DNA of 63,998 bases, filler included, from Stramenopiles sp. TOSAG23-2 (lineage: Eukaryota), in the NCBI GenBank assembly GCA_900128395.1. It is 5 parts of 5 records of this genome, joined end to end, with 100 filler letters (N's around TTAATTAATTAA, not from the genome) between each part and the next. Parts side by side here need not be neighbours in the genome. Positions count along the whole stretch, not along the records: positions 39,670 to 52,658 come from LT649822.1; 4 more parts are not named here. One strand, given 5' to 3'. The notes under the pieces are model-generated. The model made no database searches. It saw only the letters and a program-made list of their open reading frames with translations, and was not told the origin of the DNA. The position numbers and the translations under genes are program-made. Numbering within the stretch: the first letter of the stretch is position 1; each line of letters starts with the position of its first letter. Positions 1 to 63,998 of this stretch are shown one piece after another.

Positions 1-115
1 CCCTTGGTGTAGTTACACGTGTTGCTGCTGATGTGAATGTTCTACTTGCTTGTACACCATTTGTAATATTTTTGATTTGTTTGGTGAACAATGACGTGAT
101 CAATTTGTTATTCAT
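1..115 (-). CDS. 5' end of a gene running off the window; N-terminus resembles a mitochondrial presequence
   Basis: ATG at 115 opens MNNKLITSLFTKQIKNITNGVQASRTFTSAATRVTTPR with no stop to the edge; rich in R/K/S/T, no acidic residues. Confidence 0.55.
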   Translation of the reverse strand, partial: MNNKLITSLFTKQIKNITNGVQASRTFTSAATRVTTPR

Positions 116-703
116 GTTGTTGTAAAATGTTGTAAAATGTTTTATTAACGGATATACGTAGTATTGATATGATCTTTCTCTTACACTTTCCTGTCTATTT
201 TGTGTAAGTATATCGTACCTCCTGATTCAATCAATTTTATCAATATGTACATATATATATACAGCTATTAATAGTACTTAGTAGTAATATGTACTTGATG
301 ATGCGTCAATGCGTTTTATTACGTTCTTCTTGTGGCTGAATTGAAATGGAGGAGGTTTAAGGTGGTTTATAGGTTATATATAGCACTATGTATAGCACTA
401 TAGCTGCGTTCTTTTCCTTAAATATACCAAATACGTATACTACATACTAAGACAAATCTCCTATTTATAATAATGAATAAATATACTTTTGCAACACATG
501 CAACATGCAATATTATATAGTCGTCTATATAGGTCCTATAGACTTTTCATACAAATACCATCACATTTCTTGTTTATTATAGTTTAGAAGATTATATAGT
601 CGTCTTTTAACCTCTCTCTAGCCTCTCTCTAGTATTGAAAGTATATTACCAGTATACTATATAATCTATACTCTCCCTTGAAAATATTATATTCGTCTAC
701 ACT

Positions 704-2167
704 TTAAATTTGTTGTACTTGCATTCGTTGCTGCTGTTGAAACTGCTGCATCTGAACTTGTTGCATTTGTTGTACTTGCATTGGTTGTTGCTGCTGATAT
801 TGCACTTGCATTGATGGTTGTTGCTGCTGATATTGCACTTGCACTGGTTGTTGCGGTTGCTGTTGATTCTTCACATTTTCTTGCAGAGAAGAATCTCCAA
901 CTTTTTTGTTTACTCCACGTTTTACAAGTATACCACATGTCGCTTTGCAACATGCACTGATACTTCCTGCTACGCCAATTATTACACCTATTATTACGCC
1001 TAGGTTTACTTCTTGCTCTTCAACATATTCACAATACTTTGGTGCACACGCTTTATGGTATTTTTCCATATCAATACCAGTTTCAACTTCTTTCAAGAAA
1101 AAATAAGTTGTTGCATCAAACATATGCTGATACCTTTTTGTAGATTCGAACCATGCTTTAGGCAACTTTATTCCATTATTATTAGCAAGAGCTTCAAAAT
1201 GTGCGCAATAGGTTTTCCATGGGTCTTGGACTAAATCTTTGCAAGATTTATAAAATTTGGCAGCAGATGTAAAGGATCTATACATAAAATCCTCATACTT
1301 GTCGCTGCCAAAATATTGCATATGCGCTGGATTTGGTGTGTGGCCGTCATACAAAATTTCGGGACCAAGTATCCCACTTTTTTCTGGGACAGCATAATAT
1401 GGTGTATTAACGTCTACATCTTCAAATGCATCTTTGGCTGCATTTACTTTCATAATCCTAAAAGGTAAGTTCATTCTTCCAAAGCCAAAACTTGCTGTAA
1501 GACTGGTAAATGTTGCCCCAAATTGAACAATGAACTGAGATTCAAGACCTGAATCCAATATTTTTTGCAAATCTCCTTGTTTCATGAATGCAGGGCTGGA
1601 TACAGTTTTGAACAAAGCACCTCTTTGTAATCCAATTAGTGTTACGTGCGCTGAATAACACAATCCTTTGATTTCATTCATCGCATAAGCGTATTCAGCT
1701 TTTCTTAATTGGATATTTTCGAAATATGGTTCATCTTCTGCAATTCCCTCGGGACACAGATCTCCCGCAGCTTGTATCGCTGCTCTAGCTTTTCCTATGC
1801 ACGTCTCCCAGTTGTATTTTTCCATAATATGGGGACAAAATGAATATTGTTCCATTTTTATATTTGCAAAGTCGTTTAATACAGGTTCAGGATTTGAGCA
1901 TATACATCTTACGTTTTTTTTTTTTGGGTCCTGTTTCAACTCTTCAATCTTTTCCGTTGGCACTGGTTTCGCCGAGGTATCAGACATATCATAATCTGGC
2001 GGATATATTTTCGATACATATCCACCACGTTCATTGGGTAGTGATATTACAACGATCCATACTATTAAACCAAGAGCAAATCCAAGAATGTATAAAGTAG
2101 TATAAAATTTACCTTTCTTTACAATTTCTGTCTCTTTTCTTTGTTGATAAATTGGATATAAATTCAT
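704..2167 (-). CDS. Two-TM membrane protein with a large Cys-rich ectodomain and poly-Q tail (DEG/ENaC- or P2X-like topology)
   Basis: Likely ATG at 2167 (MNLYP); TM1 FYTTLYILGFALGLIVWIVVISL; ectodomain CxCS...C...LC; YHKACAPKYCEY followed by TM2 LGVIIGVIIGVAGSIS. Confidence 0.6.
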   Translation of the reverse strand: MNLYPIYQQRKETEIVKKGKFYTTLYILGFALGLIVWIVVISLPNERGGYVSKIYPPDYDMSDTSAKPVPTEKIEELKQDPKKKNVRCICSNPEPVLNDFANIKMEQYSFCPHIMEKYNWETCIGKARAAIQAAGDLCPEGIAEDEPYFENIQLRKAEYAYAMNEIKGLCYSAHVTLIGLQRGALFKTVSSPAFMKQGDLQKILDSGLESQFIVQFGATFTSLTASFGFGRMNLPFRIMKVNAAKDAFEDVDVNTPYYAVPEKSGILGPEILYDGHTPNPAHMQYFGSDKYEDFMYRSFTSAAKFYKSCKDLVQDPWKTYCAHFEALANNNGIKLPKAWFESTKRYQHMFDATTYFFLKEVETGIDMEKYHKACAPKYCEYVEEQEVNLGVIIGVIIGVAGSISACCKATCGILVKRGVNKKVGDSSLQENVKNQQQPQQPVQVQYQQQQPSMQVQYQQQQPMQVQQMQQVQMQQFQQQQRMQVQQI

Positions 2168-2511
2168 GATAACAACAAATATGGAATCTGAATGTAGAAT
2201 AAATTTTGACAGATGTTCTATTGCGTGTACAAAGGATAGCAAACGTTTCAATACCTGATAGTTTTTCTGTTATACATCTATTTAAAATAATAATATATTA
2301 ATATAAAAAAAAAGCTGACGTTAGACGACTAATATTATATATATTATTATTATATTAGTCTGCGTCGATATGTGTGAAAAAAATAAACGTTAATAAAATG
2401 TGGTACAAAATAACGTACTACTATATTATAGTCGAGCTTGCTCGACGCTTCTTCGCGAAGAAGATTATATAATACCCAAAAAAAAACTGGCAAAAGGAAA
2501 AAACAAAGCTG

Positions 2512-2594
2512 TGGAAAGCTGGAAAGCTGGAAAGCCTGGAAAGCCTGGAAAGCTGGAAAGCCAGAAAGCCTGGAAAGCCAGAAGAAAGCTGGAA
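2512..2594 (+). repeat. GGAAAGC(C)T minisatellite, about 10 units, in a divergent intergenic region
   Basis: ggaaagct/ggaaagcct/gaaagcca units read directly; explains spurious ORF 2400..2597. Confidence 0.85.
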
Positions 2595-3069
2595 TAAACT
2601 AAGAATATCCGATTTTTTGTAATATCCAATACATCCCTATCAAATATGCATATATTAGTATACTAAATTAGTACTTAAATTAACGCCATTTTGATTTTTT
2701 TTTTAAGCACAGTCAGCTGATCTAGCAGAGCACAGCACTAATGATCCCAGCACAGCACAGCACCACAAACATCTCCTGATCCCAGCACAGCACTACAAAC
2801 CTCTCCTCAGCTCATCCCTTTGAGACGATGCGCGTGCTCTAAAATTGGATTTAATATGGGAATACCATTGCAACCATCAATCACAAATAACATTTTCTTC
2901 ATTTTCTCCAATAGTAAATGGTGTTAATATATATATATATACATATACTCAAGTACATGTACAGTGTGTGAAACATCCATTATATCGATAGAAAACATCC
3001 AAGAACATCTACACAAGAGACAGAGTCCATAATATATATCTAGAAACACACACAGAGAGATATATAAAG

Positions 3070-4818
3070 ATGAAACAATCGAAATCAATCATATCAATAA
3101 TATTTATATTATCTATCCTATATGTAAATGGATCCATATTATCAAATGTGGAAATAGTGAAAAATGAGAAGAAAATACAAAAAAAGTCTCAGGCAAACCT
3201 ACTAGTTGATGATAACAACAACAACAATAACAACAACATAATCACAAAAACAGTTGAACAAAATAGTAATAGTAACAACAACAACAACGACGTAATCAAC
3301 AATGAGTCCCCAGAAGGAAGAGATACAGCATTTCATTACGTATTTGAATCATGTAAAAGTGATCAATCAAATATGACAGTACAAGTAGATAAATTAAATG
3401 GTTCAAACGGTATACCATCTTGGGTACGTGCAACTAAGTTTAATAATGGTTTTGGTAAATTTGAAGGGGAAGATTTTCAATTTAACTATTTATTTGATGT
3501 CATGGCATACATCGTGAAATGGCAAATAGTTGGAAATACGGTAACATTTGCAAATAAATTTATTCAATCGGAATATTTTCAAATTGCAGAAAAATCAACA
3601 CCAACATATCGTACATTTGGTGGTGTGAAACCACCTATGACGACAAAAGAAAAAATTCAAACATTAGCACATTTAGTTTCTGATAATTTAAACGTCAATG
3701 TACAACGTTTTGGTAATCGATTATTAGCCATATCCGATATGTCTGGTGAGATGGAAATCGATCCAGATACATTAGATACACGCGGTTTGTTGAAATGGAA
3801 TGATACGATTACGGATAAATTTACTATGATAACATGTGCACACCCAAGTCAATTAGCTGGTGAAAAATATGTTTACAATTATCATGTACATTTATTTAGT
3901 AATTTTCCACATCTTGGAAAATTAGATACATTTGAATTGTACCGTATCGATACGAGTCAAGGGGATACGTTAACGCGGGAAGTGATTTTAAAATTACCAA
4001 TCTCCAATGGATATACACCATATATGCATTCATTTGCACATACACCAAATTACATTGTCTTTTTCCGTTTTCCATTGATGTGGGATATTATGAAAATACC
4101 ATTTGCAGTTAATATCTTACCGGCAATGGTATGGAAACCAGATGATCAAACGTTAGTACATGTGATTGATTTAAAAACACAACAAATAGTACAAAATTAT
4201 ACGATGGATCCGTTCTTTGCATATCATCATATCAATGCATTTGAAAATAAAAATGGAGATGTAGTTGTTGATATTACTACCGTTCCATGTGAAGGTAGTG
4301 ATGGTGCAGCAGCATGTAAACATATGAATTCATTTGAATTGGAGACATTAAGAAACAATAGTTATAAAATACCAAAAAATACATTAAAACGATTTATTGT
4401 TCCAGTAAAATCAGGTGGTGGAAAAATTATTGATGGTACAAAAAGTTTAAAAGTCCAAACAAGTTTTGATTTACCGCATGTAAATAAATTTTATAAAGGA
4501 AAACCATATCGTTATATCTATGGTACCGGTGATCAAGGTGATGGTGTATGGTGGAATACATTAATAAAAATTGATACAGAAACTGGTGAAACAAAAGAAT
4601 GGTATAAACCAAATCATTTTCCAACTGAACCAGATTTTCTACCAGCACCAGGTGCAACGTCAGAGGATGATGGTGTCTTAGTCTCCAATGTATTAAGTGG
4701 TGATTTAAATACTAGTTATTTATTAGTATTAAATGCAACGACGATGGAACCATTAGCACGTGCATTGGCACCACATTATTTACCATATGTTAGCCATGGT
4801 TTTGCATGCATGGATTGA
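3070..4818 (+). CDS. Carotenoid cleavage oxygenase (RPE65/BCO family) with N-terminal signal peptide
   Basis: Four Fe-binding His motifs: TCAHP, YMHSF, AYHHIN, VSHGF; EPDF..P...EDDGVL motif; hydrophobic N-terminus SIISIIFILSILYVNG. Confidence 0.9.
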   Translation: MKQSKSIISIIFILSILYVNGSILSNVEIVKNEKKIQKKSQANLLVDDNNNNNNNNIITKTVEQNSNSNNNNNDVINNESPEGRDTAFHYVFESCKSDQSNMTVQVDKLNGSNGIPSWVRATKFNNGFGKFEGEDFQFNYLFDVMAYIVKWQIVGNTVTFANKFIQSEYFQIAEKSTPTYRTFGGVKPPMTTKEKIQTLAHLVSDNLNVNVQRFGNRLLAISDMSGEMEIDPDTLDTRGLLKWNDTITDKFTMITCAHPSQLAGEKYVYNYHVHLFSNFPHLGKLDTFELYRIDTSQGDTLTREVILKLPISNGYTPYMHSFAHTPNYIVFFRFPLMWDIMKIPFAVNILPAMVWKPDDQTLVHVIDLKTQQIVQNYTMDPFFAYHHINAFENKNGDVVVDITTVPCEGSDGAAACKHMNSFELETLRNNSYKIPKNTLKRFIVPVKSGGGKIIDGTKSLKVQTSFDLPHVNKFYKGKPYRYIYGTGDQGDGVWWNTLIKIDTETGETKEWYKPNHFPTEPDFLPAPGATSEDDGVLVSNVLSGDLNTSYLLVLNATTMEPLARALAPHYLPYVSHGFACMD

Positions 4819-5404
4819 GTATGTATAAAGAGAGTCACACACGGTGGTGTATAGAGCCGCTGCAGCGCAGAGAGAGAGAGAGAGAGGGTGGTGACATACA
4901 TGTGGATCAGATTAAAAATAATATAAAATTATAGGAAAATAACCAACAATCAACCAATCAAGGTATATAACGTCGCACAATATATTTTGTGAAGAATGTT
5001 CTCCCCATGGAATATACATGAAGACGTGGAAAGAGGGATAGATAAATATCAACATAATAAACAAAAAATAATAAAAATAATTAAATAAATTAAAAACTAT
5101 TCATATAGGAACATTTATTATATTTATACTTATTAGTATACATCAAAAATATCGCCTCTCACATCACAAAATATATATATATAAATAATTGATTGAACAA
5201 AATAATGAATGATTGATTACATGCGGAAGAGTGTAAATAGAAAGAAATACGAAGAGAGTGAGTGGAAAAGAAAAGAAGATATATATATATATATATATGT
5301 ATATAACGAAAAAGGAAGCAATTAATAATATTTAATATAAAAAAGTTAAACGAAATATATATATTCTCGTCGTTATATATATATAATATAAACGGATAAT
5401 AAGC

Positions 5405-5917
5405 ATGTCGATACAAGCGAAATCGGGAAAGATAGGAATACCAGTCGTATTATTACATGAAAGTGAAGCATTGTTAATTACGGTGGAAATGAAAACAGGT
5501 GATGTTGCAAGAGGTTGGTTAATGAAAGCGGAAGATTGTTGGAATGTAAAATTAAAAGATGTTACATTGACAAATAGTGAAGGAAACGAGCGACGATTGA
5601 AAACATTATATATACGTGGCGATCGTATTAATTTTATTGTATTGCCAGAAATTCTAGGCGAATCACCTATGTTTTATAGGTTACAAGAATTTAAGAAATC
5701 AAAAGGTAGAAAAGGTGGTAATCCAAAAGGTTTAAGTCAAGGTAAAAAAATATTATTATTAAAACAAAGACAACGAGAACGAGAAGCAGCAAATCAACAA
5801 TTCATGCAACAACATAATTATAATAATAATAATAATAATAATAGACAAGGAGGTGGTGGAATGGGTAATAATAATAATAATAATAATAATAATCAAATGG
5901 GTGGTTATAATAGGTGA
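5405..5917 (+). CDS. SNRPD3: Small nuclear ribonucleoprotein Sm D3-like
   Basis: GIPVVLLHESE...VEMKTGD.ARG.L..AED.WN...YIRGD.I.FIVLPEIL..SPMF is the SmD3 pattern. Confidence 0.85.
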   Translation: MSIQAKSGKIGIPVVLLHESEALLITVEMKTGDVARGWLMKAEDCWNVKLKDVTLTNSEGNERRLKTLYIRGDRINFIVLPEILGESPMFYRLQEFKKSKGRKGGNPKGLSQGKKILLLKQRQREREAANQQFMQQHNYNNNNNNNRQGGGGMGNNNNNNNNNQMGGYNR

Positions 5918-6028
5918 TGATGTGTGTGTGTGTGTGTGTGTGCGTGTGTTAAAGAAGTGTGTATATACTCGAGATTTACTAATTTTATTGTAAAATATAT
6001 TTTTAATATTAAAATTTTATAAAACAAA

Positions 6029-6165
6029 CTAAGCTTTTTGGCTACTACATTGTCGTGTTGGTTCTTTACTATTCATACGTTCCATGCATTTAATGACATG
6101 ATGTGTGATCCATTGTTCCGTACCTTTTACATGACAAATAAAACATTCTGCTTCTTGACTTTTAT

Positions 6166-6203
<38 letters not shown>

Positions 6204-7864
6204 TTGGAGGATGATGCATTCTTATTATCATTTAATACACCAACGATTGATCGTTGTTTTTTCTTTCTTTTCTTTGTTGATGATGATGTATTTTTCTTTT
6301 TTGAAGAAATATTTTTATTTGTTGCTTTACCATTACTACTGTTATTAGTCGTCGTTTCCATTACATTTCTAGAACGTTTTTTATTGTTATTACTAGTAGT
6401 AGTACTTTTACGTTTTGAATTTGATTTTTTATTAGTATTATCAAAATCATCATCATCGTCATCATCATCAACTATAATAATTTCATCCGCTGAATTTTCT
6501 TTCTCTACTACATTCTTCTTATTCTTATTCTTATTTTTATTATTCTTCTTTTTATTATCATTCAATGTTGTTGATGGTAAAGGTGGTGACAAATTAACAT
6601 TATTATTATTATTTACAAGATTTGTTCTTTCATTTACATGATTATTATTAATACTGCTACTGCTACTACTACTACTAGGTGAGTGATGAGCAACAATTAA
6701 TTCAGGTTCATCCCATTGACCAATATGTGCAACTGTATTATAATAAAATTTACGTCCTAAACGTTCTGAATATATACTTCGCCATGCATTATTATATTGT
6801 GTTGCATGATCATTATCATTACTATTATTATTATTAGCACTCCCACCATTATTATTGTTATTACTATCCATCATATTACTCAATGCTTTTTTCTTCATCC
6901 TCATATCACTAACTAATTGATTAAATCCAGCATTTGTTTTAGCAAGCATTTTCTTTGGTGCTTTGGTACTTTTTTTCATAATTTGCTCTTGTCGTATTTT
7001 AGATTTTTCCTCATTTTCAATTTGTTTTCTAATTTTAGATATACTACGTTTAGTACTTGAATCTAATTCTGCATTATATAATTGTTGATATCTTTCCCAA
7101 CGTTTAATCATTACACTTTTATCGCCAGTAGATGATAATCCATTTTTTTTCAATTCTTTACGTAATGCTGGTAATTTCATGGTAGACAATACTTTTGGCG
7201 GAAGACGACTTTCTGGTACAGGACTATTAGATCTTTTTGTTCTTCTTGTTGATGATGGATTATTATTGTTTTGAAAATATGAACTTGATTTGTTATTATT
7301 ATTTGTGTTTGAAGGAACAATTTTAACTTCAAAGTCGTCATCTTCTTTTTCATCATTGTCACTATTACCATCGCTGCTGCTGCTGCTACTACTACTACTA
7401 CTCTCACTGCTACTACTGTCACTGCTGCTGCTGCCACTTGCCTCCTTGTCCTTGTTTATTATTGTTTTCTTGTTTCTCATCTTTTTATATTTCTTTGATT
7501 TTTTTTGCAATTTTAATATTACATCCCTCGCACCAATAGTATCATTATTTTCATCCTCACCACGATAATTTTGTATAATTTTTTCTAATGCAATATTTGG
7601 TACAATATCACTTAAACTAAATTCTTTTGAACAATAACGTAAAGGACATTGATTTTTTTTATGATAATGTCCACGTACACATGTGCTACAAAAACTATGA
7701 TTACAATTCTTCAAGAAGACGGGCACATTCATCAACGAATGACATATTGGACAACGCAATAAATCATCAAAAGCTCGTAAACGCCTTGATTCAAAATCTT
7801 CTGGCGTATCTACCTCACCTGCTTCCTCTTCAAATGCCGCTAAAATCTCTGCTGGAGTTGGCAT
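6029..7864 (-). CDS. RAD18: RAD18-like E3 ubiquitin ligase (RING, SAP, WW, C-terminal UBZ-like finger)
   Basis: LRAFDDLLRCPIC...CNHSFCSTCVR RING; SAP MKLPALRKELKKNGLSSTGDK..MIKRW..Y..LYNAELDS; WW WRSIYSERLGRKFYYNTVAHIGQWDEP; CFIC...HVIKC. Confidence 0.85.
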
Positions 7865-8189
7865 GTTGTTGTTGATGATTATTATTATTATATACTACAC
7901 TTCGTATATATATATATATACCTGTATGATTTCTCGATTCCCTTTGATTTAATTATAATAAATCTATGGTTAACTTCAATGATAATGTAACAGAATCTTA
8001 AATATTTATATATATATATAAATCGATCTTCTTTCTCGAAACTATTTTCACCTTTTCCGACTTTGTCTTGTATTAAATTCATTTTTCAAAATAAAAAAAT
8101 CGATTATATAGGAGGTGTTAGGAATTAGGGTTAAAAAATCGATTTATAGTAAGTGTTAGGAATTAGGGTTAAAAATCCTATATGGGGAG

Positions 8190-8573
8190 TTAAGAATTAG
8201 GGTTATATTTGCGACAGTATTCACCTGCTACTAGCATATTTGATAGGTATATTATAGTATTTAATATATAATAAGTACGAAGTGGACCACCGGCAAATAA
8301 TATACCTCTATAGCAGGGGAATACGATGCACCAGGTTTTTGAACAACATTATGGATATGGACGAAAATTCGATCCATTTAACACTAATAACAATGAATGG
8401 TACGCACTTTAAGAATTAGGGTTATCTTTGCGACAGTGCGACAGTATTCATCTGCTACTAGCATATTTGATAGGTATATTATAGTATTTAATATATAATA
8501 AGTACGAAGTGGACAAATAAATAAATACCTCTATAGCAGGGGAATACGATGCACCAGGTTTTTGAACAACATT
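8190..8573 (+). repeat. Imperfect direct repeat of ~160 bp (8190-8350 / 8409-8573)
   Basis: ttaagaattagggttat...gcaccaggtttttgaacaacatt occurs twice with small indels. Confidence 0.9.
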
Positions 8574-8783
8574 TGCGAACCAACACTCAAAAAATGACAA
8601 GGCGGGCAAAAGCTCTTTTTAAAACACCACACCAAAGTATCTCCATATTATTATTAGAACACGACTTGTAAATATATATACATATACATATACATATAGC
8701 TAATAAAAAGATGAAATAAAAATATACCAAGAGAAACGAAAACATAATTAATTTAAGAAAAACGATTACTTACAAATTTGATT

Positions 8784-9659
8784 ATGGCAACTTTAGCAAA
8801 CAACAACAACAATAATAATAACTTGCAGTTATTAAATGAGGAACCAGAACGTGTTGCTGGGTTCACATTACGCGAGCAGCAGATGTTTCTCATCTTGCAA
8901 ATGCTTCGAAACAATGACATTGATGCACCGCAACAAGGGCCGTTGACATCATTGCCTAGTGTATTCTCAATCTCACGACCAATGCATTATAACGGTGGGT
9001 ACAGACCCGGGAGAGGGTTTTATGCTCATTTTAGAACAATAAAGGCAATTGTTCCGTGGGCTGCGTTATATGTTTGCGAGAGTTTCGACCAAGTTCCAAG
9101 ATTAAGAAGACCAAATGGAGGAAATATCAACAGATCACCATTTAATATTCAATTTTATGAACATCGGAATAATGTTCAAATGTCACCTGAATTCGAGCAA
9201 TTAAATCTTCGACCACCTGCAGCCAATTGGGTGCTACCATGCGGTAGATACAATTTGCCAGGAAGCGTAAAGACAAAAATTTATGAAACAGTCGAAGGTT
9301 TTTTTGATTATCAACAATTCCAATTAGATTTTGTTGCTGGTAATAACAATAACAATAATAATCCAACTGGGTGCTATAATCGTACTGTTGATGCAGTTGA
9401 TGGTCAAGTTACTCACCATTGGTGTCCACGCTTTGTTATTGTTATAAGCAAACCGGACGGTCGTCATTTAGCATTAGTATTTAAAATAGATTGGTATTGT
9501 AGACCACGTGCGCGACGCGGATTAGCGCCATTATTTCCAGATGATACTATCAATGTAACCATGAGACGATTTTTATTGCCACCACACTTTGTGATGCAAG
9601 AACAAGAAGATCTTTCTTCAGATATTATTAACCAAATGCAACGATTAGGTATAGATTAA
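8784..9659 (+). CDS. Hypothetical protein (orphan, beta-rich core)
   Basis: 291-codon ORF from ATG 8784 with coding-like composition; no motif recognised. Confidence 0.7.
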   Translation: MATLANNNNNNNNLQLLNEEPERVAGFTLREQQMFLILQMLRNNDIDAPQQGPLTSLPSVFSISRPMHYNGGYRPGRGFYAHFRTIKAIVPWAALYVCESFDQVPRLRRPNGGNINRSPFNIQFYEHRNNVQMSPEFEQLNLRPPAANWVLPCGRYNLPGSVKTKIYETVEGFFDYQQFQLDFVAGNNNNNNNPTGCYNRTVDAVDGQVTHHWCPRFVIVISKPDGRHLALVFKIDWYCRPRARRGLAPLFPDDTINVTMRRFLLPPHFVMQEQEDLSSDIINQMQRLGID

Positions 9660-9965
9660 AACAGAGAGATTGTTTTGAGTCTTAGCCACTTATATTTGGT
9701 GAATATGTGCAAATCAAATATATTTGAAATGGTGGAACGTGCATAGAGTATTTTATAAATTTATCCTGAACATAATTATATTAAAAATAATTTTATTAAA
9801 TAATTTTATCTCAACAAATTTTTATTAGGTTTTTTTTTACGTCGTATTTTTTAAAATAAAATTTTACAACACATTCAAATCTCTCATATATATCTCATGC
9901 CTCAATCTCTAATCTCTCTCTCTCTCCTTCTTGAGAAAATATTTTACAAGATAAACAAAAGTTAT

Positions 9966-12869
9966 TTATACACATTTACCTTTACCTTTGTTTTTTGTAT
10001 CTCTTAACCATACGCATTTGTTTTGTTTCACACATTCTGCTTTCTTATCAGCAAATGTATTACATTCTTTGTCATCCAATTTTTTTTTCATTCGCAACTT
10101 CTTACATTGTCCAATAACTGGGCAAGTAATTGGTTTGTCAAAGCAACCTTGCGCTATTTGTTTCTTGGAGTTTGGGAACCAATGGCCGAATACTTTCATT
10201 GGTAATGATTCTTCTTTGATATCATCCCATTGTTTTGCATCTTTGCATTCGTTTTCCACTGCTGCTGAAATACCACCTTTATTAAATGCGGTAATATCTT
10301 TCTCAACACCTTGTCGTAATTTTGCTAATACTAATCTTTTCAAGATTGCCCAGTTCTCCATTGCTTTGTTATGGCGATCCCAGCCATCTTGCATTGCTTT
10401 GTTATGGTTATCCATACCTTTTTTCATTGCTTTATTGTGCTTATCCATACCTTTCTTAACGAAACCTCTGATTTTGCCCCATCTGTTTTTGCCCTTCTTT
10501 TTGGAATGTGGAGCATCGATTAAAGCATGATGTTGTAAAAGCATTTTTTCTTCTGTCATTTCTTCCGTTTCCATCAATGCCAATGCAGATTTTGCAGAAT
10601 CACCAACGTCTCTTTGGATTTTCGTTAAACTACAAATACCATTTCCATTTAATTTGTCTGCAACAATACGGTCGTATTCATCAGGCCAGTACATAACATT
10701 GTTACCTTCACCTGGTAATTTATGACTATCAACGTAATCACCTAAGCGATAATTGTCGGTCCATGATGACAATGCTTTGCTAGTCATTTGTGGATTGCCT
10801 TTTTCAACATATCCGTATCTTGATTTTGGTCTTTCACCACACCAATGTGTATTTTTGCCAGTTGGTCCTGCTAAGAAAGCTAATAATCCTTTGTTTGATT
10901 TTGCCCATGACATTTTAGCAAATTTCTTTGGCAGGCAAAATGGCAATTCTTGATCAAGCGAAGTTGGGATTCGGTACCTGTCATTTTGAACATTTTGCCA
11001 CATAGCAGCATCTTTGTTTTTATGATCGTGACAATCTTGATGATTGTACCATAATTTATCAATAAATGCGTGATGGGAAAAGAAAATTGGATCTTGCGGA
11101 CTCCACATTCTAGCCATATGACCACCAATGTATACATGAGGCATACCATGGATTGCACCATAGGTTTCGATGAAGAAATCACGGTAATTAGTCTTTTCTT
11201 TAATGATAGCTGCAAGTTGTGTACGTAATGGCATACGTGCTTGGCCACCTCTTTGATATGTCCAATCGCGTCCTCTTGCTAAACATTGACGATCTTCGAA
11301 ATCTTTCCAATCACCGAATGGGCCGTCTTTTTTAACACACCCATTTGGACCGCCTCCTGCTGATCTAAATTCTCTTTCTGTGATTTGCTCGCTAGTACCT
11401 TTGCCACCGAAATCATTTAAGATAAATCCTGTATCGGAGAAATCATTACATTGAAGACCACCTTTGGATGATTTTAATTTATCATCATCAGCTGCTAATT
11501 TATCATTATCTTTATGATCATCATGTTCATCATCTTGGTATTCTTTGCTATTGATTAAATGGCATACTTTTGCTTCTTGTGCCCAGTCGTAAAATGGAAT
11601 GGTAACGCATTTAAATTCATCACCAACGGAACGAAGCATATTTTCATATTCGACTAAAAATTTACGATGCCATGGGTAGAAACCACTACTGGAATGCGCA
11701 TATACATCGTTATTAACGTGTTTATGCAATGCAACGAAAATGTCATATTTACCTACTTTCTTTGCAGTTTGCACAGCTTTGATGTATAATTCTCTTTCTG
11801 CTTTGGTTAAATCGTTGTAATCTTTTCTGATACGATCAAATGGTTTGCCTTTATTTGCACCTGGGCAAGTCCAATAAAATGGTCCAGTTGGGATTTCTTT
11901 ATCAGGTTTATTCTCTTCTTTTGGTGCAGATACAACAACTTTCGGTACTTTTGTTTTTTCCTCCGAATCATCATCATCTTCTTCTGTTTTTGGTGTTGAT
12001 TTCTTTGGTTCCACTTCTTTTTTTGGTTCCTCTGGTTTTTCTTCTTCTTTTTTCTCTTCTGGTTTCTTTTCTTCTTCTTCTTTTTTCTTTTCTGGTTTTT
12101 CTTCTTCTTTTTTCTCTTCCGGTTTCTTTTCTTCTTCTTCTTTTTTCTCTTCTTCTTTTTTCTCTTCTTCTTTTTTCTCTTCTGGTTTCTTTTCTTCTTC
12201 TTCTTTTTTCTTTTCTGGTTTTTCTTCTTCTTTTTTCTCTTCCGGTTTCTTTTCTTCTTCTTCTTTTTTCTCTTCTTCTTTTTTCTCTTCTTCTTTTTTC
12301 TCTTCTGGTTTCTTTTCTTCTTCTTCTTTTTTCTTTTCTGGTTTCTTTTCTTCTTCTTTTTCTGCAACACCTTTCACTGTAACGGAAATTTTACTACCTT
12401 TTTCACCTGTAGCAACTTGTTTACCATTAGATTTAAGTTCCAATGTTACTGTATCTAACAAATCATCCGCGGTTACCCAATCTTTGTCCATAACATTAAT
12501 TGTTACTTTGGAAACTTTACCTGTCCAACAAAATCTTCTGTTGAATTTTTTCGCTTTACCAGCGTTCCATTTAACTTTTGTGGTATCTCTACCTTCTGGT
12601 TTTGGTGAAACTTTTAAATATAAATCATTTTTCGTAAATGTATCTCCTTTTGCATTTACATTCGATACGCCTGAAACTTTCACTTCAATGCCACTGCATG
12701 CACCAACTTTTTGCCTTGTATTCAATAAAGAACCTTGTCCAATTAACTGGTTGGATTTTGATAAACGACGTTTTTCTTCTTGATTACTATCAATCGATAA
12801 TAAAGCAATGCCTATGAATAAAGCAAATATTGTAAATATTGCTACTCTTGTAAATGTACTTGATGCCAT
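9966..12869 (-). CDS. Tyrosinase (type-3 copper) with N-terminal signal anchor, C2 domain, K/E repeat stalk and Cys-rich C-terminus
   Basis: ATG 12869 (MASSTF); CuA H...AHSSSGFYPWHR; CuB IHGMPHVYIGGHM...SPQDPIFFSHHAFIDKLW; C2 DLYLKV...VMDKDWVTADDLL. Confidence 0.9.
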   Translation of the reverse strand: MASSTFTRVAIFTIFALFIGIALLSIDSNQEEKRRLSKSNQLIGQGSLLNTRQKVGACSGIEVKVSGVSNVNAKGDTFTKNDLYLKVSPKPEGRDTTKVKWNAGKAKKFNRRFCWTGKVSKVTINVMDKDWVTADDLLDTVTLELKSNGKQVATGEKGSKISVTVKGVAEKEEEKKPEKKKEEEEKKPEEKKEEEKKEEEKKEEEEKKPEEKKEEEKPEKKKEEEEKKPEEKKEEEKKEEEKKEEEEKKPEEKKEEEKPEKKKEEEEKKPEEKKEEEKPEEPKKEVEPKKSTPKTEEDDDDSEEKTKVPKVVVSAPKEENKPDKEIPTGPFYWTCPGANKGKPFDRIRKDYNDLTKAERELYIKAVQTAKKVGKYDIFVALHKHVNNDVYAHSSSGFYPWHRKFLVEYENMLRSVGDEFKCVTIPFYDWAQEAKVCHLINSKEYQDDEHDDHKDNDKLAADDDKLKSSKGGLQCNDFSDTGFILNDFGGKGTSEQITEREFRSAGGGPNGCVKKDGPFGDWKDFEDRQCLARGRDWTYQRGGQARMPLRTQLAAIIKEKTNYRDFFIETYGAIHGMPHVYIGGHMARMWSPQDPIFFSHHAFIDKLWYNHQDCHDHKNKDAAMWQNVQNDRYRIPTSLDQELPFCLPKKFAKMSWAKSNKGLLAFLAGPTGKNTHWCGERPKSRYGYVEKGNPQMTSKALSSWTDNYRLGDYVDSHKLPGEGNNVMYWPDEYDRIVADKLNGNGICSLTKIQRDVGDSAKSALALMETEEMTEEKMLLQHHALIDAPHSKKKGKNRWGKIRGFVKKGMDKHNKAMKKGMDNHNKAMQDGWDRHNKAMENWAILKRLVLAKLRQGVEKDITAFNKGGISAAVENECKDAKQWDDIKEESLPMKVFGHWFPNSKKQIAQGCFDKPITCPVIGQCKKLRMKKKLDDKECNTFADKKAECVKQNKCVWLRDTKNKGKGKCV
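11990..12362 (-). repeat. Coding K/E/P tandem repeat (~123-bp higher-order unit) inside the tyrosinase
   Basis: EEKKPEEKKEEEK repeats; pyrimidine-rich + strand. Confidence 0.9.
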
Positions 12870-13189
12870 CTTGTAAAAAAAAATAATAAATAATACGTGT
12901 ACACGAAGTACCAATAAATCAATCAATACAAATAAATGATATCTAAATGAATGACTGAATGTCTGAAATCACTTACGAATATATCTATATATATGTATCT
13001 ATCGTATTATATCTGAATGAATGACTATGTACATCCTCTTCTACTAGTAGTATATCTATATGTTTTGAAGTAGTTGTTTCACATTCTATGTTATACTAAT
13101 AAGTATAATTACCTATTAATTAGGAAATAGCATTGAAATAGCGTTAGATAATCCAGGATCACGATTTTGCATACGCTCACCCCCCCCCC

Positions 13190-13289
13190 NNNNNNNNNNN
13201 NNNNNNNNNNNNNNNNNNNNNNNNNNNNNNNNNTTAATTAATTAANNNNNNNNNNNNNNNNNNNNNNNNNNNNNNNNNNNNNNNNNNNN
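13190..13289. other. Artificial contig linker
   Basis: 44 N + TTAATTAATTAA (stops in all six frames) + 44 N. Confidence 0.99.
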
Positions 13290-13603
13290 ATGGGAATTTG
13301 TCATCTGATGCAACATGTGTACAATGTGATCAAGGACAATTTCAGCCTGCAAATCAATTTACTGGTACGAGTTGTACAAATTGGAAGCAATGCAATAATA
13401 ATGAATACATTTCATTTAATGGCAATCGTACATCTGATCGTATTTGTGTGCTGAAGCCAACAACTACAACAAAAGTTACAACAGTAGCAGAAATACCGAT
13501 GACAACAACAACAGTTTCTCCTAGATCACAGTGGTCAGCCAATAAATTGGACGAAAATGATGCAGGAAGATTATCCTCTGGTAATATAAATAACTATATT
13601 TAA
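13290..13603 (+). CDS. 3' fragment of a Cys-rich surface protein (TNFR/GCC2-like repeat plus Thr-rich stalk)
   Basis: CVQCDQGQFQ...CTNWKQC..NEY....GNRTSDRIC; truncated by contig start. Confidence 0.65.
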
Positions 13604-13920
13604 CAATTTCAATTATCATCGTATTTATGATAATAATTTAATAATATTTTGTAAAAATGTACGAATAATATATTATATGATATATTATAAGAAAAAGAAA
13701 GAAGAGAAAAAGAGAAAAATCACAAAATTTATATATTATATATTATTTATATATATATAAAAATTAAAAAAATACAAAATTTATGATATACTATAATACT
13801 CGTGTTACTACGAGAATCATTATATTATATTTCTATTAAAAAATTCTGAGATCTGTGAGATCTGAGGGAACATTAATAATAAGGTTATTATTTTTACAGT
13901 GTGATTCAGACGCAGACTAA

Positions 13921-14199
13921 TTCATTTTGATTTCGGGGTTGAGATTTAGATTGTATTGGTGTATTGGTGCATTGCGCGGTTGCTATTCTACTTGTTAAAA
14001 ATACGAAAATATTTAATATTTTTATTTTTTATAATATTCGGTTTATTCCTTGGTTGCTTATTCATTTTGATTTCGGGGTTGAGATTTAGATTGTATTGGT
14101 GTATTGGTGCATTGCGCGGTTGCTATTCTACTTGTTAAAAATACGAAAATATTTAATATTTTTATTTTTTATAATATTCGGTTTATTCCTTGGTTGCTT
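13921..14199 (+). repeat. 140-bp tandem duplication
   Basis: 13921-14059 is identical to 14061-14199. Confidence 0.95.
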
Positions 14200-14508
14200 T
14201 AGTATATGCGTTACTTTATTTATTTGCGCATGCGCCAAATTATGTACGGATCCAGCGCGAAATGGAAGCAACACTATCTAGTCGACACTACAATGTTTAG
14301 GCATGCCAAGATTCTGAGGATAGGTGGGTTTATCAATCCCATGGCTACGATACGATGGTCAGACGGGGATCCCCAATCTGTATTGCCTTTAGTGAATATT
14401 TTATATATGGCTGCCAGGATACAGGACGACGGCTGTCTGTATTCTGCGGATCGTATGAGAAAGAACGGTGAGCGATTGGCTCCAAACACTATATCATATA
14501 CTAAATTT

Positions 14509-16947
14509 TTATGAAATTGTGCACATACTTTGAAGCTTCTCCATGCAGCCATCACCGCTTTCAATAGTGACTGGATAATCATTTCCTGGGCATTCTTCAT
14601 AAATTTCAGCTAAATTTCGTATATAATTAGTCATTAAATGGTCTAATCCCATCCGAACATCAGCAATCATCCAACATATTCTTGGATGGTTTCTTGGCAC
14701 TTCATGCATCATAAGGCATTCCCTCGTTTCAACTTCGATAATTTCCGCTCTCTTACCAAGTTGTTTGTGTTTTAAATAAGTCTTCGTTTCTAACACTTTA
14801 GTCGTTGTAGTAGGTTTCCTGCTAAAGGATGCTTTTTTCGTTGCAAAATTTTTTGCATCTTGCACTTGTCCCAAATATTTATAAGACATATGTTGGATTC
14901 TACCTGGAACCCACAATACATTAAATGCTTGGTCTCCTTGCTTGTCTCCTGCACCTGCTGCAAGAATCTCATCGACTTTATCTTGCATAAATTGGATGGT
15001 CGAAATTGCCATTTTTTTTCCTTTTTCTGCGGCTTGATCCGCCATCGCCTTGGCTTTATTTCCCATACTCCCAAACATACTGCCCTTCTTTTTGTCTCCA
15101 TTTTCTTTTTCTTTTTTCTGTTTTTTTTTCCCAGTCCATTCCTCTACAATACTTGCATTATTTGCAATCCATACATACGATGACATATTTTGAGTTGCAA
15201 TTCTTGATACAAGATCATGTTGATTGACTACGGCAATTATATAACTTTTAGTAGATTCTAAAAAGGATATTTCTCCTTCCTTTAATGGTTCTGCATTAGG
15301 CCTATTGTTCAGAACGGGAGGAGTACCATATCCATATGCTGTAACTTTACCTTTGAATCCGCAACCATTTTGTTTTTTTCAGTATTTAAGATAATTGCCA
15401 ATAAGGACGCTGTTCCTGCACCAAGCGAATGACCGACACATGTAATTTTATCACATTTTTTATTGTCAATATATTCTCGTAAATGAGGGTATACATCCAT
15501 AGCAATTACTAAAGCGGCCCATTGCATTTGTGCATGAGTGATTCCATGTCCACAGACAGATGGAACAGCGTTGCAAACCATATCAGTCAACGCATCGCCC
15601 ATTGAACTTGTCCCGCGAACAAGAATACAAATTTCTTTCTTATCCTCTGCATACCCAATAGTGTATCTTGGAATATCAAATGTCTCCGGAATGGCAGCAG
15701 CATCAAAACTTTTAGGCAAGTTTTCTCCAACAGTATTTTTCCATTGTTGCACTAAAACCTCCCTTTTTACCTTATCAGTTTTTCCAATCTCAATTTTTCT
15801 ACCACCAAATATACCAACAAATGTTCCTACAACTTTTTGCTCTTTTTTTTTCTTCTTAAACATTCCACCTTTTTCTGCCGGGATAATGATCGTTTTTTCC
15901 AAATGATCTTTGTCTCCAGGAAGTATTGTAGGCAATAGTTTGTATGATTTTAAAATTGCATTTGATCGTTGTTGCATTGCCAATTTTGCTGTCAAGCCTG
16001 GTTTCTCGGGTTTAGACGATGCTGCTTGGGCATTTTTGCAATACTTGAATGGGTCCTTTGTATAAATACTAAAAGCAAGGAATGCATAGATGTATATTCT
16101 CCCAAGTTCTTTTTTATCACTGGCTTTTTTTCCCCTTCGTTGCATTTCTTTATGGACACGTTTCAGACCTTTAATACCATCATTTATTGCTTTATTCCAT
16201 TCATCCATCTTCTCTTGGTCCTTGAGTTTGTCTTTATATCGATCCCGATGTGGATTTTTAAGCTACGTACATTAAAATATTTGGTTAGAAATGAGAAAAC
16301 ACAATAGTTATTTAGAATATACCATAAATTTAGAAGATAGTTAAACTTACCTCTTCAGGGTAATAATCTTTCGGGGGCAGCTTGTTTTCAACAGCACTTT
16401 TGTTAAAGAGTTTAACCGCTGCCATGCTCGTTTTATCAAATATCATCCTGTCTGTTCGATCATCACAACCTTTATCTTCTTTCGTTGCATACCAACCTGA
16501 ATAGATGCGTCCCCATTTATAATCTTCCTCGTTTTGTCTAAGCTTTTTCGGATCATCCTCCGTTTTCATATTCTTTTTGATTTCTTCGTAGCTTTTAAAA
16601 TGTGCATCCCAATTGATATTATTTTTGTATAATTTTTCCGTCATATCAGCATATTGCAAGCATTTGTTACTTGATAATGGCAAAGCGGTCAAACCAGCAA
16701 CTGGCCAATTTACCGTTGACGGATCAGGGACCATTTGCTTAGTGCACCATAGTGCTAAAGCAATTTCCGAGGATTGCCCCCCAACGGCACTACATGCTTT
16801 TTGTAGCATCTCCATCTTTGGATCCGATGGTTTTGGTAAATTGACCCTAAAGAGTTTGTTTCCATCATCGTAATACTCTTTAAATGTTATTTTTGGATCA
16901 TGAAATACAGGTTTTACCTCCTTTTCTTCTGGCGTTACTTTAGGCAT
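14509..16947 (-). CDS. Class-3 lipase (DAG-lipase-like) with C-terminal CaaX; one intron and one frameshift
   Basis: Exon 16947-16351 and intron 16350-16263 join YYPEE|LKNPHR in frame; VRGT..MGDALTD and GHSLGAG follow; after a 1-nt shift at 15373-15379 come AYGYGTPP, VVNQHDLVSR, DHLMTNY, ending CTIS*. Confidence 0.8.
16263..16350 (-). other. Spliceosomal intron, 88 nt, phase 0
   Basis: GAG|GTAAGT donor, CTAAC branch point, TAG| acceptor; removal fuses ORFs 16330..16947 and 15309..16208. Confidence 0.85.
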
Positions 16948-17670
16948 AAATTTTTTTTTTATTGTTTTACTTTACTATGTAGAAGTATTTATCAGTTGTA
17001 TTAATAGTTCGTATGTGTGGATATATTGTACAGTATATTAGTATATTGACTTTTGTCTTTTGTCTTTATTCTATTTGTAAGTCCACGAAGTGTGAAGTGT
17101 GCAAGAAGAAGTTGCAAGTTTAATTGTTGCAATTGAAGAAGAATGATAATGAAGAAGAAGATATTAATAATATATTATAGAATTAGAATGGTGCAATAAT
17201 TTTTTGGCAGTCCTGCTACGCTGGCCTGCTGTGTGGCCTGTGCTGGCGTGCTGGCAGCATGTTATAATGATGTGGCCTGTGCATTCTTTGGACACCAGTA
17301 CCAGTGAAACGAAAAGATATTATACCATTGTATTAATAAACTCCACAGCACCCCATATATTCATATAAAGTATTATATAATATAATAGTATATTAATATA
17401 GTATAATACTAATAAGTATACCTAAAGCATAAAGTATATAGTATGTTATAATGCACTAATAATAGAAATAAGTGATATATTATTATATGGTGAAATCATG
17501 GCTGATGATATTGCGTATCATTGCGTGGTATATAATGATCAATTACGTAAAGGATTTTTTTGTGCTGTATGCTGTACCTGGTACCTACTCGATACCCTCA
17601 CCTTCGCCTGCTACAGACAGCCCAGAACCAGTAATTCTGAGCGCAGGCGAAGTACCTGTGTGTGGTAACT

Positions 17671-18165
17671 GGTCGGAAAATTTAGCACTACATAGCACTA
17701 AAAACAAGATTTGGGAAAAGATTTGGGAAAATATTTTCCGACGAAAAATGCATTATTTCTATACCTTGGTTTTTTAATTATGGAATTATATAGTCAAAAT
17801 ATTATATTATTTATAACTTTAATAATAATATATTTGTATCAAATTATATATCGGATATTTATTATAATAATGTTAAATCGATATAAATGTAATTTAGAGC
17901 ATGAAATCATGATGTAATCGAGAATGGAATATTTTCATTTTTCATCAGATTTTTGCATATACCATCATGTATTTATTGGAATTTTGATGGTATTTTCTCA
18001 ATGTATAGTTGTTATTATATTATATATAAATTATATCATACATTATTCGGATATTTTATATTTTATAAAATTATTATATACAATAATTGTCATTTCGGTT
18101 TCGTCGGAAAATATTTTCCCCTGAAATCTTGTTTTTAGTGCTATGTAGTGCTAAATTTTCCGACC
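17671..18165. mobile_element. MITE-like element (495 bp) with 42-bp perfect terminal inverted repeats
   Basis: GGTCGGAAAATTTAGCACTACATAGCACTAAAAACAAGATTT at 17671-17712 with reverse complement at 18124-18165; inner IR GGGAAAATATTTTCCGACGAAA; AT-rich non-coding core; no clear TSD. Confidence 0.8.
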
Positions 18166-18704
18166 GACTGGGCTAGCCAGCTAGCTCAGATAACTGCTAT
18201 CTCTTTATAATTTAAATTAAGTCAAGTGAAACCGAAAATGTCTGGGCTATATCGTAGTGTGTAGTGTCTATGATATAATATTCGTCAGTATATATTGGTT
18301 AAAATCTAAGTTATACGAAGCGTTCGTAATAATTTTACTTCCCGTGGTAAATTAATATGTTCAATACTCAATCTCAGAAATAATATGTTAATCCTCTCAT
18401 CTAAGAAAATGATTTACTCCTATCATACTATTAATAAAGCTCTCATGCGCCGCCGCAAGCTAATACTCTATAAGCACAAGTAGATCTGAATCCAGCATAA
18501 CACTCTCGTAAATAAATATACTCGCACTTTCTTCCATATAGTCCCGTTCCACTGCATCTATATGTCTATTTGCTGAGGTATTTGGATACAAATTCAACAC
18601 ATCCTTTTTATTTCTTGTCTCGTTGCATCTGACATGTCAGTGCGGGTAATTAATAACTGTTTCTCGTAAATCCAGTCTGTTATAAATCCTCTTATCTCTT
18701 GCTC

Positions 18705-20114
18705 TTAATTTTTGCATTCCGGAAATATAGTTTTAAATTTATCTTCTAGAGGCTTACTTTCACAAATTGTTTTAAATTCCATAGGTTTGTCTACGAATTG
18801 TTTGCACCTTTTGTAAATTTCATCATCTCCCACTTTGCCTTGCAGTTTCGGATATAAAGGAGCAATTTTACCAAAACTTACTCTCCATCGACTTGAAAAA
18901 TCGTTGAATTGTTTGTCATTATAATCCCGGATAAATGTTTCCCATTGACAATAATCCGCCAATTGTATGACCCCGAAAGCTTTGTTTACACGGGGATCAT
19001 GGTGAAATGCTACAGAAAAATCATCATTTGAATTATTTTTTGTCTCCAACTCGTGTGATACTTTCACTGATGATTTGATTTGGCTAGGCTTTTGTATTCG
19101 AGAGCCATACTCCTTTTTTTCTTCTCTTTCACGGGTCGATTCCATATTCCGTAAATCTCCACTGTCTAAATTTAATAAAAATGGGTTACTACAATCTTCC
19201 AATTTGTCTTCCATATCCCAAAGTATAACTATCATGTTTAAAAACATATAAATTTTTTCCCTCCCGTCTATCCAAACTTTTGTACTTTCTATATAGTCTC
19301 TGTATACCTCTTGTTCTTTCAAATTGCGGACGCACCTAGTAAAACTCATTACCATCATCATGCATATAATGGAAAGTATCAAATAAAAATATCCCCATGT
19401 TAGATAAGACCCATAAGTTGAACTCCTACCGCTTGGGAAAGCAACTGGTCTACCTGCCTTGCTCCAGGTCCCGTTGATTGATTCCCCACCATTTTCGACC
19501 CACATATCTGGAAATTTAATAAATGCAAAGCGGTTGAAAGCCAAAAAAGAAGCTACCATACCAAGAAGAGTTGAAATAAAGATAAAAAATATTATTGATC
19601 TATTCCAAAACCACCAAGATTCGCGTATTTTCCGAGGTGTATTGTCACTATTTGATGTCTCCATCCCACCCAATAAATAAAATACGACGATTCCACACAT
19701 AGATGCACCAAGCATGTAGACTGCCGCAGTTGTATACATAGATAATTCTTCAATTATCGTCGGGGATTTCCATCTAGTAGCATTGTATGGCGCTTTGCTG
19801 AAACGTTCTCTAGCTTCTTCAACTTCTCCAAAGTCTACCGACATTGGTATTCCCATAACAGCACCTAAGAATAAACCTGATAACAACGTGCTTATCATAA
19901 CTAAATTCTCAATGCGTTGATTGGATATAGTTGCCTCGTCTAAAAACTCGTCATAAATAGTGTTCAATAAAGGACAATTATACAACGAGCAATGTTTTCT
20001 TTTTTTTTTAACGGTATATGTTTGTACATAGTCATATTGTTTCTCTGGATTTATAAAGCGAACTGGAATTGCAAGTCTTTCACCGTTAGCCTTAGTTTTA
20101 GCTTCATCCCCCAT
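18705..20114 (-). CDS. Hypothetical 4-TM membrane protein with cytosolic C-terminal domain
   Basis: 469-aa ORF with four hydrophobic helices (NLVMISTLLSGLFLGAVM; AAVYMLGASMCGIVVFYLL; IIFFIFISTLLGMVASFLAF; YFYLILSIICMMMVMSF). Confidence 0.75.
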   Translation of the reverse strand: MGDEAKTKANGERLAIPVRFINPEKQYDYVQTYTVKKKRKHCSLYNCPLLNTIYDEFLDEATISNQRIENLVMISTLLSGLFLGAVMGIPMSVDFGEVEEARERFSKAPYNATRWKSPTIIEELSMYTTAAVYMLGASMCGIVVFYLLGGMETSNSDNTPRKIRESWWFWNRSIIFFIFISTLLGMVASFLAFNRFAFIKFPDMWVENGGESINGTWSKAGRPVAFPSGRSSTYGSYLTWGYFYLILSIICMMMVMSFTRCVRNLKEQEVYRDYIESTKVWIDGREKIYMFLNMIVILWDMEDKLEDCSNPFLLNLDSGDLRNMESTREREEKKEYGSRIQKPSQIKSSVKVSHELETKNNSNDDFSVAFHHDPRVNKAFGVIQLADYCQWETFIRDYNDKQFNDFSSRWRVSFGKIAPLYPKLQGKVGDDEIYKRCKQFVDKPMEFKTICESKPLEDKFKTIFPECKN

Positions 20115-20493
20115 ATTGTTATTGTTAGTCTAAATATTTATATATATAATGTTGTGTGTGTGTGTGTGCGTGCGTGCAGTATATGTAATGCTGTAATAGC
20201 TATTGATAAATTTATAGAGATATAAAAACTTTGTATTGGATTATATCATTTATTATATAGTTTGTGGTGAATTAATATTTTTTATATATATAAATACTAT
20301 AATACAATGCGTAGTATACAATTACTTAAATAAACACTTCTTCTTTGTGCAGGTACCACAGGTACCTGGTAAAGAAGAAGTGCTAAAAAAATAAAAAAAA
20401 ACAACTACTCAACATAAAAACAAATTGGGCAATAGCAATTGGAGAGATTTTAATTTGTTCACACAAATTAAGTCTGTGCATATTAATTACGAT

Positions 20494-20532
20494 AAATTTA
20501 GCACTACACAGCACTAAAAACAAGATTTCAGG
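20494..20532 (+). mobile_element. Solo/partial TIR of the MITE family
   Basis: aaatttagcactacacagcactaaaaacaagatttcagg matches the TIR with one mismatch. Confidence 0.75.
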
Positions 20533-21221
20533 CTATTTTCTTTTGTAAAAAGTCAGACAGGCTATCTATATTCTTACAGTAGTACAATATTGTCAATAAT
20601 GCTCTAAAAATAACTATTCAACGCTCGGTCGTTATTATTTATACTTGTTCCTATAGTAAATCTTGTTCCTATGTATTCAAGTTGAGAGTAGCAGAAATAA
20701 ATTCCGAACCCGAGACTAATGTTATTGCAACATTTCCTGTCGTTCCACAGGATGAAATTTTAAGCCCGGAGGCGGGGGAAAAGCTACGATTAATACCAGA
20801 ACAAATCTGAATATAAACGCATGCCAAATTTGTTAAAAATGGTCTACGTTTAATGATTATTATCATTGTAGCGATTTAATTTTTCGTTCGAGTATAGGTC
20901 TCCCAATTCCGGCGTTGAAAAATACTTTTTCTTCTTACTCTTTTCCATATCGATGGACCCGGATGAATACATATGCACAGACCCCATTGATTCCAGAGAT
21001 GATTTTAATTTATGCATATCGTAATTGACTTCATCATCAAATAAACCATCCGTGGCATTAGAACGTTCCAAATTTTCATTTAATTTGTCCAATCTATTCG
21101 AAACACCATCCAATTTATCCGCTAATATTTGTTATATATATATATACATCATTTATAAAAACTACGACTTCGTATTATTTTAAAGAAGGATTAATACACG
21201 ATATGATATATGTTACGTATA

Positions 21222-21430
21222 TGTTGTAGATAAAGTGCTTGTTCCATCAATAGTAATTGCTCCACTCGCATCTATATACAGTGTGGATGTGTGGATGAAT
21301 CAATATCAATTGCTACATCTGCTGCTTTACCAATATTAATTCCACTTTCCACTACCACCATCTATATCAATAGTTCCATCCGCATCTATATATCAATATT
21401 AGATACATTACTTCCTTCTGATATAAACAT
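21222..21430 (-). pseudogene. Decayed fragment of an IDxxG-repeat (beta-solenoid/fibre-like) protein
   Basis: Removing 2-, 7- and 8-nt micro-duplications gives NIDIDADGTIDIDGGSGINIGKAADVAIDIDSSTLYIDASGAITIDGTSTLSTT. Confidence 0.6.
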
Positions 21431-21846
21431 ATAGCATGGAAATTGGAAAATACAATTGTTTATATTTGATAGTAATAATATATTGTATCAGTATACGTAA
21501 TACATCATAAGTACGAAATAGAAAATAGAAAAAATCGGGGATATATATAGGTGGTTACAATAAATAAGAAGTACCATTATTCTTATTCTAAATTCAAAAT
21601 AAAGTCGTTGCATCTCTGCCTTTTTAGATGAATATATATATATTATATATATGAATATAAAGGTGGAATATAGCGAAATGGAGTGTTTGTGTGTTTATAT
21701 GCGTGATTGGAAATTGGTATACCTATCTCTCTTGTGTGTGTATATCGTATCTATCAAGATTAATAATAATATATAGATTGTAAATTATTGTAGATTCATT
21801 GTGGATCATTCTGATTAACAAACAGTTTTTCTCTTTGTATATATCG

Positions 21847-21976
21847 TTATATTGTTGATTGTAGATTATAGATTTATTGTATAGATAATTTTGATTAAAC
21901 AGTTTATCTCTTTATATTGTTGATTGTAGATTATAGATTTATTGTATAGATAATTTTGATTAAACAGTTTATCTCT
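21847..21976 (+). repeat. 65-bp tandem duplication
   Basis: ttatattgttgattgtagattatag...aaacagtttatctct twice. Confidence 0.9.
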
Positions 21977-22080
21977 GTGTGTGTCTATATATAATATATA
22001 TATTGTAGATTGTATAGATTATAGAGTATAGAGTATAGATATTTATCATTAAATACTATAATACAAATATAAACAATAAC

Positions 22081-25047
22081 ATGAATTGGGAAGAGGAAGA
22101 AGAAGTGGAGGAAGATGCAACACAACGTTTTGCATCGAATTTAGTACCTAGAAAATCACCAACAAAACAGGAGGAAGAATTATTAGCATCGAAAATAGAA
22201 GCTAGGCGATTATTAATGAAATTAAATGGTGCTTTAGATGATTTACGATTACATATGGTATCAGAAGATGAAAATGAATATTTAGACGATGATGATGATG
22301 AAGAAGAAGAAAAATTTGGTGAAAGAAAATATGCATCTAATTCAAACAATAATAGAACAAAAAATCGAACTAATAATAATAACGGTAGAAGGTTAGGTGG
22401 AAGAAATTCAAATAGTAGTAGATTATTATTAAAACAACAACAACAAAATAATAATACACCACAAAAAAAAGAAAATAAAAAAAACAAAAGTCCACTTCAT
22501 AATCGTCCAAAATGGAATGATAGATATCAACCTACTGATTCACCATTAGATTATGAAGCACCAAGATTTAAAAAAGGTTTTCATCCAGCGTCACCTGGAA
22601 AAACATTAAAAAGTGGAACTATGAATAATATTGTAAACAATAAAAAAAGAAAAAAGAAAAATACAAAGAAACCAACGTGGGATAGTCGAATAATTGCTAC
22701 TAGATCTGCATTAGATGATGTACCAACAAGACCAAGAAGTAATTTAATGAAGAAACGTTTTGTATCATTAAAAGATTTGGAACATTTAGCATCATTAGCA
22801 CCAACTGCATCATTAAAAGAACTTTTAGATGTTGGAAAAAATGCAGTCAATTTACAACAAGAACATAAAATTAGACGTAATAATAATAAGAAGAAGAAAA
22901 CAAATAATTATAATAATAGGGTGATGATGGATGAAGAAGATGAGGAAGACCCTTTTGATTTTTATGAAGAAGAAGAAGATTTTGAGGGAGAAGAAGTTGA
23001 TGATAACTATCATAATAATTATGATGATGATGATTTTAAAGAAGAAGAATTAGATGATGATGAGGAGGAGGACGATAATTATGAAGAGGATGAGGAAGAT
23101 TTTTTTGACGATAATAAGAATAACAATAATAAATCACTTGCATCTGTTGGTGGTGGCAATATAAATTCATTGTTAAAAAAATATGCTAATGAAAAACAAA
23201 ATAGGTCAAGACAAATACGATATACAAATAAATCCATAAACGGTAGTAATGGTGGTAGAAAATATAAAACTAATAATAATAGAAAAAAGTTGAAAAAAAT
23301 ACCTACTAGAAAGAAAAAAAACAATAAAGGAATCATCATTTCAAAAAAGAAAAAGAAAATTGCTGCAATAAAAGCAAGTAATAAACAACGATTAAAACGA
23401 TTATCAAAAGTTAGAAAAAAAAAGAAAAAACATGGTCCTAAAAGTAATCAAAATTCCAAATCAAGGAAAAAGAATAATACTAAAAAGTCACTTCATAGTA
23501 GTAATAGATCTTCTCAACAACATATACGATGGCATCAAGGTGATGTATTAGATAATCCTGGTATACCACGTAGCCCAGGTGGGATTCTTAAAAATCAACA
23601 AAATACAAACAGTGCACCTGTACTTGGTGGCATACGAAGTAGAAAACGTCCACAATCAGCACCAGGAATGAGAAGAAGTTATAGTAGTAGGAACACTGCT
23701 GATGATGATACTAATAGCTATTATGGCGTATCATCATCAAGAAGGAGGGAAAAAAATATGACAAAAAATTATGGTAAAGATGATAATGGATTATTAAAAT
23801 GGAATTGGAATGGTCCTAGAGATGCAGCTGATATACGGAAAATCCTTGATCCTAGTTCACCTGCATCACCATCGCATTGGTCCAATATGGTTAATTTTTC
23901 AAATATTCGACCATTACATTTGCCAAAAAAACGTGAATATCCAGCTCCTAAAATTCCAATTACGAAATTTAGACCTGCACCAGTCTCGAGTGGACATCCA
24001 ACCACTCGTACCGAACGTATTCAAAATTATAGATTAGAGCATTTTCCAGAATATGCACGTTTAGGAGAAGGTCAAATGTGTGTCACCATTGCCCATTGTT
24101 GCAATTGTCACTTGCATCAAAAAACGACACGACATGATGAGGCAAAATATAAAAATTATGCAATGCGTTTAGCTGCTGGTATACGAATGGCAATGCCATT
24201 GGTAAAAGTTATCGTAAAACCTGGTTTAATTGGTGGATTTGAAGTTCAAATGTGTCGTCAAGAAGCACAAAAATTGAAGAAAACATTGTTACATTCTAAA
24301 TTAGTAACACATGCATGGCCTGATATTCCATTGTTGATTGAACGAATTAAAAAATTTACCCCAAAACATGAATTAGTCGTAAATATCACTGCAAATGTTG
24401 ATAATGATCAAATTTTCTCTGAAATGATTGCTAAAGTTGTCGATGAATCCGGTGAAATTGTTTGTGGTCCAGAATTCTTAGTGCCATTACGTTCGTTGGA
24501 ACGCAACGTTGCTCGCGGCACGGTTAGTTTATTAGTTCCGTCCGGTTCTTATACATTAGTAGTAGAAGGTGCAACGAGAGATGAGGAAGATGGAAAAGTT
24601 ATTCCACATACAAATGATGATGATGATAAATTTTTACCAATTAAAGAACATATTGATACGACGGAAGAAGTTCGAACGGTTATTGATCGTGTCTTAACAT
24701 TGAAACGACATTTAATAGTAAATGTTACAAGAGCACAACGTTCACAATCATGTAGTGGTGCACAAGTTATCGTGAAAGATCAATTTACAAAAGATGTGAA
24801 AACTGGTATTTGTAATAATGATGGAGTGATTACGTTCATGTTAGGACCTGTACCAAAAAAACATTTAAATGGTGCATGGCCAACTGATGGTTTTACCAAT
24901 AATTTGATTATTACAGCAAATGAAATTGGTGGAAATTTAAAAAGCAAAAGTGTTTCTTGCAAATCACCAGATATTAAATCAACGGAAGGATCATTAATTG
25001 AAATCGATGTAGGTGGTACACCAATTTACGATGATGATTTTCAGTAA
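22081..25047 (+). CDS. Large low-complexity protein with Rdx (SelW/SelT/SelH-like) CxxC domain and beta-sandwich C-terminus
   Basis: VTIAHCCNCHLHQKTTRH...GLIGGFEVQ...LLHSKLVTHAWPDI is the Rdx pattern; Cys rather than Sec. Confidence 0.7.
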   Translation: MNWEEEEEVEEDATQRFASNLVPRKSPTKQEEELLASKIEARRLLMKLNGALDDLRLHMVSEDENEYLDDDDDEEEEKFGERKYASNSNNNRTKNRTNNNNGRRLGGRNSNSSRLLLKQQQQNNNTPQKKENKKNKSPLHNRPKWNDRYQPTDSPLDYEAPRFKKGFHPASPGKTLKSGTMNNIVNNKKRKKKNTKKPTWDSRIIATRSALDDVPTRPRSNLMKKRFVSLKDLEHLASLAPTASLKELLDVGKNAVNLQQEHKIRRNNNKKKKTNNYNNRVMMDEEDEEDPFDFYEEEEDFEGEEVDDNYHNNYDDDDFKEEELDDDEEEDDNYEEDEEDFFDDNKNNNNKSLASVGGGNINSLLKKYANEKQNRSRQIRYTNKSINGSNGGRKYKTNNNRKKLKKIPTRKKKNNKGIIISKKKKKIAAIKASNKQRLKRLSKVRKKKKKHGPKSNQNSKSRKKNNTKKSLHSSNRSSQQHIRWHQGDVLDNPGIPRSPGGILKNQQNTNSAPVLGGIRSRKRPQSAPGMRRSYSSRNTADDDTNSYYGVSSSRRREKNMTKNYGKDDNGLLKWNWNGPRDAADIRKILDPSSPASPSHWSNMVNFSNIRPLHLPKKREYPAPKIPITKFRPAPVSSGHPTTRTERIQNYRLEHFPEYARLGEGQMCVTIAHCCNCHLHQKTTRHDEAKYKNYAMRLAAGIRMAMPLVKVIVKPGLIGGFEVQMCRQEAQKLKKTLLHSKLVTHAWPDIPLLIERIKKFTPKHELVVNITANVDNDQIFSEMIAKVVDESGEIVCGPEFLVPLRSLERNVARGTVSLLVPSGSYTLVVEGATRDEEDGKVIPHTNDDDDKFLPIKEHIDTTEEVRTVIDRVLTLKRHLIVNVTRAQRSQSCSGAQVIVKDQFTKDVKTGICNNDGVITFMLGPVPKKHLNGAWPTDGFTNNLIITANEIGGNLKSKSVSCKSPDIKSTEGSLIEIDVGGTPIYDDDFQ

Positions 25048-25083
25048 AAACATATTACGAACCACCACAAGTATTTTTGGTAA

Positions 25084-25385
25084 ATCATACGAGAGGGAGA
25101 AGGGGGTAAGGGAGAAGTGGAATTTCTGCTGAATTTTCCCTGGAGAATCCTTTTAAAAACTTTTTTGTACACACACGAACTCCGAGTATAAAAAAACATT
25201 TTTTATCATTTTTATGTCGTGTATAACACAATTTATCATACGAGAGGGAGAAGGGGGTAAGGGAGAAGTGGAATTTCTGCTGAATTTTCCCTGGAGAATC
25301 CTTTTAAAAACTTTTTTGTACACACACGAACTCCGAGTATAAAAAAACATTTTTTATCATTTTTATGTCGTGTATAACACAATTT
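25084..25385 (+). repeat. 151-bp tandem duplication downstream of the Rdx gene
   Basis: atcatacgagagggagaagg...gtataacacaattt at 25084 and 25235. Confidence 0.95.
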
Positions 25386-25500
25386 TAAAAAATATTTAAT
25401 GCATCTTTTATCTCGCTTAAAAATCTCCGCACACACAACACTACACCACACACATCTCATCATTCATAAATTTAATATTTTTTTTATTCTTTTTTACGAT

Positions 25501-26467
25501 TTACGATTCATCCATGACGCATAAATTTGAAATCTTTTCCAACCATGTGAAAATCATTTTCACACCACCTGTTGGGGATACTGATTTGTATGGGACATTA
25601 TGTTTTAAACAAAATTCCATGACATTTCTAGATGCCGTTCGTAAATTATGTCTTGGCATGGTTGGGAATAAATGATGTTCAATTTGAAAATTCAATCCAC
25701 CAAAGAACCAATCTGCTAATCGTGGCCAATTTGTTTTTGTTACATTCAATGTACCTACACATTGCAATGCTGCCCAATCGCCATCTTTCAATGTCTCCGC
25801 TCCATGTTTTTCAATTGGATAATGGTTCATGAATACTACTAATGCTAAGGAAATCCCTGCAAAACATTGTGAAATTAATAAAAATATACCGAAATACATT
25901 AACCCACCATAAATACTATCAAGAGTCATATGAGTTAACAACAATTCAATCAACTCAGTATTCGTTTCGTTAATACCTGCTGCACAATGTAATGCATTCT
26001 GTCCATAACTGTCCAAAATATTAGGACCAGCTTCACATTGCTCAATTAAATATTCAACTATTTGGAAATGTTCGAATTGTGCAGCTGCCATTAAAGGTGT
26101 ACATTCATAACTACCACGACTACTTCTACCGAGTTGATTCACCATTTCTTTCAATGTCATATTACCTTCTTTCACACCGTTCATTTCAATATATTTATGA
26201 AAACGATGTAAATTTACAAATAATAACACATCATTCATACGTCCTTCTTCACATGCACATACCAATGCAGTATTTCCTTCGAACTCATTTCCATATCTTT
26301 GATATAGCTCATACAACTGCTTTGGTTTACGTATCGCTTCACTTACACACTCATTAAAACTTCTATGTCCTAAATTTTTCACTAAACAAGACTCGCTCAT
26401 TTTTAATATAGATTTAACATTTAAAAATTTTAAAATATTTTTAAACAAACCTGGTATACCACATATA
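25501..26467 (-). CDS. Chimeric ORF: F-box/ankyrin family N-part fused in frame to the C-terminal part of a front-end fatty-acid desaturase; 5'-truncated
   Basis: TALVCACEEG, TPLMAAA, NALHCAA, ELIELLLTHMTLDSI (ankyrin family of 39670-48158), then VFMNHYP...DWFFGGLNFQIEHHLFPTMPRHN (third His box). Confidence 0.75.
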
Positions 26468-26567
26468 NNNNNNNNNNNNNNNNNNNNNNNNNNNNNNNNN
26501 NNNNNNNNNNNTTAATTAATTAANNNNNNNNNNNNNNNNNNNNNNNNNNNNNNNNNNNNNNNNNNNN
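26468..26567. other. Artificial contig linker
   Basis: 44 N + TTAATTAATTAA + 44 N. Confidence 0.99.
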
Positions 26568-27415
26568 ATATAGCTGAAGTGGTCTTTTTAAAAGACTTAA
26601 AAAAGTTGAAGTTATTGTTTTTATCTGATAATCCTTGTTCAAATCATCCATTTTATAAAGCATTCATATTACGAACACTACCAAATTTGTTAAAACTAGA
26701 CGATGAAGAAATAACATATCGTGATCGCCAAAGTGCTAATAGTATCAGTGATCCAGGATTAAATGCACTGCACCAACGTGCGCATAATTTATTATTTGCA
26801 AGTGGAATAAGCTCCACATATATAGATGATAGAGAATTTAATAATAATAGCCAACAGTTAAACAAACAACACCAACAACGAAATGCCAATAATGTCAGTA
26901 CTAGAAAATCTGGGGAAGGAAGCAAAGTTGATTCAACTCCAGTGAATAATAACAGTTTTGTAGATGTCCAACAATACAAAATACAAATGGATATGTTATT
27001 ACAAAAATTAAATGAAGTAGAAATTAGAAATAATAAAATGGAACAGGAAATCGATAGATTGAAACAAGATCAAATTGCTCAATTAAATAAAGAAAGTGAT
27101 CTTATTATTACAGAAGCAAAAAATAAGAAGCAAATAGCAGCATTAGAAACAAATCAAGGGAAATTATTAAGGCGCATTGATGCATTAGAAGCAAAGTTAT
27201 TCAAGATACCAGATGGACATGTTATTAGCACTAGTAATAAAACGGCTTCACAAAAAAACAATTTACCTAAAGATAGTGATAACAATGAACAAAGTGGGAC
27301 GAAAAAGAAAAAAAATAATGTTACAAGCAAGATTGGTGGTGGTGATGATAAAGGTAACAGCAGTGCAAACAATCATGTGTCCAAAAGCAATATGAAAAAT
27401 AACAATATTTTTTAA
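26568..27415 (+). CDS. LRR/LRRcap protein with coiled coil, CFAP410 (C21orf2)-like; 5'-truncated
   Basis: LKDLKKLKLLFLSDNPC...YKAFILRTLPNLLKLDDEEIT..DR LRRcap motif. Confidence 0.65.
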
Positions 27416-27603
27416 AATGTTAATAAGAGAGAGCTGTATCATATAAGAGAGTCGCTATTTTTTTACACACGCACACACGTAACAGCAGTGCAAACAATCA
27501 TGTGTCCAAAAGCAATATGAAAAATAACAATATTTTTTAAAATGTTAATAAGAGAGAGCTGTATCATATAAGAGAGTTGCTATTTTTTTACACACGCACA
27601 CAC
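27354..27603 (+). repeat. 125-bp tandem duplication spanning the stop codon of the LRR gene
   Basis: gtaacagcagtgc... at 27354 and 27479, one substitution. Confidence 0.95.
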
Positions 27604-27891
27604 TCTTTTTTTCAAAAAAAAAAAATACGTTTTCTCTCTCTCTCTCTTGTCTCGTAAAAAATATCACAGAATTATATTAATATGATACTACTCTTTTGTA
27701 CATAATACTGGTACATACCATGTCCTCTCACACTTCATACCAAGTCGTCAAGGTCTAGGTCCATTTACATTTCACATATATGTGATAACATGTTTTGCAT
27801 AATATACTCTATATATTATTTAATTCCATGTATATTATATATATATATACATCGTACGAGTATACTCGTATATATATTGTGTGTGTGTGCC

Positions 27892-28676
27892 TTAATTATT
27901 GATTTTACATACCAATTGCCTTTTAATATCATCTTTATTTTTCAATAATTCATGTTCACATAATAATGGCGAATTGATTACAATATTATAATGGCAAGTA
28001 CGATCTTCTTTGACTGATACGATATAATTCACAGTTTTCTTTCCTTTGCATATGAAATATACATCTGAACTTCGTTTTTGTCCGGTGATACCACACTCAT
28101 GGCCATTCGTATATTCTTGTACAAATGCTTTACGTTCTACAGATTCAATAGATTGTTGGATGGAATTTTTATTTTCAATTTCATTTACATTAGCACGTTC
28201 ATGTCCTTGAAATTTTCCTAACATAAATTCTGATTGTATTTTTGTTTCCCGTTTACCTTTACCATTAGTCGATGTATGCAAATGCAATTGTCTGACGTGA
28301 TGACGATAACAAAATTCATACGTCCACCAACCATCATGTTTTTGCATGCAAACTTTCTCCAAAGGTTTTAGCAATGCATGCACACTAAAACGTTTTTGCG
28401 TTGGTGTTAATTCTTCTGGTGGACATGCAAGGGGAGTACATACATTAATTTCATATGAACACGTCTCTTTTTCTTTCAAGGACTCCAATGCAATAAAATT
28501 GGTAAGTGATGATGGATTTCCATTATCATTGCTGTTCTTCTTCTTATTTGCTTCGTTATTTTGATGACAACATGTGATATGTACAACAGATTTACGTCCA
28601 CTTTTTGTTTCATCGCAATGTTGACCATTTGAAAAATAATAAGAAAATTTTTCTCCATGCTTATTTACATTATCAC

Positions 28677-28712
<36 letters not shown>

Positions 28713-29415
28713 TGTCATTACTGGAAGAGGAGGACGAAGCATCAGGAGGAGTGATGGTGGTAGTTGATTTCTTTTTCTTTTCTTCTTGTGAATTTTTAAT
28801 TGCAATAGCAGTTTTATGTGCATCATATACACCTAAACTCCAACTAGTACCAACTGATTCGCCATTTTTTTCTTTGTGATATTGCGTCACTTGTTGTTTA
28901 TGACACCAACGATATGTCCACCAACCATGAGGAAATTCGACGCATACACCACGTAAAGCATGTAAATCATGATTTGGCTGCAGAGTATTGGCAAGTTTTT
29001 TATTTTTTTTCATCGTCGTCGTCGTCTGCGACGAGATAGACGGATTGTTGTCGTTGCTATCATTTGGTGTATGTTTATTTGCGTTATCCTTTTTCCCATC
29101 TTGTTTCTTAACATCATCGTGGCTTAAGTCATCGTCCTCATCCGTGGATGATGTTGTATTTACATAGACACACATATATTGCACGCCAAGGTCGTCTGTC
29201 ATAGACATGGTTTGATTTTTTATAAAATTACTATCACTATTTACATCAAAACGGTGGCTATTACGTAATTCGGATATTAAGTTCAAATTGCGTTGTACAT
29301 GGTTATTACCGACAGGTGTATGTATTAAATTGCTATGTACATCTCGTGGAGTATATAAAACAACAAAAACTAAAGCAACAAACAAGTATCTACTTGTAGC
29401 AAATGTTGTTTTCAT
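27892..29415 (-). CDS. ERLEC1: ER lectin OS-9/ERLEC1 (XTP3-B)-like with two MRH domains
   Basis: Signal peptide; two GWWTY.[WF]C motifs; NG..C..T...R...V...C and E..TC.Y...V..P..C each twice. Confidence 0.85.
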
Positions 29416-29559
29416 CTTTTAAAAAAAAAGAGAAACTCAAAAATTTAATGAGAAAACAAAAACAAAAAGAACGAAAACACAAATATATATACTATTTTTC
29501 AACACAAAAAATAACACTATTATTGATTTCACTATACTATAATTATTATTGTATTGTAA

Positions 29560-29782
29560 TATAAATACTACAATATCGTAATTTTATATATTTATATATA
29601 TAGGTAAATTCAATAATAAAGTAAAAAGCAAAACAAAGCAAATAATCAATCAATCAAATATATATCTCGTTTATAAATACTACAATATTGTAATTTTATA
29701 TATATATATATATAGGTAAATTCAACAATAAAGTAAAAAGCAAAACAAAGCAATTAATCAATCAATCAAATATATATCTCGT
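29560..29782 (+). repeat. ~112-bp tandem duplication
   Basis: tataaatactacaat...aatcaaatatatatctcgt twice with few mismatches. Confidence 0.9.
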
Positions 29783-30392
29783 ATATACATGTAATAAACT
29801 TTCTCTATAACAAGATTGTGTTGAACATTTCTGTTTATAAACTTTTTGTATGTATTTATATAAATAGTTGTTCGATTGATTGATTTATTAAAAAATATTA
29901 ATACCTGGTACTATAATACAACAAACTACTAAAAGTGCACAAAATTTTATTTAAAAAATCATATTTTCTTCCGGGTCTTTCAAAAACACCTTAACACCCA
30001 AAACATGAAAACATGTGAATATTGATATGTGAATACTGAGGCTATATCACAGGTGTATTTTTTATACTGTAGTGTTGATGAGGTTAAGGTAATTTAAAAC
30101 GAATTTTGATTGAAAAGAAAACATTGCTGGGGTGCCATTTGATTTTATGTATTATTTTATGTAATTTTTGGATTTATAGTGTGAATGGTCTCTCTTGTCA
30201 ATTGCTCTGTTTCCTTTCTGGTATATTTGAAGTTGTATTATAAAGTATTTTTCCCCAGACACAACAACCTGTATATATATATATATTAACGTACGACCTC
30301 GTGTGTGGTAATATTTGTTTTGAAAGAACTACAAACTTTTATTATTATATTAAATAATTAGATTTTGTCTTCTGGTATTTTTTTACTTCTTA

Positions 30393-32030
30393 TTATATAC
30401 TTAATTCAATGACATCTCTACCAAAAATTTCACGTGGGCAATATGGACATTTAAATCTTGAACGTCCACGTGCAATTAATAACATGCTTTCTTTACACAA
30501 TGCATGTCCACATGTTAATAACACTGGGGGATTTAATGCAGTTGCTTGTTCTTTACTGACTGGGCATGTAAATATACTATGAAATTGTACATCATGTCCG
30601 ATTTCAATATTTACTGGCAATTCTTTCAATTCATGCCATGTTTCACTATTATTATTATCATCATTGTTATTATTCCCATCATCTCTGAAAAAATTACTTC
30701 CAGTATTTTTTTTCTCCATGATACTATCTAATTTACGTATATCATCCATCGCACCAACACCAACATTTACAGCTGTTGCTAATGCTGAATTCAATGGCAA
30801 ACCATGTTGCTTACAATAACATCTTTTAAAAGTTTGTACCGTTTTCTGCCATGTCTCTTCGCTTTGCATTTGTGCGTATTTATTATTAGATGAATTTGCA
30901 CCTGGAAATAATAAACAACCCATTAATGATTGAATTGCATCCCCGTATTTATTCACAAATTTAGGAAAATTAGCTTGACTATAACGTACAGCACCATCCA
31001 TATCATTTTGACTTAATAAATTAATATAATGTAAACTACGTAATTGAAATTCTAAATCTAAAATATCATCATCATTATCAACATTTGACATTGTCCATGT
31101 TATTGCGCCTTCAGTTTTACCACATAATAAATCTGTTACAATAGAATTTAATTCCATATATAAATTATGTATTGGATTCGTAGTATTGTTGTTGTTGTTG
31201 TTATTATCATTATTGTTATCCTCATCATCAAAATTTGAACTATCTGAATTATTAGATGATGATTTACTTGCTTTTTTCTTTCCATTATCCTTGTTATTAT
31301 CATCTTTATTTCCAATCAGATTAATTGAAATAACTTCTTCTTTACCTTGTTTTTTACTACTACTACTACTACTACTACTACTTGTTTTATTATTATTTAT
31401 TTTAGTTGATTCACTATCTTTATTATATTTATTCATCATAATATCTGATTCATCGTTATTTGCAGTATTTGCTCCTATCATAGCAATGTGTGTAGTTACT
31501 GAATGGTTTATATGCTTTCTAATTTGTAACATTTCTTTCTTTGTCAATTTCTTTGATGGTTTATATAAAAATAAATCTGGTTGAAAATTTTTATCAATAC
31601 TTTTACCAAGTTTTGCTATTGAAGCATGTAATACTCGGTGTGATTTTTTTGCTCGATTTGTATCACTTAATATTTGTTTTAAATTTTTTGCCATGGATGA
31701 TTTTAAAGCTGCTAATTCTTTCTCGCTATAATTATTATCATTATTATTGTTTGATGATGACGACGACGATGCTTTAGTTTGAATCGTATTTTTCAAAATT
31801 AATGTACGTTCTTTCATAGCTTGTACTATTTGATAGTTTTCACTATAGGTCCTTTTACGTTTTAAATTCACATTATCAAGTTCTTTTTTCACATTTTCCA
31901 CTTTGTCAATGTGTTGCCTATTTGCTACAATTTGTGGATCCCACGGTGTTGTTGTCGACATAGGAGGAACAATTGGGAAGGAAGAAGATGATGGTGATAA
32001 TGATAATTGGTTAGATGTCGTATTATTCAT
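30393..32030 (-). CDS. RMND5: RMND5/GID2 subunit of the CTLH/GID E3 ligase
   Basis: LEFQLRSLHYINLL (CRA), ELPVNIEIG...FHSIFTCPVSKEQAT..NPP..L.CGHALC...FKCPYCP. Confidence 0.9.
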   Translation of the reverse strand: MNNTTSNQLSLSPSSSSFPIVPPMSTTTPWDPQIVANRQHIDKVENVKKELDNVNLKRKRTYSENYQIVQAMKERTLILKNTIQTKASSSSSSNNNNDNNYSEKELAALKSSMAKNLKQILSDTNRAKKSHRVLHASIAKLGKSIDKNFQPDLFLYKPSKKLTKKEMLQIRKHINHSVTTHIAMIGANTANNDESDIMMNKYNKDSESTKINNNKTSSSSSSSSSKKQGKEEVISINLIGNKDDNNKDNGKKKASKSSSNNSDSSNFDDEDNNNDNNNNNNNTTNPIHNLYMELNSIVTDLLCGKTEGAITWTMSNVDNDDDILDLEFQLRSLHYINLLSQNDMDGAVRYSQANFPKFVNKYGDAIQSLMGCLLFPGANSSNNKYAQMQSEETWQKTVQTFKRCYCKQHGLPLNSALATAVNVGVGAMDDIRKLDSIMEKKNTGSNFFRDDGNNNNDDNNNSETWHELKELPVNIEIGHDVQFHSIFTCPVSKEQATALNPPVLLTCGHALCKESMLLIARGRSRFKCPYCPREIFGRDVIELSI

Positions 32031-32345
32031 TCTCTCTCTTTTTCACACAAAAACTATTCTCCCAATCAAAACTATATATATATGTAACTAACATCAACAA
32101 ATTACAACAAATTACAACAACACAACAATTTTAATAGTATGCACGTATCAGCTGATAGTTCTATAGTAGTTTCGTTTTCCGAAGAAATTTCCGAAAACGT
32201 CGTAGTACTACACACTTACAACACTTGCATCATTCTTACCCTCCTTTGCACCTTAACCTTCTTCTTTAAGAATAAATTATTTATTAATATTTTTTATTTC
32301 ATTTATATATTATTGTATATATAAATAAAGTTTTTGGTAGAATGG

Positions 32346-33593
32346 ATGAATGATGATAAAGAAAAGAAAAAAGGACGTAGAACAAAAGTGGAAGTCAAAT
32401 CTATTATGGTAACTATGGTAACAACAACAACAAAAGAGACGAGAAAAAAAAAAGAATTGCCAGTACATAAATTAATAATATTATATATAATATATCTCAT
32501 ACTTGCCATATTTGCATTAATATATGTATTTGGATCACCGCCAATTGGCTCTGTTATCATTTCTCAACCACCATTACCACCGGTAAGACAGAATGATCCA
32601 TTGAAATCCGTTTATTTTGGACAAGGATGTTTTTGGCATACGCAATATGATATGTTTTTAATTGAAAATGTGGATACGCAATATTTTCATAGTCGTGGGT
32701 ATGAAAATATTACATCATTAGTTGGATATGCTGGTGGAAAATATACTTCTGCTGATTCTGGATATGTGTGTTATCATAACGGCAATGTGTTTACAGATTA
32801 TAATAAACTTGGTCATGCTGAAGCAGTTTCTGTTGAATTGTCCTACTCTAAAGGTGCAGATACGATTGATGAACAGACATTAGGTCAGTTTAAGTTATTA
32901 GTAAGCCATTTTTTTGAGTTTGGATATGTTACATTGGATGATGGAAGTGGAAAACGACAACGTTTGGATCCACAAGATAGAGGTCCAGAGTATCGTTCTG
33001 TTATTGGTATTCCGGGTGGAATGAAAAAAAATAAAATATTTTACGATGAAATCGTAAATGCAAATAAAGAATATAATATGGAATTAATTGAAGGTAAAGG
33101 TAGTAATTTTGGCGATGTAGAAGGTGAATTTGTAGTATATATTTATGATTCATTGATTTTTCCTTTTTATCGTGCTGAAAATTATCATCAATTTCATACA
33201 AACGATGTAGTACAACGACAAGTTCCGATAAGCTATTTACAAGATTTAAAAAATATACAACAAAAAATTGGAAGATTGGCAAGCACAGGTTGCCCGGAAA
33301 CGAAAGGTGCTGGTTTTCTTGCTATTGTAAATGGTGTATTAACTATATTTTCTATTATAGGCATTATGCAGGTATTGTTAAAATTTTATTCAATATTTCA
33401 TAAAGGAAATGATAAAATTGTAAATACTGAAGATGATGGTGATGATGGTGGTGATAATGAAAGACGGATAAAATATGAAACTAACATGAAACATTCAACA
33501 CAGAAAAATAATATTGATAATAATAATGATGATGCAACAAAAAAAGATGATGGTAGTATGATTGAAGTGGTAGTAGATTCATCGTCATCATAA
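32346..33593 (+). CDS. msrA: Peptide methionine sulfoxide reductase A-like, flanked by two TM helices
   Basis: YFGQGCFW, GYAGG, GHAEAV, D.G.EYRS.IG, FYRAENYHQ; hydrophobic segments near both ends. Confidence 0.85.
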   Translation: MNDDKEKKKGRRTKVEVKSIMVTMVTTTTKETRKKKELPVHKLIILYIIYLILAIFALIYVFGSPPIGSVIISQPPLPPVRQNDPLKSVYFGQGCFWHTQYDMFLIENVDTQYFHSRGYENITSLVGYAGGKYTSADSGYVCYHNGNVFTDYNKLGHAEAVSVELSYSKGADTIDEQTLGQFKLLVSHFFEFGYVTLDDGSGKRQRLDPQDRGPEYRSVIGIPGGMKKNKIFYDEIVNANKEYNMELIEGKGSNFGDVEGEFVVYIYDSLIFPFYRAENYHQFHTNDVVQRQVPISYLQDLKNIQQKIGRLASTGCPETKGAGFLAIVNGVLTIFSIIGIMQVLLKFYSIFHKGNDKIVNTEDDGDDGGDNERRIKYETNMKHSTQKNNIDNNNDDATKKDDGSMIEVVVDSSSS

Positions 33594-33995
33594 TGTTGCG
33601 TTATATGGAGCTAAAAAAGAAGAAGAAGAAGAGACGCATTGAAATGTGGTGTGTGAAAAAAATTATACGAAGCGTATATGATAAAAAAAATGTTAATAAT
33701 TTTTTCGGTTGGATATTAAATATATCATTAATAATATTAATTATTTAATTAAAAATAAATATTATTCATAAAATATTTTGTGATATATTTTATAAATATT
33801 AAAATACACGTACTTCGTACTTTACTACCGCTTCTCGGTAATAATATATATTTTAACACTCTCTCCTTTCTTTCTTGTCTCGTTCGTATCATACACATAC
33901 AATATGTGTGTTATAATTTTTGTTAAATACGTACATATTTTATTATATTACGATTCATACACGAGTAATTTTTAATTATTTTTTATTTTGATTTA

Positions 33996-36900
33996 CTATT
34001 TTCCTCCGTCGCTATCCACTTCCATCCCATTGTTTGCTCGGCGGTTATTGTTTCCATTACGAAAACTAGCACTGCTGTTATTATTGCTATTGTCCGTATT
34101 GTTATTTTCATCATCTACTGGCGTTGGCATCATCATAGCACTTCTGCATTGGCGCTTATCACTATTACTAGATGTAATTGACTTCCTTTTATGAGCACCC
34201 ATTAAAAAATCATTAATTATTGTCAGCAGGTGTGAGTGGTCCTTCCTACATTGTCTACAGAGCATCGTTGTACATCTGCATGCCTCGTGTGAAGAATCAT
34301 CTGTCTTCCATGTAGGTACTGACGTCAAATCACAACGAAGTTCTCGGTAAATTTGATTACGGTACAAATTTGGGGAACCTTTAACTGGCATCCAACCATC
34401 TTTTAACATTTTTGCATATCCTAGTGAATAAGCAGTTTCTGCTATAGAATTCTGTGGATTAATTCGCGACCATTCCATAAACCATTTCTTGCGATGTTGT
34501 GTGTACTCATTATTAAATGTGTCCACTTTATACAGCATTTCGAACTCCTTTTTTGCATTCTCATTTTCGATTTTTTGATTCGCTTTCACTTTCTCATTTA
34601 AGAATTTTAACTCACGAATTGCCTTTGCATCTTGTGTCATACGATCTTCACGTTTGAATTTAACATGTATTGCCTTTCTGTCGCCCAGTGTCATATTTTT
34701 ATAATATCTCAAGAACCTATAATCTATTTTTTTAATTTTCATTGGGATATTTTCAAAATAAAGATTTGGAACTTCTTTAGTAATTATTGCCTTACTAGAT
34801 ACTTTATCCACAGTGAGAATCCTTAGCTGCGTGGATGAATAGATGAAAACACCATCACTAGGTTTCAAAAAGTTGCTTAAATCTTCCGTGGTGTTAAGTA
34901 CATTAAAATTATTATTGTTGTTATCATTTCTTTCGGGTTCTGGTATGGTAATATAAGCTGGTAGCGTTTTGACTCCTGTGTAACTACGAACCATTTTTTT
35001 TTGAAAATTCCATTTTTTTGTAGCCATCGGTTTATCTACTATCATTTCATCATTTTTATGGTCAAACAATTCATGTGTTTCTTCATTGTCGTAATAACAA
35101 CATGAAGATGTAGTAGATTGAAAACGAACAGCTCGTCTTGCTTTAAATGCCTTTTGTACTACACAAAATCTATCCACCGGATCCCACGTTAGTTTTAGCG
35201 AATACTCGGCCTTGAATTTAGTTGCAGTCCATGGATATGGTGTTATTCGTAAGCATTTTACCGAACTATCGATTTCACCATCTGAAAACAAAATATCAAT
35301 ATTTATATTACGAAGGGTTGCATATCCCAATATATAAGGAACAACATTCTTAGGGTTAACTTCAAGCTCACCCACTTCCTTAGCTTGCGTATACCATGTT
35401 TCAAACGTCTGTTCAAACATTTTAAGGAAGTCAGAACCTTGCTTGCCACCTCTTTGATCATGAAATGTCCATTGTAAAAAACATAATACGGCTTTTCGTA
35501 TATTGGTTGCACGATCTTTTTCTTCTACGGTTTGTGTAAAACGATTTTTTAACCCACTTAAGACGGAGAAAAAGGAGCCGCTAACATCACTCATTCGCAT
35601 CATTCTAAATTTTCGTAGTTTTTTCTTCCACCCATAATCTACAAATGTAGCGTTTGTCCCATTGAATTTTGCTTTCAGCAATGACAAATGATCGTTCACG
35701 TTGGATGTTGAAATTTGATTTTGCAATTGAGGTGGATTGCGAGTTGTTGATAACTCTTTTGGATTTCTGTATTTGCTTATTATATCTTCCGATATACGTA
35801 ATCGCAAAAGCTTAGCTTCCAAAATACTTCCACTTTGCTCTTCAGTTGATTTGGTCTCCTTTAAGAATACCTCTAGCTCCTTTTTCTCCTCTTTCAAATT
35901 ATTTCGCAATGCCTCAAGCTCTTTCTCTATAATTTGCTTTGTTTTATTACTTGCTGTGAGAGTTGTTAAAAAATTTGAGACAATTTTCATACAAGCTTGA
36001 TTCTTGAACTTGCTTCCACTGCCAGTCGATAATAATATCCTTTCCTGTGTTATTGTAACACACTCTTTCCAATATGCTTTAATAACACGTCCAATCCATG
36101 ATTCTGCGTTGTCATGAAATTGTTTTACATTCTTATCGACCTTTTCCATAAAAGATTCCTTGGTGGTCAAGCTTTGAATTATGTTTTTCTTCATAAGAAT
36201 GTGCTTCTGAAACTCCTCGTAACATTTATTCTTAAGCATTTTTTTTAATTTTCCTTGCATTTTTGCTTGAACCATGCCAAATCGTTTGCCTGCAGCTGCC
36301 ATCAGAGTTCTGCGACCTTGGTTATTCAAGTAATTTGTTATGAGCTTTTCCAATGTTGGGTCAGGAAAATTCCAATCGTCAACCAAATCATTCAGCAACT
36401 TTTTTAATTGTTCAATGATCGTATCTACAACATATTCTGTGATATTGTTCCATCGCTCTTTGACAGCTTCCATGTCTATAGCATGAAAAATACATCTGAA
36501 AATCCTAAGAGATAACATCTGCCAAGATTGCATTTTACCAGGTTTTGCCGCGTCAACATTAAATCCTTCCATCAGTGCTTTCTTTCCTTTGTCTGATTTA
36601 AAATCCCTCGTTATTTTTTTGAAGCACCAAGATTTGAATCCTGCAAATCCATTCTCCTCATCTTCATGTTTGAGCCAGTGAATCTTCTTGGAGTTTTTTT
36701 GACATCTTAACTTTTTTGCATTTTCAAAGATCTTTTTACTTGTTACAACTGCTGCATGTAGCTTCATGATTGTTGCTTTTCGAGTTTTGTAATAATTCTG
36801 TTTCTTTGCTTTTTTGATAGTCCTAGCAGAAATATCCTTCAAATCGTTCCATGGATTACTTTCAATTGCTCCTTTTTCATTTTTGTCTAGAAATTCTAAA

Positions 36901-39569
36901 ATTTCAAGTGCCATATCAACTGCTCGTTTAATTTTAAGACAAGTAACCATTCTTAATAACTCTCTTCCTCCTGAAAGATCCTGTGCGTCAGAATTGTCAT
37001 TTAAATTATCAAGATTTTTTGAAAGCATCAAGCTTGTATATAGTGTTGGGTATGTTCTAACAAATATAGGATGTTGTGCTATCTCTTTAATTTTTTCGTC
37101 AGATATCAATTTTCTTAATTTTAGATCATTTGCTACTTCTCTGATACCGGACTCAAATGTCTCTAACGTATCTTTCTTTATTTCATCTTTTAAATAAGTT
37201 GGTCTGTTTTCATTAAGCTGTTGAACCCGTGAAGTTGTACCTTCTACAATTTCATCTGCCTCTTTTAGTTCTACCGCACTTTTTAATTGGCCTTTCTCTT
37301 CGCTACAATAAAACGATATTTCTAATGGATCAGACGAAACATTACCAATTCTTACAAGTTGATTAAGCCACTTCTGCAATATATCTTTGATTTGCGGGTA
37401 CACATGATCTGGAAGAATCTTTTGAGCCCTTGATTCTATTTCCGTCGCGTCTAATACTGATGTAAGACGTTTTTTTTGGTTTAGCTCCTTTATAAGGTGC
37501 TCCATTTCTTTAAATTGCTGGGTGCTTTCAGATGCGGGAGAACCAGACGATGTTCCTCCAGTAGTACTATTCCGACACAATACATCTCGAAGTTTAGCCT
37601 TTAACTCCAAGGGCAATCGAGACATAGAAGCTAATAATCTAGTTATACCAAATTCTTTGATTTTTTCGTTGACTTCTTGAGCAGAAGATAAATCTCTTTC
37701 GCACATAGCAATCATTTGATGAACTGACTCTAACCCCACTCGCAAATAATTGTCACGCATAGCGTCTTGATCATTGACACCTGGAAAATCAATCAACTCA
37801 ATTGATTCACTTAATATTTCACTAGGTACCCATACAATTACACTTTTAATGAACATGGAAAATACAAAGTTACCACGTGTGCTAGTGTATTTTTGCAATA
37901 GTTCGCGTATATACATGCGATCTTCCATTTTATTTTCATTTTTAGTCAAGTAAACAAATGTCTTGTTATCAAATTTACTTAGTTCTGCAATGGTCTTGAT
38001 ATCACCAACGGTTTTCGGGAAATAATTTTCATCATCTGGAAGACGCGTTTCAATAAACGCTTCTTTCTTTTTAATACCTTCGGTAATGGCATGATACAAA
38101 ATAATGTATCGTTTATATTCTTTTGACGTGGGATCTGGGCCATTATTTAGATATTGCACTATTTTCTCCTTGATCTCTTCGATACTTTCATAAGTGATGG
38201 ACATTGTCCATTGATTATCATACCTCAATCTCGTTGCACAATTAGTAGTTGATCCACCTTGGCGTCCAGCTGGCAAAAGATAGCAATAATTTTTGAGATA
38301 ACGTCCTTTCGTTCCGGTTTCATGGAACTTTATCAAATCTTTTTGTGCTTTTTCTTCCGATTCCACCTCTGTTGGTGCACAAACTTCATTATACATCTTC
38401 TGGTCTGGTTCAACCAATGCAAAACCTTTTTTGCTTAATTTAGATGCTTTCTGCTGTATAAAAGCTTCCGCAGAGACGACAGATGATGTTGTGGCTGTTG
38501 TACTAGTCGTTGTCGTCGTAGTAGTAGTAGTTGTTGTCGTCGTCATCGTCGTGGTTGTTGAAGCATTGTTTTCAGCAGCATTAGTATTTATGTTATTTAT
38601 ACTTTCATCATTGTCTATATCGTATTCTTCTCGATAAATATCCATGATTTCATGAATAAATCTACTCTGTGCTTCCATGTCGTTGAGATTTTCATTTTCA
38701 TATAGATTTGGATTTTCTTGGCAAATCTCCTTTATTACCTTCTTTAAAGTTTGTTCAGAATGCTGTTTGCCATATTTACTTTGTGGGATTTCTCCTAACA
38801 TACATAGCATATTTAATAAATGACTCTTCCCGTCGTTATTTTTCCCTAGCAAGCCCACTCGTTTGTAACCAGAATTGGCCAACTCCTCTAAAAACATGTT
38901 GATGTGTTCCACTAGCGTAGCAGCCACGCCAAAATCCGCATCGCCGGTACTAGTACGTGTTTTCTGGAAGACCGCATTTTGATGTTGTCTCAAATGACGT
39001 TTCACATTTTCTAATATACTTTTAAGTCTTTCAGTGTAATTATCTTCTAACCCACTGTCATTTCGAGGGCCAATACCAAGCGAATGAAGGCGAATTAGTG
39101 TAGCCCTTTCTTCGATTGTTCTTTTTGCAACAGCCGTGCCACCATCTGTTTCCTCCTCTGTTTCCTTCGTTTGTTCATTTTCTTCGTCTTCAAAATCTTT
39201 TTCAGCATATGTATCTGTTGCAAACAAATGAAATTCCATCAAGAAGTTTTTCACGATAGTTCCAATGGCAGTAGCTCTATTACTGATGTCTTTCCTAATT
39301 AGATTAGCGACGTCAAAAGTAAATTCAACACTTCTTCGACGTTCTTCGGGACTCCAACTATTAAAATTTAGAGCTTCAAACCTTGCTTTTTCTGCATCAC
39401 TTAAATTGTTATATAATGCAGCAGGCAAAAATTTTCTTGTTACATGAAGATACAATTCTACTAGATCGGATATACAAAAATGAATCCCATATCTATGGCA
39501 AACCCATGGATTCTGGCGATGCTTTGTCTCGTAGATTTCCACTAGCTTGTTGAGATTCCTGCGATGTTT
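33996..39569 (-). CDS. Giant dynamin-like GTPase (NUGGC/SLIP-GC-like) with helical region and possible degenerate OTU-like domain; 5'-truncated
   Basis: G1 GKNNDGKSHLLN, G2 STTNCATRLRY, G3 LIDFPGVND; frame open to the contig edge (KHRRNLNKLVEI). Confidence 0.75.
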   Translation of the reverse strand, partial: KHRRNLNKLVEIYETKHRQNPWVCHRYGIHFCISDLVELYLHVTRKFLPAALYNNLSDAEKARFEALNFNSWSPEERRRSVEFTFDVANLIRKDISNRATAIGTIVKNFLMEFHLFATDTYAEKDFEDEENEQTKETEEETDGGTAVAKRTIEERATLIRLHSLGIGPRNDSGLEDNYTERLKSILENVKRHLRQHQNAVFQKTRTSTGDADFGVAATLVEHINMFLEELANSGYKRVGLLGKNNDGKSHLLNMLCMLGEIPQSKYGKQHSEQTLKKVIKEICQENPNLYENENLNDMEAQSRFIHEIMDIYREEYDIDNDESINNINTNAAENNASTTTTMTTTTTTTTTTTTTSTTATTSSVVSAEAFIQQKASKLSKKGFALVEPDQKMYNEVCAPTEVESEEKAQKDLIKFHETGTKGRYLKNYCYLLPAGRQGGSTTNCATRLRYDNQWTMSITYESIEEIKEKIVQYLNNGPDPTSKEYKRYIILYHAITEGIKKKEAFIETRLPDDENYFPKTVGDIKTIAELSKFDNKTFVYLTKNENKMEDRMYIRELLQKYTSTRGNFVFSMFIKSVIVWVPSEILSESIELIDFPGVNDQDAMRDNYLRVGLESVHQMIAMCERDLSSAQEVNEKIKEFGITRLLASMSRLPLELKAKLRDVLCRNSTTGGTSSGSPASESTQQFKEMEHLIKELNQKKRLTSVLDATEIESRAQKILPDHVYPQIKDILQKWLNQLVRIGNVSSDPLEISFYCSEEKGQLKSAVELKEADEIVEGTTSRVQQLNENRPTYLKDEIKKDTLETFESGIREVANDLKLRKLISDEKIKEIAQHPIFVRTYPTLYTSLMLSKNLDNLNDNSDAQDLSGGRELLRMVTCLKIKRAVDMALEILEFLDKNEKGAIESNPWNDLKDISARTIKKAKKQNYYKTRKATIMKLHAAVVTSKKIFENAKKLRCQKNSKKIHWLKHEDEENGFAGFKSWCFKKITRDFKSDKGKKALMEGFNVDAAKPGKMQSWQMLSLRIFRCIFHAIDMEAVKERWNNITEYVVDTIIEQLKKLLNDLVDDWNFPDPTLEKLITNYLNNQGRRTLMAAAGKRFGMVQAKMQGKLKKMLKNKCYEEFQKHILMKKNIIQSLTTKESFMEKVDKNVKQFHDNAESWIGRVIKAYWKECVTITQERILLSTGSGSKFKNQACMKIVSNFLTTLTASNKTKQIIEKELEALRNNLKEEKKELEVFLKETKSTEEQSGSILEAKLLRLRISEDIISKYRNPKELSTTRNPPQLQNQISTSNVNDHLSLLKAKFNGTNATFVDYGWKKKLRKFRMMRMSDVSGSFFSVLSGLKNRFTQTVEEKDRATNIRKAVLCFLQWTFHDQRGGKQGSDFLKMFEQTFETWYTQAKEVGELEVNPKNVVPYILGYATLRNINIDILFSDGEIDSSVKCLRITPYPWTATKFKAEYSLKLTWDPVDRFCVVQKAFKARRAVRFQSTTSSCCYYDNEETHELFDHKNDEMIVDKPMATKKWNFQKKMVRSYTGVKTLPAYITIPEPERNDNNNNNFNVLNTTEDLSNFLKPSDGVFIYSSTQLRILTVDKVSSKAIITKEVPNLYFENIPMKIKKIDYRFLRYYKNMTLGDRKAIHVKFKREDRMTQDAKAIRELKFLNEKVKANQKIENENAKKEFEMLYKVDTFNNEYTQHRKKWFMEWSRINPQNSIAETAYSLGYAKMLKDGWMPVKGSPNLYRNQIYRELRCDLTSVPTWKTDDSSHEACRCTTMLCRQCRKDHSHLLTIINDFLMGAHKRKSITSSNSDKRQCRSAMMMPTPVDDENNNTDNSNNNSSASFRNGNNNRRANNGMEVDSDGGK

Positions 39570-39669
39570 NNNNNNNNNNNNNNNNNNNNNNNNNNNNNNN
39601 NNNNNNNNNNNNNTTAATTAATTAANNNNNNNNNNNNNNNNNNNNNNNNNNNNNNNNNNNNNNNNNNNN
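39570..39669. other. Artificial contig linker
   Basis: 44 N + TTAATTAATTAA + 44 N. Confidence 0.99.
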
Positions 39670-39986
39670 ATACGTCGTCAACAATAAAAACAATATCATT
39701 AGTACCCTTTATTGATGATTTTATTAATACAATGTATGATAAACTATCATCTAATAATGGCATTAATGGTGAGCTTACACCAGAAAACAAGAAAGATATT
39801 TTAGAACGAATGGAAGCAATAGTACACCATAAAGTGAGGCAACAAAGTAAACATTGTATCAAAACAGCGATAAAGCATGACTTTTCAAAACTGCCTGGTA
39901 TTGATGATATATGTGTAAAAACTATTATACCATATCTTGGTAACGATGGTCAAGCGTTAATGAATATGTTTGATACCCTTTATTGA
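39670..39986 (+). pseudogene. Truncated F-box-containing 5' unit of the ankyrin family
   Basis: Ends MNMFDTLY* at a 271-bp duplication junction (39703 vs 39974). Confidence 0.7.
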
Positions 39987-40002
39987 TGATTTTATTAATA
40001 CA

Positions 40003-40869
40003 ATGTATGATAAACTATCATCTAATAATGGCATTAATGGTGAGCTTACACCAGAAAACAAGAAAGATATTTTAGAACGAATGGAAGCAATAGTACACCA
40101 TAAAGTGAGGCAACAAAGTAAACATTGTATCAAAACAGCGATAAAGCATGACTTTTCAAAACTGCCTGGTATTGATGATATATGTGTAAAAACTATTATA
40201 CCATATCTTGGTAACGATGGTCAAGCGTTAATGAATATGTTTGGAAAAACAACAAAACGATTTTTAACTGTACCGACGATACGTGATGCATATAATAATA
40301 ATATTTCGAATTGTTATAGGAATGTTTTGAATCGCTTGAACGATCGTTATGAAACTGAATTTCCAGAAGGCACGCCATTGGTATGTGCATGTGAGGCAGG
40401 ACGTTTTGAGGATGTGAAATTATTTATTACATGCATGAAGGGTATTAATAATATGACATTGAGAGAACACGTGAATCAAGTCGGTAAAGATAGTGAAGGT
40501 GATGATATGACACCTTTAATGATAGCTGCATATGAAGAACATTTCCAAGTAGTTCAATATTTAATTGAACGAGGTGAAGCTGATCCTAATATTGCACGTA
40601 GTGATGGATGTAATGCATTACATTATGCAGCACGTAATAACAGAACGAGTACTGAGTTGATTGAGTTGTTATTAACTCATATGTCTCTTGATAGTATTAA
40701 TAAGAAGGACTGGGCGGAATACACTCCCCTGGACTGGGCATATCGTAATAATCATAGTCCAATTCACCAAGAGATCGTTGCACTTATACGTTCAAAAGGT
40801 GGAAAAGCAAATCAATATGATGCAAATGGTAGAGATGTAGGAATAGGTAATGGTGATTTAAATGATTAA
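40003..40869 (+). CDS. F-box + ankyrin repeat protein, copy A
   Basis: FSKLPGIDDICVKTIIPYL...LMNM..TTKRF F-box-like; TPLVCAC, TPLMIAA, NALHYAA, TPLDWA ankyrin repeats. Confidence 0.8.
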   Translation: MYDKLSSNNGINGELTPENKKDILERMEAIVHHKVRQQSKHCIKTAIKHDFSKLPGIDDICVKTIIPYLGNDGQALMNMFGKTTKRFLTVPTIRDAYNNNISNCYRNVLNRLNDRYETEFPEGTPLVCACEAGRFEDVKLFITCMKGINNMTLREHVNQVGKDSEGDDMTPLMIAAYEEHFQVVQYLIERGEADPNIARSDGCNALHYAARNNRTSTELIELLLTHMSLDSINKKDWAEYTPLDWAYRNNHSPIHQEIVALIRSKGGKANQYDANGRDVGIGNGDLND

Positions 40870-41447
40870 AACGCTCTTAAGAAGAGTGTGCGTGGTGCGT
40901 GGTGTGGTTTTTGTGAGAGAGATAAACAACGATTGAAACTAAACTTTGTTATTTGTTAAATATATATCATTAATTCACTAATTGCAAATTAAATTCTAGA
41001 ATATTATATTTTAAATCTGTCTCCCTAGAAAAATACGAGTACGTACTTTTTGAACTTTCATCCTTCTTTGATCCTCCAATCTATTTGCTGTATTGGAATT
41101 TATATTTGATAATATTTCAAATTGAAAATGAAGGATGAAAGTTCAAAAAGTACGTACTCGTATTTTTCTAGGGAGACAGATTTAAAATATAATATTCTAG
41201 AATTTAATTTGCAATTAGTGAATTAATGATATATATTTAACAAATAACAAAGTTTAGTTTCAATCGTTGTTTATCTCTCTCACAAAAACCACACCACGCA
41301 CCACGCACACTCTTCTTAAGAGCGTTTTAATCATTTAAATCACCATTACCTATTCCTACATCTCTACCATTTGCATCATATTGATTTGCTTTTCCACCTT
41401 TTGAACGTATAAGTGCAACGATCTCTTGGTGAATTGGACTATGATTA
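40749..41447. repeat. Long inverted repeat 1 (~318-bp arms, 63-bp spacer 41067-41129)
   Basis: Gene 3' end and downstream DNA are followed by their reverse complement. Confidence 0.9.
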
Positions 41448-41572
41448 CGATAATATGCAAGATCTAATACGGTTTCTCCTTTAATCATTTCATTGATGCA
41501 AATGGTAATGAAGTAGGACTCGGTAATGGTGATTTAAATGATTAACAATACAATCAAAGGAAGACGTCTAGA

Positions 41573-41989
41573 ATGAAAGATAAGAAGGGCAGTGAAGAGG
41601 AAGAGACTCCTCTGGACGTGGCATATCGATATAATGATAGTCCACTTCGCCAAGAGATCGTTGCACTTATACGTTCAAAAGGTGGAAAAGCAAATTATTA
41701 TGATGAAAATGGTAGACGTGTAGGAATAGGTAATGGTGATTTAAATGTTGGACGCCATGCAGTAGTAATAGGATCCGATATAGAAGTCGTACGTGAAGCA
41801 TTAACTAAGATTGATGATATCAATGAAATGATTAAAGGAGAAACCGTATTAGATCTTGCATATTATCGTAATCATAGTCCAATTCACCAAGAGATCGTTG
41901 CACTTATACGTTCAAAAGGTGGAAAAGCAAATCAATATGATGCAAATGGTAGAGATGTAGGAATAGGTAATGGTGATTTAAATGATTAA
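41573..41989 (+). pseudogene. Ankyrin 3' cassette (two terminal repeats, no F-box)
   Basis: MKDKKGSEEEETPLDVAY...GNGDLND. Confidence 0.65.
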
Positions 41990-42617
41990 AACGCTCTTAA
42001 GAAGAGTGTGCGTGGTGCGTGGTGTGGTTTTTGTGAGAGAGATAAACAACGATTGAAACTAAACTTTGTTATTTGTTAAATATATATCATTAATTCACTA
42101 ATTGCAAATTAAATTCTAGAATATTATATTTTAAATCTGTCTCCCTAGAAAAATACGAGTACGTACTTTTTGAACTTTCATCCTTCTTTGATCCTCCAAT
42201 CTATTTGCTGTATTGGAATTTATATTTGATAATATTTCAAATTGAAAATGAAGGATGAAAGTTCAAAAAGTACGTACTCGTATTTTTCTAGGGAGACAGA
42301 TTTAAAATATAATATTCTAGAATTTAATTTGCAATTAGTGAATTAATGATATATATTTAACAAATAACAAAGTTTAGTTTCAATCGTTGTTTATCTCTCT
42401 CACAAAAACCACACCACGCACCACGCACACTCTTCTTAAGAGCGTTTTAATCATTTAAATCACCATTACCTATTCCTACATCTCTACCATTTGCATCATA
42501 TTGATTTGCTTTTCCACCTTTTGAACGTATAAGTGCAACGATCTCTTGGTGAATTGGACTATGATTACGATAATATGCAAGATCTAATACGGTTTCTCCT
42601 TTAATCATTTCATTGAT
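41819..42617. repeat. Long inverted repeat 2 (~368-bp arms, spacer 42187-42249), 1120 bp after repeat 1
   Basis: Same arms and spacer orientation as repeat 1. Confidence 0.9.
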
Positions 42618-42692
42618 GCAAATGGTAATGAAGTAGGACTCGGTAATGGTGATTTAAATGATTAACAATACAATCAAAGGAAGACGTCTAGA

Positions 42693-43109
42693 ATGAAAGA
42701 TAAGAAGGGCAGTGAAGAGGAAGAGACTCCTCTGGACGTGGCATATCGATATAATGATAGTCCACTTCGCCAAGAGATCATTGCACTTTTACGTTCAAAA
42801 GGTGGAAAAGCAAATTGTTTGGATGAAAATGGTAGAGATGTAGGAGAAGGTAATGGTGATTTAAATTTTGAACGGCATGCAGTAGTAATAGGATCCGATA
42901 TAGAAGTCGTACGTGAAGCATTAACTAAGATTGATGATATCAATGAAATGATTAAAGGAGAAACCGTATTAGATCTTGCATATTATCGTAATCATAGTCC
43001 AATTCACCAAGAGATCGTTGCACTTATACGTTCAAAAGGTGGAAAAGCAAATCAATATGATGCAAATGGTAGAGATGTAGGAATAGGTAATGGTGATTTA
43101 AATGATTAA
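42693..43109 (+). pseudogene. Ankyrin 3' cassette variant
   Basis: As 41573 but IIALL...CLDENGRDVGEG...FERH. Confidence 0.65.
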
Positions 43110-43600
43110 AACGCTCTTAAGAAGAGTGTGCGTGGTGCGTGGTGTGGTTTTTGTGAGAGAGATAAACAACGATTGAAACTAAACTTTGTTATTTGTTAAA
43201 TATATATCATTAATTCACTAATTGCAAATTAAATTCTAGAATATTATATTTTAAATCTGTCTCCCTAGAAAAATACGAGTACGTACTTTTTGAACTTTCA
43301 TCCTTCATTTTCAATTTGAAATATTATCAAATATAAATTCCAATACAGCAAATAGATTGGAGGATCAAAGAAGGATGAAAGTTCAAAAAGTACGTACTCG
43401 TATTTTTCTAGGGAGACAGATTTAAAATATAATATTCTAGAATTTAATTTGCAATTAGTGAATTAATGATATATATTTAACAAATAACAAAGTTTAGTTT
43501 CAATCGTTGTTTATCTCTCTCACAAAAACCACACCACGCACCACGCACACTCTTCTTAAGAGCGTTTTAATCATTTAAATCACCATTACCTATTCCTACA
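43076..43600. repeat. Long inverted repeat 3 with the spacer (43307-43369) in the opposite orientation
   Basis: Spacer attttcaatttg...ggaggatcaaa is the reverse complement of the spacer in repeats 1 and 2. Confidence 0.9.
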
Positions 43601-43746
43601 CGTCTACCATTTTCATCATAATAATTTGCTTTTCCACCTTTTGAACGTAAAAGTGCAATGATCTCTTGGCGAAGTGGACTATCATTATATCGATATGCCA
43701 CGTCCAGAGGAGTCTCTTCCTCTTCACTGCCCTTCTTATCTTTCAT
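43567..43746 (-). pseudogene. Inverted single-repeat ankyrin cassette (59 aa)
   Basis: MKDKKGSEEEETPLDVAYRYNDSPLRQEIIALLRSKGGKANYYDENGRRVGIGNGDLND*. Confidence 0.7.
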
Positions 43747-44019
43747 TCTAGACGTCTTCCTTTGATTGTATTGTTAATCATTTAAATCACCATTACCGAG
43801 TCCTACTTCATTACCATTTGCATCAATGAAATGATTAAAGGAGAAACCGTATTAGATCTTGCATATTATCGTAATCATAGTCCAATTCACCAAGAGATCG
43901 TTGCACTTATACGTTCAAAAGGTGGAAAAGCAAATTATTATGATGCAAATGGTAATGAAGTAGGACTCGGTAATGGTGATTTAAATGATTAACAATACAA
44001 TCAAAGGAAGACGTCTAGA

Positions 44020-44445
44020 ATGAAAGATAAGAAGGGCAGTGAAGAGGAAGAGACTCCTCTGGACGTGGCATATCGATATAATGATAGTCCACTTCGCCAA
44101 GAGATCATTGCACTTTTACGTTCAAAAGGTGGAAAAGCAAATTGTTTGGATGAAAATGGTAGAGATGTAGGAGAAGGTAATGGTGATTTAAATTTTGAAC
44201 GGCATGCAGTAGTAATAGGATCCGATATAGAAGTCGTACGTGAAGCATTAACTAAGATTGATGATATCAATGAAGTGATTAATAGAGAAACTGTATTAGA
44301 TCTTGCATATCAATGTAATCATAGTCCAATTCAACAAGAGATCATTGCACTTTTACGTTCAAAAGGTGGAAAAGCAAATTGTCATAATGCAAATGGTAGT
44401 TTGGTAGGACCCGGTAATGGTGATTTAAATGATTTAAATGATTAA
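44020..44445 (+). pseudogene. Ankyrin 3' cassette variant
   Basis: Last repeat VINRETVLDLAYQCNH...CHNANGSLVGPG. Confidence 0.65.
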
Positions 44446-44936
44446 AACTCTTTATATTTATTTTATAAATTCTACAACTGTACATTTTCCGTCTCCCAGG
44501 TGTCGTCTCTCCTCCTCTCTTTGACATGGGTCTTCTATTAATAAATTATATGGCATTGTTGTTGTTGTTGATTCTTCTTCACAATATTCGTTGAAAATTG
44601 AATGAATTTGAATGACTAAAAAGAACTATAAAATAACATAATAGATAGGATTGAAAAAGAGAAATATATATATACACAACATACAACATATAACTAAACA
44701 ACATGGCATCATTAACTATTAACCCACCACCTGCAAAAAGACTGAAGACATCAGCAACGAATAATAATAATACGTCGTCAACAATAAAGCATTGTTGTTG
44801 TTGATTCTTCACAATAATTTGTTGAAAATTGAATGAAATTGAATGACGAAAAAGAACTAAAAGAAGATAATAGATAGGATTGAAAAAGAGAAATATATAT
44901 ATATATATATATACATACAACATATATCTAAACAAC

Positions 44937-45323
44937 ATGGCATCATTAACTATTAACCCACCACCTGCAAAAAGACTGAAGACATCAGCAACGAATAATA
45001 ATAATACGTCGTCAACAATAAAAACAATATCATTAGTACAATTTATTGATGATTTTATTAATACAATGTATGATAAACTATCATCTAATAATGGCACCAA
45101 TGGTGAGCTTACACCAGAAAACAAGAAAGATGTTTTAGAACGAATGGAAGCAATAGTGCATCTTAAAGTGAGGCAACAAGATAGACATTGCATCAAAACA
45201 GCAGCGATAAAGCGTGACTTTTCAAAACTACCTGGTATTGATGATATATGTGTGAAAACTATTATACCATATCTTGGTAACGATGGTCAAGCGTTAATGA
45301 ATATGTTTGATACCATTTATTGA
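44937..45323 (+). CDS. NLS + F-box-only truncated unit of the ankyrin family
   Basis: MASLTINPPPAKRLK...LPGIDDICVKTIIPYL...MNMFDTIY*. Confidence 0.6.
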   Translation: MASLTINPPPAKRLKTSATNNNNTSSTIKTISLVQFIDDFINTMYDKLSSNNGTNGELTPENKKDVLERMEAIVHLKVRQQDRHCIKTAAIKRDFSKLPGIDDICVKTIIPYLGNDGQALMNMFDTIY

Positions 45324-45339
45324 TGATTTTATTAATACA

Positions 45340-46206
45340 ATGTATGATAAACTATCATCTAATAACGGCATTAATGGTGAGCTTACACCAGAAAACAAGA
45401 AAGGTGTTTTAGAACGGATCGAATCTATAATACATTTTAAAGTGATAAAGCAACAAAGTAAACATTGTATCAATACAGTGGTAAAGCATGACTTTTCAAA
45501 ACTACCTGGTATTGATGATATATGTGTAAAAACTATTATACCATATCTTGGTAACGATGGTCAAGCGTTAATGAATATGTTTGGAAAAACAACAAAACGA
45601 TTTTTAACTGTACCGACGATACGTGATGTATATAATAGTAATATTTCGAATTGTTATGAAAATGTTTTGAATCGCTTGAACGATCGTTATGAAACTGAAT
45701 TTCCAGAAGGCACGCCATTGATATTTGCATGTGAGGCAGGCATTTTTGAGGATGTGAAATTATTTATTACATGCATGAAAGGTATTAATAATATGACATT
45801 GAGAGAAAACGTGAATCAAGAAGGTAGAAATAGTGATGGTGAGGATGATACACCTTTAATTGCAGCTGCATGGGGCGAACATTTCCAAGTAGTTAAATAT
45901 TTAATTGAACAAGGTGAAGCTGATCCTAATATTGCAAATAGTGATGGATTGAATGCATTACATTATGCAGCACGTAATAACAGAACGAGTACTGAGTTGA
46001 TTGAGTTGTTATTAACTCATATGTCTCTTGATAGTATTAATAAGAAGGACGACGAGGAAGAGACTCCCCTGGACGTGGCATATCGATATAATGATAGTCC
46101 ACTTCGCCAAGAGATCATTGCACTTATACGTTCAAAAGGTGGAAAAGCAAATTGTTATGATGAAAATGGTAGTTGGGTAGGAGCAGGTAATGGTGATTTA
46201 GTATGA
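45340..46206 (+). CDS. F-box + ankyrin repeat protein, copy B
   Basis: Same scaffold as copy A with different loop residues. Confidence 0.8.
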   Translation: MYDKLSSNNGINGELTPENKKGVLERIESIIHFKVIKQQSKHCINTVVKHDFSKLPGIDDICVKTIIPYLGNDGQALMNMFGKTTKRFLTVPTIRDVYNSNISNCYENVLNRLNDRYETEFPEGTPLIFACEAGIFEDVKLFITCMKGINNMTLRENVNQEGRNSDGEDDTPLIAAAWGEHFQVVKYLIEQGEADPNIANSDGLNALHYAARNNRTSTELIELLLTHMSLDSINKKDDEEETPLDVAYRYNDSPLRQEIIALIRSKGGKANCYDENGSWVGAGNGDLV

Positions 46207-46334
46207 TTAAAACTCTTTATACTTATTTTGTTAATTCTACAAACTGTATATTTTCCGTCTCCCAGGTGTCGTCTCCTCCTCTCTCTGACATGGGTCTCTA
46301 TTAATAAAATAATAATGGCATTGTTGTTGTTGTT

Positions 46335-46586
46335 GATGCAGTAATTACAGGATCAGATATAGAAGTCGTACGTGAAGCATTAACTAAGATTGATGATATC
46401 AATGAGATAATGTGTGATGATGGAGAAACTGTATTAGATCTTGCATATAAATATAATGATAGTCCAATTCAACAAGAGATCATTGATCTTATACGTTCAA
46501 AAGGTGGAAAAGCATACAGATATGATGCAGATGGTACGAGTAGATGGTAGTTGGGTAGGAGAAGGTTATGGTGAATTAAATGATTA
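46335..46586 (+). pseudogene. Ankyrin terminal-repeat fragment
   Basis: DAVITGSDIEVVREALTKIDDINEIMCDDGETVLDLAYKYNDSPIQQEIIDLIRSKGGKAYRYDADG, then frame disruption. Confidence 0.65.
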
Positions 46587-46839
46587 AAACTCTTTATACT
46601 TATTATAAATTAATACAAACTGTATATTTTCCGTCTCCCAGGTGTCGTCTCCTCCTCTCTTTGACATGGGTCTTCTATTAATAAATAATGGCATTGTTGT
46701 TGTTGTTGATTCTTCTTCACAATAATTTGTTGAAAATTGAATGAAATTGAATGACGAAAAAGAAGTAAAAGAATATAATAGATACATCGAAAAAGAGAAA
46801 TATATATATATATATATATACAACATACAACTAAACGAC

Positions 46840-48158
46840 ATGGCATCATTAACTATTAACCCACCACCTGCAAAAAGACTGAAGACATCAGCAACGAATG
46901 ATAATAATACGTCGTCAACAATAAAAACAATATCATTAGTACCATTTATTGATGACTTTATTAATACAATGTATGATAAACTATCATCTAATAATGGCAC
47001 CAATGGTGAGCTTACACCAGAAAACAAGAAAGATGTTTTAGAACGGATCGAATCTATAATACATTTGAAACTGATAAAGCAACAAAGTAAACATTGTATC
47101 AATACAGTGGTAAAGCGCGACTTTTCAAAACTACCTGGTATTGATGATATATGTGTAAAAACTATTATACCATATCTTGGTAACGATGGTCAAGCGTTAA
47201 TGAATATGTTTGGAAAAACAACAAAACGATTTTTAACTGTACCGACAATACGTGATGCATATAATAGTAATATTTTGAATCCGTATTTTGAAAAGGTTTT
47301 AAATGCTTTGAACGATCGTTATGAAACTGAATTTCCAGAAGGCACGCCGTTGGTCTGTGCATGTGAGGAAGGGCGTTTTGAGGATGTGAAATTATTTATT
47401 ACATGCATGAAGGGTATTAATAATATGACATTGAGAGAAAACGTGAATCAAGAAGGTAGAAATTTATTACATGCATGAAGGGTATTAATAATATGACATT
47501 GAGAGAACACGTGAATCAAGTCGGTAAAGATAGTGATGGTGAGGAGGAATGTACACCTTTAATGGCAGCTGCAGATGGCGAACAATTCCAAGTAGTTCAA
47601 TATTTAATTGAACAAGGTGAAGCTGATCCTAATATTGCAAATAGTGATGAAGAGAATGCATTACATTATGCAGCACAAAATAACAAAAAGAATACTGAGT
47701 TGATTGAATTGTTATTAACTCATATGTCTCTTGATAGTATTAATAAGAAGCAGTCCGGGGGATCCACTCCCCTGGACTTGGCATATCTTCGTAATGATAG
47801 TCCAATTCGCCAAGAGATCATTGCACTTTTACGTTCAAAAGGTGGAAAAGCAAATTGTTATGATGCAAATGGTAGAAATGTAGGAATAGGTAATGGTGAT
47901 TTAAATGTTAGACGACATGCAGTAATTACAGGATCCGATATAGAAGTCGTACGTGAAGCATTAACTAAGATTGATGATATCAATGAAGTGAATGATATTA
48001 ATGGAGAAACTGTATTAGATCTTGCATATCGTCGTCATAATGATAGTCCAATTAAACAAGAGATCATTGATCTTATACGTTCAAAAGGTGGAAAAGCAAA
48101 TCAATATGATGCAAATGGTAGAGATGTAGGAATAGGTAATGGTGATTTAAATGATTAA
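46840..48158 (+). CDS. Full-length NLS + F-box + ankyrin gene, copy C, split by a 68-bp duplication/frameshift near 47462
   Basis: ORFs 46840..47478 and 47475..48158; atttattacatgcatg... repeated at 47394 and 47462. Confidence 0.75.
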
Positions 48159-48737
48159 AACTCGCTTTACTTCGTACTTTAATTATAATTAAATACATAT
48201 CAGAAGTGTAAAATTATTATAACTTAGATTTTTTTAACCATCAATTTATAATTATATTAATTAATGCATAACATATAATTTATTTTTTAATTTACTCATG
48301 ATAATTCCTACTCTCCAGAAAGAATACAATAACTGAGACAAATCTATCTCACTAAACTGAAAGATGGACAATGAATCGTAACATTGCGATAGAGTTCATT
48401 GAAATCCACAGAGTGTGCCAATATTTTTAAGATACAAAAATATTGGTGGAGGTAAATAGATGCAATTAACGCATTATATGCATCAATTGAAAACTGTTGT
48501 ATTGTTCAAAGGTGTGTGATACATCGTACTGTGGTAGAGTATATCATGATCCTTCTTGCATATACACTTTAAAGTGCAAATTTATAATTATATAATACCA
48601 AAAATATAAAACTGTACATTTTCCGTCTCTCATATTTTATAGGTTTCTCTTCTTTCATCCTAATCCCTTTTTGCGAAACAACACTTCTTCTCTTTCTTTC
48701 TTTTTTCAGAGAATCTCACAGCAGCAACAACCACGTT

Positions 48738-49959
48738 TTATGGAAATTTCAAATGCAACAAGTCAATCCAATATTCTTCTTGTTGTTGATTGATAAAATA
48801 TGCTGAAACTCTGCTTCGTCTTCGTCGTTTTGCTCTCGCATTATTATTACTATTATTCCCACCATTCTCATGATCACCATTAACAAAATAATAATTTTGA
48901 TCATTTCCACAATCAATTAAAAATCGTTTCACACTTTTATATCGTTGCATAATTTGAAAACTACTACATACGTTAAAGCATGGATATTGGTTTAAAAAGA
49001 GCTCTTGCTTCGTTTCAACATTGGGATCATACTTGATGCCATCGTCGTCGTCATCATCATCACACGAACCATTGCCATACGCATCGCCACAAAACATTTG
49101 TGCGTTAAGATCATCACTTTTGAAACAAATGCATTTACATAACATAGCAACAGATGTATAATAAATTAATTGAACATTTTGTACCGTGCTTAAAGAATGT
49201 ATTAATCGTTGTAATTCCATCGTTTGTTGATAATAATAACTACGTTGACCAGTATTACTTGTTAAATTTTCTGCATTTATATAGACATCAACACGTTTGA
49301 ATTTTTGAAACAAGGCAATGATATGATGAAATATATATTTTGCTTCTGCATATATTGCATTAATAACAACTATTGTATTAAATGGATTTAAAACAATTGA
49401 TTCATTATTTTGTAATATATTTGTCGTACGCTCATGTATGATACAATTCATTTTAGATTCTAAATAACGTAAGACATCTAATCCCCATGAAATAAAATGA
49501 TCCGGATTGACAAAACAAATACGACGTCGTTGTTGCCGAGTATTGTTGTTACGATTGTTTTCAATTGCAGTAGTAGTACTTCTATTACTAGTTGATAATT
49601 GGAATGTACGATTATCATTATTATTATTATTATTACTCATGTTATAATTTCCAAAATTAATATTTACTTGTTTATATGCATTGTTGAACGTTTGTATATT
49701 TTTTGATAATAATACATGAAGTTTATCAGAAAGATTAATTGTTGACGCAATTTCTCTGGCTACATTTGCATTCTTTAATTGTTGACGACGTCGATCAATA
49801 TCACTATCTCGTTTTTTCGTTATTCTTAACATTTTATTACTAGTATTATTTGCATTATTACCATTTTGAACTCGAGAACGTTTATGTGGCAATTTAATAT
49901 TTGTAAATGCATTGTTGGTATTTCCATTTTGATGATTTCCTACTCGTATCCCACCTTTA

Positions 49960-49998
<39 letters not shown>

Positions 49999-50344
49999 GG
50001 TGATCGTTTTACTTTTTTCCTGATGCCAACCTCAACATTATCAGTACTATTATCATTATTATTATTGTCACTTTCATTCATCATCATCATCGTTGTCATA
50101 CTATAGGACATTTTACGTTTATTATTACTTCTACTACCTCTTGGTTGTTTTGTATAATGTACAAATACTTTGATAAAGTTGTAATTGTTTTCGAGTATAT
50201 AACGATTGCTAAGTATAAAATCAATTGATATATTGTACCATTTTCCATAAAAAAATACATCATATTCATAAACACGTTTAACTTTTTTTCTTCTTCTTTT
50301 TTTTTTGGTTGATTTGTTGATCATTGATTTGTTGTCTTCAAAAG

Positions 50345-50380
<36 letters not shown>

Positions 50381-51896
50381 TACTACTATCATCATCATCA
50401 TCGTTACTCATTATTTTATGATACAATAGTGGAAGGAACATTGATTTTTTGTAGCGTTTTGTGTTTAATACTTTACGATTGTTGTTCTTGCTGTTGCTAT
50501 ATTTATGATTACTATTATTATTATTACCTATATCATCACAACCTTTATTTGAAAGCATTACATTAAAATAATCAATCTTTTCCATTTCTTCTAATTGTTT
50601 AAATGCAATTTTTTTCACTTTATTATGTTTACGATTAATAAATGATTCTACAAAGCGAGTATGAAACACGGAATCAACAAAACGTCGTTTTACATTGCAA
50701 TATTTCATATTTGAACGAGTGATTTGATCTTGTCGCGAGGTCATTACACTTGTTGGTACAACGTTGATATCACATATTTGTTTTGTTACATTTGAAATAG
50801 CATTTGCAACAAATGTTGTTGGTTTATTATAATTTAAATCAATATCATCATCACTATCATTATTATGACTCTTCCTATTATCATTATATTTTACATGATT
50901 AATATTTGTAATATGATTTTCATTATTATTATTATAAATACTAATTCCATACGGTAGAGTACATAATTCATATTTTGTAAATGATTGATTCATCGTCTTT
51001 ATTATTGTATTCGTTTTTTCTTTTTGTTTTGTAACATTTTTCGCTATTTTAATATGTTGTAACGTATTATATGGTCTAGTAACTCGATGTAATGGTTTAC
51101 TTTGATAACGAAATTTACTGACTTGAAAATTCAAATTCACATGATCGATTCTTTGTACAATTATTTTTTGACGTACATTTGCAATTTCTTGTTGGATAAA
51201 TAAATATTTATCATCAATATGATCTAAATGCGATGGTATTGGTAATACAAATTGATGATATTGTAATTTATTGTTTTTGATAGATGATGATGATGGCGGT
51301 GAAATATCGTATTTCTCATATTTATTTTGATACGTTATCAATGCTTGTTCGTTTTTATTATAATGTTTCATTGTATTTTCAACAAAATTTGTAAATAATA
51401 ATTTAGATAAAGACGATGCATTTTTTGTTTTATCATTTTTTTTTCGACGATTATGATGAATATAATTATTATTACATTCCTCGTGAAATCGTTTCTTTAA
51501 TATCGTTGGTACGTCGATATAATTCAAAATAATTGGTTTCTTTGCAACGTTTTTTGGTTTTATAATAGTTGGTTCGTTTTGTTTGGTATTGAATTTCAAT
51601 TCTTTACTAAATGAATTTAATGCTTTTTTTTTACGTAATAATAATAGATCATCATCGATATTCTTGTTAACATTTGTATCGATATTATTATTATTAATAT
51701 GATTAAATAATGGTAAAAATGATATTTTACGTGTTGTTAGTACATCACCGTTGGTATTCGAAAGACTTGGAACAATAGTTTTCATCTTGCTTATTTGTTG
51801 TAAATTTTTTTCATCATTTGTATTCACATGTTCAAAATATAAATTGATATTTGATGTATTAAAAAAGAATGTCATTATGTTTCGCGTGTGTAACAA
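48738..51896 (-). CDS. SHOC1: SHOC1/Zip2-like meiotic crossover protein (C-terminal XPF/ERCC4-like + HhH); start codon uncertain
   Basis: C-terminal LRYLESKMNCIIHER...IVLNP...LFQKFKRVDVYI...ETKQELFLNQYPCFNVCSSFQIM resembles the SHOC1 E.FL..FP.IN...A..I motif. Confidence 0.55.
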
Positions 51897-52401
51897 TATC
51901 GTATATACAGAGTACTACTACTACTGCAGAGAGAATAGTCGTCAAAATTTCTAATTTCTATCTATATAATGTATACTCAATCAATATATCTCGTTGTATA
52001 ATCAATATAATGTATCGTAATTTCTAATTTCTATCTATCTATATATAGTGTATAATCAATCAATATATCTTAATATAATAATGTATCGTAATTTTTTTTT
52101 TTCTGGTGATTGTTTTCGATCGTCCGTAATTTCCAAGCAAGCATATAATATAAAATGCAATAATATGCGATATGATAATAAATGATATATGGGAATGATG
52201 TAATTTTACGATATATATATATGTCACAAAACTTTCTCTCAATCGATCTATGATCTATGATCTATATCGAATAATTCAATTTTCAAATCAATTTTCATCC
52301 CCATATACACATAGTGAATAGTGTTAAAATGTACATTACAAGTTTTGACACGCCGCGCGGTGCAATTATATTTTTTGTAAAGTGAGTGAGAGAGGTCCTC
52401 A

Positions 52402-52658
52402 CCCTATCAATAGTTCAAGTGACTATACATATAATTTTATACTTGAATGTCGAAATGAGACTCAGCTAAAGTAAAATGTTGAAAGGCCTCTGTCCATGCT
52501 AATTTCTATACAGTGCTATTTCCATATAATATCTCATCCCTATCAAATATCAAATGACTATACGTATAATTTATACTTGAATGTCGAAATGAGACTCAGC
52601 AAATAAAATGTTGAAAGGCCTCTGTCCATGCTAATTTCTATACAGTGCTATTTCCATA
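52402..52658 (+). repeat. ~125-bp direct repeat at the contig end
   Basis: tgactatac...gaaatgagactcagc...gctatttccata twice. Confidence 0.9.
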
Positions 52659-52758
52659 NNNNNNNNNNNNNNNNNNNNNNNNNNNNNNNNNNNNNNNNNN
52701 NNTTAATTAATTAANNNNNNNNNNNNNNNNNNNNNNNNNNNNNNNNNNNNNNNNNNNN
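52659..52758. other. Artificial contig linker
   Basis: 44 N + TTAATTAATTAA + 44 N. Confidence 0.99.
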
Positions 52759-55700
52759 GCATTATGGACGGAGGCAAGACGTCGAAAACGCATAAAGTTA
52801 CAAACGTCGTATCTTACAAGCACCAATTCGAATGGATCTTCCCCATCAATGCCTTCATCATTGGGAAATAAACGCGATGCAACAAAATCAACTGAAAGAG
52901 ATCTGCAGAAAACATATCGCCAGCATTTACGAAATTATTTTGACCAACGTAATGTTAATAATTTGAATGATTGTGGAGCAAAAAGTGCAAGCTTACGAAG
53001 TAGCGATGATAATGATGCTACAAATACTTTTGAAAATGATATATTGCCATATTTACCTGGTGGGCAAATATCAGCTGAAATACTACCAGAGAAATGGCCA
53101 GAAGATGATGATTATAACAACAACGATAAATCATTTTTCTATGCTGAAAATAGCCAGGAAGAACCTGATTATTTGAATGATTTAACCAGTTTAATGGATG
53201 ATGATAACAATATGGAAGAGGGCGAAGATGAATCTGGTGATTTAGAGATGGAGAGTGATGATAATAATAACGAAAACATAGATGGTAATGAAGAAAGCGA
53301 TAATGATGCTTATATGTACCATGAACATATAGAAAGTAATTTAAGTGATGAAAATGATATAGATGACGATCATGGTTCCGACGAAGATTGTTATCTTACA
53401 CAAAAAGATTTGAATGCGTATGAAGAAAAAATACAGTCTCAATTTTTGGAAAGCAAAAGAAAACGGATTGAAATTTCACCTCACAAGAGTATCAACCACA
53501 TCAATAACGATAAGAATACTACACTTAATATCGATCATGATGATAAAAATAGCAACAACAATTATAATAACAATGATGTCTCAAAGGACAACAACAACAA
53601 CAATAACAATACAAATCGAAAGAAAATTCCAAAGTTTTTCAAACCAAATCAAATGCGGGATGAGAAAGCAAATAGATCAAAACGATTTACTAAGAAGAAG
53701 AATAGACGTGTAGAGACTGTTGGGCATTTTGCATCGTTGTTTACTCCAAAAATGACCAAAAAATTGTTATCCAAACGTAGTAAACATAATCATATTCGGT
53801 ATGATCTAGATAATAGTATGAAGGTTAGTAGTAGTAGTAGTATTTCCAGTAGCAATAATAGCATTAGTATCAGTAGCAGCATCAGTAGTTTGAACAGTAA
53901 CAGTTACGACGGTGCCAATAATAATAATCGTGATGATGAAACATTCAGCCAAGTCAATAGTACAAATAATGATACACAAATTTTAGCTTTAGAATCACCA
54001 GAGATAGAGGAAGTAGAACTAGTAGGTGTAGAAGAGGAAACAAAGAAGGCGTTTAATTTATTGCGTAGCAACACTACCTCTAAATTGTACGACATACCTA
54101 GTTCTGAAAATGGCCTTGAAGTATGGACTCTGAAGAATAGACCTCCACATCTTCTTCCTTCCCTCCAAACAGTACAAAGGCCAAAAAATGTTGGTGCTAC
54201 TGCAAAGGAAGAACGGTATCCATCATCTTTAAATGAAAGTGAGACGCAAAATTCTAGTAGTAGTGATGATCGTCATGGAATGAATTTTGTAGAACGAAAA
54301 CCTTTAACTGCGTCACAAATTAATGAAAAAGCTCAAAAAACTACAAAAAGTGCGTTTAGTTTAGATAGCGGCCCGCAGTTTATGACCATATTATCCGTTG
54401 AAGTATTTTCAATAAAACAGAAAGAATGGAAAAAATTGCCTGATCCAGCGGTAGATGAAATTGTTTTAATAGCATATATTGTCGAAAGAGACGATGGGTG
54501 TGGTACGGTAGGAAGTTCATATGGTGCAAGAAAGAAAGGTTACATTGCTTTAGCAACGGAGGATGACAGCAAAACAATTGGTGGGCCTCCATATGACACT
54601 TTGCTTGTAAATAGTGAGCATGATTTACTACGTGCGCTTGCTGACTTGGTACAATATCATAATCCAGATATTTTATTTGGATGGGAAATTGAAAAAAACT
54701 CTTGGGGTTACGTAGTACAACGCTGTAATTACTTAGGAATACCAATAGTGCAAGCATTATCGCGATGCCCATTGTCACGTATAAATGGCAATAATGGCCA
54801 TGATATGACTGGTGGTGATCCAGATGGAACCATACGCATACATGGTAGAATTGTGTTAAGTATGTGGAGGCTTGTGAAGAGTGAAGCGACGTTGAAGTTA
54901 AACAATTATTCGATGGAAAATGTCGCATTTGAATTGCTACGGTTACGAGTACCGCGTTATCCACAAAATTCATTGGCACATTGGTACAGCGGGAAAAACA
55001 AAGCTCATTTAAGATCACGTGTAATTGTTCATTACATGACAAAAGCACAAACGTCACTTGATATTCTTTACAAGTTGGACATAATTGGAAGAACTAGTGA
55101 AATGGCGCGTTTAATTGGTATAGATTTTTATAGCATTTTATGGCGCGGTTCTCAATTTCGTGTTGAAAGCGTAATGTTGCGGATTACAAAACCACATAAT
55201 TATATTTTGCTTTCACCAAGTAAGTCAGAAGTACAAGCGCAAAGGCCTTTAGATACGCAAGCTTTGACACTGGAACCTAAAAGTGGATTTTATGGTGAAT
55301 CTCCCGTCGTGGTGCTAGATTTTCAATCGCTGTATCCTAGTTTAATCATAGCATATAACATGTGCTACAGTACATGTATAGGCAGTTTGAATGGATCTGA
55401 TGGAAAGAATCCCGGCGTTTCTCCGATACATACTAGGCTTGGAGCATTGGAACGATATGCAGCACCAGAAAAAACATTGCGAAGTTTTATTGATGATAAG
55501 TCTGCACATATGGCTAGCAATGGCACTATGTTTGTTGCGGAAAATACGAGGCGCGGGATACTACCACAAATGCTAGAGGAGATATTAAATACACGAATCA
55601 TGGTGAAAAAAGAATTAAAAGCTGCAAGAAAAAATAATGAGAAAGTTTTAAGTCGTATATTAGATGCTAGGCAGTATGCGTTGAAAATGATAAGCAATGT

Positions 55701-56985
55701 AACCTACGGGTATGTTTCTGCTTCCTTTAGCGGTCGTATGCCATGTAGTGATATAGCTGATGCTATTGTACAAACTGGCCGTGATCAATTGGATAAGGCA
55801 ATGCATATTGTGGAAGATCGTGGTGTTGAAAAAGCAGAATTTCAAGATGTTGTAGATGAAATTATTTACGGAGATACGGATAGTTTGTTTATTAAATTGA
55901 AACGCCATACAGATTTATCAACTGCGTTTAAAGTTGGGGAACGTATAAGCTATAAGGTTAGCATGAATAATTATAACCCGGTAAAATTTAACCTGGAAAA
56001 AGTATATTTGCCTTGTATATTGCACACCAAAAAACGATATGTAGGATGGAAATATGAATCTCCATCGGATGATCCTACATTTGATGATAAAGGTATTGAA
56101 ACAATGAGAAGTGATCAATGTCCTGTAGTTGCTAATAGTTTAAGAGAAGCATTGAAAGCTTTGTTTCGTACAAAACAAGGTCCGGATTATCCTCGTCGCG
56201 CAAAATCGAGGGTAAAGCGAGTGTTGATTAATTTTTGGCAGAAAATGATGCGAGATACCTTACCGCTCTCTGACTACGTGTTTTCTCGTATGCTACGAAA
56301 CAATTATAAGTCTCCTCCCCCTCATAAACTTGTTGATGCGAAGAGACAAATATATGATAAGCGAGCTGGTGGTTTGTACAAACAATTTATTCAATACATA
56401 ATTGTATCTGGGGTTTCCATAAGTGAACATCATGTGTTGGCAGAATGTGCAGTGTCCCCTGAAGCAATCGTAACAGATTACACTAAACGATTAAACGATA
56501 CGTATTATATTAGACAGACGCATTTAGTTTTAGATCGAATGTTCCAACTAAAAAATATGGAATATGATATTTATAGATGGTATGCTCGTATGCCACGTCC
56601 AAAGAGACGAATACGATTGGCCGGGACAACAAGTGATAGAAAAACAGGCTCACGTGGTGGTGGGAAACTCATATCTCAATATGCAGGATTTTCCAGTGCA
56701 CATTGCTATTTATGTGATAATTTTAGTGCTGGAAAGAATAAATATATTTGTGATACATGCGCTATGGACAAAGCTGCAGCATGGTTGCAATTGGAGCGCC
56801 GAGTCCTTCAAGCAGAAACTAGCAGACATGCTGCCATTACTATTTGCCGGCGTTGTGTTGGATACAAGGGGGATGATATCAGCTGCGAGTCAAATGTCTG
56901 CCCTATGTACTATGCACGGCAACATGCTATTGAAAAATGTAAGGAAGGAGATATTGTGATACAAGGAGTGGAAGATATGTTTTGA
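52759..56985 (+). CDS. REV3: DNA polymerase zeta catalytic subunit; 5'-truncated
   Basis: RTSEMARLIGIDF...RGSQFRVES, VLDFQSLYPS, K..NVTYGY..ASFSGRMPC, YGDTDS, C-terminal CysA/CysB; frame open to contig start (ALWTEARRRKR). Confidence 0.95.
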   Translation, partial: ALWTEARRRKRIKLQTSYLTSTNSNGSSPSMPSSLGNKRDATKSTERDLQKTYRQHLRNYFDQRNVNNLNDCGAKSASLRSSDDNDATNTFENDILPYLPGGQISAEILPEKWPEDDDYNNNDKSFFYAENSQEEPDYLNDLTSLMDDDNNMEEGEDESGDLEMESDDNNNENIDGNEESDNDAYMYHEHIESNLSDENDIDDDHGSDEDCYLTQKDLNAYEEKIQSQFLESKRKRIEISPHKSINHINNDKNTTLNIDHDDKNSNNNYNNNDVSKDNNNNNNNTNRKKIPKFFKPNQMRDEKANRSKRFTKKKNRRVETVGHFASLFTPKMTKKLLSKRSKHNHIRYDLDNSMKVSSSSSISSSNNSISISSSISSLNSNSYDGANNNNRDDETFSQVNSTNNDTQILALESPEIEEVELVGVEEETKKAFNLLRSNTTSKLYDIPSSENGLEVWTLKNRPPHLLPSLQTVQRPKNVGATAKEERYPSSLNESETQNSSSSDDRHGMNFVERKPLTASQINEKAQKTTKSAFSLDSGPQFMTILSVEVFSIKQKEWKKLPDPAVDEIVLIAYIVERDDGCGTVGSSYGARKKGYIALATEDDSKTIGGPPYDTLLVNSEHDLLRALADLVQYHNPDILFGWEIEKNSWGYVVQRCNYLGIPIVQALSRCPLSRINGNNGHDMTGGDPDGTIRIHGRIVLSMWRLVKSEATLKLNNYSMENVAFELLRLRVPRYPQNSLAHWYSGKNKAHLRSRVIVHYMTKAQTSLDILYKLDIIGRTSEMARLIGIDFYSILWRGSQFRVESVMLRITKPHNYILLSPSKSEVQAQRPLDTQALTLEPKSGFYGESPVVVLDFQSLYPSLIIAYNMCYSTCIGSLNGSDGKNPGVSPIHTRLGALERYAAPEKTLRSFIDDKSAHMASNGTMFVAENTRRGILPQMLEEILNTRIMVKKELKAARKNNEKVLSRILDARQYALKMISNVTYGYVSASFSGRMPCSDIADAIVQTGRDQLDKAMHIVEDRGVEKAEFQDVVDEIIYGDTDSLFIKLKRHTDLSTAFKVGERISYKVSMNNYNPVKFNLEKVYLPCILHTKKRYVGWKYESPSDDPTFDDKGIETMRSDQCPVVANSLREALKALFRTKQGPDYPRRAKSRVKRVLINFWQKMMRDTLPLSDYVFSRMLRNNYKSPPPHKLVDAKRQIYDKRAGGLYKQFIQYIIVSGVSISEHHVLAECAVSPEAIVTDYTKRLNDTYYIRQTHLVLDRMFQLKNMEYDIYRWYARMPRPKRRIRLAGTTSDRKTGSRGGGKLISQYAGFSSAHCYLCDNFSAGKNKYICDTCAMDKAAAWLQLERRVLQAETSRHAAITICRRCVGYKGDDISCESNVCPMYYARQHAIEKCKEGDIVIQGVEDMF

Positions 56986-58518
56986 AAATTTACTGGAACA
57001 ACGGTAGTAAGAGACAAAGAAGAGTTATGAAAAGTATTGTATTGACGTAAAAAATAGATTTTAACAAGATACGAAGTATATATATATTTAATATACGTTT
57101 AGTATTGTGCTAATAAATTACGAAATATAATACAACTTCGTAATAATTTTCAGGCGTAATTTCGTAATTTTCCCGTGATTAAGGTTGAATATTATTTTAA
57201 GAATTTTATAAACTCTATTCCCGCAGAACTGAAACCCAAACATCTTCAACGATTACGCCTTTCGAAATAGCCTTTCGTTCTGGTACGCCACCACGTCTAT
57301 GTCGTCTACATACAAATATTTAAGCAGCCTGTATGTGACGAAGCCTATTATTCTTTCTTTTCAACGTAGTCTTTTGATGCTCGACTACATAATCTCTTGT
57401 CGTACTTTGTGATGATTATTTTAAAGTGACCGTTGCTAGGGTGCAAGTAGTGTCTGCTCAAGCCTCGTTTTACAGAGGCCATCAACCGGTGTTAGATGAA
57501 CGTCGACGTGCGTCGTCGGAGTCCTAGCAAATGTATCATCAAAAACAAAGAATAAGTGCCTGGATATAAGTCAACCAGTGATGAAAGCTTTAGACTGCGC
57601 CCCGGCAGTCGATGTTCACGTTTTTCCACATGGCATCCATTGGCTTTTTACGAACTCCACTAATAAAAAAAGAAGAACCAGGCTGATTTGGGCAAACCAG
57701 CGTTGGGGCGCAAAAACAAAATTTTCACGAGTAAATTTTCTATATAAATTTAAGGAAAAAAAAACTGTGACAAACTATAAAATGGATAATCCATAGAGGC
57801 CGTTTTGATGAATTTCCATATATATGTGTAGAATAGCACAATATGTGGTGATGCGTAAGAAAAGAAGAAAAGAAGAATTTTCCTTGAAAATTTTAATTAT
57901 TATTATTAGCAACATTACCGACCAACAACGAACCATAAATTATTAATAAATATACACACAAACACACATTATAAAACATACATGTTTTAGTTGTGAGATA
58001 AAATTTGAATGATAAATATTTTTATACTGTGTAAAAATTATTTCCAAAAGAGATGCAATAATTAATGATACGGATATTGATGATAGTGATGGAGTGTAAA
58101 TTATCACTGACATTATAAATTTTTAAGAGTGCGAGTTACTGAACCTGCCAGGCAGGCATGTGACAGTGCTATAAATTGACCTTCGTAAAAAAATTACTAA
58201 ATTATTAATATTAAACGCGTGCGTGCATTAACTATATACTTCGTAAAAAAAATTTGAATATAAAAAATAATAGAGAGTACGGAAGTTCGTACGAGTATAT
58301 TCAATACGACTCGTATTATATACTCGGAATATTTTTAGATTGTGATAGTGTTTCTGACGTTTCACTAAAATACAATTCTTTATGAACTCTTTCATTATAA
58401 TATTAAAATATTTTTTGAAATTTTATTACTCGTATTTTTAAAATATTCAAGTTTATAATATGATATACAAAGGTTTGGTATATCGTATTTTTTCGTAATT
58501 TTTATTGACACTACGATC

Positions 58519-61500
58519 CTACAAAACAATTTTTGTACTACTATGCCTCTTTTTTCTAACATGGATTTGAAATGTTTGTTCCGCGGTCACATTTTTCTGT
58601 TTTCGCTTGACATTTTCTTTCATACTTGCAACATATTCTTCTGCGTTATTATTATCCCACAATGACTTCAACGTATCTAATAATCTAAAATGTTCAACAT
58701 CTATACCATCGTCGTCGTTATCATCAATATCATCATGACTATCATCATCGTTATGATCCATCATAGCGCTTTCGCCACTTTCTTTTAACTTTTTTGTCCT
58801 AATAGAACCTCCTCCATTGTCTCTTGGATCAAGATATAAAATTGTATTAAAGTAAGTTCTTATATTTTCTGAAAATTTTGAAGCATCGCTTCTAGCATCA
58901 TTTTCTAAATCACTGTACGATGAAATATGTTTGAAATGTTTCATTGCATTGAATACGTTTGTAACCTGTGGAGGCTTTTTTGGACCAATACCTGAACGAA
59001 TTGTCTTAATTTTAACCATATTATGTGTACGACTAACACGCACATTACGATTATTTGCTATGTAAGTAATCCGTGATGGCAGAGGCAAGGATAATTTATC
59101 AGATATAATCAAAGTTCGTGTTAGATTTTGTGGAGTATTCTTTCGACGTCTTATATCTTGCTCTATATCTACACTTAACTTTATTACATGATGTACCATA
59201 TCTGATATTTCGTCATATGCCAAATCTTTTTTGGCGTTCAACTTTTTTGCTAGATCTGTTTTCTTATATTTGTACACTTCACATGCAATATCAAAAATGG
59301 CTTTTGGCCCATCTTTAAGAATATTGGCATAATCAATGCCCGATGATAAATCTTGAATTTCCTTGAAATACAAATCTTTAGAATCTTCCCGTTGAAATAT
59401 GTCACGAAACTTTGGTAAAACTACATCCCTGTTGACAACAATATTATCTTCCTGTTCCATATTATGATCATCATCATATACAATAGGTTTTTCAAAATCT
59501 ATTTTACCATGAATGTTTATTCCCACAGGCAAACGTTGCATTTTTTGTTTAATCTTAATTGGGAACAGTGAATTCTCTTTATGGACAAGAAGTTTACATT
59601 CATCAATATATGTATTACCATGATCATCTAATATACAAAATACAAATTCATTATCTTTTTTATCATCATTAACTTGTATATTACTGATTAAACATGCACC
59701 TTTTAAATAATTGCTTTTTTCTTCGATTGTATAATTTAATTTCCACGTTTCAGGTTGTCCAGACGGGGCAATAAAATTGTAAAATTGTTGATCGGTATGA
59801 TTCATTGCATCCCAAGTACGTTTAATATGAAATTTTTGTGGTATAATAGTCTCCCTGGACATTAAAAAATCCCTATGATCCATCACAGTTACACCACTAT
59901 TCCAACGTTTGTACTGTTTCTCAAGATCTTCTTTGTGAACATCTATTGTATTTGGTTGGACAATTCGTGGACAAAATAAAACTTGAGGATGAAGGAATGA
60001 TACACCTATATATATTTCTCCATTAATTTGCATCGATGTTTGTTCATCATCATTAGTAGGATTATTATTATTATTATGTGATGTACTTTTCATAAATGGA
60101 TCATAGTGTTGAAAAGGTATGCTTGTTATATGGTTGATCATTAATGCAGTTGACATATCATTGAAGCAATGATTCCAACTATGTACAATATTCCAATCTT
60201 CTATATTATTATTACATGCATTAATAATGTAAATTGAATAACTTGTCCCTATGACTATTTCAAATTTATATTTTGTCCTTTTCACAGTTGATATTACTTC
60301 CTTTGGATATTTCAAATCATTATTGTTTCGCTTTGGCAAAGTAAAAACACATATTTGCAATTTTTCATTGTCCATTACATTTTGTGATGTTGATCGAAAC
60401 GATATATTATACAATTTATTTTTATATCCAATGAAAACTTTTAATGGATGAAGCCCGTATGAAGATGAAATGCAATAAGGTTGAAAATTGCTCATAATAC
60501 GTTGATTTGGCAAGGCAACATCATATTTAAATGATAATCTATGAAATATACTTGGTATACCAATAATTCGATGGTTGCTACTCATTTGAATTTTTAAATG
60601 AAATAATATCATTGTAGCATTTTCATACATAATAAATAAATGAACATTGCTATATGGAGATGTTGCCATCGTTAAAATAGGATATTGTTGTTGTTTTAAT
60701 TCCTCCTCTCCTTTCTCCCCTTCATTATTTGAAGTTATGTAAGCAGTTGAATTGAAATTGAATATAGTATTACATGTCCATCTTAATCTTAGATCAAAAT
60801 CTGCTTTGTAATCCTTTGCATCTGATTGTTTATTATTATGATTGTTATTATTATTATTAGTATTGTTGCTTTTATTTTTGTTGTTGTTATTATTTTTGCG
60901 ATTGCTATTCCCATCATTATCATCACTATCACTACTATCATCAAAATAGATATGATTTCTATTGTTATTATTATCATTATTATCATTTCTAAACATTGTA
61001 GTTGTAGTTATTGATGGTATTTTTTTCATTTGTTGTTTTTGTGTATTATTACGTTGTTTTATATATTCTTCATAATCACTTCCAGGTTTAGTAGCAAGAG
61101 GACTGCTCATTTGTTTTGCATTATTATTATGATTTTCAGTTGTTTGAATTGTACAATAATATATCATATCTTCTAACGTACGAAAACAAAAATTAACTTT
61201 TGTATCTTCCTCCGATACTCTAAATAATTGTATATCTACAATAGAATCTTCATTTGTATCATATTGCAAATGACCAGGTTCATTTGGTTTATTACATATA
61301 CCTTGTCCTTTCCGACATATTGCACAAGATGTCAAAGCAAGATTTTGCTTTTTCAATGCATACACTCGCCATTGACCTTTACATTGCACACAGTTCGTAT
61401 ACAATCGTTTATCATCATCATAATTTAATGATAGAACTTCTATTTGATCAAAATTATTCCCAGTAGCACGAATTAATATAGGTATATTTTTCAAGGTTGT

Positions 61501-61821
61501 CGATACAAGTAAATTGTGTTTATTGTTATTGATATTATTGTATTTATTTTTCTTGTTATTGTTTATGTTGTTATTATTATTACTATCGTATCGAAACGTT
61601 TCTACGTCCATTATGGCACGAGATTGTAAAAACAATGAATATCGTTTTCTAATATGACATGATCTTCGAATATTAGTAGGTGTAGTCAAATATTTAGTTT
61701 TATTTATTTTTCTATCATCTTTTGTACAATAATTATTTGTATAAATGAAATTAGTTGGATTTGTTGTTGGTATTGTTGTTGGTTCTATTGGATATGGAAT
61801 ATTTTCAATTAAACGATGCAT
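58519..61821 (-). CDS. Large beta-propeller protein, possibly TAF1C/RRN6-like (Pol I core factor)
   Basis: ATSPY...; YGLHPLKVFIG...LYNISFR; IVIGTSYSIYII...VHSWNH resemble the RRN6/TAF1C HP...DLR and L.W.H motifs. Confidence 0.45.
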   Translation of the reverse strand: MHRLIENIPYPIEPTTIPTTNPTNFIYTNNYCTKDDRKINKTKYLTTPTNIRRSCHIRKRYSLFLQSRAIMDVETFRYDSNNNNNINNNKKNKYNNINNNKHNLLVSTTLKNIPILIRATGNNFDQIEVLSLNYDDDKRLYTNCVQCKGQWRVYALKKQNLALTSCAICRKGQGICNKPNEPGHLQYDTNEDSIVDIQLFRVSEEDTKVNFCFRTLEDMIYYCTIQTTENHNNNAKQMSSPLATKPGSDYEEYIKQRNNTQKQQMKKIPSITTTTMFRNDNNDNNNNRNHIYFDDSSDSDDNDGNSNRKNNNNNKNKSNNTNNNNNNHNNKQSDAKDYKADFDLRLRWTCNTIFNFNSTAYITSNNEGEKGEEELKQQQYPILTMATSPYSNVHLFIMYENATMILFHLKIQMSSNHRIIGIPSIFHRLSFKYDVALPNQRIMSNFQPYCISSSYGLHPLKVFIGYKNKLYNISFRSTSQNVMDNEKLQICVFTLPKRNNNDLKYPKEVISTVKRTKYKFEIVIGTSYSIYIINACNNNIEDWNIVHSWNHCFNDMSTALMINHITSIPFQHYDPFMKSTSHNNNNNPTNDDEQTSMQINGEIYIGVSFLHPQVLFCPRIVQPNTIDVHKEDLEKQYKRWNSGVTVMDHRDFLMSRETIIPQKFHIKRTWDAMNHTDQQFYNFIAPSGQPETWKLNYTIEEKSNYLKGACLISNIQVNDDKKDNEFVFCILDDHGNTYIDECKLLVHKENSLFPIKIKQKMQRLPVGINIHGKIDFEKPIVYDDDHNMEQEDNIVVNRDVVLPKFRDIFQREDSKDLYFKEIQDLSSGIDYANILKDGPKAIFDIACEVYKYKKTDLAKKLNAKKDLAYDEISDMVHHVIKLSVDIEQDIRRRKNTPQNLTRTLIISDKLSLPLPSRITYIANNRNVRVSRTHNMVKIKTIRSGIGPKKPPQVTNVFNAMKHFKHISSYSDLENDARSDASKFSENIRTYFNTILYLDPRDNGGGSIRTKKLKESGESAMMDHNDDDSHDDIDDNDDDGIDVEHFRLLDTLKSLWDNNNAEEYVASMKENVKRKQKNVTAEQTFQIHVRKKRHSSTKIVL

Positions 61822-62259
61822 TGTTTACATGCTTTTGTTTAATAATGTTTCTTTTCGTTTGTTCTCTCTATTTCCCTCTATGATTTACATATAATGTTTT
61901 ATTTTATGTATTTGTTTATGATTGTGTATATTATATATATTATTATTATTTTTTGTATACAACGACGAATATTGTTTATGATAAATAATAGTATTTTGTA
62001 TATTTGTTAGGAGAGGGAAAACGAGTTTTATGTTTCTCGATAATCGTCTCGTATACTTTTTTTACAAGGGAAGTATCTTATTTTTACTATATATCCACAT
62101 TTCTTCTCATTCAATAAACCATCTTTCATGTGATATATACATACATTGTACTCAAAATGAAAATCTCAAAATTTTTACTCGTATTATATACTGGTATATA
62201 TTTTTAAATGTAGTATGGAAGTTAATTTTATTAATTTTTTACACACCAATTCACACATT

Positions 62260-62697
62260 TTATTCTTTTTTTTCATTAATATTATTATTGGTATTATTCT
62301 TATATTCTTGACTAGTTGGTACGCCATATTTTTTTCTTAATAAATCTAAATCGGTTTGTAATTGTTCATCCCGTTTCATACGTTTCTCTGCCAACGTTGG
62401 ACCTTTCGGAACATCTGGATCGGACGGATAATATTTTTCTTTCAATTGATATAAATTATACACAGTATACGAAATCACATCATTAAAACCACTTTCATCT
62501 TTTACAATTTTAACTTTATATGGCAAATCATTTTTTTTTCTATAATACATATGACCCAATGTTCCCGCCGTTGCAACCGTGCATAGAACTAACATTCCAT
62601 GCTCCAATCCCCATCTTGTAAACCTCATCTTTTTTTGTCCTTTTTTGTAATATTTTCCCTCTCCTGTATGTGTTGTGACACGTTCTACTTTGATCAT
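62260..62697 (-). CDS. Small single-TM hypothetical protein
   Basis: 145-aa ORF with basic N-terminus, hydrophobic GMLVLCTVATAGTLGHMYY and helical C-terminus. Confidence 0.7.
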   Translation of the reverse strand: MIKVERVTTHTGEGKYYKKGQKKMRFTRWGLEHGMLVLCTVATAGTLGHMYYRKKNDLPYKVKIVKDESGFNDVISYTVYNLYQLKEKYYPSDPDVPKGPTLAEKRMKRDEQLQTDLDLLRKKYGVPTSQEYKNNTNNNINEKKE

Positions 62698-63093
62698 TTC
62701 TACATTTCGATCAATAAATTCAATTTATAAAATAATATAATAAAATATATAAGTTAGGAGTATACCTGGTATATATCTATGGATACCGTACTGTATGATG
62801 CAAAAACTCGGATATTCTTGATTGATATTTTCATCCAAATGACACATTTTGGCCATATTTGGATTTTATGAATTTTCCAATATCTCTATATATAATTTGG
62901 TATACTAAATCTATACTTATTAGTTTTTGATCAACAAGGCGGTGCCAAGCTATAATGTATAAAATTTTCTCTTACTCATATATATTATATAAGTTTCTTT
63001 TTACTCCCGGACATTAACATCTCAAATCAAAAATGATTTAAATACTCCATTTTATATATACATATGTATATATATAAAAGTTTAGTAAATTAT

Positions 63094-63301
63094 TTAGTAT
63101 TCAAAAGATTCTTCCTCTGTCTGTGATTTAGAGTTAGGTGAAAAAGCTAACTGTCAATGATGCATTACCATTTCTTACTACTTCATCCATTTCATGTCGA
63201 TGTGCATTTGCTTGTTCATGTTCCCATGTATCTTTATCCGGATGATGTTCATCATTCATATCCTTATGTTCCACAATTGACATGGAACTTCCAGCACCCA
63301 T
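63094..63301 (-). CDS. Putative 49-aa N-myristoylated microprotein with a 58-nt intron (63178-63121), or a gene remnant
   Basis: MGAGSS start; GTAAG donor, CTAAC branch, CAG acceptor; spliced product ends DEV|TEEESFEY*. Confidence 0.4.
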
Positions 63302-63554
63302 GATGAATTTTATTAGATAATTGTTGTTATGTTTTTTGTAAATAATACTTTAAAATTATTAATCGAGATTATCAATTATTTTTTACTTTTATTTTTTTGC
63401 AATATTGTAAAAGTATTTAATTATATAACAATCAATTCTCGATATACCGTCACTTTATTCGATTTACTCTTGGTTGTTTTTTGTTGTTTATTACGTTCAC
63501 TGTTAGTTGAACGATTACAAGTTCACGTCGTGTATTATATTGGTTTGATTCACC

Positions 63555-63721
63555 GTGGTTAAAATGTTTGTCGATCTGGCTTTTTTTTTATATATATATT
63601 TACTTTTGACGATTACCATTCAATGTCTGATTCGCAGTGGTTAAAATGTTATATATTGAATGTTTGTCGATCTGATTTTTTATATATATATTATTTACTT
63701 TTGACGATTACCATTCAATGT
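63555..63721 (+). repeat. Imperfect ~75-85 bp tandem duplication
   Basis: gtggttaaaatgtt...ttacttttgacgattaccattcaatgt twice. Confidence 0.85.
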
Positions 63722-63998
63722 TTTTTAAATCTATTTTAATGTATACATATGTACATATTTATAATGCATTTTTTTAAAATTAGATCAGCAGTCGTTACAA
63801 TTTTCAAGCTAGATTTATCAATGAAAACATTAACTACAGTATTAGTATAATAAATTTAATAGGCTGGAGTGAAATCCGTCGTCAATTCCTCGTATGGCGG
63901 GCAATGAAAAACTTTTTTTAAGGAGATGGCGGGCCCGGTAGATTTTTAAATGCGGACGAGGCGGACCCAAATCATTAGTATAAGAATAGCGTAATATT

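Follow-up and report, generated by a model that had tools for sequence, protein, structure and literature searches.

Fungal NLR (STAND) receptors carry highly conserved ANK, TPR, or WD repeats, according to the excerpted text of Dyrka et al. 2014 (PMC4986451). As set out in that excerpt, their repeat framework is nearly identical in DNA, positive diversifying selection acts on a few positions in each ANK repeat, and the selected positions lie on the concave face (inner helices and β-hairpin); concerted evolution and recombination have been invoked, and non-self recognition is presumed. The ankyrin (ANK) protein family described here, from the genome assembly of Stramenopiles sp. TOSAG23-2, resembles these receptors in all of these respects, and the likeness drawn by a first-pass annotation of the DNA holds against the excerpt (PMC4986451). 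The fungal receptors differ, as excerpted there, in that conservation is found between the repeats within one gene, with repeat-number polymorphism, and in that the repeats are preceded by an effector domain and a NACHT or NB-ARC domain. In the present family, in contrast, whole modules are conserved between separate small genes and the repeats of any one module are distinct; none of the listed relatives shows a NOD domain.

FEM1B and the ASB proteins are ubiquitin-ligase receptors in which, as in Legionella AnkB and the poxvirus ANK/F-box proteins, the ANK repeats form the substrate-binding part and a short helical box serves as the ligase adaptor. AnkB combines an N-terminal F-box with ANK repeats (PMC2790608, excerpt), and the poxvirus proteins are cited in an excerpt of PMC5871332. 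The present family shares with this group FEM1B among its top fold matches and one relative with a RING finger, but the window proteins gave no curated F-box, PRANC, or SOCS-box match, and the established ANK ligase receptors, encoded by single genes or small families, are not known to be hypervariable at the codon level. In lamprey variable lymphocyte receptors and in pseudogene-templated antigenic variation, genes are assembled or converted somatically. A diversified repeat-protein binding face and arrays of incomplete cassettes adjoining functional genes are points in common, whereas the process is somatic there and no sign of somatic change is seen here, where 52–56 of 58 cassettes are unique, so that stored cassettes are seldom reused in the present sample.

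DARPins bind through randomised positions on their concave surface (review PMC8229355, excerpt). The "genomic accordion" of Bodo saltans virus comprises 148 ANK copies at the genome ends with 4–17 repeats each, and the excerpted report describes many tandem ANK genes, very recent direct and inverted duplications carrying ANK coding sequence, and coding sequences disrupted by recombination, all of which recall the present locus, and proposes an arms race (PMC5871332). Those genes are viral, whereas the present family resides among ordinary cellular genes on many contigs and no family relative was found in the viral contigs searched; fixed-position hypervariability is not among the features described in that excerpt (PMC5871332).

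Layout and assembly state of the array

The array lies at positions 39670–48158 of the window (the whole stretch of DNA analysed, 63,998 nt) and contains three gene-like units (A, B, and C), 12 partial ANK module matches (nine on the plus strand and three on the minus strand), and one 5′ fragment. It begins at an artificial contig join, one of four identical joins of this type in the window, and its local layout may therefore be partly an artefact.

39570–39669, no strand: artificial contig join (44 N, TTAATTAATTAA, 44 N)
39670–52658: contig carrying the array
39670–39972, plus: unit A, N-domain segment copy 1 (codons 23–125 of the full-length relative P0001)
39963–40869, plus: unit A, N-segment copy 2, full ANK module, and stop
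40716–44200, no strand: palindrome nest and a 1120-bp unit present three times
41330–41557, minus: partial module (last repeat and cap), inverted
42450–42677 and 43570–43758, both minus: counterparts of the 41330–41557 module
41561–41989, plus: 3′ fragment (repeat 3, cap, fourth repeat, stop; ORF 41573–41989)
42681–43109 and 44008–44445, with a shorter piece at 43762–43994: counterparts of the 41561–41989 fragment
44660–44788, plus: 5′ fragment (upstream region and first 29 codons, including PPPAKRLK)
44937–45323, plus: unit B, start codon and N-segment copy 1, with a stop at the duplication junction
45307–46206, plus: unit B, N-segment copy 2 and full ANK module
46332–46583, plus: degenerate fourth-repeat fragment with 3′ UTR
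46840–47478, plus: unit C 5′ part, complete N-domain (160 aa) and first capping repeat
47475–48158, plus: unit C 3′ part (repeats 1–3, cap, fourth repeat, stop)

The first-pass annotation had counted three near-complete genes, but none is an intact reading frame as assembled. Unit A, which is truncated by the contig start, has an ORF at 39970–40869 with the module order capping repeat, three repeats, and cap, and its two N-segment copies (99% identity) result from a 271-bp tandem duplication that shifts the frame. The corresponding duplication in unit B is 277 bp, with a junction identical to that of unit A, and the frame of unit C is broken by a 68-bp chimeric duplication (47394/47462). The duplication junction was not found at any of the loci holding the matching gene region, including the six closest relatives. 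PPPAKRLK was correctly read at the N-terminus and stands at three of them (ATG at 44703, 44937, and 46840), the 5′ fragment being a 231–234-bp tandem duplicate of the unit B start. The annotation was also right that partial copies exist, although its "at least five" falls short of the 12 partial modules and one 5′ fragment.

Within the ~3.5 kb of 40716–44200, the palindromes are 98–100% identical, their arms comprise a shared 3′ UTR of 332–371 nt on both sides of a 57-nt spacer, which is inverted in the third copy of the 1120-bp unit, and the 3′ gene fragments are arranged tail-to-tail. In the likely source runs, the region falls apart into contigs of only 124–182 nt. As it stands in the assembly, the locus is a cluster of pseudogenes and gene fragments, or else in part an artefact.

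The family itself extends well beyond this locus, with 428 proteins at E ≤ 0.001 and intact relatives of 317–412 aa. Metagenome contigs yielded 101 related stretches, and 33 of the 80 that were kept share one assembly prefix. A poly-A metatranscriptome run yielded 319 aligned contigs, 142 of them at least 99% alike; family sequence is present in poly-A RNA contigs for parts of the family.

Variable codons and the ankyrin binding face

Alignment of the DNA of units A, B, and C reveals a framework that is nearly identical, including silent sites, with differences clustered in short blocks. At 21 hypervariable codons, 27–31 of 63 nt differ, whereas elsewhere 15–22 of 375–453 nt differ (Fisher p ≤ 1e-13), and the same test with 17 independently defined DARPin-library positions gives p ≤ 2e-7. 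Alignment and counts bear out the annotated pattern of shared, nearly identical DNA differing by whole codons at fixed positions, and the hairpins (DSEGDDM, NSDGEDD, and DSDGEEEC), the KDWAEY, KDDEEE, and KQSGGS segments, the residues after AA or AY, and the five cap variants quoted in support of it are all present in the translations.

Pfam Ank_2 matches all three units (unit A, E 1.8e-20; unit B, 4e-18; unit C, 4.4e-23). The AlphaFold2 model of P0001 has a mean pLDDT of 79.3, with residues 150–330 above 93, and the best solved matches to its residues 154–333 are DARPins (Z 16–17, rmsd about 2 Å), followed by FEM1B and gankyrin; in this model, the variable residues map to the hairpin and the end of helix 1. 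Entropy across 113 modules from 109 proteins is maximal at ANK positions 1/2/3/5, 10, and 13/14 of the three repeats and in the cap. The DARPin library positions reportedly given by Binz et al. in 2003 are 2, 3, 5, 13, 14, and 33; 13 of the 17 most variable columns fall within the 17-position a-priori DARPin set (hypergeometric p = 1.3e-10; Mann–Whitney p = 2.7e-7). The variable columns coincide with the canonical ANK target-binding face, in agreement with the annotation, which had placed the hypervariable residues on the hairpin and first helix.

Each variable column holds 13–22 distinct codons and 12–17 amino acids among 58 sequences, with enrichment in Tyr, Asn, Arg, Gly, Asp, and Trp. The family thus resembles DARPin libraries in its fold, its variable positions, its fixed framework, and residues rich in Tyr, Trp, Arg, and Asp. 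It differs from them in being natural, in having longer, length-variable hairpins, and in varying also at positions 1, 10, and 16 and in the C-terminal cap loop.

Our own parsimony and Nei–Gojobori counts, made on a FastTree tree of recombining paralogues and not with a codon-site likelihood model, give a pooled dN/dS of 1.99 at the a-priori positions of 58 DNA modules from related marine contigs (binomial p = 1.7e-10) and 1.07 at the other 96 repeat columns. Replacement divergence at the binding-face positions greatly exceeds silent divergence in the framework. Close pairs (402 with framework identity ≥0.90) are typified by L021/L022, with one silent change per 91 framework sites and 15.2 replacement changes per 42.5 sites at a-priori positions. 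Raw divergence at the first, second, and third codon positions is 0.571, 0.527, and 0.313 at variable codons and 0.064, 0.062, and 0.050 elsewhere. Amino-acid-changing substitutions are in excess over silent ones at the variable codons, and the lag of the third position there is expected of amino-acid selection and not of uniform hypermutation. Framework divergence is equal across codon positions, with a dN/dS of about 1, an unexpected result for a scaffold under constraint, which may reflect pseudogenes or very young copies in the sample.

At syntenic loci in related assemblies, 0 of 20, 9 of 21, 7 of 21, 15 of 20, and 16 of 20 variable codons differ, compared with merely 3–22 of 468 other nucleotides; mismatches number 0–6 per 150 bp in the flanks and 10 and 19 in the repeats. 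As short-read assembly of a family with an identical framework can thread chimeric paths, some of these differences between apparent orthologues are possibly artefacts.

The N-domain, the basic leader, and ubiquitin ligases

The N-domain is conserved at 45 columns that are invariant among 17 sequences, and its invariant core (LPGIDD...IIPYL...NMF...KRF) also occurs in more distant ANK proteins. The annotated F-box-like motif LP..D.....I..YL is real and shows no variation among the 17 sequences aligned, although its spacing was one residue off. The annotation had named a missing F-box HMM match as counting against its proposal, and none was obtained with the window N-domain at E ≤ 10 (0 of 3 and 0 of 10), nor at E ≤ 1 or E ≤ 0.1. 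Pfam yielded no match for this domain, and sequence searches of the PDB gave no relevant match. Modelled alone, the domain has an unusable pLDDT of 37.8; in the full-length model, three helices follow the "LP" at a pLDDT of 58–72.

An F-box connection is hinted at indirectly by a sister subfamily, in which Pfam F-box-like or F-box gives sub-threshold matches at the equivalent spot (4 of 10 sequences, and 6 of 12 and 3 of 12 in a second search). The best of these reaches E 0.002 and 18.3 bits against a cut-off of 24.3, and every F-box-like match lies under the curated cut-off and spans just profile positions 8–26 of 47. A profile–profile comparison weakly links the sister F-box-like region to the window motif (types 2–1) with P = 0.006 over 17 columns at a probability of 6%, and types 2 and 3 are linked with P = 2e-4; types 3 and 4 gave no F-box match (0 of 6). 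One of 20 long relatives, P0142, joins the family ANK module to a C-terminal RING-H2 finger, a fusion that could be a merged gene call. The leading candidate partner of the invariant N-domain, put forward tentatively, is an SCF-type ubiquitin ligase engaged through a divergent F-box-like link.

The annotation had gone further, proposing that every member is an SCF substrate receptor, in which an F-box would engage Skp1 and the ANK face would capture foreign (e.g., viral) proteins for ubiquitination and degradation in the nucleus. The placement of the conserved motif N-terminal to the repeat domain is the usual F-box layout, and the helices after "LP", the sister-subfamily matches, the profile links, the RING-fused relative, and the fold match to FEM1B, a cullin-ligase receptor, are consistent with it. 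Nevertheless, this general form of the proposal is doubtful, as the window N-domain itself lacks F-box and PDB matches, the matches that exist are partial and below cut-off, types 3 and 4 have none, the type 1–type 2 link is of low probability, and confidence in the N-domain model is only moderate. That the tagged proteins would be viral we purely infer, and the family was not found in viral contigs.

The leader preceding the N-domain has its first 17 residues in common between two otherwise unrelated N-domain types. A basic K-K/R-x-K/R motif, read by eye, is common across subfamilies (14 of 15 leaders of types 1/2 and 1 of 1 of type 4, but 0 of 5 of type 3), and by pattern match it is a putative NLS. 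The annotated reading of PPPAKRLK as an NLS is supported as regards a shared basic motif, and its import role is presumptive.

Origin and role of the diversity

This large multigene family probably encodes a germline repertoire of ANK binders that are targeted to the nucleus and evolve under diversifying selection. The region would be a tandem array in which members, broken members, and fragments of this family of small (about 320–410 aa) intracellular ANK proteins lie together, in what appears to be an AT-rich, intron-poor marine protist. The diversity would arise from point substitutions fixed by diversifying selection, and the uniformity of the framework from recent duplication and short-tract exchange between paralogues. 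Against this reading, identity states at the variable codons show nearly no linkage (r about 0.1) and no decay over distance, which simple shuffling of conversion tracts does not predict.

A dedicated process, either targeted mutagenesis of binding-face codons or templated micro-conversion from an archive of broken copies, is improbable as the source of this diversity, although several observations would fit it. The variable codons are near saturation (codon identity 0.06–0.16) while framework silent sites differ by 1–7%, and adjacent variable codons are statistically independent. At syntenic loci with flanks about 1–3% diverged, 7–9 of 21 variable codons have changed, several at all three bases, one L021 tract is nearest to a paralogue (2 nt) and not to its syntenic partner, and 12 fragments adjoin the gene units in the window. 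However, divergence is lower at third codon positions than at the first two, the spectrum of one-, two-, and three-base differences between moderately close pairs agrees with independent point changes, and in one syntenic pair whose flanks are similarly diverged 0 of 20 variable codons differ, so that the rate of change is not constant. In addition, most cassettes are unique, the ORFs scanned revealed no reverse transcriptase or other mutator gene, and the window fragments may be assembly artefacts.

The proteins could alternatively be offensive, nucleus-targeted effectors introduced into the cells of a host or prey, with the arms race seen from the attacker's side. Expanded, fast-evolving ANK families occur, according to excerpts, in a giant virus that infects a marine flagellate, where direct and inverted duplications accompany them (PMC5871332), and in intracellular bacteria (PMC2790608), and the leader carries an NLS-like motif; but the N-terminus (MAS...PPPAKR) has no signal peptide evident by inspection, the neighbouring genes are ordinary cellular ones, nothing marks the organism as a parasite, and the viral contigs gave no match, which makes this very improbable. 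Hardly credible is a non-adaptive origin, in which unconstrained surface residues drift on a recently duplicated framework and much of the window is assembly error: the broken units at a contig edge, the palindromes and tandem joins of the kind that amplification or assembly chimeras typically show (inverted forms make up more than 85% of MDA chimeras; PMC1855051, excerpt), the short source-run contigs, and the framework dN/dS of about 1 would suit it, but drift cannot lift replacement divergence at chosen codons more than tenfold over the silent divergence of those genes, the variable columns recur across 113 proteins of several independent origins and coincide with the binding face, and intact relatives are known.

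In the germline repertoire that we favour, each protein consists of a short basic-motif leader, a lineage-specific helical N-domain, and a DARPin-like ANK module, whose framework is nearly identical in DNA between paralogues while about 20 codons at the β-hairpin tips, first helices, and C-cap are near-randomised. The leader may act as a nuclear-import signal, and the invariant N-domain as a common handle coupling every binder to one downstream partner. We infer the function of the family purely from its evolutionary pattern: the variable face would bind many different, fast-changing ligands, which would make the family a germline-encoded recognition repertoire. With dozens of near-identical small ANK genes varying mainly at the expected target contacts, it resembles a natural counterpart of a designed-binder library.

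Variable codons in a fixed ankyrin framework

The array at 39670–48158, with its units A, B and C and partial ankyrin (ANK) modules of one gene family, consists of copies that are near-identical in DNA, third codon positions included, and are broken in the copy alignment by short blocks of whole-codon differences. The peptide variants quoted in the first-pass annotation are all found in translations of the window, and the differences fall at fixed codons, as had been claimed. Between units A, B and C, 27–31 of 63 nucleotides differ in the 21 hypervariable codons (ANK hairpin, helix-1 and cap codons), compared with 15–22 of 375–453 in the rest of the module (Fisher p ≤ 1e-13). The contrast holds (p ≤ 2e-7) when 17 a-priori positions are preset from the DARPin library design, a list that we take to be the randomised DARPin positions of Binz et al. 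2003. The sequence observation of a frozen framework with variable codons is thus confirmed, and is statistically overwhelming.

The same pattern extends across the family. Entropy in 113 near-full modules from 109 proteins is near zero in most columns and very high in a few, namely the hairpin before TPL/NAL, helix-1 positions 10, 13, and 14 of each repeat, and three cap positions. The search for related metagenome loci found 101 relatives, 80 of which were kept as a DNA source; the loci and the window together gave 136 module matches, 75 of them full-length, and the 58 that were stop-free and unique were analysed. Thirteen of the 17 most variable columns lie within the 17 DARPin-equivalent a-priori positions (hypergeometric p = 1.3e-10), and the description of the family as a natural DARPin-like library is apt. 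Framework codons are identical across the nine paralogues shown, and each variable column holds 13–22 codons and 12–17 amino acids among the 58 sequences. Residues at the variable codons are rich in Tyr (11.6%), Trp (6.7%), Asn, Arg, Gly, and Asp, and almost devoid of Pro; amino-acid diversity over the 21 columns is in slight excess of that expected from random codons of the same composition (299 observed vs 272 expected).

The module itself is clearly ankyrin. Pfam ankyrin models (PF12796/PF00023) match units A, B, and C at E-values of 1.8e-20 to 4.4e-23, and Ank_2 scores 73.7, 66.2, and 82.1 bits, respectively, against a cut-off of 27.3. A capping repeat comes first, followed by three repeats and by an unusual cap loop at the C-terminus, and longer members have a fourth repeat. 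An AlphaFold2 model of the intact full-length relative P0001, built on a 90-sequence alignment, has a mean pLDDT of 79.3, which rises above 93 over residues 150–330, where the repeats reside. DARPins are its best match among solved structures (Z 16–17, rmsd about 2 Å), followed by FEM1B and gankyrin. As modelled, the family proteins have stacked helix-turn-helix ANK repeats with β-hairpins, and the variable residues are predicted to sit at the end of helix 1 and, in the hairpin, between its two bridge residues. DARPins bind through their randomised concave surface, as a review states (PMC8229355).

A protein database search returned 428 relatives at E ≤ 0.001, many from ocean surveys, including intact proteins of 317–412 residues with 71–83% identity. 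Family genes occur singly or in pairs on many contigs amid unrelated genes, and 33 of the 80 retained loci share one assembly prefix. In RNA, 8–12% of the sampled words turn up in six runs belonging to four studies, and in one poly-A RNA run 319 contigs match, 142 of them at ≥99%; family sequence is therefore present in poly-A RNA libraries, which does not imply transcription of these particular copies. A giant-virus origin was rejected as far as the scan of viral contigs reached, as it matched 25 stretches, none of which encodes a relative. The open reading frames flanking family genes in the related loci look cellular.

Selection and mode of diversification

At the a-priori positions, parsimony counts on a tree put the pooled dN/dS at 1.99 (binomial p = 1.7e-10), compared with 1.07 at the other 96 repeat columns and 1.20 for the whole module; these are our own approximate counts on recombining paralogues rather than a codon-site model, and columns 56 and 57 (a hairpin insertion) belong to neither class, here or in the column comparison.

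Divergence is concentrated at the variable codons even between close relatives, and 402 pairs with a framework identity of at least 0.90 differ at most of them. The locus pair L021/L022 has one silent difference per 91 silent sites in the framework, and 15.2 replacement differences per 42.5 sites in the 17 a-priori codons. In close pairs, the raw divergence at the first, second, and third codon positions is 0.571, 0.527, and 0.313 in the variable codons vs 0.064, 0.062, and 0.050 elsewhere, and the numbers of one-, two-, and three-base codon differences follow a near-binomial spectrum. Because the third position lags and the spectrum is near-binomial, these data are consistent with numerous point substitutions that became fixed because of their effect on the amino acid, and not with uniform hypermutation or wholesale codon replacement.

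Related assemblies allow the changes to be followed at syntenic positions. Five comparisons were usable, two of seven having been dropped as mis-registered (301 of 444 and 66 of 459 non-variable differences); 0/20, 9/21, 7/21, 15/20, and 16/20 variable codons are changed in them, compared with only 3–22 of 468 other nucleotides. Such between-assembly differences are provisional, since short-read assemblers can thread wrong paths through an identical framework. Over 5 kb of aligned L021 and L022, the flanks show 0–6 mismatches per 150 bp, and the repeat region shows 10 and 19. One changed tract in L021 has a paralogue as its closest sequence (2 nt), which points to short-tract conversion.

Cassette shuffling is not, in this sample, the chief origin of the diversity, because neighbouring variable codons are nearly unlinked (identity at one barely predicts the next, r about 0.1, with no distance decay) and 52–56 of the 58 cassettes are unique. 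A diversity-generating retroelement is not supported: the 18 window frames scanned contain no reverse transcriptase domain, the template-repeat search being non-exhaustive, and each of the four bases occurs at every position of the variable codons, which also change in length, unlike the adenine-specific pattern of such elements.

The array and its assembly

Four identical artificial joins chain contigs of about 13 kb, and the window is not one piece of a chromosome; genes flanking a join are not neighbours, so that gene context read across joins is invalid. The array begins at base 1 of its contig (39670), which ends at 52658 and carries a single other gene. The remaining contigs encode ordinary eukaryotic proteins in long intron-free frames with about 25–38% G+C, among them an RPE65-type oxygenase, a tyrosinase with a C2 domain, glucosidase II beta, a CTLH-RING protein, and a B-family DNA polymerase. 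Between 39670 and 52658, scans detected no Rfam family and no tRNA.

Features of the array, mapped against the gene of P0001 (412 residues), and of its surroundings
13190–13289, 26468–26567, 39570–39669, 52659–52758: artificial joins, four, identical (44 N, TTAATTAATTAA, 44 N)
33996–39542, minus strand: intron-free frame of 1848 residues with a threonine run; weak dynamin_N match only (Pfam)
39670–40869: unit A, first 22 codons missing, with a 271-bp tandem duplication of an N-domain segment
44660–44788: promoter and 29-codon fragment
44937–46206: unit B, with a 277-bp duplication at the same junction as in unit A, its two copies diverged
46332–46583: decayed fragment of a fourth repeat
46840–48158: unit C, interrupted by a 68-bp duplication, the first copy resembling B and the second A
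48738–51896, minus strand: intron-free, Asn-rich frame of 1052 residues without a Pfam match, the sole other gene on the array contig

None of the three units has an intact frame as assembled. The contig start truncates unit A by 22 codons, and the frame of this unit is shifted by the duplication, the copies of which are 99% alike. The 3.5-kb stretch between A and B is a 1120-bp unit present three times, with palindromes whose arms (332–371 nt, 98–100% complementary) enclose a 57-nt spacer, the third copy having it in inverted orientation; the palindromes bear tail-to-tail 3′ fragments of family genes. A repeat finder counts twelve occurrences of a 171-nt 3′ segment and five of an N-terminal segment, and the family profile gives 16 module matches on the array contig, three near-full and the rest partial, three of them on the minus strand.

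Whether these rearrangements belong to the genome or to its assembly was judged from related loci, reads, and independent contigs. The A/B duplication junction is absent from all of the loci that hold this gene region, namely the closest relatives L001–L006 together with L044, which show a normal gene arrangement. Two runs, probably the source, account for the greater part of the sequence (0.69 and 0.64 of the words sampled). Their listed contigs measure only 124–182 nt, which a branched high-copy family would lead one to expect; the read-based check of the joins, limited to such short contigs, neither confirms nor refutes the duplication junctions and palindromes, and bins 42006–42589 show no depth, repeated parts having been passed over. 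The alignment of an 89-nt RNA contig ends at 45309, the final base ahead of the unit B junction, with three letters left unaligned. In an independent metagenome from seawater, a 416-nt contig spans 40845–41132 (3′ UTR and spacer), leaving 123 letters unaligned where the inverted arm would start. Both contigs are weak hints against the joins as assembled. According to one report, more than 85% of 475 chimeras from multiple displacement amplification were inverted, the commonest artefact (PMC1855051), which bears on the present case only if the source DNA was amplified. On the other side, units A and B share their junction yet differ in the variants flanking it, which argues that at least the A/B duplication of the N-domain segment is real and older than the duplication of A and B themselves. 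The local arrangement in the window is broken and, in part, suspect.

Two local features of the DNA were also observed. Directly 3′ of unit C lies a short, very high-copy element (48138–48400), over which the summed word depth reaches 27,766 and 74,041 in the two main DNA runs, and many contigs break at 48274/48275, 48311–48314, and 48333. Tracts of (TA)n or TATATA stand 20–60 nt upstream of family start codons, both in the window (44879–44927 and 46786–46830) and in the related loci L020, L021, L025, L033, L036, L039, and L042, where unrelated genes have them upstream too, and such tracts may characterise promoters of the organism in general. Reads seem to be cut at them.

The N-terminal domain and the place of the family

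The window-type N-domain, the conserved region of 160 residues before the ANK module, is narrowly distributed: a word-indexed search yields 15 proteins, and there are 19 when 1.84 billion representatives are scanned exhaustively. A 45-column block that includes LPGIDD...IIPYL...NMF is invariant in 17 sequences, and this core also occurs in more distant ANK proteins. Directly before the block, a variable patch within the N-domain helix lies at 47047–47118 (residues about 70–93 of the unit C N-domain), which may form a second specificity surface.

The F-box-like motif read into this domain by the first-pass annotation found no match to PF00646 or PF12937 at E ≤ 10 (0/3 and 0/10), and two further Pfam scans of the window N-domain likewise returned no F-box family. 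Sequences of solved structures gave six chance-level matches to the domain (E 0.4–1.8), none of them F-box proteins; searches of the same sequences with profiles gave no match for type 1 and only one histone match (E 0.23) for type 2, and a language-model atlas search with motif residues 88–150 yielded no usable match. Modelled alone, the domain is unusable (pLDDT 37.8). The full-length model predicts helices at 101–113, 117–126, and 129–133 after LPG, with a pLDDT of only 58–72; these would be compatible with an F-box fold, without testing it, and the full-length fold search was filled by ANK chains and thus left the N-domain unprobed.

At least four N-domain types, unrelated or distantly related, precede the same hypervariable module in loci L009–L067, and most share one MAS... 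leader at their start, an indication that the putative adaptor part is swapped as a module. Type 2, the commonest, shows partial F-box-like matches below threshold at one spot in 4 of 10 full frames; isolated type-2 domains show them in 6 of 12, at best E 0.002 and 18.3 bits against a cut-off of 24.3, with sub-threshold PF00646 matches in 3 of 12. Types 3 and 4 have none (0/6). Profile comparison aligns types 2 and 3 over 45 columns (P = 2e-4, probability 45%), aligns type 2 with the window type weakly over 17 columns (P = 0.006, probability 6%), and finds nothing between types 3 and 1. An F-box-like reading of the N-domain is tentative and somewhat unlikely.

Other domain combinations occur beside these types. 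Among the 20 longer relatives, one combines the family module with generic ANK repeats and has a RING-H2 finger at its C-terminus. In some predicted proteins, from the loci L057 and L058 (177–1268) and in P0145, a single frame runs from an unrelated upstream region into a type-2 N-domain and its ANK module; in P0145 this upstream region comprises a MYND finger and a GNAT-like part. Such frames are either genuine fusions or the product of gene calls that were merged.

The first 17 residues are common to two otherwise unrelated N-domain types. By eye, a K-K/R-x-K/R cluster is present in 14 of 15 type-1/2 leaders, in the single type-4 leader, and in none of five type-3 leaders, and in the window it is KRLK at residues 12–15. 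K-K/R-x-K/R is the consensus of the classical monopartite nuclear localisation signal, and the cluster is a putative nuclear-import signal on that basis. The proposed SCF/F-box, antiviral, and nuclear roles are plausible inferences, the F-box part having failed the direct sequence test.

Several known systems resemble the family in part. Fungal NLRs have five ANK positions under positive selection on the concave face (PMC4986451). The present family works like these NLR/STAND receptors but is not a member, since fungal NLRs contain a NOD (NACHT/NB-ARC) domain and the family has none: no NACHT/NB-ARC was detected in the window frames, the Pfam lists of the 120 near-length matches listed contain only ANK, and beyond ANK the 20 longer relatives contain only RING fingers, one MYND finger, and one PF02784 entry. 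Moreover, repeats within a fungal NLR of this kind are more than 85% identical, whereas repeats 1, 2, and 3 of the present family clearly differ by reading; here, conservation lies between separate small genes. ANK receptors of cullin ligases are alike in layout, but the family fails the F-box HMM test. The array also recalls the ankyrin accordion of a marine giant virus, for which PMC5871332 describes tandem, direct, and inverted duplications and disrupted genes, but the family is cellular. Among the papers listed, the relevant ones on hypervariable ankyrin families under diversifying selection all concern fungal NLRs, those on marine stramenopile single-cell genomics do not mention ankyrin, and those on ankyrin in heterotrophic flagellates comprise the giant-virus paper only; on these topics, we found no description of such a family in protists.

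In repeat-protein receptors, a fixed scaffold with hypervariable contacts is a hallmark of arms-race recognition, as in fungal NLRs, lamprey receptors, and plant resistance genes. Very little is known, to our knowledge, of how free-living marine protists recognise viruses, prey, or symbionts. The boldest reading is very improbable: a dedicated process, either codon-targeted mutagenesis or micro-conversion from neighbouring broken copies and fragments, would make the family an intracellular ankyrin counterpart of variable lymphocyte receptors in a free-living marine protist, with the invariant N-domain feeding captured targets to one ubiquitin-ligase pathway. Independently of that reading, the family supplies each genome with dozens of DARPin-like binders, all small and stand-alone, with an unusually clean contrast between a frozen framework and near-randomised contacts, and it is widespread in ocean metagenomes and present in metatranscriptomes; owing to this contrast and wide occurrence, it can be put forward as a candidate intracellular recognition repertoire that is concrete and open to testing. 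The family also amounts to a natural experiment on where in an ankyrin repeat variation is tolerated and advantageous, which bears on the engineering of binders, and should the invariant N-domain prove to act as a ligase adaptor, the family would constitute a natural library for targeted degradation.
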